A program made the position numbers and the translations under genes. Under the pieces are notes generated by a model that did not search any database, was not told the origin of the DNA, and was given only the letters and a program-made list of their open reading frames with translations. A DNA stretch of 64,000 nt, from positions 32,001 to 96,000 of the forward strand of contig JBDRNJ010000074.1 in the NCBI GenBank assembly GCA_043811375.1, in the 5' to 3' direction. Positions 1 to 64,000 of this stretch are shown here, in pieces. Each line of letters opens with the position of its first letter. Positions within the stretch are counted from its first letter, which is position 1. The stretch comes from a bacterium. GTDB taxonomy: Bacteria; Zixibacteria; MSB-5A5; GN15; FEB-12.

Positions 1-11
1 CCAGATTTGAC

Positions 12-84
12 TTGAACCACCAGCGGACAAATTCTATATTCGCGGTGTCTATTGCTTGAAACTCGACAAGTTAGTCGCTACTAT
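12..84 (+). promoter_or_regulatory. Two tandem sigma70-like promoters
   Basis: TTGAAC(12-17)-17bp-TATATT(35-40) and TTGAAA(56-61)-17bp-TACTAT(79-84), upstream of the TPR gene. Confidence 0.45.
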
Positions 85-89
85 CACAA

Positions 90-1613
90 ATGACATACGG
101 CACAGCAAGTTCGGCCTGGCGCATTGTCCTGTTAATACCGGTATTAGTACTGTGTTGCAGTGACAACAGCGCCGTTCGTCTCCGCTACCAGGCGGAAAAG
201 GCGGCACATTATGCCGAAAAGAGCCTGCAGGAGATTCATCACCGGGTGGAATCCGCCGACGAGAGTTCTTTCCGCGAAGTAACCGACCGATTCGGCCACG
301 CTGCCGACTACAGCCTGGCTTCTCTCGATTCCATAGACTCAACAATTAACCCACTCGAGTATCAGCAGATACAACAACTTGCCTTTCAGACAAGTGATCG
401 CCTCTCGCGGTTATTTTATGCTCGCGGGCAATTTGATACCTGCCGGAGCATTCTGAGCCGTCTGCCGGATCGGATGTACCTGAACACATCACAACAGGTT
501 TCGGTTCGACTCAACCTGGGAAAGACCTGGCAGGCCTCCGGTTTCTTCGATAGTGCCCTGGCAATTTACAGAAATACGCTGCAGGTCTTCTATCCGCCGG
601 TCAATGACTCCGGTGAGGTGATTGATAAACTGCTTGACCTGCCGGCACATCTTTTCCGCGTGACCGAAATGACGGGCGATTCCAGCTCTGCCGCGAACAT
701 GCTCACACTGGCGGAGCAGTATTACCTCACACTTCTTGATGATTGTTCCGGTGCACATCCGGCGGCGGCGGTCCGCGCCGGCCTGATACGCCTTTACAAC
801 CATACCGGCCAGTGGAATAAAGAAATAACCCAACTGCAGGTCGTTCTTGATTCCAACCAGCCGGCAGCAATCTCCACCGCGTCATCATCTGTCGAACACG
901 CCAGGCAGGCAATCAAACTTCGTCTGTCCGACATATATGCCACCAACCCCGACCGACACCAACAGGCCCTGACACTCTACCGTGAAATCCTTGATAGTCT
1001 GGCACCATCCGATACAATACTCCGCCCACAAATTCTGTTTGGCATCGGCGAGACTATTTTGGCCCAGGGCGATCACTCCCGGGCCAGACAGAAACTGCTG
1101 AGACTCAAGCGTGAGTATCCCAAATTTTTTGCCGCCACCCCGCCGGTTCAGCGCGCTATCGCCCGGTCCTTTGAACTGGAAGGAAACTTCAATCGCGCCG
1201 AATTAGAGTATTTATTCCTCATCGAAAGTTTCCGAGGAACCGACGAAGCCATGGCCGCCTACCTCCATCTTGCCGACCACTACGATAAGCAGAACCGAAT
1301 GACTGAGGCGGCACGATGGTACCGTCAGGCAGAACAGAATTTTGATGAGGTGGCAACAATGGCTGCGGGCACAGCCACCGGGGCTGGCGCCCTGAGCTAC
1401 AAAGCCGATCTTTACCTCAAAAGACGGGACTGGCGCCGGTCAGCAGAGATACTGCTGGATTTGTTCGGCCGGTATCCACATACTGAGGCCGGTCGACGGG
1501 CTTTGCATAAGGCAGCAAATATTTACCGCCGCAAGCTTGATAATCGGGTTGCTGCCGATTCATTAATAAAAGTCCTGAAAACGGGTATGGCAGAAATTGA
1601 ACAGTTACGATAA
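90..1613 (+). CDS. Tetratricopeptide-repeat protein, probably exported or a lipoprotein
   Basis: 507 aa; hydrophobic N-terminus ending in LVLCC; repeated helical TPR-like units (e.g. LNLGKTWQASGFFDSALAIYRNTL, AYLHLADHYDKQNRMTEAARWYRQ). Confidence 0.75.
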   Translation: MTYGTASSAWRIVLLIPVLVLCCSDNSAVRLRYQAEKAAHYAEKSLQEIHHRVESADESSFREVTDRFGHAADYSLASLDSIDSTINPLEYQQIQQLAFQTSDRLSRLFYARGQFDTCRSILSRLPDRMYLNTSQQVSVRLNLGKTWQASGFFDSALAIYRNTLQVFYPPVNDSGEVIDKLLDLPAHLFRVTEMTGDSSSAANMLTLAEQYYLTLLDDCSGAHPAAAVRAGLIRLYNHTGQWNKEITQLQVVLDSNQPAAISTASSSVEHARQAIKLRLSDIYATNPDRHQQALTLYREILDSLAPSDTILRPQILFGIGETILAQGDHSRARQKLLRLKREYPKFFAATPPVQRAIARSFELEGNFNRAELEYLFLIESFRGTDEAMAAYLHLADHYDKQNRMTEAARWYRQAEQNFDEVATMAAGTATGAGALSYKADLYLKRRDWRRSAEILLDLFGRYPHTEAGRRALHKAANIYRRKLDNRVAADSLIKVLKTGMAEIEQLR

Positions 1614-1681
1614 AATAAGAACTATAGATAAGCCGGAGTGTAAAAACATCGGCCAAAGAATTAACACCGATCGGAGGAAAG

Positions 1682-2254
1682 ATGAAATCTGCGCTATTAG
1701 TTGCTGTCTGTTTTCTGGCAGGTCTGCTGATAACCCCGCTGGTTTCGGCACAAGTTGACCATTTCGGTAAAATCGACACCATATACGCCGATGTAGCCCA
1801 AATCGATGACCTCAACTGGACGATCACCGTTTCCTTTACCAATGATGAGACGGTGGACGGGATGTCGATACCGCTGCAAATGAAAGCCGGGCTCACACGT
1901 ATTGTCGCCGACTCTGCGGTCTACACCGGAGGACGGGTAGAATCATTCGCCTACAAGGGCTTCCGCCCCGACAGCGCCATCCAGTGCGTTATGCTGGGAA
2001 TGATTGCCAACCTTGGCCCGACCCAGAATCAACTCAGGCCCGGCAGCGGTCGGCTGGTGACTGTATTCGTGTCATCTCCCGATAAAAAGCCAATCGAGGA
2101 TCTTCAGGTCGATACCACCACACTGCACCCCAGCAATTCCCTGCTGGTTGTCGCCGACCGGACCCAACTCGATCCCGATGCCGATACCGTTCCGGTCCAT
2201 ATCAGCAAGAAGCTGGAAATCGTACCGGCCTTCGTGGCTCGCCGGCAAAAGTGA
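1682..2254 (+). CDS. Secreted single-domain beta-sandwich protein, cohesin-like
   Basis: GGAGG RBS; signal peptide; alternating beta-strand pattern (WTITVSFTNDETVDGMSIPL...PGSGRLVTVFV) resembling cohesin domains; the fold call is inference. Confidence 0.5.
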   Translation: MKSALLVAVCFLAGLLITPLVSAQVDHFGKIDTIYADVAQIDDLNWTITVSFTNDETVDGMSIPLQMKAGLTRIVADSAVYTGGRVESFAYKGFRPDSAIQCVMLGMIANLGPTQNQLRPGSGRLVTVFVSSPDKKPIEDLQVDTTTLHPSNSLLVVADRTQLDPDADTVPVHISKKLEIVPAFVARRQK

Positions 2255-2281
2255 CCTTAGTAGATAATTTGTCTGACTATA

Positions 2282-2311
2282 GCGCCCGGTGTCACACCGG
2301 GCGTTTTTTTT
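2282..2311 (+). terminator. Rho-independent terminator
   Basis: GCGCCCGGTG-tca-CACCGGGCGT hairpin followed by a T8 tract, between convergent genes. Confidence 0.85.
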
Positions 2312-2350
2312 GAACCTGACTAACGGACGCCGGCAGGGATCGGTACCGAA

Positions 2351-3592
2351 TTATTCCGTGTCCGTTCCGGGGTCCCGATCAGGTTTTGCCCTGACAGAAG
2401 GCCTTTCCTTTTCGACCACAAACCTCTTCAGTTGCTCCATCTGGTCCGGGTCAAGCCTTTCCTTTCGGTAGACCTCCTTCATGAGAGCCCGGGCATTCAG
2501 TTCGAAGAAATCTTGTAAGCTCTCTTCTTGTATGCCCAATTCCCTTACGAGATACGACAGTTGCGCAAAGAGATCACGATCATCGGTACGGGTGATGAAT
2601 TCCTCTGAACGGGAAATCCTGACTGTCACCTGACCGGCATCTCCCTCGAAAGTCGCCAGATCCATATCTTTTGACAACTGAACCAACTCGCTCTTTAGTT
2701 CTTCCCAACGGCTTTTCAATTCCTTGTACGTGCGGTCGGTGTCAAGAAATTCACTGGCCACTACGTAAGCCCGTTTCGCGATGTCCTCATCATTACTATC
2801 GGTGGTCTCTGCCAGCAACTGCTTGTGCCTCTTGGCGGGACAGACACCAACGTAATCGCAGTAATTGCAAAGGGGGCCTTCCTTGACCGGAAATTCGTCA
2901 AGCTGTCGTGACTGCTTTATTTCGATCACACCCAGGCGAAGTTCCTCGACCAGACGCTCCAACTCGTCCGGAGGCATCCGGTAACAAACCACCTCATCCG
3001 GACGCAACAGGTACTGGGCCACTTCAATCGTCTCAAACTGCGGGTAATTCTGTTTTACCGCCAGTTGGTACAGCCCCATCTGGAAAAAGAAATCCAAGTC
3101 GGTCGGTCGCACCAGTCGCCCGCCGGTCTTATAATCACAGATCTCAATCACTTTGTCATCGCGTTTCCACAAACGGTCGATCCTGACATTGAACTTAAAA
3201 TCAGAACCCGGCAGAACGAATCCGAGTGACAATTCGGTACCCAGCAACGTGCCCGGATTAAACGGCTGAAAACGCTCATAGTGCCTTTTCAGCATCTGCC
3301 GCCCCAGTCTGGCCTGGTCATCCACCGTATAGGCATCGTTGTTGACCACGATCTGCTCCGGCGCGACACTCTCCCACTGCTGCCGGAAGTAGTCGTCCAC
3401 ATCCTCCAACGACATGACGATTCCATCGGAACCGAGTTTATACAGCCGTACCAGAACCCGGTGAACCACATTCCCCAGATGCGTCACGTCATTCAGCTTC
3501 CGGGGCACCTCTACTCGATCGATATACTTGAACTTGAACTGCCGGGGGCAGTTCCGAAATGTCCTGAGTAAACTGTGACTATAGGCTCGCAT
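2351..3592 (-). CDS. PD-(D/E)XK nuclease family protein (RecB/Cas4/AddB-like, Fe-S staple)
   Basis: N-terminal YSHS..RNCPRQF, RIDRL and ICDYKTG catalytic motifs, QMGLY, C-terminal CNYCDYVGVCP. Confidence 0.85.
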   Translation of the reverse strand: MRAYSHSLLRTFRNCPRQFKFKYIDRVEVPRKLNDVTHLGNVVHRVLVRLYKLGSDGIVMSLEDVDDYFRQQWESVAPEQIVVNNDAYTVDDQARLGRQMLKRHYERFQPFNPGTLLGTELSLGFVLPGSDFKFNVRIDRLWKRDDKVIEICDYKTGGRLVRPTDLDFFFQMGLYQLAVKQNYPQFETIEVAQYLLRPDEVVCYRMPPDELERLVEELRLGVIEIKQSRQLDEFPVKEGPLCNYCDYVGVCPAKRHKQLLAETTDSNDEDIAKRAYVVASEFLDTDRTYKELKSRWEELKSELVQLSKDMDLATFEGDAGQVTVRISRSEEFITRTDDRDLFAQLSYLVRELGIQEESLQDFFELNARALMKEVYRKERLDPDQMEQLKRFVVEKERPSVRAKPDRDPGTDTE

Positions 3593-3654
3593 CGATCAAC
3601 CTCATATCGCCGCAACAGCCGCCAGTATCCGGATGAATCAGCATCGCCGATAAC

Positions 3655-4683
3655 TCATAGTCGATGTGTCGGGCCTCTACCGAAAAGATTTTCATACCAT
3701 CCCAGCAGGATGCCGACACCCAGGCCAAAGTGGATAGTGGGAAGGATCAGTGGTCCGTATAACAGACAGACCGGTTGCTTCTCTTTCAACGCCAGGAACA
3801 ATGAAAAAGTGACCACCAGCAAAAGATACAGAGCACAGACCGTCCGAAAAGCCGCCACCACCGGTGCGGCCAGCAATGACAGCAGTAACATAAGGACAAA
3901 TCCCAACACCCCGATTGCGGCCAGCCACTGCCACGGAGAAATCAGACTGTGCTTGGCGGCAAAGCGGGCTCGACCCCGACCATAACGCACCATCTGTTGC
4001 CAAAGCGCTCCAATGCTTGCTCGTGGATAATAATATGTCATCAGCCGCTGCGACAGGTACGACTTGATTCCGGCCTTATGGAGACGATAATTGAAATCCA
4101 CATCTTCGCAGGCATCGAAATCTTCATCGAAGTACCCAATCTCCTCGAAAACCGAACGCTCATAGATGGCGCCCGAGGATGTGGGATCGACCTCTCCCTC
4201 GGAAGTGGAATATATCTCCGACCACGGCCGATGTCCCAGAACAGATCCCCGGCAGAGGGCTACTGCGGTTTCAAACTCGTTTATACCCGGTACCGTCAAC
4301 GGTTGCGGTCGACACAGGCACCCGGCCCCGGTCGACTCGAACAGCTCCACAATATCGCGCAGCATCATCCGGCTGGGTATGTGTATATGTCCGTCCAGAA
4401 TCGCCACGTACCGGGCGGTAGAGTTCTTGATTCCGACATTGCGTCCCGAGCCCGGTCCGTAGCCGGGGTTGTCCAGCACTTTCAGTGACCCAAACCTGTT
4501 TCGGAACTGTTCGGCTGCCGCGCGCGTCCCGTCAGTGGAACCGCCATCGGCAACAACCACCTCCAGACGCTCCATCGGAAAATCCTGGTGATAAATCTGA
4601 TCAAGAACACGACCAATATGCTGCTTCTCATTGAGCGTCGGCATCACGACAGCCAGATCGTATTTCGAATCAGATTCCGTCAT
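3655..4683 (-). CDS. GT2 glycosyltransferase (ExoA-like) with C-terminal TM helices
   Basis: VVMPTLNE, VADGGSTDGT, LDGH, CEDVDFNYRL and QQMVRYG motifs. Confidence 0.9.
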   Translation of the reverse strand: MTESDSKYDLAVVMPTLNEKQHIGRVLDQIYHQDFPMERLEVVVADGGSTDGTRAAAEQFRNRFGSLKVLDNPGYGPGSGRNVGIKNSTARYVAILDGHIHIPSRMMLRDIVELFESTGAGCLCRPQPLTVPGINEFETAVALCRGSVLGHRPWSEIYSTSEGEVDPTSSGAIYERSVFEEIGYFDEDFDACEDVDFNYRLHKAGIKSYLSQRLMTYYYPRASIGALWQQMVRYGRGRARFAAKHSLISPWQWLAAIGVLGFVLMLLLSLLAAPVVAAFRTVCALYLLLVVTFSLFLALKEKQPVCLLYGPLILPTIHFGLGVGILLGWYENLFGRGPTHRL

Positions 4684-4820
4684 CTTATTAGTCTCGTCTC
4701 TGCAAAGAATCTCCCATCAGCCCGATTGTGGCCGCCGTAGTTTCCGGCCACACTCACGCCGATTGCCACATCAGGCAATAAACCCTTTGCGTATTCCAAT
4801 GCAAGCAATGATTACCGATC

Positions 4821-4859
4821 CTGCCGCCCTTTGCGAATCGACGATACAGGGGGCGGCAG
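4821..4859. other. Stable 13-bp hairpin
   Basis: CTGCCGCCCTTTG ... CAGGGGGCGGCAG (with G-T pairs); no U-tract, so a terminator role is uncertain. Confidence 0.4.
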
Positions 4860-4894
4860 ATGTCCGGAGGTTTACCCAAAAGTCCGCTGTTCGA

Positions 4895-5137
4895 TCAGGT
4901 ATTGGCTCGCTTCCGCGTGAGGTGTGATCTGTCCGCAAATCGACGACATTGTTGCTCAGGCACTTGCGAAGAAGCTCCGGAACCTTCGATAACCAGGTGA
5001 TCATCACCACCGATATCCTCCGGAAAAACACAGGTATTGCTCAGATCATCGGAGTTGCATGATCGACAAAGCCAAACGCCGTGTAGCCGAATCAGCGACC
5101 GACCGCAATTGACGCATTTTTTTTCCTGTCTGGTCAT
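4895..5137 (-). CDS. Putative small zinc-ribbon protein
   Basis: 80 aa with CVNC-x12-CRSC in an otherwise empty ~790-bp gap; co-oriented with its neighbours. Confidence 0.4.
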   Translation of the reverse strand: MTRQEKKCVNCGRSLIRLHGVWLCRSCNSDDLSNTCVFPEDIGGDDHLVIEGSGASSQVPEQQCRRFADRSHLTRKRANT

Positions 5138-5273
5138 CCTGCCCGAATCCCCGACTTCCGCTTGTCGACCTGGGTGATAGTGATACTATAGTTTCACAGG
5201 CAATTACCGTGCAACCACCCTGCCGAGTCGCAGCGATTCTCTTAATTGTATGGATTAACATGAATTAGGTACA

Positions 5274-5328
5274 GTAGGTCGGCGTTCCGAGTGAGTCCGG
5301 CATCAGACGGATGAATGAGAAACCCGAC
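5274..5328 (+). repeat. GTAG-type REP-like palindrome
   Basis: GTAG-GTCGGCGTTCC...GAGAAACCCGAC imperfect hairpin downstream of rodA. Confidence 0.5.
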
Positions 5329-5473
5329 ATTCCCCTGGTGGGTAGGGTCTTTTCGGGCTATCGTGGATTCGCTGATAGATGGTCTCAGGCCACAGATATG
5401 GCCCTGATCCCTTTACGGCGGAATTAAGGACAGTTTGATTACTTGCCGGAAAAAGCCGCTTGCGGCCGTCGGC

Positions 5474-6694
5474 TCAGTATTCCTGCCAGTGGTAGTCGGC
5501 CAGCACGATCAGACCCACCAGCGACCAGCATAACACCAGCGATGTACCCCCGTAGCTCACAAACGGCAAAGCCAGGCCGGTTACCGGCATGAAACCAAGA
5601 GCCATGCCGACATTGATAAAAAACTGAAACAACAGGATACCCGTCGCACCCATAACCATTTTAGAGGCAAAGCGCGATCGACATCGAGTTGCAATCCGGA
5701 TAGCTCGATAGAACAGAAATCCGAACAGCAGTAACACCAATATCCCCCCCCACAATCCGTACTCCTCTCCGAGCACGGAAAAAATGAAATCGGTGTGACG
5801 TTCCGGAAGAAAATCCAGCCGTGTCTGAGATCCGTTGAGAGGACCCTTGCCCCAGACACCTCCTGATCCGATGGCGATTTTTGACTGGATGATCTGATAA
5901 CCGGCGCCTCGCGGGTCATGACTGGGATCCAGAAACGTCAGTATACGCAGCTTCTGATAATCGGCCAGGCGGTTCCAGATGAACGGCGTGATCATACCGA
6001 AAGCCAGGTTGGTCACCACCGTAACCACACCAAAGAGAAATCCCGGCCGCAGAAGAAAGATGTACACCAGCAGGACGGCGAAATAAAGAGCCCAGGCCAG
6101 CCAGTGTGAGGCGGCCACCAGCGACACTATCGGAGACAATACTAAAACCATGTACCAGGGCGACAGTCCGCTCCAAAACCACAATACGAAGAGTATCACG
6201 AAGAAGACCAGCGATGTCCCCAGATCCGGCTGCTTCAGCACCAGTGCCGCCGGGATCAGCATCATCAGGGCAGATAGAGCCAGTCGCCGTTTTGATGTTG
6301 GTGGCAGTTTGGTATAGGCAAAAAAGCGTGACAGGGCCAGCACCAGCGCCAGCTTGGCAATGTCGGAAGGCGCCAGATTGATCGGTCCGAAAGAAAACCA
6401 CCGTGTTGCTCCCAGTCTGGTCGTGCCAACCACCAACACCAGTATCAGCAAACCGAGCGCTACGGCGTAAAAGAGATAAGCGCCAAAATCCATCAGCTTC
6501 AGCGGTAAATGAAGCACCACCACGAAGGCCGCCAGCGCCATCGCCAGCCAGAGGAGCTGGCGCTGGAAGAAATCACGCTCGAAATCCGAGCCGGCATAAT
6601 ACTGGGCCGACATAATGAGCAGAACTCCAATCAGCGACAACAACAGCACGGCACCGATCAATTGCCAGTCAAGTTCCCGATAATTGAGCATCAC
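5474..6694 (-). CDS. rodA: Rod shape-determining SEDS protein RodA
   Basis: GATRW, LKQPDLGT, GYQIIQSKIAIGSGG, LPERHTDFIF and PFVSYGG motifs; adjacent to PBP2. Confidence 0.97.
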   Translation of the reverse strand: MMLNYRELDWQLIGAVLLLSLIGVLLIMSAQYYAGSDFERDFFQRQLLWLAMALAAFVVVLHLPLKLMDFGAYLFYAVALGLLILVLVVGTTRLGATRWFSFGPINLAPSDIAKLALVLALSRFFAYTKLPPTSKRRLALSALMMLIPAALVLKQPDLGTSLVFFVILFVLWFWSGLSPWYMVLVLSPIVSLVAASHWLAWALYFAVLLVYIFLLRPGFLFGVVTVVTNLAFGMITPFIWNRLADYQKLRILTFLDPSHDPRGAGYQIIQSKIAIGSGGVWGKGPLNGSQTRLDFLPERHTDFIFSVLGEEYGLWGGILVLLLFGFLFYRAIRIATRCRSRFASKMVMGATGILLFQFFINVGMALGFMPVTGLALPFVSYGGTSLVLCWSLVGLIVLADYHWQEY

Positions 6695-8505
6695 TGCCGA
6701 TTCTCCCTGCCGATGACTGTCAGTTCTGACCGGCTTAGTTTTTTATCCATATAACACCGGATAACCCGGCCCACAATCGGCGCCGCCACTTCAGAACCGT
6801 GGCCGGCGTTCTCCACGATGGCGCAGACCACAATTTCGGGTTCTTCAAGCGGAGCTACGCCCACGAACCAGGAATGGTTTTCACCATGAGGATTCTGTGC
6901 TGTGCCGGTTTTGCCGCCGATTGAGTAACTGTCGTTTTTCAATGAACGTGCTGTCCCGTCGTCTCCTTCCACTACCAACCGTATCCCCTCCAGCAGAATC
7001 GAGAGCGTCCCGTCAGAAAACGGCAACGTGAAGGACACCCGCGGCGCTATGGTCAATTCCTCTCCATCGGCGTAGGTGATCGTTCTGACGATGTGAGGCA
7101 CATAGACAATGCCGTGATTTGCCACCCCGCAGAAAAACTGAGTCAGCTGTACCGGCGTTACCAGAAGCTCGCCCTGGCCGATGGCATTGTTCAGCACCAG
7201 CCCACGTGTCCAACGGTTCTTACCGTAGCGCCGATTGTAGTAACGACTGTCCGGATTGAGCCCCGGTGACTCCCCCGGCAAATCGATACCGGTCGGATGA
7301 CCAAACCCGCACCGATCATAGTACTCACTGAGCTTGTCGATACCAAGCTTGAGCCCGATCTGATAAATGAACACATCGCACGACTGCTCCAGAACCTGCG
7401 CGGCTGCCAGGCTCCCATGCCCGCCCGGCTGCCAGCAGCCGAATACCCGGTTACCGAACCGATACCTGCCCGTGCATGGCTTCTCGGTACTGTTGGCGGT
7501 AATAAGACCTTCCTGGAGAGCTGCTCCGATCGTTACCAGCTTGACGGTGGATGCCGGGGGATAAAGCCCGTTTAGAGGACGATTCAACAACGGATGAGCC
7601 GAGTCGCCGGACATCGCCTGCCACAGACTCTCCGGCACCACTGATGAAAAGATGTTGGCGTCATAGCCGGGATACGATGCCATAGCCAGCACCTCGCCGT
7701 TGCGGGGATCCATCGCCACTACCGCACCGCAGCAAAACGTATCCAGAACTTCGGCACACAGTTGCTGCAGATCGATATCGATAGACAACGTGATATCGGC
7801 TCCCGGTTCGGCGGGAATCTCCGCTCGTTCCCGAAGCTGGCCCAGCACCTGGCCGGACGCTGTAACCTCCAGGTAGGCTGTTCCTTCACGACCGCGCAGC
7901 AGGAAGTCCTGCTGTTTCTCCAGCCCCTTCTTGCCGACCAGGCTGCCCAGGCGAAGTTCTTCTCCCTCCTCCCGACTTAGATCCTGATACGAAACCTCGC
8001 CCACATAACCGGTGTACGATTCGGCCGCCAATCCGCCACCATACTGGCGCACATGCTCCGTTTGCCAGGCCACCCCCGGAAACCGCGTCATCTGTTCCGC
8101 CAGAATTGCCACTACCTCGAACCCGACGTCCCGCTTGATTGGCGCCGGCTGATACCGATTGACCATGTTCCTGGCAATGCGGCGCTCAATTTCCAGCGTA
8201 TCCAGGTCGAGCAATCGGGCCAGGCTGGGAAGCGTCTGGCCGCGCTGCATCTCCGCCGGTACTACGGCTACCGTGTAGGAGGGACGATTGTCTATCAACG
8301 GGCGCCCCTCACGATCGTACACACGTCCCCGTCGGGGCACCACCGGCACCACCCGTATCCGGTTTTCCTCCGACCTCATAGCCAGTTGCCGGTGCTGGAG
8401 AATCTGCAGCTTGGCAAGTCCGCCAATCAACAGCAACAGCACCAACAGGACCACCACCAGGCTGGTTTTCTCTCTTCTCTCGAGTGGGATTGTGGAGCGT
8501 GGCAT
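6691..8505 (-). CDS. mrdA: Penicillin-binding protein 2
   Basis: PRRGRVYDREG, SxxK (PASTVK), SCD and KTGTAQ motifs; located in the mreCD-rodA operon. Confidence 0.96.
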   Translation of the reverse strand: MPRSTIPLERREKTSLVVVLLVLLLLIGGLAKLQILQHRQLAMRSEENRIRVVPVVPRRGRVYDREGRPLIDNRPSYTVAVVPAEMQRGQTLPSLARLLDLDTLEIERRIARNMVNRYQPAPIKRDVGFEVVAILAEQMTRFPGVAWQTEHVRQYGGGLAAESYTGYVGEVSYQDLSREEGEELRLGSLVGKKGLEKQQDFLLRGREGTAYLEVTASGQVLGQLRERAEIPAEPGADITLSIDIDLQQLCAEVLDTFCCGAVVAMDPRNGEVLAMASYPGYDANIFSSVVPESLWQAMSGDSAHPLLNRPLNGLYPPASTVKLVTIGAALQEGLITANSTEKPCTGRYRFGNRVFGCWQPGGHGSLAAAQVLEQSCDVFIYQIGLKLGIDKLSEYYDRCGFGHPTGIDLPGESPGLNPDSRYYNRRYGKNRWTRGLVLNNAIGQGELLVTPVQLTQFFCGVANHGIVYVPHIVRTITYADGEELTIAPRVSFTLPFSDGTLSILLEGIRLVVEGDDGTARSLKNDSYSIGGKTGTAQNPHGENHSWFVGVAPLEEPEIVVCAIVENAGHGSEVAAPIVGRVIRCYMDKKLSRSELTVIGRENRQ

Positions 8506-8512
8506 AACGCGT

Positions 8513-9001
8513 TCAGAAGAGGCTTCTGATTTTCCGGTAAGTTATCTTCCCCTCCTTAAACAGGAAAAACAACCAGCCGATTGCAGCGGTATAGACAGCG
8601 CCGGGTAAAGCACTGACCAGACACAGATGTGCCAGACTGTGTCCACCGTTTATCATCAGCACCAGAACGTTGTGCAACAGAACGCCGCCAAAGATCAGCA
8701 CCAGCCGCGAGTAAAGTGATTCCAGGTTGAACCTCTCCCGAATGTGAAACGTGGCCAGCCCCACCGCCGCCAGCACCAGGGCATGCCAGCCCAGCACGTC
8801 GGGTCGTTCGGGGACCAGAACCAGGCCGGCCGCAAAACCAAACCAGACCACCACCAATTCTCGCTTATAGATTCCCACCACCAGTACAATCAGGGCAGCT
8901 ATGTTAATCACCGACATGCTGATAGCCGTCACGTCCCTGGTTATCACCTCGTGCAGGGCAATCAACAACAGGTAAAGTATGAATGGTATGGCTCTGGTCA
9001 T
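8513..9001 (-). CDS. mreD: Rod shape-determining protein MreD
   Basis: 162-aa polytopic membrane protein between mreC and mrdA; GFAAGL motif. Confidence 0.8.
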   Translation of the reverse strand: MTRAIPFILYLLLIALHEVITRDVTAISMSVINIAALIVLVVGIYKRELVVVWFGFAAGLVLVPERPDVLGWHALVLAAVGLATFHIRERFNLESLYSRLVLIFGGVLLHNVLVLMINGGHSLAHLCLVSALPGAVYTAAIGWLFFLFKEGKITYRKIRSLF

Positions 9002-9795
9002 TGTTCCTGTATACGCAAAACGAATAGTTCCTCAAGCTTTCGGACGTCGGCAGCCGGGTTAAGACGCACTCTGCAGAACGGTTCCTCCTCCGGACGAATA
9101 ACCTCCGTTACCGTGCCCACCAACAAACCGGCCGGGTAGATACCCCCCAGACCTGATGACAGCACAGTATCGCCGACACGGATGTCCGCCTGAACGGGGA
9201 CATTGTCCAACACCATCCCGACCCCGATCACATGACGCACAATACCCATCTCGCGACTGCGGGCCAGGCGTGCCGCCACCCGATTCGACGGATCTGTTAA
9301 CAATTGAATAGTGGCGGTGCTGACACTAACTGAGACTACCCTCCCGATCAACCCATCCTGGTTGATCAAAGGCAGGTCAACCTTGATGGCATCCTCAAGG
9401 CCTCGGTTGATGGCCGCCGCTGTCGGCAGGTACGCTCCCAATCCGGAGACTTTCACTACCTTTGCCGGCGTCAGTTCATACCCGGGAGGTGGTTCAAAAC
9501 CCAATGCCGCTCGTAGTCTGACTGTTTCTCGCGAAACCTCTTCACACAGGGATAGCTTCTCGGATACTTCTACTAACTGCGCTTGAAGACGGCTCAAATC
9601 CGTAGCACGTACGGTAGCATCGATAAAACCCTGCTTAATCCGGTGAAATGGATAGTAGAGGCTGCTCAGAACAACCTCGCTGACCAGACCTCGCACTCCC
9701 GCCGGACCTAAAATCAGCCCCAAGGCCAACGCCAGCACCAAACCCAGTTGGATATTGCGCCATCGTCTGTGAAATAACTGAGATATCCAACTCAT
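8998..9795 (-). CDS. mreC: Rod shape-determining protein MreC
   Basis: TM plus coiled coil, GLIGRV, SSGLGGIYPAGLLVGTV. Confidence 0.93.
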   Translation of the reverse strand: MSWISQLFHRRWRNIQLGLVLALALGLILGPAGVRGLVSEVVLSSLYYPFHRIKQGFIDATVRATDLSRLQAQLVEVSEKLSLCEEVSRETVRLRAALGFEPPPGYELTPAKVVKVSGLGAYLPTAAAINRGLEDAIKVDLPLINQDGLIGRVVSVSVSTATIQLLTDPSNRVAARLARSREMGIVRHVIGVGMVLDNVPVQADIRVGDTVLSSGLGGIYPAGLLVGTVTEVIRPEEEPFCRVRLNPAADVRKLEELFVLRIQEQ

Positions 9796-9826
9796 CTGTC
9801 GCCAGCGTCCCTGCTTGCCGACAGCC

Positions 9827-10279
9827 TCAGGTCACGTTGTCCATGAGTTCCATGACATCGCCCGGGGATATCGCCTCCATCAGTTTCTGTCGGTTCTCTT
9901 TCGACTTCATCAGATAGGACAGCCGCGCCATGACGTTCAAATGAGCGCCAATGGCATCTTCCGGAGCGGCTATCAAAAAGAACAGATGAACCGGCTTGTG
10001 ATCCATGGCGTCGAAATCAACGCCGTCAACACTGCGCCCGAAAGCAATCACAATTCCCTTGGTCGCCTTGGTCTTGGCGTGAGGAAAAGCCACCCCGTAG
10101 CCGGCCCCCGTCGTCACCAATTCTTCACGCTCCATGATATCAGCCAGCAACCCATCCCGATTCTTCACCATCCTGGAGGAGGCCACCAGGTCAACCAGTT
10201 CTTCAATCAGGGCGTTCTTTTTTGTCGCCTTCAGATTGAAGATAACCAATGTTTCGTCGCAGAATTTCGATAATTTCAT
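9827..10279 (-). CDS. PTS EIIA component (PtsN/fructose-mannitol type)
   Basis: EREELVTTGAGYGVAFPHA phospho-His motif; DFDAMDHKPVHLFFLI. Confidence 0.92.
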   Translation of the reverse strand: MKLSKFCDETLVIFNLKATKKNALIEELVDLVASSRMVKNRDGLLADIMEREELVTTGAGYGVAFPHAKTKATKGIVIAFGRSVDGVDFDAMDHKPVHLFFLIAAPEDAIGAHLNVMARLSYLMKSKENRQKLMEAISPGDVMELMDNVT

Positions 10280-10293
10280 CAGGCCCGACTCCT

Positions 10294-10461
10294 TTATACC
10301 TTTTCGGCCTCATCCGGCAACAGAACCGGGATATCGTCCACAATCCTGTAGGCCAGGCGACACGCCGGGCAGACAAGACGTTCCTCTTCTTCCTTATGGT
10401 CCAGCTTGCCTTTGCAAACCGGGCAGGCAAGTTTGCTCAGTAATTTTTCCGACAATACCAT
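10294..10461 (-). CDS. Trm112/YcaR family zinc-binding protein (55 aa, absent from the ORF track)
   Basis: Translated by hand: [63 protein letters not shown]; fills the accA-PTS gap. Confidence 0.92.
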
Positions 10462-10472
10462 CCGTATTCTCC

Positions 10473-11432
10473 CTATCGGTCTTCAAACTCTCCTATGGCT
10501 CGATATTTCGCAACTCGATCCGCCAGTAGTTCATCTGTCGGCTTCGCCAGCAGTTCCTTCAACGTCGCTAGAATCTCTCTCTTTACCGTCTGCGCCGCCG
10601 CTTTCGGATCGTTGTGCGCCCCGTGCTGTGGTTCCTCTATCACCTGATCGACAATACCCAGCTTGACCAGATCGCCGGCAGTTGGTCTCAACGCCTCCGC
10701 CGCTTCCGGCGCCTTGGCGGCATCGCGCCACAGAATCGCCGCGCAGCCTTCCGGAGAGATAACCGAATACCAGGCATGTTCCATAATCATCACCCGATCA
10801 CCCAATCCGATACCCAGCGCACCGCCGGAGGCACCTTCGCCGATAATGACGATAACGATCGGCACCCGGATACGCGCCATCTCCCGGATATTAAACGCAA
10901 TCGCCTCCGCCTGGCCCCGCTCCTCGGCTCCTATACCGGGATAGGCTCCCGGCGTATCAATCAGCACCACAATCGGCACCTCGAACTTCTCCGCCAGCCG
11001 AAACAGACGCAACGCCTTGCGGTAACCTTCCGGGTGCATCATGCCGAAATTGCGGCGCAGGTTCTCCTTGGTATCGCGTCCCTTCTGCTGTCCGATAATC
11101 ATCACCGGCTGATCGTCAAGGTAGGCAAACCCGCCCACTACCGCCAGGTCATCGGCAAATCCCCGGTCGCCGTGCAATTCAACAAAGTCGGTGGTCATTT
11201 CCCGGATATAATCGAGCGTATACGGCCGCTTGGGATGACGGGCAATCTGTACCTGCTGCCATCGGCTCAGGTTGGAGTAGATTTCCTTCCGCAGCTTCTG
11301 GAGCTTCTTTTCCAGCGACTCAATCTCGCCGCTCAACTCGACATTCTCCCCGACTGAGAAATCCCTCATATCGGAGATTTTCTTCTCCAACTCGATAATT
11401 GGCTTTTCAAACTCCAGGTACGGTCTGTCCAT
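10473..11432 (-). CDS. accA: Acetyl-CoA carboxylase carboxyltransferase alpha subunit
   Basis: [38 protein letters not shown] and [13 protein letters not shown] at 11432 preferred over TTG at 11453. Confidence 0.98.
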
Positions 11433-11596
11433 CGCGGGACCTGTCTGCCTCAATTAGTAATAGGCTGCCTCAGCGGTTATTCGGGCATACTCCTGCCCGC
11501 CCCCGAAGCGAGATCAATAATAACGCATTAGCTGAAAATGACAACCAAAAAGTGTGAGTGAAAAGCCTCGGCGGAGCAGGCGGCTAAAGTCCCCTC

Positions 11597-13953
11597 TCAG
11601 TAGGGATCAACGCAACCCATGAGCGGTTCCGATCCGCCTTGGAACAGGAACGCCGTCAAGTAAGTGAGATCGCCCACATCAATGCTACAGTTAGCATCAA
11701 GATCGGCTCTCGAGGGCGGCTCAGGTTCGGGGCAACCCTGAAACAGACAGCAAACAAGATACGTAAGATCTCCCACATCTACTAGCCCGTTGCCGTCTAC
11801 GTCACCGGCTTTGAAGATGACAATGTTGTGCGCCGCCATCAGGTTGAAAAAAAGTGTCGTTCACCGGATAACCCAAGTATTGCCAACCTTGTATAAACTC
11901 ATAGATCGTCCAACAGTGATCATGGTTCGGGTCTCCCGGGTCGGGGTCGTAATTAGTGAGCACATCCCAAATGCTCTCCATCCCCACCCACCACTCTCCA
12001 TTATCGCTGTCATTATTGTGCCCCCACAGGGTGGAGCCTTGGTAATAATTGCTGTCATCCAGCGCGTCGTAGAGGTCCCACAATGCAACGGTCACAGCAC
12101 CCGGTATTGTAGCACCCTCGTACTGAGGAGCCGACCACGGGGGTTTAAGTGGATCGACCTCGCTGGGGTTGTTATAGTATGGGGCGTCGGGAATGGGCGA
12201 CTCATAGTCTCTTACAAGCCAGAGGGCGGAGTCCCACGTGGAATTAATAAAGATTCGTTCGTTCAGTACAACGCCGGAGAAGAGGTTTGCCCCACCCTCA
12301 TTCCAAGCCAAATGGAGGTTATTCTTGCCTTCTTGTGCAAATAGGTAATTCCACAGCCCCCCCTGCTTCTGGAATCTGCTCCATGTAGTAACGAGTCATA
12401 TGATGGGCATACTCGTGACAGAGAACTGCTAAGTCCCATTCATCCCAATTATAGTTTGGCTCATTGGCCCGACTCGCTATGTAGAAGCCGGGAACCCCAT
12501 CCCACAGAAAAGAACCGTAACCGCTGGTTTGCTTGGTACCATCTTGGTCATCCCAGATCGTGCCCGTGAAAGGCGGAAGCCCGGATTCACCCAAATCAAT
12601 TGAAATCAGATCCTGTGACTCGCTGAAATAGTCCAATATGCTGAAGGCACCTGATTTCCACAAGTCTGTTATACGCAAATACTCATCCGGTATGTATACA
12701 TCACCATGCTCAGGATTATATATTTGCACTCCGTGTCGGTACACCCAAAATAACGCGTCATCGGGAGAGAACTCGTGATCATCAGCATATACCACATCGG
12801 TTAGAGCGTTCTCGGAGATTAGGAATATCCGCACCCAATCCGAATTCATCGAGAAGGCAATGTGACCCGTTCCGTCGGTCACGTCGCTGCCTATCCAATC
12901 CCACACTTCACCGTCGTCCGATGTGTCGATATAAAACACAATGTGTCTCTGAGGATAATCGTTTGAGTACAGATCTCTATATGTAGGGTCACCTTCTATC
13001 CAATACCAATCCCCCTTTCTGATCAGCAGTACCCTCTCGATACTCCCGGCGGAGACCCGAAAGAAAGCACTGTCTGCCTCAAGCTCAAACGCACCCTGCT
13101 TATGGTCGGTCCTCTTGAATGTTGCCCGCCCCTGAAGCAACTCGACATCAACCAGGTCAACCGAAGAGTCAGTCACAAACACATACTCTCTGCCTTCGTC
13201 GTACGTAATCCTGATGGTGTCAAGTACCGATGAATCCAGCTTGATCGGCAGGACAGTTTTCCTGATCAGTTGCCGCCTTGCGTCCTCCCTGGTTCTTTTC
13301 TTGTCCTTCGTCTTATTTGGGATTTGACTATCTGTATCCCACGTGATACCCGGCGTCCTTGCGAACTCGGACGGTTGAGACACAATTACCGAGTCTAACT
13401 CTATCAATCCAGTATCGGTGACTTGGAGAACTGGTATTTTCTGAAAACCACGTTTTTGCTCTTCCGGTCGGAAGTCAATTGCGGTGCTACCTGTTCCTGC
13501 AACACACTTGATGGCCGTCAATTCTTGCCCTTCTGGGGCGGCCGGCCGTGGTACAGCATCTATCACCTCCATGGCAACTACCTTACCCCAGAAACGAAAG
13601 CGGGTTTCCATTTGCATTGAATACCTCGCCCTGAGTGAGTATGTGTTTCCCTTCTCCAGAAGACCTGTCCATACTGTATCGCCGCCCAGAAAAGTAACGC
13701 CATTCTCGGATCTGAGAAAAGCCTCATCCGGCACACCGCGAGTATGATAGCAATCCACCAGCGGTGCAAATGTGAAGACAACCTCAAACGGCTCTCCCGG
13801 TTTCGGTTCTCCGATGATCTCAACATTGCATTCTGCTTTGAATTCCGGATACTTGGTCTCGACCGTGGCGTAAATAGAAGTGGAGAAGATAGTTGCGCCT
13901 ACATACAGGGTGAGTGCCAACGCCACTGTCCTGGCACATCCTCTGGCTTCCAT
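11597..13953 (-). pseudogene. Secreted gluzincin-type metalloprotease with C-terminal dockerin-like domain, split into three ORFs by two +1 frameshifts
   Basis: ORFs 12319-13953 (signal peptide, HEYAH), 11802-12311 (AWNEG) and 11597-11839 (dockerin repeats) join into one 784-aa frame if one base is removed from each of G7 (12357-12363) and T7 (11847-11853) on the coding strand. Confidence 0.8.
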
Positions 13954-14145
13954 AGAAACACCTCCCGACTCATGTTTTTAACAAGAATAGCACTATCGAT
14001 ATTTATACCCAAACTCATTGATACGGTCCCGAGCTTCAGCCACCCGCCAGCATTACAATAACGTGCAATCGGCCTGTTTATCAAGCCAAACCAGGTTCTT
14101 TCCGTGGCTGTTACCAGTGAATTGAGTCGCTGAGCCGGCAGTCCC

Positions 14146-15009
14146 CTACCGCCGGTTGGCCGGCTGGGAGACGGGCAGGAGCGAGACCAGGATGAAATTG
14201 ACCGCCAGTACCAGCGGCAGCAGTGTGTAGGTCATCAAACTGCGGCGATATTTGCGGAAATACTTCCAAACCGCCCAGTGATGATAACAGTTGCGGCGCA
14301 GTTTGCCGACATTGCTGCCGCGCCCCCACAGGTGCACCGCCCCCGCCGACGGCACGAAGTAGTTGGTGTGCCCCAGCGCGCTCAAACGGAGACAGAGATC
14401 GACGTCCTCCATAAACATGAAGAACCGCCGGTCGAAACCACCCACCTTTTCAAACAGTTCCCTGCGGATCATCATCATCGTGCCCGCCGACGCTTCCACC
14501 GCCGTGGTATCGGGGTAGTCCGGCAGCGTGTAGTGGCTGCCGTTGCGCAGCAGCCGCGAAAAAATCGACCCGCGTGAAAACAGCATATTGTCCAGGCGGG
14601 GTAACTTGCGGCAGGTAGCCTGAAAGGAACCATCGGGGAACCGCATCCGTCCGGACACCACGCCGACGTCGTCGCGGTTTTTGATAGCCGCCACCAGTTG
14701 CTCGATGGCGTCGTTGTCGATGGTGGCATCGGGGTTAAGAAACATCAGGTACTCACCGGTGGCTACACGGGCGCCCTCGTTGCAGGCTGCGGCAAAACCG
14801 ACATTGCGGCGGTTGGCCACCACCCGGGCCTGCGGAAAATGTTCGCGCACGGCCTGTTGGGAACTGTCCGAGGAAGCGTTGTCAACACCGATAATCTCGT
14901 GGCCGTTGCCGTTTAGACAAGCTTTGAGACCCGACAGGCACTCATCCAGCGCCGGTCGCGAGTTATGTGTCACGATAATGACTGAAACTTTGTTCTCTGT
15001 TGCCCGCAT
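14146..15009 (-). CDS. GT2 glycosyltransferase (WbbL-like)
   Basis: VIIVTHNS, VDNASSD, NVGFAAACNEG, FLNPD and FFMFMEDVDLC. Confidence 0.9.
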   Translation of the reverse strand: MRATENKVSVIIVTHNSRPALDECLSGLKACLNGNGHEIIGVDNASSDSSQQAVREHFPQARVVANRRNVGFAAACNEGARVATGEYLMFLNPDATIDNDAIEQLVAAIKNRDDVGVVSGRMRFPDGSFQATCRKLPRLDNMLFSRGSIFSRLLRNGSHYTLPDYPDTTAVEASAGTMMMIRRELFEKVGGFDRRFFMFMEDVDLCLRLSALGHTNYFVPSAGAVHLWGRGSNVGKLRRNCYHHWAVWKYFRKYRRSLMTYTLLPLVLAVNFILVSLLPVSQPANRR

Positions 15010-15018
15010 GAACGAACC

Positions 15019-15747
15019 TTAACCAAGCTTCCCGAATATCGATTTCAATCGCAGCCACCAGACCATCCAGATCGCTTCCCGTACGATCTTTTTGGACATC
15101 TTCGATTCCCCCGCCCGGCGATCATAGAAAATGATCGGCATCTCCTTGATGCTGAAGCCCTTCTTCCAGACCCGCATCGACATCTCTATCTGAAAAGAAT
15201 ATCCCGTTGAGTGCACGTCGTCAAGGTCAATTTTCTCCAGCACCTCGCGGCGAAAACACTTGAATCCACCGGTAGCATCTCTAAGCGGCAGTCCGCTGAT
15301 CAAGCGCGTATAAACGTTGGCAAAATATGAAAGCAGCAGACGCGACATCGGCCAGTTAATCACGTTGACACCGGATATATAGCGCGAACCGATTACCAGA
15401 TCGTACTCTTTGATTTCCGTCAGGAAATTCTTGATATACTCCGGCCCGTGCGAAAAATCGGCATCCATCTCAAAGATGTAGTCAAACTTCCGTTCCAGTG
15501 CCCACCGGAATCCGGCCAGGTAGGCCTGCCCCAGCCCTTCCTTTTTTTTTCGATGCAGCACGTTGACCTTGGTTTCATGCTGACATAAACGGTCGGCGAT
15601 TTCGCCGGTGCCGTCGGGTGAGTTGTCATCGACAATAAGCACGTTAATCCGGGGATCCATCGGCAGGACGGCGTGCACGATGTTTTCGATATTCTCCCGC
15701 TCATTGTAGGTTGGGAAAATTATCAGGGCGCGTTGTGTGTGCTGCAT
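15019..15747 (-). CDS. Polyprenol monophosphomannose synthase (Ppm1/DPM1-like)
   Basis: PTYNERENI, VDDNSPDGTG, EMDADFSH, DATGGFKCFRR, GYSFQIEM and RRAGESKMS. Confidence 0.92.
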   Translation of the reverse strand: MQHTQRALIIFPTYNERENIENIVHAVLPMDPRINVLIVDDNSPDGTGEIADRLCQHETKVNVLHRKKKEGLGQAYLAGFRWALERKFDYIFEMDADFSHGPEYIKNFLTEIKEYDLVIGSRYISGVNVINWPMSRLLLSYFANVYTRLISGLPLRDATGGFKCFRREVLEKIDLDDVHSTGYSFQIEMSMRVWKKGFSIKEMPIIFYDRRAGESKMSKKIVREAIWMVWWLRLKSIFGKLG

Positions 15748-18185
15748 CAGTTCTTGCCATCCTCCGGTTTCCGGTGCGATTTTGATCGCACCAGGTAAAC
15801 TCCAATTATAACCAGCAGATACAGCAACGTCAACCCCGTCACCAGCCGACCGGTCTTATAACGCTGCGAATCATATTTAAACAGCACCTGCCGGCTGCCG
15901 GCCGGAACCGCCACCGCCCGAAACGAACCGTAGGCCCGCAGTAACTGAGCCGGGGCGCCGTCAATCATTATCTGCCAGGCATCGTAGTAGTTGTCCATCA
16001 GCACAAGTATTTGATTGCGCGAACAGGCAAGGCCGACAACCACCGAATCTATGGCGTAATCCACTATCCAGGCGGAGTCGGAAACGTCGGAAAGGCTGTC
16101 TTTAACAATACTAATCCCCGGTTCCTGCTCCAGACAAACAACTCGTCGCAAGTCCAGACCACCTCTGACCACTTCGTCCACCATCTCCCCACGATCGGCA
16201 AAGACACGGTACTCATCAGCCAGAAAAGCGCGAGGAAAAGCATTTTCGTTTTCAATGATCTGCATCGATCCAAAATCAGCCGCTACCGCCAGCGGGATTC
16301 TTCCTAAAGCATTGGGCGGAACCTGCTGATTGGACGGGATCACCAGGTACCGGGCACCGACTAGATTTAAAAACCGGGGGTTGCTTTCGCCGGGAGCTCC
16401 CGGCCCACCCAGTAGATCGTCGTACCAGCGCAACTGGTTACCGTGATAGCCGGTTACCAGTTGCACCCCGTGAAACGGCAGCGTCTGCATCTGAGACATT
16501 ACCCGGTACTGCCCCGGTTGCTGTTGGAAGAACTCCGATACCGGATTGGGCGCCCACATCTGGTCCTGATCGAAAGTGTCGATAAAACGCGAATTAAAAC
16601 GCACTCCGTCCAGAACCGGCAACGCCGTCAATCCCACCAGCAGCACCATACCCGCTTTCCGATTTATATACAACCATATCAGCAGCGCCGCCCCGGCCGT
16701 AAACAGGAATGCCAGCCAGGCGCCGGACTGAATCGCCGGCAGATTCCGGTAGGCCACATCCAGCCGGGTGACACCCTGCTGGATATATGTGGTTGCTGCC
16801 TGACTATGGAATATCGACGCCCATACCGAGAGTATCGAGCGACCGGCCGCTCCGAACAGCAGGGCCAGTACCAGCATCGCCGCCGGCCAGCCCCACAGCA
16901 AATAACGAAAACGCTTGCCGCCAATCGAGCCGGACTCGGCCCGGGCATCGATAAGTCGCTGCACAGCCATCCCGGCCAGCATGGCCACTGAAAAACTGAA
17001 CAAAAACATGATCATCGACGGCGCCCGCAATGCCTTCACTTTGGGAATCAGAAAATAGAATATCTGAAATATCGGTGTCGTCCCGCCCAGTGCGTACAGC
17101 AGGGCGAACAGCGCCAGCCCGCCCATAAACCAGCGCTCCCGGCGGCGTGAAATCAACAGTCCCAGCAGTCCCACAAAAAATGTCGCCACCCCCACCGACT
17201 CGGAGTTGTCCTTAAACGAGTTCTTGCCCCAGTAGTAGGTTCGCGTGTTTTTGGAGGAAGTTCCCGAGAACTCGGGAATCACCAGTGAGACAGCTTCCTC
17301 CGCGTGCATTGACCACGAGGTCGCCCAGTCCCACCCCTTCTTGGTGTCAGCCCGCGGCGAAAAGTCGCTGGTATATATGTAACCGGGATAAAACTGGATA
17401 GCCGAGATCAGCAGGCCGATCACCACCGCGTAAGCTGTCAGTATTACCGGACGGACCATCGGAAGAACCTGCTTCCTCTCCCGGTAAAGCAGGTACATGC
17501 GGTACAGCGTATACAACGCCACCGCCCACAGTGTGAAATACGACATCTGCGGGTGGGGTGAGACAATTACAACTCCCAGCACCAGTCCCAGCAGCGAGGC
17601 ATTCAGAAAAGCCCGGCGCTGGAACATGCGGTCGAGAAAAAGCATCACCAGTGGGAACAGGGCCGTCACATAAATCTTCCCGTCATGCCCCGGCGCCACC
17701 AGCGATACCAGGTAGCCGGCAAACATGTAACAAACAGCCGACATCAGCGAGGCCGTTTTCGACAGCCGGAACTGCCTCGCCGCCAGATACATGAACAGAC
17801 CGGCCAGAAAAATATGTAGAACCAGCGTCATTCCCAGCATGCGGTAGATCGACCCGAAGAACTTCAGCACCGACAGCGGATAGAAAATGTCGCCATGAAA
17901 CGCCTCCACATACGGCATTCCCGCGAAAATGTAGGGATTCCACTGCGGCACCGAGCCGTGCTCGTTGTAATAATCAACCAGAAAACTGCGGAAGAAAACC
18001 CCGGCCTGAATCGTATCCGAACCATAGAGCATCTGGTCGGAGAAGATGAAATCGCCAAACAGGACCACCAGGGCTACAAAAATAACTACAAATGCCACCG
18101 GCACGAACCAGCGTTTCTGTTCTGGATCCCAAGTTCGCTGAACCTTGCGGGCAACCTCGGTCTTTTTCTTTTTGCTTTTGGCCAA
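15747..18185 (-). CDS. YfhO-family multi-pass GT-C glycosyltransferase
   Basis: PQWNPYIFAGMP, many TM helices, AFPRAF and a C-terminal YYDAW..IDG...FRAVAVPAG YfhO-type motif. Confidence 0.85.
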   Translation of the reverse strand: MAKSKKKKTEVARKVQRTWDPEQKRWFVPVAFVVIFVALVVLFGDFIFSDQMLYGSDTIQAGVFFRSFLVDYYNEHGSVPQWNPYIFAGMPYVEAFHGDIFYPLSVLKFFGSIYRMLGMTLVLHIFLAGLFMYLAARQFRLSKTASLMSAVCYMFAGYLVSLVAPGHDGKIYVTALFPLVMLFLDRMFQRRAFLNASLLGLVLGVVIVSPHPQMSYFTLWAVALYTLYRMYLLYRERKQVLPMVRPVILTAYAVVIGLLISAIQFYPGYIYTSDFSPRADTKKGWDWATSWSMHAEEAVSLVIPEFSGTSSKNTRTYYWGKNSFKDNSESVGVATFFVGLLGLLISRRRERWFMGGLALFALLYALGGTTPIFQIFYFLIPKVKALRAPSMIMFLFSFSVAMLAGMAVQRLIDARAESGSIGGKRFRYLLWGWPAAMLVLALLFGAAGRSILSVWASIFHSQAATTYIQQGVTRLDVAYRNLPAIQSGAWLAFLFTAGAALLIWLYINRKAGMVLLVGLTALPVLDGVRFNSRFIDTFDQDQMWAPNPVSEFFQQQPGQYRVMSQMQTLPFHGVQLVTGYHGNQLRWYDDLLGGPGAPGESNPRFLNLVGARYLVIPSNQQVPPNALGRIPLAVAADFGSMQIIENENAFPRAFLADEYRVFADRGEMVDEVVRGGLDLRRVVCLEQEPGISIVKDSLSDVSDSAWIVDYAIDSVVVGLACSRNQILVLMDNYYDAWQIMIDGAPAQLLRAYGSFRAVAVPAGSRQVLFKYDSQRYKTGRLVTGLTLLYLLVIIGVYLVRSKSHRKPEDGKN

Positions 18186-18201
18186 CAGACTCTCCCAAAT
18201 T

Positions 18202-19128
18202 TTATTTGCGCACCATCAGGGCCAGCAACGCCGCCAGACTCTCAATCACCACCGCCCACAACCGGGCGCCGATCGCTACCGCCGGGGCTACCGGCCCCAG
18301 AAACGGCGTCAGCATCAGTCCCAGCACTAACTCCCGCGGGCCGAACCCGCCCGGTGCAAACAGCGCCAGGTACCCGATCTGGTAGGCGGCGTTAAACACA
18401 CCAATCGCTGCTATCAGGTGCAGGGCCGGATTACCACCCACACCACGGACAAACAACCAGAACGCCAGCCCGTAGCAACTCCATGCCAGACAATAGGCAA
18501 CCAGAATACCCAGAGCAACTTTTTTATCCAGCGCCAGTTCGGCCGGCGGCCGCTTTAACTTCCGCAGAATGATATTGCCGATAGCCAGCACCCACTGCGG
18601 CCGGACCACGATTACCAGCGCCGCCGCCAGCATTACCGCTGCAATGATATACGCCGACTGATCCCCCAGGATCGCCACCTGGTCGACCAGCACTTTCGGC
18701 TCCAGTAATACCGCCGCCACAAACACCAGAAACGATGCCGGTATAGCATACAACTGCACCAGCACAAACGAGGCACCGGCTCGTTCCGGTGGAATCCCCT
18801 CTTTTTGCGCCAGATAAAGTATACCCAGCAGCGGCCAAATCTTGCCCGGAATATAGCGCCCCAAATCAGACAGGTAAAAGATACGAAACGCTTTGGTGTG
18901 CGTCAGTTCGTGCCCGAACCCCTTAATAATCCGCCGCCAGATAGTCGCCAGCAGAAAAAAGGTGGCTATTCCAACCACCACCGAAAGCGCCAGCCAGCCC
19001 CAGTGCAGTTGCCACTCATACGCCCTTATCTCCTGCCAGCGCAAAGCAACCTGCCGGTAGAGGAAATACAGAACAACTGCGGTGAGACCGATTTTGAGAA
19101 CTGAAGAGACGATCTTTTTGCTGGTCAT
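18202..19128 (-). CDS. Flippase-like membrane protein (UPF0104/LPG synthase TM domain)
   Basis: SDLGRYIPGKIW and APGGFGPRE motifs; polytopic. Confidence 0.85.
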   Translation of the reverse strand: MTSKKIVSSVLKIGLTAVVLYFLYRQVALRWQEIRAYEWQLHWGWLALSVVVGIATFFLLATIWRRIIKGFGHELTHTKAFRIFYLSDLGRYIPGKIWPLLGILYLAQKEGIPPERAGASFVLVQLYAIPASFLVFVAAVLLEPKVLVDQVAILGDQSAYIIAAVMLAAALVIVVRPQWVLAIGNIILRKLKRPPAELALDKKVALGILVAYCLAWSCYGLAFWLFVRGVGGNPALHLIAAIGVFNAAYQIGYLALFAPGGFGPRELVLGLMLTPFLGPVAPAVAIGARLWAVVIESLAALLALMVRK

Positions 19129-19233
19129 GGCTGCCGATGGTCACGCCTTTCCTGAAATCAGCATCCCCGAACACTGTACAATCCAGCCAATTGCTGACAA
19201 ATATGCCGGATGATTTCCGAACACCTTACCGGT

Positions 19234-20226
19234 TCAGTCCTTCGATGGTGCGCCATCTTTCCGGCCCAGCGTTTTCTGCAGCTTCTTGCGCATGTCGCCA
19301 ATCTCCTCGCGCAGTGCCGTCAGGCCTTCGGCCATGAAGCCCATCATAAACAGCCCCATACCGATTCCCATCAGCAAAATCACCAGGTACAAAAGCGGTC
19401 GGTAACCTTCGCCGATCATGAAGCGCAGATAAACCGCCACCAGACCAATAAGCAGACCGAGCAGAAAGCAAAACAACCCGGTGCCGCCAAAAAACAGCAG
19501 CGGCTTGCGCAAGAACGTAATCTGAAACTTGACCGCCAACATATCCAGCATGCCGATAATGATCCGCTTGAGACCGTAGAACTTCGAGTCGCCCCAGGCG
19601 CGGTCGTACAATGGCACCTTCACTTCTTCAACCCGGTACCCCTCGTCGACCGCCAGCACTACCAGGTAGCGGTGCCAGTCGCGGCGCATGAAAATGGTCT
19701 CCACCACTTCCCGGCGAAAAGCCTTGACCGAGTTAAGATCGTGCACATTCAGTTTGAATATCCGGCGTGAAAGCCAGTTGTAGATACCGGAGACAAACCG
19801 CTTTTCATACTTGCCCTGTTTCCAGCCGGCACAGAGATCGGCACCGTCCAGAACCGGCTGCACCAGCGTGGGAATATCCTCGGGCAGATACTGAAGATCG
19901 GCCGGGTAGAATACAAAAATATCCCCCGCTGCTATCGCAAATCCGGTCTGCAGCGCTTCCGTCAGGCCCCGGTTGCGCTGATGAGTGGCGTACCTGACGA
20001 AATCATACTTTTGGGCGGCATCTTTGATCTTCTCTATGGTGCCGTCGGTGGAACCATCGTCGACAAAGACCAACTCCGCATCAAAGGTGGCCGTCTTCCG
20101 CATCTCGGCGTACAGGCGACACAACTCCTCGATATTCCCCGCCTCATTGAGAGCGGGAATCACGGTTGAGACCAGCACTCGGTTGTTGCCGTCGCCGGTG
20201 GGATTGTCAACTTCCGTCAGTTTCAA
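19234..20226 (-). CDS. Polyprenyl-phosphate glycosyltransferase (ArnC/GtrB-like GT2)
   Basis: VIPALNE, VDDGSTDGT, ADLQ, KAFRREV and HRYL motifs; two C-terminal TM helices. Confidence 0.88.
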   Translation of the reverse strand: MKLTEVDNPTGDGNNRVLVSTVIPALNEAGNIEELCRLYAEMRKTATFDAELVFVDDGSTDGTIEKIKDAAQKYDFVRYATHQRNRGLTEALQTGFAIAAGDIFVFYPADLQYLPEDIPTLVQPVLDGADLCAGWKQGKYEKRFVSGIYNWLSRRIFKLNVHDLNSVKAFRREVVETIFMRRDWHRYLVVLAVDEGYRVEEVKVPLYDRAWGDSKFYGLKRIIIGMLDMLAVKFQITFLRKPLLFFGGTGLFCFLLGLLIGLVAVYLRFMIGEGYRPLLYLVILLMGIGMGLFMMGFMAEGLTALREEIGDMRKKLQKTLGRKDGAPSKD

Positions 20227-22355
20227 GGCAAGCTTTCCTCCAGTTCCCGCCGTGCCTTCTCTATCCGGCTCGGTTTGAGATTATATTCCATCGCCCGGTC
20301 ATAGTACTTCAACCCCAGCTCCTTGAGCCGAGATTCACCCGTGGCCAGAAACCAGTCTTTGTAAAACTCTGCCAGCCGCGCATTAAGATGATAATTGGTT
20401 GGTGAAAACTCAACCGCTTTTTTGAACATCGTCTCAGCTTGTTTCATATACTCCTCCCGCTGAAACTTTTCCCCCAACAGCAGATAACAGGAACTGTTTT
20501 GCGGATACTGCTCCAAAAATGCCAACGCCCGCTTCATAGCTTCTTCAGAAGCTCCGGCATTATCCAGGTCGACCGTTTCTTCATAAAGAGAGCGCCGATA
20601 ATTGTCGGCGACACTGTTGCCCGTCAGACCGACCACGCTGAAGAGACGGACCTTCTTTGACCCCACCCGATAAGTAACCCGGTGAACGGCACCGTCCATG
20701 ATCTCAGGGTAATCCTCTTTAGCCCGGATTTCATTGGCTTCATCCAAAAGCAGGTGTGTTACCGGGAACTTCATAAACAAACCCGGGTCGGGTTGCGAAA
20801 CGCCGAACATATGGATAATACAATCAAGCTCGTTAGCCAGTGTCAGGGTGGGGCCAAACGGTCCGGAGACAACCGCCCCCGGTGACAGAATCGCGCCTAA
20901 ATCGATATTGCAGTCACGAATAGTGTACGCCGCTCCCTGCCAGGCTCGATGGTATTGACGAACACCGTCAAACGGCAGAGCAATCCAGATCAACACCAGC
21001 AGCACCCGGGGCATCAGGTTCGGCAATGACCGGGCTCGGAGTCGGTACCGAGCGACACCGGCACCCACCAGCACGGTGATAGCTGCCGCGATGGACAGCA
21101 GCCAGTGCTTGTATTCCTCCCAGCAGGCTACGTCGGCATCGGCATCGAAGAGAGCCTGGCAGAACTGGTACAGCGGCACCACTACCACCGGAATCGACAG
21201 CAGGTAGAACAACAGAGGTACTTTCTCGGGCGATGACGACGGTTTCCGATACCATATCGCCGCCAGAATTGTCGCCGCGGCACCGTAGAACGGGTATATC
21301 ATCACCAACTGGTAACGCATGGGACGGTAGTTCCAGATCATCAGGGAACCATAGAACGCAACTATCATACCCCCCAGGAATATATGCCCGGCGTTCAGTG
21401 ATCCGAATCCTTCCCGCCAGGATCGAGCCCGACCGACATGGTAGAGAATCATCATGATAAAAGCCGCCCCCAACAACCCCACCACTGGCATCCGCGAAAA
21501 CAGTTGCTCCTTCTCTCCCAGCGAGACCATCTTCCACACGAAATCACCGATCGACCTGAGTCCCTCCGGTGAACCGTACAGCGACACCGCCTGTTCGCCA
21601 AAGTAGCCGGCCACCTGCTCCTTCATCGGAGCATAGGTGAAGAAATACCAGAACAGCGCTACCGTTGCCAGGCCAACAGTGAACAGGAGCGGCCCCAGCA
21701 GCGAGCGGTGGGGCTTGTCATAAAACCACCGGTAGACAAAATAACAGGCGAACGGGAACACAAATGCCATGCCGATCATCTTGCCGAAAAAGATAGCTGC
21801 TCCCAGAGACAGACCCGCCGGCAGGAACCATACCCAACGACGGCAGTAGACCACCAGCACCAACGCCAGGAAGGCATAGAAGGCCATAGCATTTTCAAGA
21901 AAGGGCAGCCGACCGTAGAATATCTGATTGTAGTTAAACGAGATTAACAACAGGTACAACAAGCCTGCTGCTCGACCGGCCACACGCCTGATAAACAGGA
22001 AGAACAGCACCAGCGCCCCGAAAGCATACAACAAACCAACCAGGTTGGATTGCCACACTCCGACACCAAGAGCCTTAAACACGACCACCGCCAGCACGGT
22101 TACCGTTGATTTGAGAAACACCGGATGCCGATGATCATCGAACGGATTGAGATCACCTTGATTAACGCACGTCCGGGCAAAAAGAGTGTATTGTGCCGGG
22201 TCAGTGTAGACATCGGTGGATATCGACAGGTCACTGGGCGGATCGGCTGCCAGCTGCTGCAGGCGAACCAGCAAAATTAGAGACAACAACACCAGGATGG
22301 TGATGATTTCCAGACGCCGGGCGCTCGACCGGTTAGTGCCGATGGAAGAATTCAC
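20223..22355 (-). CDS. ArnT/PMT-like GT-C glycosyltransferase with C-terminal TPR
   Basis: Acidic first loop (STDVYTD), many TM helices, periplasmic domain, TPR-like tail (AETMFKKAVEFSPTNY). Confidence 0.75.
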   Translation of the reverse strand: MNSSIGTNRSSARRLEIITILVLLSLILLVRLQQLAADPPSDLSISTDVYTDPAQYTLFARTCVNQGDLNPFDDHRHPVFLKSTVTVLAVVVFKALGVGVWQSNLVGLLYAFGALVLFFLFIRRVAGRAAGLLYLLLISFNYNQIFYGRLPFLENAMAFYAFLALVLVVYCRRWVWFLPAGLSLGAAIFFGKMIGMAFVFPFACYFVYRWFYDKPHRSLLGPLLFTVGLATVALFWYFFTYAPMKEQVAGYFGEQAVSLYGSPEGLRSIGDFVWKMVSLGEKEQLFSRMPVVGLLGAAFIMMILYHVGRARSWREGFGSLNAGHIFLGGMIVAFYGSLMIWNYRPMRYQLVMIYPFYGAAATILAAIWYRKPSSSPEKVPLLFYLLSIPVVVVPLYQFCQALFDADADVACWEEYKHWLLSIAAAITVLVGAGVARYRLRARSLPNLMPRVLLVLIWIALPFDGVRQYHRAWQGAAYTIRDCNIDLGAILSPGAVVSGPFGPTLTLANELDCIIHMFGVSQPDPGLFMKFPVTHLLLDEANEIRAKEDYPEIMDGAVHRVTYRVGSKKVRLFSVVGLTGNSVADNYRRSLYEETVDLDNAGASEEAMKRALAFLEQYPQNSSCYLLLGEKFQREEYMKQAETMFKKAVEFSPTNYHLNARLAEFYKDWFLATGESRLKELGLKYYDRAMEYNLKPSRIEKARRELEESLP

Positions 22356-23445
22356 GAATCTGGTCGCAGACGTAGGTCACCTGCGATTCTGTCAGTTCCG
22401 GATAGATCGGCAGCGAGAGAATCTCCCCCGCCAGTTTCTCGGCCACCGGGAAATCTCCCCGGCGGTAATCCAGATAGGCATATGCCGGCTGAAGGTGAAC
22501 CGGCACCGGATAGTGAATAAGGGACGGTACCCCCCGCTCCTTCAGAAATCGCTGCAACTCATCACGCCGTTCAGTCTCGATAACAAACAGGTGATACACC
22601 TGACGGCAGTCGTTGTCGACTGAGGGCAACACCACCGGGACTTCCGCCAATTGTTGACGATACCAACCGGCAACACGCCGTCGGTCTTCATTCCACCGTT
22701 GCAGGTAACCGAGCTTGACTTTCAATACGGCTCCCTGGATACCGGCCATACGGGCGTTGTAACCCACCAGTTCATGAGTGTACTTGTTCGAGGAACCGTG
22801 GTCGCGAAGCAGACGCACTATCCTGTCGATACCGGCCTCATCGGTAGTGACTGCTCCCGCCTCACCAAAGGCGCCCAGGTTCTTTGCCGGATAGAATGAA
22901 AAAGCGGTTGCCCGACCAACCGACCCGGCCCGCCGTCCCCGGTAATCCGCTCCGTGTGCCTGGGCGGCATCCTCAATAACGGTAATGTCATGCCTGTTGA
23001 CCACCCGGTCAATCGCTTCCATGTCCGCCATCCGGCCATACAGGTGAACTGGAATGACCGCTTTAGTGCGACGCGAGAGCGCCAGCGATAACAACGTCGG
23101 ATCGAGATTACGACTGTCAGGATCAACATCGACCAGTACCGGCCGGGCGCCGGCGTGTACAATAGCCGCCACGGTGGCCACAAAAGTGTTGGCGGCTGTA
23201 ACTACTTCGTCTCCGGGTCCGATATCCACCGCTTTTAGCGCCAACAGCAGTGCGTTGGTACCGTTGTTGACTCCGATACAATGTTTGGCCTGACAGAACT
23301 CGGCAAAGGCTGCCTCAAACTCACTGACCGACGGGTCCAGGCCGAAGCAGGAGTTGTCGATCACCTCCCGAATCGCGGCATCGATTTCCGATTTTATTGA
23401 TTGATATTGCGCACCAAGATCAAGGTAAGATATCTGCATCGTCAA
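22333..23445 (-). CDS. DegT/DnrJ/EryC1/StrS sugar aminotransferase
   Basis: NGTNAL, PVHLYG, IEDAAQAHG and SFYPAKNLGAFGEAG (PLP lysine). Confidence 0.96.
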   Translation of the reverse strand: MTMQISYLDLGAQYQSIKSEIDAAIREVIDNSCFGLDPSVSEFEAAFAEFCQAKHCIGVNNGTNALLLALKAVDIGPGDEVVTAANTFVATVAAIVHAGARPVLVDVDPDSRNLDPTLLSLALSRRTKAVIPVHLYGRMADMEAIDRVVNRHDITVIEDAAQAHGADYRGRRAGSVGRATAFSFYPAKNLGAFGEAGAVTTDEAGIDRIVRLLRDHGSSNKYTHELVGYNARMAGIQGAVLKVKLGYLQRWNEDRRRVAGWYRQQLAEVPVVLPSVDNDCRQVYHLFVIETERRDELQRFLKERGVPSLIHYPVPVHLQPAYAYLDYRRGDFPVAEKLAGEILSLPIYPELTESQVTYVCDQIREFFHRH

Positions 23446-23462
23446 ATCCCAACCGGGGCAAC

Positions 23463-23491
23463 AATATAGAGGTGAAGGTACAGGAAGTCAA
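23463..23491 (-). promoter_or_regulatory. Sigma70-like promoter of the glycosylation operon
   Basis: Minus-strand TTGACT-17bp-TATATT. Confidence 0.6.
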
Positions 23492-23552
23492 GTATGAACC
23501 CGCCCGTCGAGTGGGACGAGTATTATCTTTATAAATGTGTTTATAAAGAGTG

Positions 23553-23754
23553 GTAGATAAAGCCCACTTGGGATTTGATATTCCTTTTTTCACGCCGCGA
23601 GTCTGGTAGGTCGCCCCCACTGTGGTTCAATCGTTCGGTCAGCTTGAGTAGGTCAGGACCCTTGTGGTCCTGACGCCTGGGGCGTGGACATAGTAGTCAG
23701 GAGTACAAGACTCCTGACCTACAATTACGCGCGGTCAGGAATCCTTTCCTGACC
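23553..23754. repeat. Cluster of 27-nt GTAG-type REP palindromes, including an inverted doublet
   Basis: GTAGGTCAGGACCCTTGTGGTCCTGAC (23648-23674, +) and GTAGGTCAGGAGTCTTGTACTCCTGAC (23696-23722, -); related copies at 23553-23579 and 23733-23754. Confidence 0.8.
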
Positions 23755-23838
23755 GTACCAAATATAGCCGTCACGAAAGGATTCGTGACGGCGCAAGAGA
23801 ATGAATGTTGTCCGTTGTGAAGTGCTGTCGGGCGACTC

Positions 23839-24000
23839 GAGGTTGTCCCACAAGTCAGCTTTGGGTGCATTTAACGTTGCATCTAATAAATCGTCACTCG
23901 GTAAACCCGCGTAGCGACGGGCTTTATGTCCGCCGTCTGTTGGCGAGAGACAAGCCCCCGCTCTACGCGCGTTAGAATAATTACCTTTTGGGACAACCTC
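23839..24000. mobile_element. 162-bp MITE with 16-bp terminal inverted repeats and a 4-bp target duplication
   Basis: Left end GAGGTTGTCCCACAAG versus reverse complement of right end GAGGTTGTCCCAAAAG (15/16); ACTC on both flanks (23835-23838, 24001-24004); no transposase. Confidence 0.85.
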
Positions 24001-24046
24001 ACTCTGCCCGACAGTTCTAACGTAATACGCGCAACCAACTTGCTCG

Positions 24047-24616
24047 CTAAACTTGCTGCGTCTCCAGCCGTACCACGGTTTTGGGCAGGTCCTCCTGACA
24101 CGGGACACCGTTGCGCTTGATAATTACCGCCGGTGTACCGGCTACCGTGCAATTGGAAGGAACGTCACGCATCACCACAAAACTGTTGGCTCCAATCATG
24201 ACATCATTGCCGATTCGGATGGGACCCAGCAGAGTAGCTCCGGTGCCGACCAGGACATTGTTGCCCAGCGTCGGATGTCGTTTACCCTGGTGCTTGCCGG
24301 TGCCGCCCAGAGTGACGTTATGAAACAGCACGCAGTTGTCGCCGATCTCGGCCGTCTCGCCGATCACCAGTCCGGCGCCATGATCTACAAAGAAACCCTT
24401 GCCGATACGGGCGCCCGGGTGAATCTCCAGTCCCGTCAAAAAGCGAACAATCTGAGACATTAACCGGGGCACAAACGGCACTCCCAGTTTGTACAGAAAA
24501 TGATTCAACCGATGGAAGAGTATCGCTTGAAAACCCGGATACAAAAGAAACTCAATATTCCTGGCCGCCGGATCGTTGCGGTAGATCGCTTTAATATCCT
24601 CGATAATATTTAACAT
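24047..24616 (-). CDS. cysE: Serine O-acetyltransferase
   Basis: DPAAR, TGLEIHPGARIG, VDHGAGLVIGETA and KRHPTLG; next to cysK. Confidence 0.96.
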   Translation of the reverse strand: MLNIIEDIKAIYRNDPAARNIEFLLYPGFQAILFHRLNHFLYKLGVPFVPRLMSQIVRFLTGLEIHPGARIGKGFFVDHGAGLVIGETAEIGDNCVLFHNVTLGGTGKHQGKRHPTLGNNVLVGTGATLLGPIRIGNDVMIGANSFVVMRDVPSNCTVAGTPAVIIKRNGVPCQEDLPKTVVRLETQQV

Positions 24617-24651
24617 AGTCTTACATATATCGGTAAATCGGCCGCCCGGTA

Positions 24652-25569
24652 TTACTGCTCTGTAAACAACGGTGTCGACAGATAACGTTCGCCGGTGTCG
24701 GGCAATATAACGACAACTACCTTGCCGGAACCGGCTTTAGAGGCCACCTGCAGCGCCGCCCAGGCGGCGGCGCCGGATGAAACTCCGACCAGTATCCCCT
24801 CCCGACGAGCCAGTTGCCGGGCCGTATTCATGGCAGCCTCATTATTGACTCTTATGATTTCATCTACAATTTCTGAGTTATACACCGCCGGTATAAAACC
24901 GGCCCCGATGCCCTGAATGGGATGAGGGCCCGGTTCCCCACCCGACAGAACCGGGGAAGCATCGGGCTCCACGGCGCATACCCGACAACCATACTTTGCC
25001 TTGAGTACCTCGCCGGCACCGCTGATAGTACCCCCGGTGCCGACACCAGCCACAAAGACATCCAGGTGCAAATCGCCCAGATCATCGATTATTTCCTGAG
25101 CTGTCGTCCGTCGATGAACATCTGGATTGGCCGGGTTGTTGAACTGGGAGGGCAGGAAACAGTCGTCCCGCCGGGAAAGTTCATCGGCTTTGGAAATGGC
25201 TCCTTTCATTCCTTCCGGTCCGGGCGTCAACACAATCTCCGCTCCAAAGTATTTGAGGATCGCCCGCCGCTCCAGGCTCATTGTTTCCGGCATAGTCAGC
25301 AAACACTTATATCCCTTGGCTGCCGCCACCATCGCCAGGGCAATCCCGGTATTGCCCGATGTCGGCTCAACTATGGTCATCCCGGGTTTCAGTCGGCCGT
25401 CCCTTTCGGCGGCTTCAATCATCGCCGCTCCGATACGATCCTTGACCGAACAGCAGGGATTAAAGCTCTCCAGCTTGGCATACACATCCGCCGAAGCGGA
25501 GTTCACCAGCCGATTGATTCGCACCAACGGCGTTCTGCCGATGGCGTCGATAATATTTTCAAACCGCAT
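24652..25569 (-). CDS. cysK: Cysteine synthase A
   Basis: [29 protein letters not shown] and [10 protein letters not shown]. Confidence 0.97.
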
Positions 25570-25773
25570 AATCAGTCTCCTGCTGTCGTATCCAACGATA
25601 AAATCGGTTCACCTATCCAGGCGAAACCCGTCCGGGCCGTTCCCCCCGAAGCAGAGCATCCGATCCCTGATTCCGACAAAGAAGCCAAACCCATACGCTC
25701 TACAACAGCGCTGTCCGACCCGGCCGGTCGCGTTTCAGGCCGTTCGAACAATACCGGGGTAGCTTTTGTAACC

Positions 25774-26808
25774 TTATTCGGACAGTTTTTGTTCTATCTT
25801 ACGGATTCTTTTCAGCAGATCGGGAAGTCTGGTCAGAACAGCTTCTATCCGCTTGGCGGTCATAATCTGCCTGGCCGGCGAGCCAAAAACCGTCTGGTCG
25901 GCCGCCACCGACTTGGAGACTCCCGATTGCGCCCCCACCCGGGCGCCGTCGCCGATATCGAGATGTCCCACAATACCCACCTGCCCCCCCAGCATCACCC
26001 CCCTGCCGATTCGCGTCGAACCTGATATACCCACCTGCGATACGATAATACTGTTTTCCCCGATATCGACGTTATGAGCAATCTGAACGAGATTGTCGAT
26101 CTTGGTTCCACGACCGATACGGGTCGGCCCCAGAGCACCGCGATCGATAGACGTATTGGAGCCGATCTCGACGTCATCTTCTATCTCCACCCAGCCGATC
26201 TGCTTGATTTTATACAGCCCGTCATCTGACGGCGCATACCCAAAACCATCGGAACCAATTACCGTCGACGAGTGGATTATCACCCGGTCACCAAGTTGGC
26301 AGCCATCCATAATCCTGACCCCGGGATAAATGAGACAGTCCCGGCCGATAACCGTATCACGGCCCACATATACTGAGGAAACAAGTTGCGAACCGGTGCC
26401 GATCACTGCACCTTCTCGTACATGACAGAGCGGACCGATAGCTGCACCAGTTGCCACTACCGCCCCCTCGGCCACCACTGCCGTCCCATCTACACCCGGC
26501 GGCACCTGCGGTTTCCGGGGGTACAACAAATCGACTATCTGTGCAAAAGCGAGATAAGGGTTATCATGCCGTAAAACCGGCAGACGTGAGCACGGAGTCC
26601 GGCGATCCAGCACTACGGCGGTGGCAGCCGTCGTTTCCAGGTACTTCCGATAGCGGTCATTGGCCAAAAAAGTGATCTCGCCGTTACCGGCCGTCTCGAT
26701 AGGAGCCGCCCCGACCACAACTACGGCGTGATTCCCCTCGACTTCACCCCCAACCCTGCCGGCCAGTTCCCCCAGACTGAGACCGGACTTATTCCTCGAG
26801 TTCTTCAA
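25774..26808 (-). CDS. lpxD: UDP-3-O-acylglucosamine N-acyltransferase
   Basis: Hexapeptide repeats, GSDGFGY, IDRGAL and [12 protein letters not shown]. Confidence 0.97.
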
Positions 26809-27328
26809 GATAATTCAGCACCTTGTCGGTAACATCATAAGAGTCCTTGATATACCCGATCGATTGCAGCGTAAAGATAACATCGTAGTTGCCCTCGATC
26901 GCCACCCCTTCAATCGCCCTCTGAATATTATCCACCAACGGTTCGACCAGTTCGCCGTACTTGCGCTCGGCCAGCCCGTTGGGGCCGAATACCTGGCGGG
27001 TGTAAGCATCCAGCGCGTCTCTCTTGGCATTAATTGCAGCCTGACGCTCCTTCTTCTTCTCCTCGGAGAGGATCAGCTTCTGCTTATCGAACTCCTCCTG
27101 CAACTCGATGAGTTCATCCTGCTTGGTTATTGCTTCTTCGTCCCAAGCCGTCTTTTCCAGTTCCCATTGTTCCTGAGCTTTTTGCCAGACAGTGTACTCG
27201 GCAATAATTACAGAATCCTTGACGAATCCAATCTTCAGCCCCTGGGCATCGACACTACCGACCGCAATCAGCACAACCACTGCACCCAGCACCGTCGCCA
27301 ACAACCAATCCTTCTTCATTCTCTGCAT
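26789..27328 (-). CDS. skp: OmpH/Skp periplasmic chaperone
   Basis: Signal peptide, KIGFV, long coiled coil, YDVTDKVL; between bamA and lpxD. Confidence 0.9.
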
Positions 27329-27349
27329 TTGTCTCTCCCTATGTTTTTA

Positions 27350-29824
27350 TTATCTGAATGTCGTGCCTACCTGAAAATGTGGTTTCAGCGACCGCTTCTG
27401 ACCGTCATCTACGTTTAGCGGATAACCGAAATCAAACCCCAGGGTACCTATCCCGGGAATAGCGATCCGGAAACCAAACCCTATCCCCTGGTACAAACCT
27501 GTAATCGGCTTGATATCCCGCCGGTGCAGCCAGGAGTTGCCGGCATCATAAAACAGCAGCCCGTAGATCTGTCGTGGGACCACCGGAATTTGCAGTTCGA
27601 GGTTTGTCACCAGCATATACTTGCCGCGCACCCGCGTGGAATAGCTATTGAAGGTGGTGTCATCAGGCGGATCGATACCCACCACAGCATTGGAATCAAT
27701 GTAGTAAAACGATGTGTCGTGAAGGACCGTCGAATCCGGCGTCAGGTTGCCGTCGTCATAGCCGCGCACGACGCCGTCATAGGCCGTCCCACCGGGAGTA
27801 AAGCGGTCGGTGATCAGAATACGATTGTCACCCTCCGGAGAGGTCACCACCCCGTACTCAACTTTGGCCGCCAGAGCAATGCCCCAGATTATGGGGATAA
27901 ACTTGGCCAGCGACAGGTTGTGCCTCTGATAATGCCAGAATCCCCCCAGCACTCCCCCCGTGTGTTCGAAGGTGTAAGAAAGCAACGCCCCGGAGGTAGC
28001 AAACTCCGCCAGATCGCGCGAATCTCTCACCACCGTCAGGGACAGGCGCGATGCGGTCAGCCAGCGATCGTCATACTCCAGGATCGACCCCTGATACGGT
28101 CCATGTACCTGACTGGCCAGCAATCGATCCTGAGTCAACGGGTAGCGCCACCCTCCGTAGCTGTACCAGTAGTGAGATCTATAGGAATTGGAGCTGATAA
28201 AAGATTGATCAAAGTCAAAGAAGCGAGTCCGGGACAATTCATAGGAACCGAAGACCTGAAAGTAATTGTCGGGCCAGCGCAGACGACGTCCCAGCCTCAC
28301 CGACCCGCCCTGCCGACCTTCAGTATAATCGTCGAACCAACGACGATTGAGAGCAAAAGCGCTTACTCCCAGCAGCGTCGGCCGTCCCGCTAGCCACGGC
28401 TCGGTAAATGATACCGAAAACGAGTTGCGGCGACTGCCGAAATCAATACTGAATGACAGATTCTGGCCGTTGCCGCGGAAATTGGGGATGGCCATGCCCA
28501 CCGTACCTACCACCTTGTCCTGGCTGTTATAGCCGGCTCCCGCCGATACCTGACCGGTGGGCTTCTCCTTCACTTGAAACTCAATGTCGACATCCCCGCT
28601 GGGCAATCCTACCGGCACCGGATTGACTTCCTCAAAATAATTCAGCACCATTACATCCCGCAGTGATCGCATCAGTGACGACCGGCTGAAAATCTCACCC
28701 GGCAGTGTCTTGATCTCCCGCCGGATGACTTTCTCTTTGGTCTTGTGGTTACCCACAATTTTAATCAGCCGAATGTGTGACGGCAGCCCCTCGGTAATAC
28801 TGTAAGTAATGTCTATGATCGAATCCGACCGGGTTGTGCGCTCATCCACAATACTCATGTGAAGATAGCCTACTTCGGAGTAGGCCATATACAGCTCGTC
28901 CAGTGATTTATCATATTTAGCGGCATCAAAAACTTCACCTTCCCGGTACTTCAGTTGCCGGCGAAGAAACTCTTCCGGCAGCTTCTGGTTGGAACGAAGC
29001 TCAGTTCGACCAAAGTAGTAACGGGGGCCTTCATACGCCTCGAGGTGGATTGTCATGCGGCTACGATTAGTATCGATACTAATTGAATCCGAAATCAGGT
29101 AGGCATCTACAAACCCCCGGTGGTGGTACTCGGCGATGATCTTCTCAAGGTCCTCCTCGTACTTGTCCTGTGCGAAATCGGAACTCTTGAGAAAACCCCT
29201 CTTGCGGTTACGCATTTTCCCGATAAGGTCATCGGGTTTAACTCGCGAGTTGCCCGCAAGAATCACCTGGTCAACTTTTACCTTCGATTTCTCGGAAATA
29301 TCATACCTGAGAATCGCTTCCGTGGAGTCACTGTTGTATTCGAGAGCCGCGGTTACTTCCGCCTGAAAGTATCCCTCTTCAGCGTACATAGCCTGGATAT
29401 CGTTGGCCTTCTGCTGCATCAGGTAAGGCGAGATATAACCACCCACACCCAGATTCAGCTTCTCCCTCAGCTTCTTGGACTTGATCTTCCTGTTGCCCCC
29501 AAACTCCAGACCGCTTAACTTGGGCAATTCCTTAACAACGATGTAGACCTTCAGCCCTCCCCCGATTGTTTCCACTTCGATCCACACATCCGAGAAAATG
29601 CCCAAACCATAGAGCCGACGAATAGTCTCTGCCACCATGGTGGGGCTCAGAACCGTGCCTTCTTCCAGTGATGACACGCTGGAAATCAGAGAATTACTGG
29701 CAACACGGTTGCCTTCAATCTCAACACCGACGACACGGAAACCTTCCTGAGCGGCACCGGATCCGGCCAGTCCCGCCGAGGCCAGTACCACCAGAAGAGC
29801 TATCCCTGCTCTCAGGCCTGACAT
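27350..29824 (-). CDS. bamA: Outer membrane protein assembly factor BamA
   Basis: POTRA repeats (IEGN, FGGN, IVGNHKTKEKVIRRE), NFRGNGQ, FTEPW, VRGY and a terminal aromatic residue. Confidence 0.96.
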   Translation of the reverse strand: MSGLRAGIALLVVLASAGLAGSGAAQEGFRVVGVEIEGNRVASNSLISSVSSLEEGTVLSPTMVAETIRRLYGLGIFSDVWIEVETIGGGLKVYIVVKELPKLSGLEFGGNRKIKSKKLREKLNLGVGGYISPYLMQQKANDIQAMYAEEGYFQAEVTAALEYNSDSTEAILRYDISEKSKVKVDQVILAGNSRVKPDDLIGKMRNRKRGFLKSSDFAQDKYEEDLEKIIAEYHHRGFVDAYLISDSISIDTNRSRMTIHLEAYEGPRYYFGRTELRSNQKLPEEFLRRQLKYREGEVFDAAKYDKSLDELYMAYSEVGYLHMSIVDERTTRSDSIIDITYSITEGLPSHIRLIKIVGNHKTKEKVIRREIKTLPGEIFSRSSLMRSLRDVMVLNYFEEVNPVPVGLPSGDVDIEFQVKEKPTGQVSAGAGYNSQDKVVGTVGMAIPNFRGNGQNLSFSIDFGSRRNSFSVSFTEPWLAGRPTLLGVSAFALNRRWFDDYTEGRQGGSVRLGRRLRWPDNYFQVFGSYELSRTRFFDFDQSFISSNSYRSHYWYSYGGWRYPLTQDRLLASQVHGPYQGSILEYDDRWLTASRLSLTVVRDSRDLAEFATSGALLSYTFEHTGGVLGGFWHYQRHNLSLAKFIPIIWGIALAAKVEYGVVTSPEGDNRILITDRFTPGGTAYDGVVRGYDDGNLTPDSTVLHDTSFYYIDSNAVVGIDPPDDTTFNSYSTRVRGKYMLVTNLELQIPVVPRQIYGLLFYDAGNSWLHRRDIKPITGLYQGIGFGFRIAIPGIGTLGFDFGYPLNVDDGQKRSLKPHFQVGTTFR

Positions 29825-29838
29825 AACCTACGCCACAG

Positions 29839-30159
29839 CTACGACTGCGGGATCACGATCCTGTTGATTTTTATTTCACTGTACTGCTGGCGGTGTCCCT
29901 GCCGGCGGCGGTACTTCGTCCGACGTTTATACTTGTATATCTCCACCTTGTCATCCTTGCCGTCGCCCAGCACCTCAGCTTCTATTTTAGCGCCGTCGAC
30001 AAAGGGGTTGCCGATCAATGTGCTGTCGTCATCCTTTATCAACAGGATACTGTCGATGTCAATTTTGGAGCCCTTCTCGGCATCTCGATAAGGGATTTTA
30101 ACACAGGCTCCTTCCTCGACACTGAACTGGTGCCCGGCAAGTTCAAAAACAGCGTACAT
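29839..30159 (-). CDS. rplU: 50S ribosomal protein L21
   Basis: MYAVFELAGHQF...KYKRRTKYRRRQGHRQ. Confidence 0.97.
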   Translation of the reverse strand: MYAVFELAGHQFSVEEGACVKIPYRDAEKGSKIDIDSILLIKDDDSTLIGNPFVDGAKIEAEVLGDGKDDKVEIYKYKRRTKYRRRQGHRQQYSEIKINRIVIPQS

Positions 30160-30402
30160 TTTATATCCTCCAGACGATATCGAAGCTCTTTATCCACTTT
30201 AAGTTAACCACACATATTAGTCTATTTGCCGCTCAAGTCAAGGCAATTCTCGCTGGTGCCACCACCCGGTTTATCATTAAACGGCAGGGGCTCCTGTTCG
30301 TTCCGAAAGTTCAATCCTACCGGATTCACCCGGCTCCAATTGAAACACCGGACCGTCATACTACGTACATTTACAATATGTAACATTAACGTGTATTTGG
30401 CC

Positions 30403-30430
30403 TTGACAAAAAACGGTTTATTGTTATTTT
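30403..30430 (+). promoter_or_regulatory. Sigma70-like promoter of the dockerin-protein gene
   Basis: TTGACA-16bp-TATTTT with a TGn extension, in AT-rich intergenic DNA. Confidence 0.45.
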
Positions 30431-30576
30431 GCTACTGGTACTACATGAGCTTAATGGAGACGCCTATGAGGTGACAGTTTACTGATCAATTTCGTTTCCC
30501 TTCAAGCCCTCACGAGCAAGTACAGCAAAGAAAAAATAAAACTGAACCAAATAACAGCGCAAAGGAGAAAAAGCAT

Positions 30577-32994
30577 ATGAATTCGCGCATGAGAATGGTT
30601 CTGATGGCAGGTGTCTGCCTGGTCGCCGTCTTCTCTCTGGTTTGGGCGACCGGACCGGACGAACAGGCAACGGCGCCAACTGCCAACGGAAACCTGAAAG
30701 CCCTGTCTTTCAACAAGGTCACGCCGGCGCAGGTTTCCTCAAATAAAGCAGCCTTATCTATCCAGGGCGAACAAACTGCTTTCGGGGCAGCCTCAACGGA
30801 ACCGGAACCCGATTACTACTTCAGTTCCGGACGCCAGGGAGGCGATGTATTTTCCTCGGCCTTACAGATTCCCGGATACCCTTATCTGGACAGCGGTACC
30901 ACGGTCGGCTACAACCATGACTACGCTGATACCTGCGGCTCCTACCCGGAATCTTCAGCACCGGATGTCGTCTATAAGTTCACTCCGGCGGAGAGTCTGT
31001 TTGTTACCGTCGCACTCTGCCAGTCATCGTACTACACCCGGCTGACGGTCTATGAAGATTCGACCGACATGATCGCCTGCAACCGCTACAACACCTACTG
31101 CGCCACCCCCCGGTCAGCCATCGAAAACATAGAGATGTACACCGGTGTCACATACTACATGGTGGTCAGCGGCGACCATTCATCGTCGCCGAATCAGGGC
31201 GATTACGTGCTGGAGTTAACCGCCGAGCCGATGCCGGAGTACACTGACTCGGTCCGGCTGCACCCGACTCTGGCCGACAACGGCAACGGCATACTCGGCA
31301 TGGGCTATGACTTCAATAATGGCGTTGATTCCGCCCAGTTCTGGTTCGGTTCCGCCGATGACGGCGCCAGTTGGCCGGCTGGTGGTAGTTTTACTTTGGC
31401 TGGATGGACCAAGTATCCCAGCCTTGATTACCAGGGTTTTGACACCATGTTCTTCGGCACCTGTGTCCCCCATGCCGCTGAAGCCAATGGCGCCCGCACC
31501 TGCCGGCTCACAATGCCCAACCCGCCCGGAGGTAACTGGTCACTCAGCACCTGGGGCTGGGAAAGCTATGGCTGGCACGATATGAAAATGGCCGATATCG
31601 CCTGTGACGACTCCAAAACATTCCCTCCCCCGCACGACGCTGAGTACTGCATGGGTATAATCTCAATGGTACACAGCAGTACTTATGAAGATGGGGGCCA
31701 GATAGTCGGTGATAACTCACCGCATATCTTCTACGAGGGCGATTCGTCATCGAGCGGCTGGATCGGCTGGCTCTGGGAACTCGAAGGCTGCAACTCCACC
31801 ACCATTGACATCGACAAGATCACCGGACTCTCGTACCAGGTGTTTGACTGGTGGAACCCTGACTCCAGTCGCTGGGAACTGGTGATCTGGCGCAACTATT
31901 TCAGGGATATGAACAATGCCACCTGGGATGCCGCCCTGGTATACAACCTTGATTCTAACGAGTATGCTCAGAACCCGGCCGTTGCCGTCCACGACGGCAG
32001 CATTGTCATCGCCACTGAGCACACGGTTGGTACTGACACTTCTGACCACGATATCATCTGCTGGCACGACCCGGAAGACACCAGTGGTATGTCTGTACTC
32101 AGCATCAGCACGATTGTCGCCACTGCTGACGATGAACGTTACCCGCGGATGTCTCACGTTTCCGGCAGCACTTTCGTGTGCACCTATGTCGCCAACAACC
32201 AACTGTACATGGTCATCAGCGAGGACGGCGGTGTCAGTTGGGGTACCCCCACGGTAATGAGCGGCAGCGACCACGTGGTTTCAGAGTACCGTTCGCATGA
32301 CATCGGCGAAAAAGGCGGGAAACTCATCTGGGAATATCAGCCCGGCCTGCCCGGTGACACCAGCATATTCGTGCATATTGACACCACCGGCCTGGTGATG
32401 GACTCCGACGGTGACGGCGTTAATGATGACGTCGACAATTGCCCGCTGGTCTTCAACCCCGGCCAGGAAGACGCTGACGGTGACACCATCGGTAATGCCT
32501 GTGACACATGCACCGATACCGACGGCGACGGCTACGGCAATCCCGGCTACGCCGCCAATACTTGCCCGGACGATAATTGCCCGACCATAGTCAACCCCGG
32601 CCAGGAGGACGCTGACGGGGACGGTATCGGCGACGTTTGTGACGACTGCACCGACACCGACGGCGACGGCTACGGCAATCCCGGCTATGCCGCCAACACC
32701 TGTCCGGATGATAACTGCCCCGATACGGCCAATGTCGACCAGGCTGATACCGACAGCGACGGCGTCGGCGATGCCTGTTGCTGCACCGTTCCCGGCAATG
32801 CTGATGATGAGGGAACACTGGTCGAGGTAAGCGACCTTACATATGTCGTATCGTACCTGTTCCAGAGCGGGCCGGCACCACCCTGCCCCTCCCAGGGCGA
32901 TGCCGATGGTAGTGGCTTTGTAGACGTCGCCGACCTGACTTATTTAGTCACCTATTTGTTCCAGGGTGGACCGCCACCGCTACCATGCCCGTAA
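30577..32994 (+). CDS. Secreted multidomain protein with Asp-box-like motifs, thrombospondin type-3 repeats and a C-terminal dockerin-like domain
   Basis: Signal peptide; SADDGASW and SEDGGVSW; DxDGDGxxDxxDNCP repeats; duplicated DLTYxVxYLFQxGPxP. Confidence 0.85.
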   Translation: MNSRMRMVLMAGVCLVAVFSLVWATGPDEQATAPTANGNLKALSFNKVTPAQVSSNKAALSIQGEQTAFGAASTEPEPDYYFSSGRQGGDVFSSALQIPGYPYLDSGTTVGYNHDYADTCGSYPESSAPDVVYKFTPAESLFVTVALCQSSYYTRLTVYEDSTDMIACNRYNTYCATPRSAIENIEMYTGVTYYMVVSGDHSSSPNQGDYVLELTAEPMPEYTDSVRLHPTLADNGNGILGMGYDFNNGVDSAQFWFGSADDGASWPAGGSFTLAGWTKYPSLDYQGFDTMFFGTCVPHAAEANGARTCRLTMPNPPGGNWSLSTWGWESYGWHDMKMADIACDDSKTFPPPHDAEYCMGIISMVHSSTYEDGGQIVGDNSPHIFYEGDSSSSGWIGWLWELEGCNSTTIDIDKITGLSYQVFDWWNPDSSRWELVIWRNYFRDMNNATWDAALVYNLDSNEYAQNPAVAVHDGSIVIATEHTVGTDTSDHDIICWHDPEDTSGMSVLSISTIVATADDERYPRMSHVSGSTFVCTYVANNQLYMVISEDGGVSWGTPTVMSGSDHVVSEYRSHDIGEKGGKLIWEYQPGLPGDTSIFVHIDTTGLVMDSDGDGVNDDVDNCPLVFNPGQEDADGDTIGNACDTCTDTDGDGYGNPGYAANTCPDDNCPTIVNPGQEDADGDGIGDVCDDCTDTDGDGYGNPGYAANTCPDDNCPDTANVDQADTDSDGVGDACCCTVPGNADDEGTLVEVSDLTYVVSYLFQSGPAPPCPSQGDADGSGFVDVADLTYLVTYLFQGGPPPLPCP
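32453..32728 (+). repeat. 138-bp (46-aa) tandem coding duplication within the TSP3 region
   Basis: Units start at 32453 and 32591; both encode NPGQEDADGD..G..CD.CTDTDGDGYGNPGYAANTCPDDNCP. Confidence 0.9.
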
Positions 32995-33019
32995 ACAAAG
33001 CTTCTGATCTGCTTTGATG

Positions 33020-33058
33020 AAAAAAACGGAGCCTCTCTAAAGAGAGGCTCCGTTTTTT
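33020..33058. terminator. Bidirectional Rho-independent terminator
   Basis: A7-CGGAGCCTCTCT-aa-AGAGAGGCTCCG-T6 between convergent genes. Confidence 0.92.
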
Positions 33059-33154
33059 ACTAATTGTCTGATAGGCGGCGAACGGTCAGCACACCTTAGC
33101 CAGTACTACCAACCCGGCTCAGCCGGTCGGCTATAACAGTTCAGTGGTCAACGA

Positions 33155-33409
33155 CTAACCCAGCTTGCTGACGAATTGAGCCTGGCGAGCCTTATTACGG
33201 TCGGCGTTCCGGCGGTGGATCAGGTGGGCGGCGGCCGCCTTGTCCAACAGAGAGCTTACCACACGGTACTTGCGCTGTGCTTGATCTTTGTCTGTCTCGC
33301 TGCGCAACTCTTTCAATGCCACGCGCAGGCGTGAGCGCAGAGCTCTGTTTCGGAGGCGCTGCTCTGAGGAAGTCTTCATCCTCTTGGAGCAAGATTTATG
33401 AGTTGGCAA
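33155..33409 (-). CDS. rpsT: 30S ribosomal protein S20
   Basis: PTHKSCSKRMKTS..RLRNR...LDKAA...IHRRNADRNKAR; TTG start. Confidence 0.95.
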   Translation of the reverse strand: MPTHKSCSKRMKTSSEQRLRNRALRSRLRVALKELRSETDKDQAQRKYRVVSSLLDKAAAAHLIHRRNADRNKARQAQFVSKLG

Positions 33410-33434
33410 AATCGAACCCTTTCCATATTATCAT

Positions 33435-35045
33435 TTGCTGGTAAATATAATCGGCACTTTGAATATGTCAATAGACAAGGTTAAAACCAGTTCTTTAATC
33501 GGTTCGGCCGGTACCATGTCCGCCGCCACCGCCTTCTCCCGAATCCTGGGGTTGATTCGCGAACAGGTTATGGCCTACTTCTTCGGTGCCGGACTGGCTA
33601 CCGACGCTTTTGTGACTGCCTTCCGAATTCCCAATCTACTGCGGGATATGTTCGCTGAGGGAGCTCTCTCATCTGCTTTTGTGCCGGTTTTCAAGGAGAA
33701 GATGGTCACCGAATCCAACCGGGAAGCCTTCCTGCTGGGCAACACCGTATTCACGGCTCTGCTGCTGGTGGTGGGACTGCTGGTACTGTTGGGGATCGTG
33801 GCCGCACCGGTTGTTATCTACTTGTTTGCTAACGGCTTTACAGCCGACCCCGCCAAGTTCGATCTGACCGTCAACATGACCAGAATCATGTTCCCTTATC
33901 TGTTGCTGGTGTCGGTTTCCGCCCTGATTATGGGAATGCTCAATTCATTCGGACGTTTCGGCATACCGGCCATAGCCCCGGCCATGTTTAATGTTGGCAC
34001 TGTCGCCACCGTGATATTGCTCTATAACCACTTTCAGCAACCGGCCTATACTCTGGCAATCGGCGTTATGCTGGGCGGCGCGGCCCAGGCAGCCGTCCAG
34101 TTACCGGCCCTGTGGCGCATCGGCTTTCGCTTCCGATTGCGGATAAACTTCCTTGACGAGAGCCTCAAAAAAGTGGGGCGGCTTCTGCTGCCTATGATAA
34201 TCGGCATGTCTGCCGGACGGATCAACATCCTGATAACCACGCTGGTGGCTTCATTCCTGATGGAAGGTTCCATCTCGTATCTCAACTACTCCTACCGTTT
34301 GATATTTTTCCCTATGGGCGTCTTTGCGGTAGCGCTGGGCACCGCCGCCCTGCCCCGAGTCTCGGAGATGGTAACCCGGCGGGACTGGGCGGGACTGCAA
34401 AGTACATACCTGGAAACAATCAACCTCAACATGTTCGTGGTCATCCCATCCGCCTTTTTCCTGGCCCTGTTGGGACCACAGGTAGTCAACCTCATTTATG
34501 CCTGGGGCGCTTTCTCTCAGTTGGATGCGCTGCACACCGCCAAAGCCCTGCTGCATTATTCATACGGCCTGGTCGGCCTGGCGGCGGCCCGGGTGACGGT
34601 ACCGTTTTTCTATGCCTCGGGCGACTCGAAACTGCCCATGCGGTTCACCATGATAGCGGTTGCGGTCAACATGGCGCTGTACTATCCCATGATCAAATTG
34701 CTGGATTTTGCCGGTCTGGCGGCGGCGACGTCAGTTAGCGGTATCGTCAATTTCATCCTCCTGATATATTACCTGCCCTCCAAGGGTATTATCCTGCCCT
34801 GGGGTCGGCTGGGACTCAACTTCCTCAGGATTGGCGTTTGCTCCGGGCTGGCCTTCCATGCCGCGCTGCTGCTGCCATACCAGCCGGCGGCCGATTTGTC
34901 TCCGGTCATCCATCGCCTGCTTCAACTACTGGTGCCGGCTGCCACCGCGGCGGTGCTGTACCTGTTCTTATGTCTGGTGCTGCGTGTGCCCGAAGTCAGG
35001 CGCCTGACGGGCTGGCTGCGCAGAAAATCGCCGCCTGAGCCATGA
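33435..35045 (+). CDS. murJ: Lipid II flippase MurJ
   Basis: SRILGLIRE, AFRIPNLLRDMFAEGALSSAFVPVF; the true start may be the ATG at 33465. Confidence 0.96.
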   Translation: MLVNIIGTLNMSIDKVKTSSLIGSAGTMSAATAFSRILGLIREQVMAYFFGAGLATDAFVTAFRIPNLLRDMFAEGALSSAFVPVFKEKMVTESNREAFLLGNTVFTALLLVVGLLVLLGIVAAPVVIYLFANGFTADPAKFDLTVNMTRIMFPYLLLVSVSALIMGMLNSFGRFGIPAIAPAMFNVGTVATVILLYNHFQQPAYTLAIGVMLGGAAQAAVQLPALWRIGFRFRLRINFLDESLKKVGRLLLPMIIGMSAGRINILITTLVASFLMEGSISYLNYSYRLIFFPMGVFAVALGTAALPRVSEMVTRRDWAGLQSTYLETINLNMFVVIPSAFFLALLGPQVVNLIYAWGAFSQLDALHTAKALLHYSYGLVGLAAARVTVPFFYASGDSKLPMRFTMIAVAVNMALYYPMIKLLDFAGLAAATSVSGIVNFILLIYYLPSKGIILPWGRLGLNFLRIGVCSGLAFHAALLLPYQPAADLSPVIHRLLQLLVPAATAAVLYLFLCLVLRVPEVRRLTGWLRRKSPPEP

Positions 35046-37321
35046 TCCGCCGGTACCCCAGCCTGCTGCTGCTGGTTTTTGTTATAGCCGGCATTATTAT
35101 CTCCGACCAGACGCGTTTACCGAGCTGGACCTTCCTGGCCGCCAGCCTGATCTGCTGTCTGGCCGGTCTACTGTCCCTGACGAAGCCCAGTCAGCGCAGG
35201 TCGGTCATCCTGCTGGTCGCCAGTCTGATGTTTTTTGCCGCCTTCAATTTTGCCTCCCGTCTCTACGATGTCGGACCATACCACATTTCACGTTCATTCG
35301 AAGATGGCCGGCGCTACCACATCTATGGCCGGGTTTGTGACTGGCCGGACCTGAAGACCAACCGGACGGAAATTAAAATCGCCCTGGATTCTCTGGGCGA
35401 TGACGTCATCCGCCGGGCTGACGGCAAAATCATGCTGAAACTGAGCGACACTACCACTGCCCTGCAACGTGGAGACCGGATCGAGCTCCAGGGTCGGATA
35501 TATCGGCTCAAGGGCAGCAGTATGCCGGGCAAGTTCGACTACCGACGATATCTCAATCTGAGGGGTGTGTTCGGTATTGTCTACCTGCCGACCCTGTTGG
35601 ATGTCCGCATTGATAAAGCCAATCGTTATGGGCTGTTTGGAGTAGTGGACAAGTTAAGAACAGCCATCCGCGACAGTTTCTATCGCAACCTGTCACCCAC
35701 GGCGGCAGCCCTGGCCGCGGGCTTTCTGATCGGTGAAACACGGAACATACCTGCCACCATATATCGCCAGTTCCGCGATACCGGGACCATGCATCTGCTG
35801 GCCGTTTCCGGTTCCAACGTCGCTTTGGTGGTCCTGGCCTTTGTGTTCCTCCTGCGGCCGCTGCGCCTGTCACCCCGGCGCCGGGCGGTCGCCCTGTTGG
35901 TGGTCGTCTTTGTCTTCGCTCTCCTTTCTTACGGCGAACCTTCGGTCGTGCGGGCTTCCGTCATGGCAGCGCTGGTAATCGGGGCACGTTTCCTTCAGAG
36001 ACGTATCGACCTTAACAATACTATTGCCGCCACCGCCCTGATTATCCTGCTGCTGCAACCGGCACAACTGTTCGATGTCGGCTTTCAGCTTTCCTTCGTT
36101 ACCGCCTGGGGTTTGATATTTCTGACTCCCAGATTAGCCGCACCGTTCAAACGTTATCATTCCCGCCGCTGGTATCGATGGCTGGTCTTTCCTCTGCTGA
36201 TTTCACTGGTAGCACAGGTTTGCTCCGCGCCCCTGATTGTACTCTACTTCCATCGCCTGCCAATCATCTCGGTGGTGGCCAACCTGATTATTGTACCACT
36301 GGTGTCGGTAGCCGTCATCGGAGTAATACTGCTGTTGGTAGCTCACCTGATATGGCCGTTGCTGGGACTGCTGGTCGGATCAATACAAAATCAACTGCTG
36401 ATGTTGATTGTGCTGCTCCTCTCGGGACTCGGTGCCGAACAGATACCTTTGCTCAAGATCAGTGATATTCCACCGGTAGCTGTAGTGCTGTTCTATGTTT
36501 TCCTCGTTCTGTCGGTAGTATCCCTGAGGTCGAAACCTGTACGACGAGTGCTGCTGCTGTCAATCATGGTTGTGATTAATATGGCCCTGGTCACGAGCGT
36601 AGTGACTACCCGGCAACAACCACCCCGGACGGATATCCATGTCTTCGGGCTACCGGGAGGGACCGGCGCCGTAATCAGACAGAACGGAAACGAGGCCGAC
36701 CTGATCGTCACCGGCCTGGCAGGGCGGGATTACCCGGTCGATGAACAGATCCTGCTCCCCCTGTTGGAAGGACTCCAAACAGATCGACTCCGTTTCCTGG
36801 TGACCGTTGCCGCAGATTACGACGCCGCCGATGACCTGATCCGCCTGGCACGAAAACTTCATGTCCAAACCATCTATGCCGCAGCCGACCTCGAGCAGGT
36901 ATTCGCCGACATTGTTCATTTCGACCCCGACGGGCAATCCGTAGAGATCATCAGGTGGCGTACCAACCGGCTCACTGTCGACCGTCCCGGCTACCATTGT
37001 ATTGATGAGGGTCTGCTGGCCAATTTCGGGACAACCGCAGTCCTGTTTGCCGACCGCCTGAACCCACAGCAGGTGACAATGATTCCTCGCGCACCTGACC
37101 AGACTCTTCTCGTCTGTGCCCAATTCACCTCACCGAAAACCGATACTTCATCGTGGGCCGATCGGTTCGAGGCGGCGTCGACCGTACACCGGCTGCTGGC
37201 CGTAATCCCCCCCGGACAGGACACTCCGGGTCCTGTCTATGATTTGAACAGGGTCGGTGCCGTCCGGATAGACCTCTGGCCCGATGATCCGGCGGCCATG
37301 AAGGTAATCCCCCTGCCCTGA
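35042..37321 (+). CDS. comEC: DNA uptake protein ComEC/Rec2
   Basis: OB-like domain with PGKFDYRRYL, HLLAVSGSNV, PSVVRA and GFQLSF; degenerate C-terminal MBL-like region. Confidence 0.92.
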   Translation: MIRRYPSLLLLVFVIAGIIISDQTRLPSWTFLAASLICCLAGLLSLTKPSQRRSVILLVASLMFFAAFNFASRLYDVGPYHISRSFEDGRRYHIYGRVCDWPDLKTNRTEIKIALDSLGDDVIRRADGKIMLKLSDTTTALQRGDRIELQGRIYRLKGSSMPGKFDYRRYLNLRGVFGIVYLPTLLDVRIDKANRYGLFGVVDKLRTAIRDSFYRNLSPTAAALAAGFLIGETRNIPATIYRQFRDTGTMHLLAVSGSNVALVVLAFVFLLRPLRLSPRRRAVALLVVVFVFALLSYGEPSVVRASVMAALVIGARFLQRRIDLNNTIAATALIILLLQPAQLFDVGFQLSFVTAWGLIFLTPRLAAPFKRYHSRRWYRWLVFPLLISLVAQVCSAPLIVLYFHRLPIISVVANLIIVPLVSVAVIGVILLLVAHLIWPLLGLLVGSIQNQLLMLIVLLLSGLGAEQIPLLKISDIPPVAVVLFYVFLVLSVVSLRSKPVRRVLLLSIMVVINMALVTSVVTTRQQPPRTDIHVFGLPGGTGAVIRQNGNEADLIVTGLAGRDYPVDEQILLPLLEGLQTDRLRFLVTVAADYDAADDLIRLARKLHVQTIYAAADLEQVFADIVHFDPDGQSVEIIRWRTNRLTVDRPGYHCIDEGLLANFGTTAVLFADRLNPQQVTMIPRAPDQTLLVCAQFTSPKTDTSSWADRFEAASTVHRLLAVIPPGQDTPGPVYDLNRVGAVRIDLWPDDPAAMKVIPLP

Positions 37322-37329
37322 TTTAGACG

Positions 37330-37357
37330 TCAAGTAAGACGTCCCCCCGCCCGATAA
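37330..37357 (+). promoter_or_regulatory. Sigma28-like promoter upstream of the DUF4388 gene
   Basis: TCAA-N16-CCCGATAA; same spacing as the site upstream of pilT. Confidence 0.5.
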
Positions 37358-37429
37358 TGAAAATGATAAGGAACAACCCCGCTCTGCGGGAATAACCACG
37401 AATCGTATTGCGTTTTCGAGAGGTCTGGT

Positions 37430-38629
37430 ATGAGTCTATCCGGTAACCTGAAAACGGTTTCCTTCCCCGATATCCTGCAACTGTTGTCCACCGGCAAGAA
37501 AAGCGGTGTGCTGGAACTGAAGACAGCCACCCGCCAGAAAGAGGTAGCCTTCAAAGAGGGCAATATCGTCTATGCCTCCTCCATCAATTCCTCAGAGGAT
37601 CTGCTGGGCAACATGCTGCTCAAACGGGGTCGCATTTCCAAAAGCGACCTGGAGCGGGCTATCACCCTCCACAAGCAAACCGGTCGGCAGTTGGGCACCA
37701 CCCTCATCGACATGAACCTGTTTGATAAAAGCGACATTACCGAATGCCTTAAGCTGCAGATAGAAGAAATCGTGTATAACCTGTTTTCATGGAAGGAAGG
37801 CAACTTCGTCTTTCACGAGGGAACCTCTCCCAAAAACGTTCCCTTCCATGTGGAACTGATCACCATGAACGTCATCATGGAGGGAACCCGGCGCATCGAC
37901 GAATGGCTCGAAATCCAAAAAATCCTTCCCCCGGATGACGTGTTGCTGGCTATTGTCAGATCACCCAAAATCAACCGTGAGGAAATCGTTTTCTCGCTCG
38001 ACGAGTTCCGAATGCTGGCTCTGATCAATGGGGAACGCACCCTGCCTGATTTGATCAACCTGTCAACTATGGGCGAGTTCGTTACCAGTCGGGCAGTGTA
38101 CCGTCTGATGCTCAACAAATTGGTGGAAGTCGCCGGCAAACAAGTCGAGGAAGTCCAGGAAGAAGATGAAGAGGAAATAATTCTGCGCCTGGTTTTTGAT
38201 CTGTACAATCACTGCTTCTACCAGATACAGTCCTTGTTCGAATTCAAGCTGGGAGGAGAAAACACCCGCTTTGCTTCCCTGGCTGCCCAATACCGTAGCG
38301 GACTGATGAACTACTTTCCGGGCACCGACCCCAAATCAGACATAAAACCCTCCTTCGACAAATTTCTCACCGCTGCCAAAGCAATCCCCTCTGCGATAAG
38401 GCTGCAGAAACTGATGTCCCAGCTGGAACAGGCTCTGGCCGAACAACTGGAATTTGTCTACCAACTGCTGGGAATAGGGACCTTCCGAGAAGCTGTAACC
38501 GGTGTCAAGAAAGAGATATCAGAACCGCTCGCCAAACGGCGGGAACTGGTCAAACAATATGGAATCGAAGATACATTCTACCGTACACTCAAACGTGCTG
38601 ATAGAGCCGTTAAAATGGTGCGAGGGTAA
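37430..38629 (+). CDS. DUF4388 (PatA-N/GYF-like) domain protein with an MshEN-like segment
   Basis: MSLSGNLKTVSFPDILQLL...KSGVL, LFSWKEGNFVF and IMEGTRRIDEW; LLGNMLLKRGRI and QLGTTLI repeats. Confidence 0.85.
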   Translation: MSLSGNLKTVSFPDILQLLSTGKKSGVLELKTATRQKEVAFKEGNIVYASSINSSEDLLGNMLLKRGRISKSDLERAITLHKQTGRQLGTTLIDMNLFDKSDITECLKLQIEEIVYNLFSWKEGNFVFHEGTSPKNVPFHVELITMNVIMEGTRRIDEWLEIQKILPPDDVLLAIVRSPKINREEIVFSLDEFRMLALINGERTLPDLINLSTMGEFVTSRAVYRLMLNKLVEVAGKQVEEVQEEDEEEIILRLVFDLYNHCFYQIQSLFEFKLGGENTRFASLAAQYRSGLMNYFPGTDPKSDIKPSFDKFLTAAKAIPSAIRLQKLMSQLEQALAEQLEFVYQLLGIGTFREAVTGVKKEISEPLAKRRELVKQYGIEDTFYRTLKRADRAVKMVRG

Positions 38630-38633
38630 CGAC

Positions 38634-38996
38634 ATGAAACAAGGGATTGTTCTGGGAACCGTATTTGTAATCGCTGCCGCCACACCGGCACAGGCAGCCA
38701 ATCTGGCCGTAATCACCAGTCCTCCGACACTGCTGAACTTGTTCATCCTGATCTTCGCGGTGGGCTGTCTGGCCTCATCCGCCAAGGTGATGTCTTTGGT
38801 CAGGGGTGGCCAACTCAGCCGAAGCTGGCAAATGTTCGCAGCCGGTTTTGCAGTGTTGACTATATGCCAATTAGCGATACTAAGCAGCCATCTGGAACTG
38901 ATCCTGCTGCCGTCGTTTGTCGTCCCGGGCGCACTGGTTGTCATGAGCGGGCTGTTTCTGTTCGGCATTATTGAAACCAAACGCGCACTGAGCTGA
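38634..38996 (+). CDS. Small membrane protein (signal-like segment plus ~3 TM helices)
   Basis: ATG at 38634 with a GAGGG RBS just after the DUF4388 stop; 120 aa, hydrophobic. Confidence 0.75.
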   Translation: MKQGIVLGTVFVIAAATPAQAANLAVITSPPTLLNLFILIFAVGCLASSAKVMSLVRGGQLSRSWQMFAAGFAVLTICQLAILSSHLELILLPSFVVPGALVVMSGLFLFGIIETKRALS

Positions 38997-39007
38997 CGAA
39001 GTAAAGG

Positions 39008-39036
39008 TTGACATAAGTCGCTGCGATATTTATAAT
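39008..39036 (+). promoter_or_regulatory. Perfect-consensus sigma70 promoter
   Basis: TTGACA(39008-39013)-17bp-TATAAT(39031-39036). Confidence 0.85.
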
Positions 39037-39101
39037 TATCTATTAATAAAAAGAGTGTTACCACTCAACCTATTGTCTTAAGAGTAATTACAGGGAAACC
39101 G

Positions 39102-39953
39102 ATGGCCCGCACTCACGAGTTGAAAGATAGAATTACTAAATGCGAGAAAATTCTGGAAACTGACCCCAGTTCTCAGATTTTTGCAGCTCTGGCCGACGCC
39201 CACCGCAAGAAGGGCGAGCTCGACCGAGCCTTTCGTATTTGTCAAAACGGCCTGAAAATCCATCCCTCTTACGGATCGGCGCACGTCGTCATGTCCAAAA
39301 TCAATCTTGACCGGGGTCTGTATGATTGGGCTGAAACCGAGGCACAAAAGGCCGTCAAGATCGATGGAGCTACGCGCTCAATAGAATTGCTGCTGGCTGA
39401 GATCTACCTGTACAGGGGTGAGTTCAACTCCGCCCTCAAGCTGCTTAACCGACTTCACGAAGCTGATCCCGACAATGATCAGATCAATAAAATGCTGGAT
39501 CTGGCGCACCGAATACCCGAGGAGCAGACAGTTCTAATGGGCGATCACGAATCCGAGGACACCGGGAACACCATCGTTGAGTCAATCGATACCGGCACCC
39601 GCCGGCTCAACATGTCCGAAGTTATCAGCCAGAGCGTAACTGTGGAGGGAATCGATGGTGCCCTGTTTCTCAACGGGGAGGGGTTGGTCGTCGAAGCCGA
39701 GTGGCCGCTGAAGTGGGACCAGACTGTCTGCGCCGCCACTCTGGGAAACATTGGCTCTTTGCTCGACCGGGAACCGATTCAGAACACTTTCGGCACTGCC
39801 CACAACATTCTTATCGAAACCGACGACTCGATTTTCTACATCGCCCGGGTCGCCGATGGTGTATTCATCTTCGCGGCTGCCGGCTCGACCAACCTGGGAA
39901 CGCTGCGCATGAAAATCGATAATATGCTGCTGGATTATCAGCAGTCATCATAG
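39102..39953 (+). CDS. TPR plus C-terminal Roadblock/LC7 domain protein
   Basis: N-terminal TPRs (FAALADAHRKKGELDRAFRICQNGLKIHPSY); C-terminal EGIDGALFLNGEGLVV...ILIETD...NLGTLRMKI. Confidence 0.8.
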   Translation: MARTHELKDRITKCEKILETDPSSQIFAALADAHRKKGELDRAFRICQNGLKIHPSYGSAHVVMSKINLDRGLYDWAETEAQKAVKIDGATRSIELLLAEIYLYRGEFNSALKLLNRLHEADPDNDQINKMLDLAHRIPEEQTVLMGDHESEDTGNTIVESIDTGTRRLNMSEVISQSVTVEGIDGALFLNGEGLVVEAEWPLKWDQTVCAATLGNIGSLLDREPIQNTFGTAHNILIETDDSIFYIARVADGVFIFAAAGSTNLGTLRMKIDNMLLDYQQSS

Positions 39954-39963
39954 AGGGACTATT

Positions 39964-40953
39964 ATGGAACTGACGGCACGGATTGTACGTCAAACACTAC
40001 TCATCTCACTGACGATTCTGATGGCACCGCTGTTGCTCTTCCCCGATCGGCTGGGGACGGGACTGGCCGGAGTGGCGCTAATGAACGGCGTGTTTGAGTT
40101 GACCTTCTACGCTGTGGTATCGTACCTGCTTTTTCGGCATGCCACGCTGGGCAAGATTGTTCAGATTTCACTGCTCTGCCTGGGTTTCCGATTGCTGCTG
40201 GGTGTCTTTTTCGGCATGTTCGTCGCGGCCATGTATTCGATGAACCTGGCCATATCGATAAAACTGGGCCTGGCGGCATATCTTCCAGCGGTCCTGCTTC
40301 ACATAGCCGTCACTCCCCTGGTACTCAAACCGATCAGCAGGCAGTTGGTACCATCGGTAACCCGACGTCGGACGGCACCCGAGTCTCCGGCGCCGGCAGA
40401 AACGACGGACACTAACATGACTACGATGTCGGCAACCGGGAAAGGCGCACCTGTTCGGCTTGAGACGAACAACACACCTGCCGACGTTGTCCGAGCATCC
40501 GCAGAGACTCGGTCCGGTATTACCCCCGCAACCGAAAACACCGACGATGGTTTCGACCGTGCTGTCCGCTATATCGGTGAGGACGGTTCCGTCCGGCTGG
40601 CCGCCGTGGTCGACCAGGAGGGGTTGCTGCTGGGCTGTTTCGTCAGGGGTGACCTCCTGGCCGATGACTGGGCGCCACTGGCGCTAGTAATTAGCGAAGC
40701 CGGCCAAACCGCCCTCAAGCGAACCGGCCAGGATTCACTTGAGAGAATTGACATGCTGCTCAAGGAGGATCGGATTGTCGTTGCCCGTCAGCCATCATGG
40801 TCGCTGTTGGTAATTTCCCAGCGCCAGACTAATGACACCCTCAATATCAGAATCAATCAGGGACTCGAAATAATCAGGAAATACATGGCACAGCGGTACA
40901 GTCACGAACTGTCCGTAAGCCCGGAGAGAACCTATGTATCAAGTGCTCAGTGA
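39964..40953 (+). CDS. Membrane-anchored Roadblock/LC7 domain protein
   Basis: ~4 N-terminal TM helices, a P/T-rich linker, then SVRLAAVVDQEGLLLG...LNIRINQ roadblock-like domain. Confidence 0.72.
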   Translation: MELTARIVRQTLLISLTILMAPLLLFPDRLGTGLAGVALMNGVFELTFYAVVSYLLFRHATLGKIVQISLLCLGFRLLLGVFFGMFVAAMYSMNLAISIKLGLAAYLPAVLLHIAVTPLVLKPISRQLVPSVTRRRTAPESPAPAETTDTNMTTMSATGKGAPVRLETNNTPADVVRASAETRSGITPATENTDDGFDRAVRYIGEDGSVRLAAVVDQEGLLLGCFVRGDLLADDWAPLALVISEAGQTALKRTGQDSLERIDMLLKEDRIVVARQPSWSLLVISQRQTNDTLNIRINQGLEIIRKYMAQRYSHELSVSPERTYVSSAQ

Positions 40954-41275
40954 ACTGAACAAGACCACCGGCGTCACCGGCTGTATGGTGGTGGGCAATG
41001 ACGGCATGGTTATCGCCGCCGACCTTGCAACCGGCTTTGACGGTGATGCTGTCGGAGCGCTGGCAGCTTCCATTACGTCCAACATACAGAAATCACTGCA
41101 ACGGCTGGAAACGCACCCGGCCAGACAGGTCACCATCGAAGCCGACAACGCCAAACTGTTTTTCACTCACGCTGAAAAGGGAATGCTGGTGGTCACCACC
41201 GAAAAGAACGTCAACATCGGACTGGTGCGCCTGGAGATGAAAAACGCCCTCAACAAACTAAAAGAAATACAATAA
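40934..41275 (+). CDS. Stand-alone Roadblock/LC7 protein
   Basis: GVTGCMVVGNDGMVIA...VGALAA...VTIEADNAK...VNIGLVRLEM. Confidence 0.9.
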   Translation: MYQVLSELNKTTGVTGCMVVGNDGMVIAADLATGFDGDAVGALAASITSNIQKSLQRLETHPARQVTIEADNAKLFFTHAEKGMLVVTTEKNVNIGLVRLEMKNALNKLKEIQ

Positions 41276-41306
41276 ACTGTACCGGAAAGTAGTGGGATAG
41301 TCAGGC

Positions 41307-42383
41307 ATGGTATCAATCAACTACTCATCGCGGGAAGTTTGCTGCAAAATTGTCTATTACGGCCCGGGGTTGTCCGGCAAAACCACAAATTTGCAGTACG
41401 TGCACTCCAAGGTGCCGTCGAACACCCGGGGTAAACTGATCTCGCTGGCGACGGAGGCCGACCGAACCCTGTACTTTGACTTCCTGCCCATTAACATAGG
41501 CACCATCAACGGCTTTGCCGCCAAGTTCCAGTTGTACACGGTGCCGGGGCAGGTCTACTACAACGCCACTCGCAAGCTTGTATTGCGCGGGGTTGACGGT
41601 GTCGTTTTTGTGGCTGACAGCCAACCGGATAAGATGGATGAGAACATCGAGTCTCTAACCAATCTCGAAGAGAATCTGCGCGAGTATGGCTATAACATCA
41701 ACGACATGCCAATGGTTATACAGTACAACAAGCGAGATTTGCCGGGAGTAATGACGGTCGACCAACTCAATGCCATACTTAACCCACAGGGTCGGTCGTG
41801 TTATGAAGCCTCGGCCACGATCGGTAACGGTGTTTTCGACACGCTCAAACTGATTATCAAACTGGTGCTGGAAAAGGCCAAATCGACCGGCCCGCCGCGG
41901 TCATCTCCCCCTGATCAGCCAACAGAGGTGACGGCTCCATCCGTGTTGGTCACCACCGCCACTACGGGCCGGCACGAATCGATACCCCAGGCTGCTGGCG
42001 TCATGGCGGGACCGGAGTCGCCAACATCGGCTGCTTCTACCAGGACGGTCACAGTTGCTGCCCCGGTTGATACACCGATGTCAGCTACAGAAGAAGCCGC
42101 ACCGAAACCGACCTATACGTCCTTCCCGCAATCGGCGCGTCCCTTCCCCGGTAGCGAAGAATCGGCCGCGGCTCCCCGAAAAATCTCTCCAACCGGTTTT
42201 GCTCCGACACGGCAAGCACGACCGGAAGAAGCATCAATAGAGAAAAAAGCAATCGAACACGGTAGTGATGATCCGGACACGCCCTCGGAATCGACGAGAA
42301 CTCCCTTAATGGCGCCCGCTCTGCGACGACGAAGTTATAAGAAGAAACGAGGTTTCTTCAAGCGTTTGTTCGGACTCAAATAG
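41307..42383 (+). CDS. mglA: MglA-family small GTPase with a long C-terminal extension
   Basis: KIVYYGPGLSGKTTN, DRTLYFDF, LYTVPGQV and QYNKRD; ~165-aa tail ending KKKRGFFKRLFGLK. Confidence 0.95.
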   Translation: MVSINYSSREVCCKIVYYGPGLSGKTTNLQYVHSKVPSNTRGKLISLATEADRTLYFDFLPINIGTINGFAAKFQLYTVPGQVYYNATRKLVLRGVDGVVFVADSQPDKMDENIESLTNLEENLREYGYNINDMPMVIQYNKRDLPGVMTVDQLNAILNPQGRSCYEASATIGNGVFDTLKLIIKLVLEKAKSTGPPRSSPPDQPTEVTAPSVLVTTATTGRHESIPQAAGVMAGPESPTSAASTRTVTVAAPVDTPMSATEEAAPKPTYTSFPQSARPFPGSEESAAAPRKISPTGFAPTRQARPEEASIEKKAIEHGSDDPDTPSESTRTPLMAPALRRRSYKKKRGFFKRLFGLK

Positions 42384-42400
42384 ACATCAAGGAGGCATAA

Positions 42401-42892
42401 ATGGCTGACGACAGCTTGATAATCTACGAAGAAGAGATTACCCAGATCGAAGCACTCATTTCCAAAATGCTGCAGAGTGCTGAGGCCAAGTGTGCTCTGC
42501 TGGTTGACAAGGACGGCCACCTGATCACACGACAGGGATTCACACATTCACTGGATACCACCGCTCTGGCGGCATTGCTGGCCGGCTCTTTTGCCTCCAC
42601 CAGGGAAATCGCCCGATTGGTAGGTGAATCGGAATTCTCGGTCCTGTTCCATCAGGGCAAGAAAGACCACATCCACATGAGCCTTGTTGGTGAACGCTCA
42701 ATCCTGGTAGTTATTTTCGATGACCGCACTACCATCGGCATGGTGCGACTGTGCGCCAAGGAAACGGCTGCCGAATTAACCGAGGTTTTTATTCGCATTG
42801 AGAATGGTCCCCGAGATAAATCCGACTACGCCGTTTCCAGCGACTTCGCCAGCAGAGCGCAGGACAAATTGGACGACATTTTCCAGGATTGA
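42401..42892 (+). CDS. mglB: MglB-like Roadblock protein (putative GAP)
   Basis: IIYEEEI, LVDKDGHLI, LDTTALAALLAGSFA, EFSVLFHQGKKDHIH and FDDRTTIGMVRL. Confidence 0.92.
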   Translation: MADDSLIIYEEEITQIEALISKMLQSAEAKCALLVDKDGHLITRQGFTHSLDTTALAALLAGSFASTREIARLVGESEFSVLFHQGKKDHIHMSLVGERSILVVIFDDRTTIGMVRLCAKETAAELTEVFIRIENGPRDKSDYAVSSDFASRAQDKLDDIFQD

Positions 42893-42964
42893 CCTCCCCA
42901 CCGGGAAAGAGAGGCAGGGGTATTGTAAAACCTGCCAACAACGCCGCACAACGGGAAACAGAGA

Positions 42965-44659
42965 ATGTCATCAGAACTCGGGGCAATACTGGTCGATGCC
43001 GGTAAGATCACTCAGGAACAAGCCGAAAATGCTGCGGCATACAGCAAAGACCACAAAGAGAAATTCGAGGCTGCGCTGGTCAAGACAGGAGCCGTAGCCT
43101 CCGAAGACGATATCGCCAAACTGATCGGCCAGCACCTCAAGATCGGCACTCTCCGTCTCAGCGATATCGAACTCAACCCCGAGATCGTCCAACTCATTCC
43201 ATCCGATATCGCCCGCAAGTTCAAAGTCATCGCAGTCTCCAAAATCAACAGGACCCTGTTGGTGGCTATCGGCGACCCCAACAACATCTACGTTCTGGAC
43301 GCCATCAAGTTTATCACCGGACTTGTCGTCCAACCTGTTATCTCTCCGGAAAACGCCATCGAAAAAGCAATCGACGTCTACTACACCGACAGCGGCAACC
43401 TCTCCGAAATCGTCAAGGGCATGGAAGAAGATTCCTACCTGGAAGTGGTAGAAGCCGAAAAGGGGCCTACCGAGTCCGACCTGCTTTCAGCCATCCAGGA
43501 TAAACCGCTGGTCAAGCTGGTCGATTCGATCATCGGCGATGCCATCCGCATGGGCTCTTCCGATATCCATATGGAGATGTACGAAAAACGTATCCGCGTT
43601 CGCTATCGCATCGACGGCGATTTGCGTGAGATGGAACCGCTGCCGTTTAAGTATCGTTCCGCTATCGTCTCACGTGTCAAAATTATGGCCGACCTGGACA
43701 TCTCCGAACGGCGACTGCCGCAGGATGGCCGCATTAAGATCAAGATCAGCGGACGTACGGTTGACCTGCGAGTCTCCGTCCTGCCGACCATCTTCGGCGA
43801 AAAGGTCGTCATGCGTATTCTGGATCCGATGGCGCTGATGGTCGATATGACCAAGCTTGGGTTCCGGAAGGAGGATTTGTCCAAATTCGATGATGCCATC
43901 CATCTTCCTTTCGGCATCATTCTGGTTACCGGTCCGACCGGTTCCGGAAAAACAACCACGCTGTACTCGGCACTCAAACAACTCAACCAAATCGACGTGA
44001 ACATTATGACGGCCGAGGACCCGGTGGAGTTCAATTTCGACGGTATCAACCAGGTAGCCGTCCGATCCGGCATCGGGTTGAGTTTTGCCGCTTCGTTACG
44101 GTCATTTCTGCGACAGGACCCGGATATTATCATGGTCGGAGAAATCCGTGACACCGAAACTGCCGAGATCGCCATCCGGGCAGCTCTGACCGGTCACCTT
44201 GTTTTCTCGACCCTGCACACCAACGATGCCCCCTCATCCATCAACCGACTGATTGACATGGGCATCCCCTACTACCTGGTCGCCTCGTCCACCAAATTGA
44301 TCATGGCCCAGCGAATGACGCGCAAGATATGCCAGACGTGTAAGGAAGAAATCAACCTGACCCAGCAACAGATGGAAAGCCTGGCTCCGACAAAAGAACT
44401 GGCACGCAATATCCGGGCTTTCCGTGGCGTCGGCTGCCGCGAATGCAATGAAACCGGAAAAGCCGGGCGAACTGGCATTTACGAAGTCATGCCGATTAGC
44501 CCCAGCATCGAACAACTGATCCTTGACAAAGCCTCCGACACCGAAATCAAGAAAATCGCAATGGAGGAGGGAATGTTCAGCCTGCGTATGTGCGCCATCG
44601 AGAAAATGAAGCAGGGATTGATCGACATCGACGAAGTCTTCGCCGTATCTGCTGTCTAA
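42965..44659 (+). CDS. pilB: Type IV pilus extension ATPase PilB
   Basis: SDIH, ERRLPQDGR, GPTGSGKTT, LRQDPDIIMVGEIRD, TGHLVFSTLH and a CxxC...CxxC zinc site. Confidence 0.95.
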   Translation: MSSELGAILVDAGKITQEQAENAAAYSKDHKEKFEAALVKTGAVASEDDIAKLIGQHLKIGTLRLSDIELNPEIVQLIPSDIARKFKVIAVSKINRTLLVAIGDPNNIYVLDAIKFITGLVVQPVISPENAIEKAIDVYYTDSGNLSEIVKGMEEDSYLEVVEAEKGPTESDLLSAIQDKPLVKLVDSIIGDAIRMGSSDIHMEMYEKRIRVRYRIDGDLREMEPLPFKYRSAIVSRVKIMADLDISERRLPQDGRIKIKISGRTVDLRVSVLPTIFGEKVVMRILDPMALMVDMTKLGFRKEDLSKFDDAIHLPFGIILVTGPTGSGKTTTLYSALKQLNQIDVNIMTAEDPVEFNFDGINQVAVRSGIGLSFAASLRSFLRQDPDIIMVGEIRDTETAEIAIRAALTGHLVFSTLHTNDAPSSINRLIDMGIPYYLVASSTKLIMAQRMTRKICQTCKEEINLTQQQMESLAPTKELARNIRAFRGVGCRECNETGKAGRTGIYEVMPISPSIEQLILDKASDTEIKKIAMEEGMFSLRMCAIEKMKQGLIDIDEVFAVSAV

Positions 44660-44728
44660 GCCCTTACATCCTCACAGCCACCCTATTGTCCGACAACGGC
44701 TTACTTTTGCCCAACCAGCCGCTTCCAG

Positions 44729-44756
44729 TCAAGATTTTGGTCCAATCAGCCGATAC
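44729..44756 (+). promoter_or_regulatory. Sigma28-like promoter upstream of pilT
   Basis: TCAA-N16-GCCGATAC. Confidence 0.55.
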
Positions 44757-44813
44757 TACAACAAGATACATATAATAAGTACGGTCGAAAGCCACCACCA
44801 GCGGGAGCAACAT

Positions 44814-45890
44814 ATGGTAACTTTGAGAGAACTTCTGGAACACATGGTTAAAATGGGAGCCTCCGATTTGCATCTGACAGTTGGTGCGCCACCGGTCGTC
44901 AGAGTGGATGGTAAGCTGCAGCGTCTCAAATACGATTTGCTGACCGCTGAATTAATCAAGAAGCTCTCCTATTCGATGCTCAACGAAAAACAGAAGCTGA
45001 AATTCGAACAAAACTCGGAACTGGATTTCTCCTTTGGTATCGAACAGATGAGTCGCTTTCGATGTAATATGTTCGTTCAGCGCGGTAACGTCGCTGTAGC
45101 TCTGCGCCAGATTCCGTACAAGATCAGATCGTTCGATGAGCTTGGCATGCCCAAGGTCGTCGCCGATTTTTCCCGTCTGCCGCGTGGGCTGGTGCTGGTT
45201 ACAGGTCCCACCGGATCAGGCAAGTCCACCACCCTAGCCTCGATAATCGACAAGATCAACAAAGAACGGCCCGTGCATATCATCACCGTCGAAGATCCTA
45301 TCGAGTATTTACACCGCCATCAAACCGCCCTTATCAACCAGCGTGAAGTATACTCGGATACCAGTTCCTTTGCCAGCGCTCTGAAGTACGCCCTGCGTGA
45401 GGACCCTGACGTAGTGCTCGTCGGCGAGATGCGCGACCTGGAAACGATGGAAGCGGCTCTCTCGATTGCTGAAACCGGCCATCTGGCCTTTGCCACCCTG
45501 CACACCAACTCGGCTGCCGAATCGATCAATCGTGTCGTCGATTCCTTCCCGACCAACCAGCAGGAACAGATTCGGATTTCGCTCTCGTTTTCACTGCAAG
45601 CCATCATTTCACAGACACTGATACCCAGGATTGGCGGCGGTCGGTTAGTGGCCATGGAAATTCTGATCTGTACCCCCGCCATACGCGCCCTCATCCGTGA
45701 TGACAAGGTTCAGCAGATGTACTCGATGATACAGTCGGGACAAAAATACGGTATGAAAACCATGAATCAGTCGTTGGCCGAAATGCAGATTTCAGGCAAG
45801 ATTTCTCTAAATGACGCCATGGCCTACAGCCACAATCCGCAGGAGTTGGGAGAAATGTTGTCGCGTCAGAAAACACCGGCCTTTTCATAA
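44814..45890 (+). CDS. pilT: Type IV pilus retraction ATPase PilT
   Basis: ASDLHL, GPTGSGKSTT, LREDPDVVLVGEMRD, AIRALIR and GMKTM. Confidence 0.97.
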   Translation: MVTLRELLEHMVKMGASDLHLTVGAPPVVRVDGKLQRLKYDLLTAELIKKLSYSMLNEKQKLKFEQNSELDFSFGIEQMSRFRCNMFVQRGNVAVALRQIPYKIRSFDELGMPKVVADFSRLPRGLVLVTGPTGSGKSTTLASIIDKINKERPVHIITVEDPIEYLHRHQTALINQREVYSDTSSFASALKYALREDPDVVLVGEMRDLETMEAALSIAETGHLAFATLHTNSAAESINRVVDSFPTNQQEQIRISLSFSLQAIISQTLIPRIGGGRLVAMEILICTPAIRALIRDDKVQQMYSMIQSGQKYGMKTMNQSLAEMQISGKISLNDAMAYSHNPQELGEMLSRQKTPAFS

Positions 45891-45917
45891 CCTGAAGGAT
45901 GAGGAAGGATCAAACTG

Positions 45918-47114
45918 ATGCCAGTTTTTGAATACAAAGGCAAAACCCTCGCGGGAGCTGTCGTACAGGGCCAACTGAAAGCCAAAGGACGAGAAGACAT
46001 CGAGCGCGTCCTCAGACAGAACCGCATCATTGCCAAGTCGATCACCAAAAAGGCTCCCGATCTGCAAATCAAGATCGGAACTGGAGTCAAAAAGATCGAA
46101 GTCTCGCGTTTCACCCGGCAGTTTGCCACCATGATCGGTGCCGGACTACCCATGGTGCAATGCCTGGAGATTCTGGCCACACAGCAAGAGAACAAGGCAC
46201 TAGCCAAAATCATATCCCAGGTAAAAGAAGCGGTGCAGGGAGGTTCCACTCTCTCGGAAGGCCTGGCGCGTCACCCCAAGATCTTCGATAAACTGTATAC
46301 CAACATGGTGGAAGCCGGCGAAATCGGCGGTGCCCTGGACGCCATCCTGGTCCGTCTGGCAGTTTACCGCGAGAAGGCTGACAAACTTGTCCGCAAGGTC
46401 AAGGGCGCTATGGTTTATCCCTCAGTCATCATTTTCGTCGCCGCCGCCGTTACCATTGGTATGTTGGCCTTTATTGTACCGGTCTTCGCCAAGATGTTCG
46501 GCGGACTCGGAGCAGAATTGCCCAAGCCGACTCAGGTGGTGCTGCAAATCTCTAATTTCCTGCAATCGAATTTCCTGTATCTGTTCTTCGGAGCTCTCGG
46601 CCTGACAGGTGCCTTCCTGTGGTGGAAGAAAACACCTACCGGTGCCCTGATGACCGACCGCACCCTGCTGGTGATGCCGGTCCTGGGCAACCTGGTACGT
46701 AAGTCCTCGGTGGCCCGCTTCACCCGCACCCTGGGAACCCTGCTGTCATCCGGTGTTTCCATTCTCGATGCCCTGGATATCACCGCCAAAACTGCCGGCA
46801 ACCTGGTCATCGCCAACGCTATCAACAAATCGGTGCTGGCTATCGCCGAGGGTGACACGATTACCGGACCCCTGAGAGATTCCGGTGTTTTCCCGCCAAT
46901 GGTCACACAGATGATTGCAGTCGGTGAAAAAACCGGTGGCCTGGACGAGATGCTGTCCAAAATCGCCGACTTCTATGATGAAGAAGTAGACGACGCCGTA
47001 TCGGCCCTGACCTCAGTCATCGAACCGATCATTATCGTGTTTATGGGTGTCATAATCGGCGGTATCCTGGTAGCCATGTACCTGCCGATGTTTGACATCA
47101 TCGGTAAAATTTAG
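45918..47114 (+). CDS. pilC: Type IV pilus platform protein PilC (GspF family)
   Basis: FTRQFATMIGAGLP, AGEIGGALD, MVYP, VGEKTGGLD and AMYLPMF. Confidence 0.96.
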   Translation: MPVFEYKGKTLAGAVVQGQLKAKGREDIERVLRQNRIIAKSITKKAPDLQIKIGTGVKKIEVSRFTRQFATMIGAGLPMVQCLEILATQQENKALAKIISQVKEAVQGGSTLSEGLARHPKIFDKLYTNMVEAGEIGGALDAILVRLAVYREKADKLVRKVKGAMVYPSVIIFVAAAVTIGMLAFIVPVFAKMFGGLGAELPKPTQVVLQISNFLQSNFLYLFFGALGLTGAFLWWKKTPTGALMTDRTLLVMPVLGNLVRKSSVARFTRTLGTLLSSGVSILDALDITAKTAGNLVIANAINKSVLAIAEGDTITGPLRDSGVFPPMVTQMIAVGEKTGGLDEMLSKIADFYDEEVDDAVSALTSVIEPIIIVFMGVIIGGILVAMYLPMFDIIGKI

Positions 47115-47161
47115 GACAGGTGCGGACCACCTTCACAACGAACGAACAAAATAAACATCGA

Positions 47162-47195
47162 CCGGCGGCGCCCCCGGGGGCGTCGTTGGCGTTTT
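47162..47195 (+). terminator. Probable terminator between pilC and pilS
   Basis: GC-rich hairpin CCGGCGGCGCCC...GGGCGTCGTTGG followed by CGTTTT. Confidence 0.5.
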
Positions 47196-47204
47196 AGGGC
47201 CAAA

Positions 47205-48884
47205 ATGGAACGCCTCAAGCAACTGGGCTGGTTTATCCCGCTGCGGCTGGTTTCTTACATTCTCCTGCTGCTGGTAGTAGTGTTCTGGATGCAGTTCCCG
47301 GAATTCCTGAGACTGTGGTTTGTCGCCTATTCCGGTTTCACCCTGGCGCTGACCCTGTCGTTCGCCTGGAATCGTCACCGCAAGATGGACCACGTTACCG
47401 ACACCATCACCGCCCTGCAATTCCTCTTTGAGATCATCCTCGAATCGGGCGTGCTCTACATCACCGGCAACGTCAACTCACCCTTTTCAGCCCTGTTCAT
47501 ACTGACCATTGTCTCAGCGGCCCTGACATATCGTCTGGTCGGAACCCTGGTGGTAGCGTCGCTGGTGTCACTGGCTTACACTTTCATTATCTGGCTCGGC
47601 TTCGGCGGCAGTACCGACACCGGTCTCTCCCTGCAGGCGTTGAGAACCATATTCGTCAGTCACGACAGCACCTTCTATGCCATTTTCCTGCACCTGCTGA
47701 TCTTTTACCTGATTGCCTTCGTCTCCGGCTACCTGGCCGAGCGACTCAAACAGCAGCATCGACAACTGGCCAACACCTCGCAAGCTCTTAAAAGAGCCCT
47801 TCTGGAAACCGACGATATCCTGCTTCGCCTCAGTTCCGGTTTGCTGACCATCGACGCTGAAGGTCGTGTGATTTTTTTCAACCCGGCTGCGGGTCTGATC
47901 CTCGGCTACCGGGAAGAGCAGGTCAGGGGAATGTATTGCGAAGAGGTGTTTGCCGAACGCATGCCCAGTCTGGCATGTCACCTTATGGACGGCATCCGTC
48001 ACGGTATCGCTCACCCCCGAGAGGAAATCGACATCCTGAACAACGACCTGGCGATAGTCCCCCTCGGTCTCTCCACTTCCATCCTGACTGAAGAAAACCA
48101 TGAACTGCGGGGTGTTATTGCCATTTTCTCCGACCTGACCGAGGCCAAACAGATGGAGGCCAAGATCCGCGCCGCTGACAGGCTGTCCGCCGTCGGCGAA
48201 CTCTCGGCGTCAATCGCTCACGAAATCCGCAATCCGCTGGCATCAATCTCCGGTTCCGTCGAGGTACTCAGGAACGAACTGGAAGTTTCAGCGGATAATG
48301 CCCGCCTGATGGATCTGATCGTCAAGGAGTCACACCGCCTCAGCCGCATCCTCAGCGAGTTTCTTCAGTACGCCCGGATCGACCGGCCCACCTACAGCAA
48401 GGTCGAACTATGCCACATCATTAATGAGGTAATCCGGATCCTCCACCACCATGAATCGTTCACTCCCGATATTCGAGTAAACTTCGAAACCGAGGAATCT
48501 ATCATTTACGTCGTGGGCGATGAAGACCTGATCAAACAACTACTGCTGAATTTGGCGGTTAACGCCTGCGAAGCCATTGCCGACCGGTCCGGCGAACTAA
48601 CCTTCCGCCTGGCAGTCAACGCCACCCCCGACACAGTGGAGTTGTACGTTCGGGACAATGGCGCCGGAATGACCGAGAACGTTCTCAAAAAGGTCTACCA
48701 TCCCTTTTATTCCACCAAGAAAGAGGGGACCGGCCTGGGGTTGTCAGTGGTGCACCGCATCGGCTCAGCCCTCAAGCTCAACATCAATGTTGACTCTCAA
48801 CCGGGTGAAGGCACCACCTTCCTGGTCGAGTTTCAACAGTACCGTCAGACGACATCGGAAGGCATCGCCGCCCTCACGGGATAA
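47205..48884 (+). CDS. pilS: PilS-like PAS sensor histidine kinase
   Basis: Multi-TM N-terminus, PAS domain, H-box IAHEIRNPL, N-box, DNGAG and GTGLGL; follows pilC. Confidence 0.85.
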   Translation: MERLKQLGWFIPLRLVSYILLLLVVVFWMQFPEFLRLWFVAYSGFTLALTLSFAWNRHRKMDHVTDTITALQFLFEIILESGVLYITGNVNSPFSALFILTIVSAALTYRLVGTLVVASLVSLAYTFIIWLGFGGSTDTGLSLQALRTIFVSHDSTFYAIFLHLLIFYLIAFVSGYLAERLKQQHRQLANTSQALKRALLETDDILLRLSSGLLTIDAEGRVIFFNPAAGLILGYREEQVRGMYCEEVFAERMPSLACHLMDGIRHGIAHPREEIDILNNDLAIVPLGLSTSILTEENHELRGVIAIFSDLTEAKQMEAKIRAADRLSAVGELSASIAHEIRNPLASISGSVEVLRNELEVSADNARLMDLIVKESHRLSRILSEFLQYARIDRPTYSKVELCHIINEVIRILHHHESFTPDIRVNFETEESIIYVVGDEDLIKQLLLNLAVNACEAIADRSGELTFRLAVNATPDTVELYVRDNGAGMTENVLKKVYHPFYSTKKEGTGLGLSVVHRIGSALKLNINVDSQPGEGTTFLVEFQQYRQTTSEGIAALTG

Positions 48885-48899
48885 ACCCCACCTGTGGGT

Positions 48900-50252
48900 C
48901 TATCGTCCAACCCGGTAGATGCTCACATGGGGGTCGATATAAGCTCTCTCACAGGGAAACCTGATTTGCGGGAAGTACTTCTTCTCCACCGGCCCATAGA
49001 AAATGTAATCGACCTGATTAAAACATTCTTGCCGGTCGAACACCTGAATGGCCGTGTCGCCCCGCGCTCGCCAGTTCAGCCCCAGGTGGGCCAGGTGCCC
49101 GGCATACCCTATGTAGACCGGCCGTCGATCCATGATCAGCGCCAGGTCGGCGCCATCGGGCATCAGCGCCAGGAAGCGGTCGGTTCTGTCGGTATGCAGT
49201 TCGATAAACGTGAAGGCGTCCCGTAACCGATCATCGTACCGTGGGAAATACATCCCCGTTGTCGGTGAATACTTGCCGTAGGAAACATACAGGAAGCTGA
49301 TAAATATAACGGCCACAACTGCCGCGGTTATACGGCCGGTCGCAGTAATCCTTTCGCTACCGGATGCGACGATTAATGCTCCGGCAAAGTAGATCATGAA
49401 TACGGGAAAGAACGGATTGTAGTGAATGAGCATCCCGAAACCAACCGCTATGGCCAGAAGTATCGTCATCCGTCGCTGCCGGAACAGGAACGAAAGAATG
49501 ATAAACGGCGCCGCGTGCTTCAGCACCTCCCACGGATCAAAACCAAACCCTTCCGTAAACAGGAAGTAAATCGGCTTGTGCACCACCTCCGATGATATTA
49601 CCAGCGATGCCACCGCCATCCCGACCAGCGACGACAGCAGCAGGTACATATCTTCCCGTTTTCTCTGAAACAGGAATATCACGAACAGGAACGGCACCAC
49701 CATCAGCATCATATAGCCGTTAATCAGCGCCGCCCCAAAAACACAGACCATCCGCAGCCACTGACGTTTACTGAACAGCGCTGCCGTCACCAGCAGAAAA
49801 AACGGCAGGTGCGTAAACCCGCGCGCTATGAAATCCACCCCCAGGGCGTTGATTTCTGCCGCCGGTGTCGATGAGGCAAACATGATTACCAGCGCCGGAC
49901 CGAATCTTTCAGGGAAAAATCTCCACAACATCAGTCCCATCAGCACCAGGTAGATAACATTGAGGATCCTGATAGCGTTGTACGGGTTCACCAGCGGCGT
50001 CAGCAGAGCCACCGGATAGAACTGAAGATACGGCTGGGTCAGTTTGGCTCCGGCAAAAGCCGGGTTCTCCGGTGGAAAATGGTTCAGCAGTGAATTGGCA
50101 ATAGCCGCGTAGTAAAGGAAATCAACATCGGCCGGGGCGTCATAGATGTAGCGATCATTGTCGGTATCATACGTCCCGATCCACAGTTGCCCGGCGACAT
50201 AAAGCAACACCAGGGCCACAAAAATCGCGAGATTGAACCATTTGCTTCGCAT
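48900..50252 (-). CDS. Polytopic membrane protein, possible GT-C fold
   Basis: Acidic first loop (DVDFLYY), PPENPAFAG, ~10 TM helices and a soluble C-terminal domain. Confidence 0.55.
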   Translation of the reverse strand: MRSKWFNLAIFVALVLLYVAGQLWIGTYDTDNDRYIYDAPADVDFLYYAAIANSLLNHFPPENPAFAGAKLTQPYLQFYPVALLTPLVNPYNAIRILNVIYLVLMGLMLWRFFPERFGPALVIMFASSTPAAEINALGVDFIARGFTHLPFFLLVTAALFSKRQWLRMVCVFGAALINGYMMLMVVPFLFVIFLFQRKREDMYLLLSSLVGMAVASLVISSEVVHKPIYFLFTEGFGFDPWEVLKHAAPFIILSFLFRQRRMTILLAIAVGFGMLIHYNPFFPVFMIYFAGALIVASGSERITATGRITAAVVAVIFISFLYVSYGKYSPTTGMYFPRYDDRLRDAFTFIELHTDRTDRFLALMPDGADLALIMDRRPVYIGYAGHLAHLGLNWRARGDTAIQVFDRQECFNQVDYIFYGPVEKKYFPQIRFPCERAYIDPHVSIYRVGR

Positions 50253-50267
50253 GGTAATCGAATACCG

Positions 50268-51569
50268 CTACCGCTTGTACTCCCTTACAAACTCCATCCG
50301 CTTTTTGAGGGCCGGGTGGCCGTAGAACCAGAACTCAATCAGCCAGTGCGGATCGGGATCGGACAGATTATACACCGACAGCTTGTCAAATGCAATCGCC
50401 GCCGACTCACCTGAGACCTGCGAGATATCCAACCCGTAGATATCGCACTGGTGCTCTATGTACCGGCTCCAGCCGTTGGTCACCGGCTGAAACACGAATG
50501 AAATGATCGTCACGAAAATCATTACCAGCGGCAGCGACGCCACGTCCGCCAACCGATCAATCCGGAAGCGTCCTCGGAAGCGTTTTATGACAGCGTGGAT
50601 AGTCCGGTTCATCAACCACAACGCAAAGGCGATGAACACCACCGCCACCAGCAGCCCCCACCAGACATGGTTCATCACGTAATGTCCCATCTCGTGCCCC
50701 ATGACGAACTTGATTTCATCGGTCTCGAAGTTGTCGATCATAGTATCGTACAGCACAATCCGCTTGGTTCCGAACAGGCCGGTGACGTAAGCATTGATCT
50801 TGGTCGACTGTTTGGAGGCGTTGACCTGAAATACGTCGGAACCTTCGATACCGGCTTGGGATGCCAGCGCCAGTATTTCGGACTCCAGTTGCTTGTCCTT
50901 CAGCGGCTCATACTTGTTAAACAACGGCGAAATCACCACCGGCGCAATGACGATAAAGAAAACCAGAAATGGTATCGCCCCGATTGAAAACCACAGCCAC
51001 CACCTGCGGAACCTGGCCACCGCCCGGTAAAAGAACCAAACCGGGATGATTCCGATTACGGCCCCGATCAGCAGACCCAGCAGATCCTCTCCCCACCACT
51101 CGATAAACGTCTGGTTTATGAAACCGTAATCGCTCTCCACCATGAAACTACGGTATATGTGTAAAGGAAGATTGAGAATGTAATCAGCCAGGAGAAACAA
51201 TACCCAGAACAACCACAGTATCAGGAATTTGTGCCGGGCGACACCGGCCCAGTTGCGTATCTTGGCCGAGAAGCCGGTAAACAGCAAAAGGCAGAGCACA
51301 CCGATAGAGACAAAAAAGCCGACAAACCGCCAGATGTTATTGAACTGCGAATAAGAGACAAGCCTCTCTTTGCGCTCAGCCGACATCGGGTACAACGGCT
51401 CTTCGACTGTCGTCCCGGCTTCCACCTGAGCGACAGTATCAACAGCCGCGGAGTCTAACGACGTAATCACACTGTCGACGAAATCTGATACAGCCGCATC
51501 ACCGAAGGCGCACGGTACCAGTATGAGCACAAGCAGCAGTGCTGTTGACGCAATCTTAAATCTTGTCAC
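50268..51569 (-). CDS. M48 (Ste24-like) zinc metallopeptidase
   Basis: INAYVTG, KRIVLYDT, HEMGH, EHQCD and GHPAL. Confidence 0.93.
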   Translation of the reverse strand: MTRFKIASTALLLVLILVPCAFGDAAVSDFVDSVITSLDSAAVDTVAQVEAGTTVEEPLYPMSAERKERLVSYSQFNNIWRFVGFFVSIGVLCLLLFTGFSAKIRNWAGVARHKFLILWLFWVLFLLADYILNLPLHIYRSFMVESDYGFINQTFIEWWGEDLLGLLIGAVIGIIPVWFFYRAVARFRRWWLWFSIGAIPFLVFFIVIAPVVISPLFNKYEPLKDKQLESEILALASQAGIEGSDVFQVNASKQSTKINAYVTGLFGTKRIVLYDTMIDNFETDEIKFVMGHEMGHYVMNHVWWGLLVAVVFIAFALWLMNRTIHAVIKRFRGRFRIDRLADVASLPLVMIFVTIISFVFQPVTNGWSRYIEHQCDIYGLDISQVSGESAAIAFDKLSVYNLSDPDPHWLIEFWFYGHPALKKRMEFVREYKR

Positions 51570-51610
51570 GTATTTCTCCGTTTTCTTGTCGAAGGCACAG
51601 TGGATTTGAC

Positions 51611-52018
51611 CTACAATCCTGATTGCCTTTCGAAGTCCCGAATTACCATCGCAAAGCCGGGTTTCAATCCCAGTGGCGAATAGAAGGTCTCCAGTTCGCG
51701 ATCAGTGAGCAGATCGATCATGTAAAGCCCGCGCAGCTTTTCCAACATCCGCCGCATCAATTCCTTGCCAATCCCCTGACCCTGGTAATCCGGCAGCACT
51801 TCCAACAGCGGCATGTAGGCGCTCAGCACACCGTCGCTGATTGCCGTTATGAAACCGACCACCCGGTCGGACTTGTCATCGATGGCCATTACTACATGGT
51901 CGGAGCCGGCTAGAATCCTCAGGTGAGTCTCAGCCGAGGGCGGATTGGGCCAGCCGACAAAAAAGCCCTGGAGCCGGTCGGCGGTTACACCGTCAATCGA
52001 ATCGACATAGGCTGCCAA
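51611..52018 (-). CDS. GNAT family N-acetyltransferase
   Basis: LEVLPDYQGQGIGKELM motif A and FYSPLG. Confidence 0.9.
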   Translation of the reverse strand: MAAYVDSIDGVTADRLQGFFVGWPNPPSAETHLRILAGSDHVVMAIDDKSDRVVGFITAISDGVLSAYMPLLEVLPDYQGQGIGKELMRRMLEKLRGLYMIDLLTDRELETFYSPLGLKPGFAMVIRDFERQSGL

Positions 52019-52027
52019 AACATGCTC

Positions 52028-52396
52028 CTAATCCTCTTCCATCGACAGACACTCGTACACCTGTACACTGGAGCCGTCGTCGAACAGAATGGGTGCCTCC
52101 ATAATAGCACGTATACTGTCGGGCGTGATGATATCGGGATCATAGGTAAAGATCACGCGACGATCGGCCGCGTAGGTCACTATCCCATTGACTCCGGGAA
52201 CGTTTTCATAGAGCGACGTCAAGAACCGGGCGGTTCCTTTGCACCTGACCCCGGCTACGGTACACTCGAGTTTTTTCCCTTCACCGGTTCCCTGCGTAAC
52301 GACGGTCGACGGCTTAGTAAATGCCGTGCGCAGAAAGTACCCGCTGAACAGGGCGATAACAACCAACACCGGAACAATAAGTTTTGGAACGTTCAT
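52028..52396 (-). CDS. Exported HMA-like domain protein
   Basis: N-terminal TM helix; ECTVAGVRCKGT...VPGV...VIFTYDPDIITPDSIRAI. Confidence 0.7.
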   Translation of the reverse strand: MNVPKLIVPVLVVIALFSGYFLRTAFTKPSTVVTQGTGEGKKLECTVAGVRCKGTARFLTSLYENVPGVNGIVTYAADRRVIFTYDPDIITPDSIRAIMEAPILFDDGSSVQVYECLSMEED

Positions 52397-52405
52397 GATA
52401 TTCCT

Positions 52406-53176
52406 CTACAAGTTCGCCTGAACGCTGAGAACCTCGTCCTCCGGACAAGCATCCACACACTCCAGACAGTTGGTACAATCACGATGCCTCACCCGGCGCA
52501 GCTCCGGCACCGGAATATCGTACGGGCAGGCGGTTTGACATTCGCCACAGTCGGTGCAGCCTTCCTCATCTCTGGATATTTTGACTAAACCCAGACGACT
52601 GAACGGGTCGAGCACGGCACCCATCGGGCACAAATAACGACAGAAAAACATCGGTATCACCAGGGCTCCCAGAGTGAGAACGATAAGCACCACGTATGAT
52701 ACGATGCCGACTGTACCGTGGCCGAATCCCGAGAAGATAAGATAGTAAGGATCATAACCGCGCAGGATGAGTTCGCCCGCTCGATAAGTAAGAACGAGAA
52801 ATAGGACCAGCACCACGTACCGAAGAATCTTCAGGACACCGTTGAGGCGGGCTCCGGGATGAAGCCTTCTTTTAACAATCAATTCCCCCGCTCGACCACA
52901 GAGTTCACCCAGAAACCCAATCGGGCAGGCCCACCCGCAAAATGACTTTTTGGAGAGCAGGGCGAGCACAATCAGAGCCACGAACATTGAAAGATTCAGG
53001 GGGCCCAGTGCGCAACTGAACTCGCCATCTGTAAACAACCCCCAGAGGCTCTCCGCTCCGCCAAACGGACAGTAGGCCTCGAATGTTCGGACCCCGAATC
53101 CGAGCGCCAGGTATACTACCATTCCCAGTATTACGGTCATTAGACTATAACGGATATATCTTACTTTCATCGACAA
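52406..53176 (-). CDS. Membrane polyferredoxin (NapH/MauN-like 4Fe-4S binding protein)
   Basis: YCPFGG, FCGWACPIG, FCRYLCPMG and two CxxCxxCxxxCP motifs. Confidence 0.9.
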   Translation of the reverse strand: MSMKVRYIRYSLMTVILGMVVYLALGFGVRTFEAYCPFGGAESLWGLFTDGEFSCALGPLNLSMFVALIVLALLSKKSFCGWACPIGFLGELCGRAGELIVKRRLHPGARLNGVLKILRYVVLVLFLVLTYRAGELILRGYDPYYLIFSGFGHGTVGIVSYVVLIVLTLGALVIPMFFCRYLCPMGAVLDPFSRLGLVKISRDEEGCTDCGECQTACPYDIPVPELRRVRHRDCTNCLECVDACPEDEVLSVQANL

Positions 53177-53219
53177 ACGTGATCCTCTTTTTCTTGTCCA
53201 TTTCTCTTTCGGTCCTCAC

Positions 53220-53248
53220 ATAATAACGTCAGGACACCCTCCCGTCAA
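53220..53248 (-). promoter_or_regulatory. Sigma70-like promoter of the polyferredoxin operon
   Basis: Minus-strand TTGACG-17bp-TATTAT. Confidence 0.6.
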
Positions 53249-53290
53249 GATCGGGAGCAGGACCTGACGTAATGTAAGCAGTCGTAGTTG

Positions 53291-53317
53291 GTAGGGCCCC
53301 AAGTGGGCTTGACCTAT
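53291..53317 (-). repeat. Degenerate REP copy
   Basis: ATAGGTCAAGCCCACTTGGGGCCCTAC; shares AAGCCCACTTGGG with 23553-23579. Confidence 0.55.
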
Positions 53318-53348
53318 CCGAACTGAGGATCTCCCAGCTCGAATTAAC

Positions 53349-54392
53349 TTACAGGTCTTTTCTGCTGAAGCGGTCTATGGCTGCCCAAGCTAATTTCTCA
53401 AGGATGCCTCGCCAGGACCGACAAACAGAAGTTTCGTCCAAGATTGAATCTGTATGAATCGACAGGCGATAGCCATACTTAGCATGAACTATAGAGTTTC
53501 TGAACATGTACAGTGTTGTGGCAAGAATATCTGCGTCGTCTTTAGCGATAAGACTAGCCTCAAGCGCTCGGTTTAGCAACACTCCATCTGCGAGCCCTTT
53601 GATCAATCGCTCTAATGGAATCCTTTCACTACTTGTTAGCATTGTGGCAGCTTTAGTGAGAAATTCACGATCACTCATAGATTTGTCACAGCGTAAATGT
53701 GAGAATTCTCTTTCTTGCTCAAAAAATGCGTAATATTCAAGCACCCGGTAGTATTGGATGCACGCCGAACAATCATCCATATCACGGCTTGCATAGCAAA
53801 AAAGACGAAGAGGGATAAGCTCGTTCACTGCTGGAAGCAGGGAATCCCTTTCCTTAATTGTTGGTCTTTCTTCTTCAGGTTGAAGCTCGTCACACCAATC
53901 CTCAGGCACTTTGATCGAAAATACGTTTAACGTTATTTTGAATCTCTGAAAGTATCGAATCAAAAAGTTCAGTAGATATGCCTCTACTAACTCAGGGGGA
54001 ATTCCTAAAATACGCACACTAGCTACACAATCCCAATCCCCAAAATAGTTGTTATCAAAGTAACTATCGAAAAGGTAGATTCCAAGGGGTGTAACTTCCC
54101 CTACTGACGCTCCTGCTCTTCCAAGTTTACACTCGTAGTACTTCGGGGGATTGGAGACAAAGAATTCGTGGAACTGCCCTAAAGAATAACCTTGCCGGCC
54201 ATGTGGTTTGAAGCCGGGAGTTTTTTTCATAACCTCTTCAAGGTTAGGGTAGATTTCTTTTGATGAGAAGACACTTAGACCAAGCAGAGGCCAGCAAATC
54301 TCACAGAGTGTTTCACCCTTTTTGAAATCAAGATGCTCATCGTACCAGCTAGGAGGCTCAAACTTAGTTGGTATAGTAGTCATGGTCAACAA
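53349..54392 (-). CDS. Hypothetical protein with a C-terminal HEPN-like RxxxxH motif
   Basis: 347 aa, visibly AT-richer than its flanks; IQYYRVLEY...LYMFRNSIVHAK. Confidence 0.65.
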   Translation of the reverse strand: MLTMTTIPTKFEPPSWYDEHLDFKKGETLCEICWPLLGLSVFSSKEIYPNLEEVMKKTPGFKPHGRQGYSLGQFHEFFVSNPPKYYECKLGRAGASVGEVTPLGIYLFDSYFDNNYFGDWDCVASVRILGIPPELVEAYLLNFLIRYFQRFKITLNVFSIKVPEDWCDELQPEEERPTIKERDSLLPAVNELIPLRLFCYASRDMDDCSACIQYYRVLEYYAFFEQEREFSHLRCDKSMSDREFLTKAATMLTSSERIPLERLIKGLADGVLLNRALEASLIAKDDADILATTLYMFRNSIVHAKYGYRLSIHTDSILDETSVCRSWRGILEKLAWAAIDRFSRKDL

Positions 54393-54426
54393 TATGCTTT
54401 GGGTTTACATGATCGTGGCTGCGCCA

Positions 54427-54489
54427 GCAGATCAAACTTATGTGGGGCTTGACTTTCATTTTGTCATGCCGCGAGTCGGCGTGACCTAC
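54427..54489. repeat. Inverted REP doublet
   Basis: GCAGATCAAACTTATGTGGGGCTTGAC (+) and GTAGGTCACGCCGACTCGCGGCATGAC (-); aligns with 23553-23603. Confidence 0.65.
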
Positions 54490-54499
54490 TGTCTACCAT

Positions 54500-55549
54500 C
54501 TACGCCACCGTCACCTCTTTGCAGAGATACACATCCTGGATGGCGTTGAGCAGCTTGACGCCGTCTTTCATCGGTTTCTGGAAAGACTTGCGGCCGGAGA
54601 TCATCCCCATACCGCCGGCGCGTTTGTTGATCACCGCCGTGCGAACAGCCGCCTCCAGATCACCGGTACCCTTCGAGGCTCCGCCGGAGTTAATCATACC
54701 GATCCGTCCCATGTAGCAGTTGGCAACTTGATAGCGGCAGAGGTCGATCGGATTGTCGGTGGTCAGCTTGTCGTAGACCAGGGGGTGCGTCTTACCGAAC
54801 TTCAGCGCCGTGTAGCCGCCGTTGTTCTCGGCCTGCTTCTGTTTGACGATATCGGCCTCGATAGTCACCCCGATATGATTGGCCTGTCCGGTCAGATCGG
54901 AGGCAACATGGTAGTCCTTGTCGGCTTTGAAAGCCGGGTTGCGCAAGTAACACCATAGAATGGTGAACATCCCCAGCTCATGGGCGTGCGAGAAGGCCTC
55001 GGTTGTCTCCTGAAGCTGCCGCATCCCTTCTTCGGCGCCAAAATAGATCGTTGCCCCCACGCCAACCGCACCCATGTTGAAGGCGTTCTCAATGTTGGCA
55101 AACATCACCTGGTCCGGTCTGTTGGGATAAGTCAGCATCTGGTTGTGGTTCAGTTTGAGAATCAAGGGAATCTTGTGGGCGTACTTACGAGCTATCGACC
55201 CCAGCACGCCGAATGTCGAAGCGACACCATTGCAGCCGCCCTCGATAGCCAGCTCGACGATTTTAGCCGGGTCAAAATAGTCCGGGTTGGGTGCAAACGA
55301 CGCCCCGCCGGAGTGCTCGATCCCCTGGTCGACCGGCAGAATCGAAACATACCCGGTCCCGGCCAGGCGACCGTTGTTGAACAACCAGTTCAACGAGCGC
55401 ATAACTGCCGGTGTACGGTCGGTCTGGCTGAACACCCGGTCGATAAAATCCGGCCCCGGCAGGTGCAGTCGTGATTTGGTAATCCCCTCACACTTGTAGG
55501 TCAACAGTCCCTTGTCATCCCCCAGCGCCTTCTCGATTCTGTTTATCAT
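54500..55549 (-). CDS. fbaB: Class I fructose-bisphosphate aldolase (DhnA type)
   Basis: [39 protein letters not shown] and [17 protein letters not shown]. Confidence 0.97.
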
Positions 55550-55718
55550 TTAGGATTCTCCCATATCAGGACCTTTTGATTTTCTGGTAATCATATTATC
55601 TGTTTTGGTGGGGAAAGTAAACAGAATTGAGTCAGCGTAGGCGTCTGATTCGGCGGTCCGAAAGAAGCCAGAGAGTACGGTGAGTAGTAATGCGAAGAAC
55701 CAGCCTCAGATTCTCGCG

Positions 55719-56507
55719 TCAAACCAACTCACAACGCATCACGGTGATAGCCCGGCCGGAAAGTACCACCCTTTCCCCCTCCACGCGGACACCGACTTCG
55801 CCCCCACGCTGGGAGGCCTGGTATGCGGAAAACTCGCGCTTGCCCAGTTTGGCTGCCCAATAAGGACCAAGCATACAATGAGCCGCGCCGGTAACCGGGT
55901 CTTCATTGATTCCCATCGCCGGCGCAAAAAAACGCGAAACAAAATCATAGCGACTCTCATCACCGCGACTGGTCAGGATCAACCCTCGCAGGGATAATCG
56001 GAGAATCGCCCCGAAATCCGGCTGGCAGCCACGAACCGTTTTTTCTGAGGCAACTTCGACCAGGTAATCCAGATCGCTCCTGCCGACATATACCGGCTCC
56101 ACACTCAGCGCTTCGGTAACTTCAGGCGGAGTTTCGCAGGGCCGGGTCAACCGAGCGGGGAAATTCAACTCGATGGCATCACCCGCCCGCTTAGCCGTCA
56201 GCAGTCCGCTTTGCGTCTGGAATCGTGCCGATTGATCCGACGTAAGGTGACCTTCCTCCCACAGCACGTGCGCAGCGGCCAGCGTGGCGTGGCCGCACAA
56301 CTCGACCTCGGCTGCCGGTGTAAACCACCGCAGATTGTACCCGTCATTCTGCGGGTACAGAAAGGCTGTCTCCGAAAGGTTCATCTCGGCCGCTACCTGC
56401 TGCATCCAGGTTTCCTCGGCAGGTCCGTCAAGGATACAAACCGCGGCCGGATTGCCGGCAAACGGTCGGTCGGCAAAAGAATCTACCTGTACAATTCGTT
56501 GACCCAT
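55719..56507 (-). CDS. PhzF family isomerase
   Basis: GNPAAVC, EMNLSETAF, EVELCGHATLA and EDPVTGAAH. Confidence 0.95.
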   Translation of the reverse strand: MGQRIVQVDSFADRPFAGNPAAVCILDGPAEETWMQQVAAEMNLSETAFLYPQNDGYNLRWFTPAAEVELCGHATLAAAHVLWEEGHLTSDQSARFQTQSGLLTAKRAGDAIELNFPARLTRPCETPPEVTEALSVEPVYVGRSDLDYLVEVASEKTVRGCQPDFGAILRLSLRGLILTSRGDESRYDFVSRFFAPAMGINEDPVTGAAHCMLGPYWAAKLGKREFSAYQASQRGGEVGVRVEGERVVLSGRAITVMRCELV

Positions 56508-56556
56508 AGACGTATCCTAACAGATGTCGTTATTGATGTCAAGCCACCAGCATCCG

Positions 56557-58821
56557 TCAGGTGCGCAGGAGATACTGAAACTTGAAGAAGAATTGGCGCG
56601 CACTCTTTTCGGGACAGTGCGAATCCCACAATTCCCAGGCGTAGTTGTGCGTAGATCCGACGTAGAAAACAGTGTAGGGATTCACGCGATAGGTAACCAA
56701 CGGTTCAACACTGAGGTCATCGGCAAACTCATTATACTGCACTATGGTTCGTACAAAAAGCTCCCTTGTAATCTGGTAGTTGGTCCGCAGACGCAGAATG
56801 ACGCCTTCATAGATCAACTCTCCGGTATCGCGGTTTCTCAGCTTCAGCAGGTCAACTGATGGCGACAGCGTCAACTGCTGCAGCGGCTTGACGTCTGCCC
56901 ACAAACTGAAGTTGGTAACTCGACCCATAACCGGAGGGTCCACATTGCGGGCAATCGTATTACCGTAGCCGAACTGCAGGCCAAGTTGCACAGCTTCGAG
57001 TGTTTCGTTGCCAATGTTCACGCTGAACCGCCGGATATCGTCAAACCAGATGTCATGATAGTTCTCGCGACTCAGCAGCATATTGACATTAAACCATGTT
57101 CGACCCCGGAAATTCATGCCCAGCTCCGGACGCACCCATTCATCTTTACGCGTGCCGTTGTAGTCCCACACCCGCCCAAAGTCGATAAACGGACTGACCC
57201 TGGTAACCACGCGGCCATTGGGCCGGAAAGTGAGCATTGTCCATCCCAAAGCCCAGCGGCGACTGTTACTCCAGATGGATCCCAGGTCGGCGCGGAAAGT
57301 CGGGCTGGTTGCCATATAATCAAGATCGAAACTCCACAGCCTCCCGCTGCGCTTCAGGCTGGCATACCAGGCGTGGCCGTCGAATGACTCCCCGTCCAGC
57401 GCTACCGTGTGTCGACCGTCATCGAAATACTCCTGCCCGTAACCGCTCTCAACCGTAGTGTCGATAGCGTTGGGCGCGTCAGCTTCCTTGGTGTGACCAC
57501 CCAGAGCCTGAAATTCAATACGGTAGTATTTCAGAAAACTAATCCGCGCATCGGCGCCGTAGACACTGTTAGCACCGCCTCCTTCGAGTCGTCGGTCGGT
57601 TACCAGGGCGCCGATATGAGAATCATCCAGGATAGTCCGCCGGACACGCGCGATACTGGAGGTGGAGTTTTCAAACGCCGCAAATGCGGAACGCTCCTCA
57701 AGCGGTAACACGTAAGGCGTGTTTTCATCATGGGCCAGCAGATAGAAAAAACTGGTGCGTTCCATGCGCCCCGTCAGTTTGAAAGCCACGTCCGGATCGT
57801 TTATCGAGCGTGTGTAGATGGCATCGATCCAGGTATCATAAAGATCGCTGCCTTCCTGGAAAAACGGTCGCCGCTCCGGGTACCAGAGAGCGAAAGTAGA
57901 ATTGACGTCGATCTGAGCAGCATCGGATTCCACCTGGCTGAAATCGGGATTGACGGCGACCTCAGCCGTAAGATTCGCCGTCAATCGATAGCGGGCGTTC
58001 AGCGCCAGCTCGGCATCAGGATCGGCATTGCTGAAACCAGATTTAAGATCGTCGGGATCACTCAGCGCACTCGACTGGAAACCAACCAGTGACGGCAACA
58101 GGTCCAGTCGGCTGCCGGGCTTAACATTCCTGATACCGGCCAGGTATCCCATCTGACAGAAAAAACACGGCTCACCGATCTTCAATGGCGCCCAGGAATA
58201 CTTGTACATCTCATCACGCGGATGACTGCGCCAGAAAGTAGCCCGCCATTGCTGCTCTTCCCGGTTGGGGAAACGCAGCGAACTGAACGGGATCGCCATT
58301 TCCGCCTGCCAGCCGGTGGACGTTATCTTGCCTGCGGTTTCATAAACGATATCGAAGCGCCAATCCTCATCTCCACCACCAATCCAGCGCAAATCCCCCT
58401 GCACACCCAGCGGGTTGACATAGAACTCGTACGACCAGGCTGCATCACCATAGGTATCCAGGATGATACCAATAAAATCATCACCGAAAATCCGGTCGCG
58501 GTCAGTGAGAGTGGCACGGATGGTACTGGGATCGTCATGACAGATGAACGCCATGTACAGATAGCTGTCGTCATAAGCAATCAGCACTTCTGTTTCTACC
58601 GGAGGTATAACATTGTCCACCGGCAGGAACTGCGTAAAATCCGTTACGCGGGCAGCCGACCGCCAGGCGGGATCATTCAGATCACCGTCAAGTTCTATCG
58701 ATCCGAAGATTCGCGGAACATCGAGCCGGGGAGGTGTGGCTGGTTGTTCGGTCGTTTGAGCTGTTACAGATGCCGACATCAATAGAAGCATTAGCCAACG
58801 CAGCATAAGTAAACCTTTCAA
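56557..58821 (-). CDS. CBM9-like sugar-binding plus DUF5916 outer-membrane protein
   Basis: LDGDLNDPAW, AEMAIPFSSLRF, NPDFSQVESD, YPERRPFFQEG and a terminal FFFKFQYL strand. Confidence 0.88.
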   Translation of the reverse strand: MKGLLMLRWLMLLLMSASVTAQTTEQPATPPRLDVPRIFGSIELDGDLNDPAWRSAARVTDFTQFLPVDNVIPPVETEVLIAYDDSYLYMAFICHDDPSTIRATLTDRDRIFGDDFIGIILDTYGDAAWSYEFYVNPLGVQGDLRWIGGGDEDWRFDIVYETAGKITSTGWQAEMAIPFSSLRFPNREEQQWRATFWRSHPRDEMYKYSWAPLKIGEPCFFCQMGYLAGIRNVKPGSRLDLLPSLVGFQSSALSDPDDLKSGFSNADPDAELALNARYRLTANLTAEVAVNPDFSQVESDAAQIDVNSTFALWYPERRPFFQEGSDLYDTWIDAIYTRSINDPDVAFKLTGRMERTSFFYLLAHDENTPYVLPLEERSAFAAFENSTSSIARVRRTILDDSHIGALVTDRRLEGGGANSVYGADARISFLKYYRIEFQALGGHTKEADAPNAIDTTVESGYGQEYFDDGRHTVALDGESFDGHAWYASLKRSGRLWSFDLDYMATSPTFRADLGSIWSNSRRWALGWTMLTFRPNGRVVTRVSPFIDFGRVWDYNGTRKDEWVRPELGMNFRGRTWFNVNMLLSRENYHDIWFDDIRRFSVNIGNETLEAVQLGLQFGYGNTIARNVDPPVMGRVTNFSLWADVKPLQQLTLSPSVDLLKLRNRDTGELIYEGVILRLRTNYQITRELFVRTIVQYNEFADDLSVEPLVTYRVNPYTVFYVGSTHNYAWELWDSHCPEKSARQFFFKFQYLLRT

Positions 58822-59051
58822 AACGGCAAGTTAAGGTCCATTGATCCTATTTACGCCAGACATCAGGCAAAGGTTTCCCCTGCCGGCAGTACCCTGACTG
58901 GTCGTCAACCCGTCACGTTCTCCGAACCCGCCGACGTAAAGCAGCCTTTAGGCGCAGGACTCTTTATGCAGATTCCGGTGCCTGCTATACAGCTTCATCA
59001 CATTCGACAGCTATTATGCGATATGAACTGACCGATCGGAGGAAAACCGTA

Positions 59052-60278
59052 TCAGATACTTCTGATAAGGGAAAGATACTCTTTGGCCCATCGCTCACGG
59101 TGGTGATAGCGAAGGATATGCTCATGGTACTGCCGTCCCAACCGGCTACCGTCAATCTCCCCTGATTTCAGCCGCAGAATGAGATCACTCAGCCGGGTCG
59201 GATCATCGGTAGGAAACCACAATGCTCCACCAGCCTGCTCCAACTCTCGCACCGCCTCACCCTCACGCGCGCCAAAGACAATCGGACGTCCTGACGCCAT
59301 GTACTCAAAAAGCTTGCAGGGGAAAGTCCCCTTAGCTATCGGTACTTCTCGCAAACTCTCAACCAGCACATCACTGGCCTGTAGAAAGTAGGGGATTGAT
59401 TCCAGAGGTTGCAGTCCGATAAAGCTAACGTTCTTCAGACCGTAGTCGCGGACCATTCCCTCCAGGGCACCTCGTTTCTGACCATCGCCGGCGAATACGA
59501 AATAAATATCGGGATGGTCAACCAGTTGGCGGGCAGCCTCAATCACCGTTTCCAGACTATGAGCCCACCCCAGTGTACCGGAGTATAGAACGAGGAATTT
59601 TTCATCCCAACCGAATTTCTTACGAATACCGTTTGAGTCGGCATCGAGAAACTCATTGTCCACACCCGACTTGACAGTCATTACGCGAGCAGTCGAATGA
59701 CCGATAGTTATCATATAATCGGTGATGCCGTCAGTGGCCGACACGATATGATCCGCCTTGCGATAGAGCGCGTGCATGAACTTCTTCAGCAACCGCGTAA
59801 ACAACGACCGCTTAAGATTGCCGAACTCCTCACTCGACTCCGGCTGCAGGTCACGAATCTCAATAACAAACCTGGCCCGATTCAATCTGGCCAGAATCCA
59901 GCCTATTACCGGTGATGTTACCGGAGGCGATGACGCCAGAACCAGGTCAAAACGATCCTTGATCCGAAACGAGTTGATCAGAGTGGTAACCAGGAAGATT
60001 ATAAAGCCCACCATCCTCTTGCCGGGGTAACGGTTAGCTACCGGCAAAGCCCAGCTTCGGTAGACCTTGACACCATCCATCTCCTCGGTATAAAAAAAAT
60101 GTCCCCGGTACTTTTTGGGCACAATACCATCCGGATAGTTGGGAATAGCAGTCAATACCGAAACATTCTCCCCCTGTTTGACAAAAAAGCGGGCAAATTC
60201 AAAAAGGCGTCGAACGGCTCCTTTCTCCGGAGGAAAATGCTGCGTGACTATCAGAATATTCATATCTACCTGAGACAA
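59052..60278 (-). CDS. GT4 glycosyltransferase (WbuB-like)
   Basis: VTQHFPPE, PNYPDG, YSGTLGWAHSL and PCKLFEYMASGRP. Confidence 0.92.
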   Translation of the reverse strand: MSQVDMNILIVTQHFPPEKGAVRRLFEFARFFVKQGENVSVLTAIPNYPDGIVPKKYRGHFFYTEEMDGVKVYRSWALPVANRYPGKRMVGFIIFLVTTLINSFRIKDRFDLVLASSPPVTSPVIGWILARLNRARFVIEIRDLQPESSEEFGNLKRSLFTRLLKKFMHALYRKADHIVSATDGITDYMITIGHSTARVMTVKSGVDNEFLDADSNGIRKKFGWDEKFLVLYSGTLGWAHSLETVIEAARQLVDHPDIYFVFAGDGQKRGALEGMVRDYGLKNVSFIGLQPLESIPYFLQASDVLVESLREVPIAKGTFPCKLFEYMASGRPIVFGAREGEAVRELEQAGGALWFPTDDPTRLSDLILRLKSGEIDGSRLGRQYHEHILRYHHRERWAKEYLSLIRSI

Positions 60279-60375
60279 TTCTACCAGTTTATTGTTTCCC
60301 GAGCAAGGTTTTTTTGCCTGCGGCAGTTAATAATTACCTTCCCCAACACGGTATCTGTTGCCAGTTCCGACTCGG

Positions 60376-60954
60376 TTAACCGGAAGGCGGAAATTCCTCA
60401 CCCGACAACGAGAATGTCCGGACGGAAACCCACTTATCACCCACCATGGGAGCGATCAAATCCAGCTTGCGGGCCACAAACCTCTCGTTCGGCAAATATG
60501 AGACAATTCTATCCTTGACAAATACTACTCGGTGATGAGATATCTCGCGAGCCACCGTGACGTGTGGCTTAAGCTCCTCGTGAGGAGGCATCAACCCCAA
60601 ACTGCTGTATAGACGAGAATACAGGTGGTTGAGATCGTCATTTCTTCTGACCTGCCAGTAAATAACCGGGTACCGGGGGTAGTAATCACCTATTGAATCC
60701 AGCTCTATCACAGCCGGCTTATGGAGATCGGATTCAGCCTTGATCAAACCGGCCAGTTCATCTATCGACTGGCCGGATGTAAACGGGAAAACCAGAGTTA
60801 TATGGGCTGATACCAGATTGTACAGGGGGTCATACTTTTCCCGCATGGGCGCGACGATTTCATCCAGATGAGAGGGCAGGTATATCACCACCGCATAACG
60901 GTTTTGACGTCGGTCCTCCAGATTGCTGCGCAGGTAGTCATAATAAGTTGACAC
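60376..60954 (-). CDS. 2H phosphoesterase (2'-5' RNA ligase family)
   Basis: Two HxT motifs: AHITLVFPF and PHVTVAR. Confidence 0.88.
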   Translation of the reverse strand: MSTYYDYLRSNLEDRRQNRYAVVIYLPSHLDEIVAPMREKYDPLYNLVSAHITLVFPFTSGQSIDELAGLIKAESDLHKPAVIELDSIGDYYPRYPVIYWQVRRNDDLNHLYSRLYSSLGLMPPHEELKPHVTVAREISHHRVVFVKDRIVSYLPNERFVARKLDLIAPMVGDKWVSVRTFSLSGEEFPPSG

Positions 60955-60968
60955 GTCAGGTTCTCCGC

Positions 60969-62465
60969 CTATCGAAAAAACACAATCTCCACCCGCCGAT
61001 TCTGAGATCGACCCCGGGCGGTGTCGTTGGGGGCAATGAAGTTGCTCTCGCCGCGACCGAAAACCTTTATCCGGTCCTCGGCCACCCCCATAACCACCAG
61101 GTAATCCCGAACTCTCCGGGCTCTTTTCTCCGACAGATCCTGGTTGGCGCGAGCTTGACCAATATTGTCGGTATAACCGGTAATTTCAAGCTTGATATCG
61201 GGCACGAAATTCAGCACCCTCGCCAATTCCTCCAGACGCTCCTGGTTGGCCGGGTCAACCTCAAACGAACCCGGCACATAATCAATATGCAATATCATCG
61301 GCTCGTTGAGAAAGGGCAGGTCGATACAACCATGGCGGTCGACATCCGCACCCCACAGAGTATGGGGGCAGTCATCGAGTCCGTCCGGAACTCCGTCCAG
61401 GTCGGAATCTATCGGGCAGCCTCTGGCATCAACTATCGCACCGATGCGGTTGGCCGGGCATCCGTCCAGATAATCGGGGATACCGTCAAAATCGGAATCC
61501 ACCGGACATCCGAAGATGTCCACTCGTCCGGCTGCTCGAGGCTCCGTATTAGGACAGTCATCCCACTCGTCGTTGACGCCGTCACCGTCGGAGTCCATGG
61601 CACAGCCCCGTCGGTCGACCCGGGCGCCGGCCGGAGTACCGGGGCAATCGTCATTCTTATCGGGTACGCCGTCGCCATCGATGTCGGCTGTTGCCGTTGA
61701 TTTCGGCTCATCCGGTGTTACCGTCTGCCAGGCCGTTTCGGATCGCCATTGATGACCACTGACGCGTCCCCCAAAGGAAAAACCAACTGCCAACAACGAC
61801 CCCATCAGCCACCGCGGCCGACTCGAATTGACACCGACTCTGAACTCGGCGCCGGCGGTTGTCAAATGATCCACTTGCAGGCGCCACTTTAACGAAAATC
61901 TATCAGACAGCGATACTTCCATGCTGCCGCAACCGGTCACGAACAATTCCGAGGCCCGGTAACTGACTTCTTCATTGCGAGCTCCGCGAGCTGTCAGGAT
62001 CGTATCAGCCGGCGGGTCCATGAACTTCCAGGTCATGAGACCGCCGCCCAGCCCGACCGCCACGCTGATCCGCCCGCCACTCAGCAGCCGGCGTCCGGCC
62101 AGCAATCCGATCCGGGTTGCCCGCCATTTGAGTGTGGCGTCGGTGGCGTCCCCGCCAAACGACCAGCCCGATCCGGCTGTGGAATCATTGAAGAGTTGAT
62201 AAGTGGTCAGGCTCAAACCCAACGTCCACCGCTCGTGAAAACAATAGGTCACACCGCCACCCCAGGCGCGGTCAACAGTGAACCTGGCCGAATCGGCGCT
62301 GCCGCCCCGTAACGTCGCCAGACCGCCCCTGACATCCACCGTAAAACGGTGATCGGGACACCCGGCCGACACCCCGGCCGACATGATAGCTGCGGTCATA
62401 CCGACCACCGCCAAAAATCCGACGGTGCGCCCGACCATTGGCCATTTACCAGCATCAGGAGACAT
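60969..62465 (-). CDS. OmpA family protein (beta-barrel, TSP3 repeats, PG-binding domain)
   Basis: DxDGDGVxDxxDxCP repeats; ITGYTDNIG, NQDLSEKRA and NRRVEI. Confidence 0.92.
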   Translation of the reverse strand: MSPDAGKWPMVGRTVGFLAVVGMTAAIMSAGVSAGCPDHRFTVDVRGGLATLRGGSADSARFTVDRAWGGGVTYCFHERWTLGLSLTTYQLFNDSTAGSGWSFGGDATDATLKWRATRIGLLAGRRLLSGGRISVAVGLGGGLMTWKFMDPPADTILTARGARNEEVSYRASELFVTGCGSMEVSLSDRFSLKWRLQVDHLTTAGAEFRVGVNSSRPRWLMGSLLAVGFSFGGRVSGHQWRSETAWQTVTPDEPKSTATADIDGDGVPDKNDDCPGTPAGARVDRRGCAMDSDGDGVNDEWDDCPNTEPRAAGRVDIFGCPVDSDFDGIPDYLDGCPANRIGAIVDARGCPIDSDLDGVPDGLDDCPHTLWGADVDRHGCIDLPFLNEPMILHIDYVPGSFEVDPANQERLEELARVLNFVPDIKLEITGYTDNIGQARANQDLSEKRARRVRDYLVVMGVAEDRIKVFGRGESNFIAPNDTARGRSQNRRVEIVFFR

Positions 62466-63754
62466 CAGTACAGTTTCCTCAACTGGACACCGGTATAGTA
62501 GTGAGTCAGAATCCGATCAAACGACGACCCGGCCCGGGCCATACCGATGGCGCCACACTGACACATGCCGACACCGTGTCCGTAACCGCTGCCCGAGAAA
62601 GTTATCTTGCGAACGTTACCGGAGCCGTCACGATCGATCTTAACGTCAAAGCGGTCGGAAGGCAGAATCAGGTCCGGGTTGGAAGTACGGCCGACCATCC
62701 AGCGGATACGATCTTTGTGAAATCTGTAGACGTCGCTGTCGGTGCGTATCAGCAGACGTGCCACCCGGCCGCCGGGAGTATGTTCGGCAATACGAACGTC
62801 CTGGATGCTACCTATACGCAGGTCTCGTCCCCGATCACCGGCCAGATACTGCTCCACCCGGCCCCTCAACTGCGACTCCGTAAACACTTCCTGCCATCGG
62901 TAGTATTTCGACCAGGAACAGGCGGTATCATCCGCCACCGCCTTCAGGTAGGGAATCTCCTTACGGTCCCAGACATGTGAGATGTTGTCGGTCATACCGC
63001 CGCAGGTCGAGTGATAGTAGGCGTTGATCAATTCATCATGGTAAGTAATAACTTTTCCGGCAGTAGCATCAATAGCCCGGTTGATCAATACGTTTTCGAC
63101 GTCACCCCCTTCATATACCTGATCGATAATGCTGGACTTCATGTCGTACGGCTCCCCCTCGTACTGTTTCAGATGGGCCATGGCATGGGTGCGGGCGGCT
63201 ATCGCCTGGGCCTTGACGGCTTCTATTTCCTCATCGGACCTCCGGCCAATCTCGGGCGGCACCACTCCCCGCAAGTAGTCCTCCATGTAGACAATGTTTA
63301 CCAGCCGGACATTGCGGCCATAAGGAAGTACTTTGATTATCCCCCGGTAACTTTTACGGTCGAGTTGTACTCGGTTGTCGGTTCCCCGCGGAATGATATT
63401 GACCTCGTCCACCAGTTCCTGAATCGAACCCCCACCGGGATTTTCGACGGTTAGTTTCAAACCCTCGTTTCTGACCGTAACCGGACGCGATGAATAGTAA
63501 ACTGTCTGTTCCCCACCGGCCAGGCATTCCACGGCAAACGACCGGGTCGTACTCAGGACCACCTCACTGGTGTTATCCTTCAGCAGAACCCGCACGAACG
63601 GAATCCTGATAAAGGAACCCGACCGCTCCTCCTTCAAACCCGGAACGGTGGCACAACTCCACACCAGAGCCATCAGGAACAGGGCGGTACCGATTCGGGC
63701 CACCAGTCTGGCGGCCGAGTGCAGAAAGGACGTCGTTCTGGAATCGTTGCTCAT
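62465..63754 (-). CDS. SpoIID/LytB domain protein (lytic transglycosylase-like), probable lipoprotein
   Basis: EDYLRGVVPPE, KAQAIAART, YHSTCGG and GYGHGVGMCQCGA; lipobox-like VWSC. Confidence 0.92.
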   Translation of the reverse strand: MSNDSRTTSFLHSAARLVARIGTALFLMALVWSCATVPGLKEERSGSFIRIPFVRVLLKDNTSEVVLSTTRSFAVECLAGGEQTVYYSSRPVTVRNEGLKLTVENPGGGSIQELVDEVNIIPRGTDNRVQLDRKSYRGIIKVLPYGRNVRLVNIVYMEDYLRGVVPPEIGRRSDEEIEAVKAQAIAARTHAMAHLKQYEGEPYDMKSSIIDQVYEGGDVENVLINRAIDATAGKVITYHDELINAYYHSTCGGMTDNISHVWDRKEIPYLKAVADDTACSWSKYYRWQEVFTESQLRGRVEQYLAGDRGRDLRIGSIQDVRIAEHTPGGRVARLLIRTDSDVYRFHKDRIRWMVGRTSNPDLILPSDRFDVKIDRDGSGNVRKITFSGSGYGHGVGMCQCGAIGMARAGSSFDRILTHYYTGVQLRKLY

Positions 63755-64000
63755 TTTTTTTCTTTCACCGGGGGCTGCACAATCCTGCCCAGTATCGGTT
63801 TGATCCCGGTGCGGTTATTCTTCCGATGCCGCATTAACGGCTCGGATCGTAAACAAGCTTCGCCCAGGACTGCAAATGAGGCCGCCTCCACCAGATCACC
63901 GTCCCAGCCAAGCTCGTCGACCGGTCGGACTTCAACCGCAGGTAACCGCTGCCGGAGTCGGTCTACCAGAAAGCTGTTCTTTCGACCTCCACCAGTCAAA
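63751..64000 (-). CDS. anmK: Anhydro-N-acetylmuramic acid kinase, C-terminal part (runs off the window)
   Basis: TGGGRKNSFL...EAASFAVLG...ILGRI matches the AnmK C-terminus. Confidence 0.8.
   Translation of the reverse strand, partial: LTGGGRKNSFLVDRLRQRLPAVEVRPVDELGWDGDLVEAASFAVLGEACLRSEPLMRHRKNNRTGIKPILGRIVQPPVKEKK

Follow-up and report, generated by a model that had tools for sequence, protein, structure and literature searches.

A block of seven genes lies directly upstream of the type IV pilus motor genes in a bacterium of the phylum Zixibacteria (the window, that is, the whole stretch analyzed, covers 64,000 nucleotides of contig JBDRNJ010000074.1, assembly GCA_043811375.1). Judged from the literature found, it is likely a previously undescribed variant of the MglA/MglB/MglC polarity module. 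We consider it somewhat probable that the products of these genes, MglA and MglB together with three additional roadblock proteins, act jointly as a membrane-bound switch over the place and timing of PilB and PilT.

Gene order and conservation

Eleven genes, all on the + strand, run from a DUF4388/PATAN gene to a PilS-like kinase gene; this co-oriented order had been proposed in an earlier sequence-only reading, and both the open reading frames and the family matches bear it out. The block opens with the DUF4388/PATAN gene (37430..38629; PF14332, E 2e-34) and a small membrane protein gene (38634..38996; four hydrophobic segments, kept in 93/93 loci). These are followed by a TPR-roadblock gene (RB1, 39102..39953; Robl_LC7 of Pfam, E 7e-5, and structure model), a 4TM-roadblock gene (RB2, 39964..40953; E 0.013, and structure model) and a free roadblock gene (RB3, 40934..41275; E 2e-15), whose start overlaps the end of the RB2 gene by 20 nt. 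The block closes with mglA (41307..42383; E 1e-77 to Myxococcus xanthus MglA) and mglB (RB4, 42401..42892; Robl_LC7, E 3e-15). The motor genes come next: pilB for the extension ATPase (42965..44659; TIGR02538, 683.5 bits, over the cut-off), pilT for the retraction ATPase (44814..45890; TIGR01420, 496 bits, over the cut-off) and pilC for the platform protein (45918..47114; PF00482, and NF052606 with E 3e-145, below the cut-off of NF052606). The series ends with a PilS-like membrane PAS histidine kinase gene (47205..48884; PF25323, PF00512, PF02518), and in none of 81 loci is the next ORF a sigma-54 regulator bearing the GE[ST]G[TV]GK motif. The genome contains exactly four Robl_LC7 matches, all at this locus, and MglA is likewise single.

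The arrangement from DUF4388 to mglA, for which a synteny survey had been suggested, is unbroken in 93/93 loci of relatives (loci sampled by the presence of one of the block's genes, in relatives that are not independent). Among these, 85 continue through pilS, 7 run into the edge of a contig or locus, and in the remaining one (L117) the series is interrupted after pilB, pilT having moved away with pilB still beside mglB. Wherever there was room for it, pilB directly follows mglB (267/267 loci, in overlapping sets that count some genomes twice). No locus examined shows any rearrangement inside the block, and for this reason the gene order is not attributed to chance. The median gaps in the roadblock/mglA stretch of the relatives are 13, -17, 25, and 15 nt. 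The mglB-pilB interval yielded no terminator-like site, terminator counts being the same as in shuffles. The membrane-roadblock gene is present in 198/201 Zixibacteria genomes, and comEC lies directly upstream of the block in 78/93 loci. In one genome (G117) all seven genes from DUF4388 to mglB are gone, the four roadblocks together, and comEC-pilB-pilT-pilC-pilS stand together on one contig; the block can thus be lost as one unit, and the motor genes can be retained in its absence. A profile search returned 153 proteins with E ≤ 1e-30, or 617 when the threshold was 0.001; among the best 120 matches in each of two lists, the names were mostly Zixibacteria.

The GTPase and its predicted anchor

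By its sequence, the G domain of MglA is a clear group-1 orthologue. According to the family survey, group 1 is characterized by a P-loop, an intrinsic Arg finger beside the G2 Thr, a TVPGQ G3 motif and NKxD (PMC4316618); here, GPG(L/M)SGKT and TVPGQ are each present in 93/93 loci, Arg53 is invariant in a 74-row alignment, and NKxD forms dominate. The protein comprises 358 aa, with the G domain at residues 1-192 and a 166-residue low-complexity tail rich in Pro, Ser, Thr, and Ala, which ranges from 119 to 319 aa in 93/93 orthologues. It thus exceeds the group-1 size criterion (one small G domain, 150-240 aa long), a length that served as the filter of the survey; GTPases above 240 aa were excluded there, so that this MglA would be dropped.

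The tail ends in a basic and aromatic peptide (42339..42380, + strand) closely resembling the membrane-targeting sequence of MinD: basic residues, then Gly-Phe-hydrophobic-Lys-Arg-Leu-Phe-Gly (for the MinD sequence, bioRxiv 10.64898/2026.10.05.756812). A net charge of at least +3 with at least two Phe/Trp residues was found in 90/92 complete MglA ends, against 0-1 for the same criterion in eight neighboring proteins. We regard this peptide as a predicted MinD-like membrane anchor, unlike MinD in that it ends the disordered tail of a Ras-like GTPase. The tail is absent from the sequence-only reading, as are the promoters and the insertion in the DUF4388 protein described below.

The four roadblock proteins

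The MglB profile matches 6izw_B with E 5e-46 over positions 4-162, C-terminal helix included (NF052242 gives E 4e-26, below the cut-off of that model). The protein is related to the MglB of M. xanthus and T. thermophilus, carries Asp36 and is coupled to mglA; judged from these features, it is a true orthologue of the M. xanthus GAP MglB, and a GAP role is predicted for it here. Its core is almost invariant across orthologues, and Arg116 (Arg115 in M. xanthus) is invariant. In the M. xanthus model, Arg115 contacts Asp26 and Ile28 of MglC (PMC10329633), and the equivalents of all three residues are invariant or nearly so in the present module.

The sequence-only reading had placed four roadblocks, one membrane-integral and one TPR-fused, around a single MglA before pilB, and had named the C-terminal domains of the 39102 (RB1) and 39964 (RB2) proteins as one place where it might fail. 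Profiles and models confirm the arrangement, and both domains are roadblock folds. The Robl_LC7 values for them are at the cut-off (39102) and below it (39964), and E ≤ 0.01 is reached by 55/88 orthologues of 39102 and 36/88 of 39964. The AlphaFold2 models (mean pLDDT 92 for 39102 and 85 for 39964) both show a helix, two strands, a helix, three strands and a helix, and superpose on solved roadblocks. The 39964 model matches 9jue (VIA Z 17.8, rmsd 1.7 over 117 residues) and M. xanthus MglB (Z 16.4), and the 39102 model matches LAMTOR2 and an Asgard roadblock in Foldseek (E ~1e-6 for each). RB1 is built of a TPR domain (residues 2-147) and a roadblock (~171-282). RB2 is composed of a four-helix membrane domain (5-128; hydrophobic segments 7-25, 34-52, 70-88, and 103-121) that matched no named family, a disordered linker and a roadblock (194-317).

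RB1, RB2, and RB3 are mutually closer (hhalign 97-99%) than any of them is to MglB (85-89%). In RB3, the pair Asp23-Gly24 is invariant (88/88) and corresponds to the signature of MglC (MglB_orphan1 clade), an Asp just before the invariant Gly, D26-G27 (PMC4719450). A complex prediction of RB1 and two RB3 with RB2 as partner scored 0.55, against 0.67 for a control with RB1 replaced, and says nothing either way on binding. Mean-field DCA, underpowered (257-295 paired loci, effective depth 16-159), gave top inter-domain z values of 4.9-5.9 for roadblock pairs, not above those of control pairs (4.7-6.1).

The DUF4388/PATAN and small membrane proteins

DUF4388 is synonymous with PATAN (PMC12448109), and PATAN regulators bind PilB1 in Synechocystis (PMC9090330). 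The protein encoded here carries an MshE-like helical insertion at residues 59-110 (NF053729, 45.4 bits, cut-off 38). The MshEN receptor of c-di-GMP consists of two tandem 24-residue RLGxx(L/V/I)(L/V/I)xxG...LxxxLxxQ motifs, in which changing Arg9 causes at most a fivefold loss (PMC5013675). In the present protein the first Arg is missing; among orthologues, 10/93 have Arg before the first LG, and the strict half-site pattern fits 17/93. The small membrane protein matches no family over the cut-off. Its start is taken at 38634 because orthologues are mostly ~120-130 aa, a longer GTG start being available at 38502, and its first hydrophobic segment may be a signal peptide.

Predicted promoters

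A FliA/sigma-28-type site, TCAAG-N16-CCGATA (37330..37356, + strand), precedes the DUF4388 gene, and another (44729..44755, + strand) precedes pilT; the Bdellovibrio FliA consensus is TTAAG-N16-CCGATA (PMC3627812). These sites are predicted promoters, given the match to this consensus and the presence of FliA in the genome. The first motif counts used patterns derived from the same data, and were redone with the published consensus: a site was found before DUF4388 in 82/89 loci, vs. ~4% in shuffles, and before pilT in 67/87. In this genome, similar sites also precede pilM, fliA and flagellin. Support for the promoters comes from their conserved position across loci and not from genome-wide excess, which is modest (45 matches to a FliA-like pattern vs. 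~26 expected). An internal, perfect sigma-70-type promoter (TTGACA-17-TATAAT; 39008..39036, + strand) stands before the TPR-roadblock gene; at least 10/12 matches to it occur in 34/93 loci (33/40 of the same order), vs. 3% in shuffles, and in other orders a FliA-type site, according to a data-derived pattern, often replaces it. Three RNA data sets placed no reads on this stretch, a result that is uninformative as to expression.

Proposed working of the module

In the mechanism that we propose, the MinD-like helix at the C-terminus of MglA would tether it, through a flexible leash, to the inner membrane, and an MglB homodimer would be its GAP, as in Myxococcus. RB3 would take the role of MglC, docking at MglB's four-helix face (Asp23/Ile25 vs. 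Arg116). RB1 and RB2 may be older duplicates of an RB3-like gene, and would link the switch to a membrane landmark and a TPR adaptor. The signal could reach PilB through the PATAN protein, the TPR domain or both; the TPR protein SgmX connects MglA with PilB (PMC11580455). FliA would turn the block on along with pilT and pilM. Against this polarity-type switch, comEC precedes the block in most loci and flagellin is found in 166/201 genomes, so that DNA uptake or a switch between swimming and attachment could be the output. Several points on RB3 and its docking also stand against it: the RB3 profile finds no significant MglC match in the PDB (E 0.65, the top matches being Asgard roadblocks), Asp-Gly is a common pairing in roadblock proteins, and of the three basic residues in the MglC-binding patch of MglB two are not retained (K14 is variable, K120 is Glu). 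The retention of motor genes without the module in G117, and the lack of the RB2 membrane domain in 4/93 loci (L111, L114, L119, and L121, from two families), also count against it.

The sequence-only reading suggested, by analogy, a Ragulator-like arrangement, in which RB1, RB2, RB3 and MglB would form two heterodimers joined in one membrane-tethered complex, as a GEF or GAP scaffold for MglA. Four distinct roadblocks, one with a membrane domain, encoded by tightly spaced genes are consistent with it, as is the fact that RB1's best fold matches include LAMTOR2; furthermore, the central helix of RB2 bears a conserved bulky Trp-Ala-Pro where RB3 has small residues, which would suit a heterodimer. 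Nonetheless, we consider this arrangement unlikely. MglB, whose core is nearly invariant, is closely orthologous to a GAP that works as a homodimer, and its participation in a heterodimer is therefore improbable; the membrane domain is absent in two families. Rag GTPases dock on Ragulator through their C-terminal roadblock, and MglA has none. The likeness to Ragulator that the sequence-only reading had pointed out holds at the level of the fold, and fails as a specific relationship, Asgard, Streptomyces and MglB roadblocks scoring as well as or better than LAMTOR2.

About equally doubtful is a lifestyle switch under FliA, by which the use of pili, for attaching or taking up DNA, would be timed against swimming with no front-rear axis. 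FliA is encoded in 199/201 genomes and flagellin in 166/201, and FliA-type sites persist even at loci whose genome has no flagellin match (20/22 before DUF4388, 19/19 before pilT). The adjacent comEC, the MshE-like c-di-GMP motif of DUF4388 over its NCBIfam cut-off, and the Bdellovibrio FliA, which governs an entire life-phase programme (PMC3627812), also speak for such a switch. On the other hand, comEC is probably transcribed apart, because it lies upstream of the FliA-type promoter, and the first position of the motif is seldom Arg; timing and polarity are, moreover, mutually compatible. It is very improbable that the block adjoins pilB for its promoter alone, with the target of MglA elsewhere, e.g., at a secretion or division site. 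A common FliA-type promoter could account for the linkage, and G117 has pilB-pilT-pilC without the block, but mglB and pilB adjoin in every locus with room, including L117 despite its displaced pilT, and in other bacteria PilB is the target of PATAN, TPR, and MglA partners alike.

Comparison with known systems

The polarity-type switch has its closest counterpart in the M. xanthus module (MglA, MglB, MglC, RomR/RomX, RomY, and the effector SgmX), with which it shares a group-1 MglA bearing the Arg finger and TVPGQ, an MglB orthologue that includes the C-terminal helix, one or more additional roadblocks, a TPR protein and a PilB link. The present block differs in having four roadblocks, two of them fused (membrane and TPR), gathered before pilB, as well as a long MglA tail with a predicted anchor, the PATAN and small membrane proteins, and FliA-type promoters. 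The contrast drawn in the sequence-only reading with a simple mglBA pair in Myxococcus was overstated, as MglB acts there with a second roadblock, MglC, and the RomR:MglC:MglB complex is already a two-roadblock complex (PMC10329633). Wuichet and Sogaard-Andersen described group-1 MglA proteins that are in some cases coupled to two MglB homologues, and that occasionally have a PATAN neighbor; in the text of their survey, coupled roadblocks reach a maximum of two, in varied neighborhoods, unlike here (PMC4316618). Titles and abstract beginnings yielded no literature on MglA or type IV pili in Zixibacteria, on DUF4388 with roadblocks, on a tailed MglA or on this block.

A parallel between Ragulator and MglB/RomY is already in print (PMC9481161). 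Ragulator (LAMTOR1-5) with the Rag GTPases has in common with the block four roadblocks, a membrane anchor, a small GTPase and the LAMTOR2 fold; the differences are that no specific relatedness is seen, that the anchor here is fused to a roadblock, that the GTPase is of the MglA type with no roadblock domain, and that a heteromer and GEF activity are hypothetical here. Regarding the Bdellovibrio FliA attack-phase regulon, the consensus is the same and non-flagellar genes are likewise placed under FliA (PMC3627812), whereas the sites here, as sequence motifs, lie ahead of the Mgl block, pilT and pilM, also in genomes lacking a flagellin match. A bolder, tentative and less probable idea than the polarity-type switch is that Zixibacteria independently built a eukaryote-style platform, with a tailed, anchored Ras-like GTPase and a membrane-tied heteromer of four roadblocks, FliA-controlled and driving the type IV pilus motor; the hypervariable MglA tail may be part of it.

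Significance

Among bacterial Ras-like switches, MglA/MglB has been studied best, but in a few species; there, the GTPase lacks an anchor and its partners lie scattered. This near-universal block of the uncultured phylum Zixibacteria gathers the likely parts of the switch in one place, and adds to them a predicted GTPase anchor and a membrane-integral roadblock, tied to PilB and FliA. All the parts are small and could be produced in E. coli, and two open questions become testable: by what route MglA gets to the pilus motor, and whether several roadblock paralogues assemble into heteromers around a GTPase in bacteria in the way known from eukaryotes.

A conserved gene block before the pilus motor genes

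The sequence-only reading proposed a run of eleven genes: DUF4388, a small membrane protein, a TPR-roadblock fusion (ORF start 39102), a membrane-roadblock fusion (39964), a free roadblock (40934), mglA (41307-42383), mglB (42401), pilB, pilT, pilC and pilS. All of these ORFs were found in their proposed places and on one strand; PilB and PilT score above curated family cut-offs, and PilC and the PilS-like kinase give clear family matches. Approximately 20 kb around the block were fetched from 93 genomes, selected for having the membrane-roadblock or the free roadblock gene. The order DUF4388, small membrane protein, TPR-roadblock, roadblock 2, roadblock 3, mglA is identical in 93/93 loci. The run extends through pilS in 85 of the 93; in seven the sequence runs out at the edge of a contig or locus, and in one (L117) the order breaks after pilB. 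Immediately before the block lies comEC (78/93 loci), and pilB directly follows mglB in 267/267 loci with room, a count pooling all locus sets, with some genomes present more than once. In four loci, which come from two families (L111, L114, L119, L121), roadblock 2 has no membrane domain, nor space for one.

Several further features were observed. Upstream, positions 33155-37321 hold a gene that by eye is probably rpsT (20S-type small ribosomal protein), together with murJ and comEC. A PilR-like gene is absent after the PilS-like kinase (47205-48884) in 81/81 loci with room, and many same-order loci carry after this kinase a protein of 590-620 aa whose N-terminus resembles a signal sequence, absent from the window. 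In one locus (L036, genome G015) pilB, pilT and pilC are split into many short ORFs, which suggests frameshifts by sequencing error or decay. An 805-aa secreted-looking protein (30577-32994) ends in acidic Asp-Gly repeats and a tail which we take by eye to be dockerin-like, and a 347-aa ORF (53349-54392, minus strand), of lower GC (~49% in that stretch), was possibly acquired.

Roadblock proteins

Single-sequence matches to Robl_LC7 are weak for the two fusion proteins (39102, E 7e-5; 39964, E 0.013), and 88 orthologues of each were therefore aligned; 55/88 orthologues of 39102 and 36/88 of 39964 match at E<=0.01. The AlphaFold2 models of both show the helix/strand order of a roadblock and overlay on known roadblock structures (top VIA match with Z 17.8, rmsd 1.7, 117 aligned). 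Family matches and superposition thus settle the earlier doubt over these C-terminal domains in favor of Roadblock folds. The description of one as membrane-integral and one as TPR-fused also holds: in 39964 a disordered linker separates four hydrophobic segments from the roadblock, and 39102 carries the TPR.

The 42401 protein is MglB along its entire length by profile comparison. The roadblocks of 39102, 39964 and 40934 (RB1, RB2 and RB3) are closer to one another than to MglB, which suggests that they derive from duplication of an RB3-like gene. RB3 retains the Asp-Gly signature that marks the MglC clade (PMC4719450); a profile search gave no significant match between RB3 and MglC (E 0.65). 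The Arg of M. xanthus MglB modelled in contact with MglC Asp26/Ile28 (PMC10329633) is conserved in the 42401 protein, and the remaining two basic residues of the MglC-binding patch are not.

MglA and its tail

M. xanthus MglA has a close orthologue in the G domain (E 1e-77), which carries group-1 motifs as defined in PMC4316618. A low-complexity tail of 119-319 residues follows in 93/93 loci, and its final 20 residues combine a net charge of at least +3 with at least two Phe/Trp in 90/92 complete mglA genes, compared with a count of 0 or 1 for each of eight proteins encoded nearby; by hydrophobic moment, MglA ends did not stand apart from these eight. The C-terminal end closely resembles the MinD membrane-targeting sequence as printed in bioRxiv 10.64898/2026.10.05.756812, and a pattern for such an end has a single match, MglA, among the 4686 ORFs of the genome. 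We infer that the tail end would bind membrane. As the 2014 survey (PMC4316618) excluded GTPases >240 aa, this tailed form would have escaped it.

PATAN and TPR parts

DUF4388 and PATAN are two names for one domain (PMC12448109), whose function was termed unknown in PMC5812497. PATAN genes lie near some mglA genes (PMC4316618), and in Synechocystis PilB1 is bound by PATAN regulators (PMC9090330). The DUF4388 insertion scores above the cut-off of the MshE-type c-di-GMP model, with a degenerate motif (reference, PMC5013675); the N-terminal MshE-type motif of PilB (42965-43170) lacks the first Arg, as does that of DUF4388. A second DUF4388/PATAN paralogue (G000:C14:56920-57819, minus; family profile E 6e-60) lies distant from roadblock matches in the genome under study. 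The M. xanthus TPR protein SgmX connects MglA with PilB (PMC11580455), and the short TPR of 39102 may be its parallel by analogy.

Promoters

Positions 39008-39036 form a perfect sigma-70 site, and sites matching at least 10/12 occur in 33/40 same-order loci, at mostly equal distance and with varied spacers. FliA-type sites were scored by the published Bdellovibrio consensus (PMC3627812), with at most one mismatch per box. They stand upstream of DUF4388 in 82/89 loci, pilT in 67/87 and the TPR-roadblock gene in 25/93, compared with 1-7 of 84-93 loci at the other eight genes and 2-5% in shuffles. In the 22 loci whose genomes gave no flagellin match, they are still present at DUF4388 (20/22), pilT (19/19) and the TPR-roadblock gene (16/22). 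Among 201 Zixibacteria genomes, FliA was found in 199 and flagellin in 166; sampled genomes of families f6, f10, f11, f12 and f16 gave no flagellin match, nor did the single f17 genome and 5/12 of f7. Similar sites also precede pilM, fliA and flagellin in the genome under study. Judging from promoter motifs and short intergenic gaps, transcription of the seven genes from DUF4388 to mglB probably begins at 37330 and runs on through pilB as a single unit, with a second start inside it at 39008; pilT-pilC-pilS are probably transcribed from a separate start.

Range and loss in Zixibacteria

The 80 named records nearest MglB most often carry the label Zixibacteria, the others having other or vague labels, and it is also the most frequent label among Atlas clusters. 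The membrane-roadblock gene is present in 59/60 relatives and in 198/201 Zixibacteria genomes, the window's genome counted. Three genomes gave no match. In G183 the block is present, its membrane-roadblock copy having diverged (L122), and G004 is also without a close pilT match (best 42%), probably an assembly gap. In G117, comEC is directly joined to pilB-pilT-pilC-pilS on one contig (G117:C30, L345:1795-10426, minus), and the rest of this 96% complete genome gave no match to MglA, MglB or the free roadblock; all seven genes of the block have been cleanly lost, in a single genome. G117 has no flagellin match and retains the FliA-type site before pilT.

Comparison with known systems and proposed mechanism

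No publication on this block was found in the literature searched, which comprised main texts, mostly from outside subscription journals; related neighbourhoods may appear in table S2 of PMC4316618. For M. xanthus, heteromeric roadblock regulators have already been published (PMC10329633), and the parallel with Ragulator has been drawn in print (PMC9481161). The Ragulator likeness suggested earlier survives in its parts, four Roadblocks, a membrane anchor and a small GTPase, and at the level of the fold. LAMTOR2-5 homology above that of other roadblocks and a Rag GTPase with a C-terminal roadblock, two defining features, were both tested and are absent. The block is therefore no Ragulator, and a Ragulator-like roadblock heteromer with exchange activity appears unlikely. 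With FliA-type sites at both DUF4388 and pilT, the block could instead be a FliA-timed switch for attachment or DNA uptake, devoid of any polarity role, which we hold to be equally doubtful; that it is linked to the pilus genes by promoter alone is more improbable still.

MglA and MglB belong to the families of the Myxococcus polarity module, and the block likely works like that module. We somewhat favor, as a whole, a mechanism in which a membrane-leashed MglA would cycle with MglB as its GAP and RB3 in an MglC-like role, RB1 and RB2 would connect this switch to the TPR adaptor and a membrane landmark, and the PATAN and TPR parts would act on PilB.
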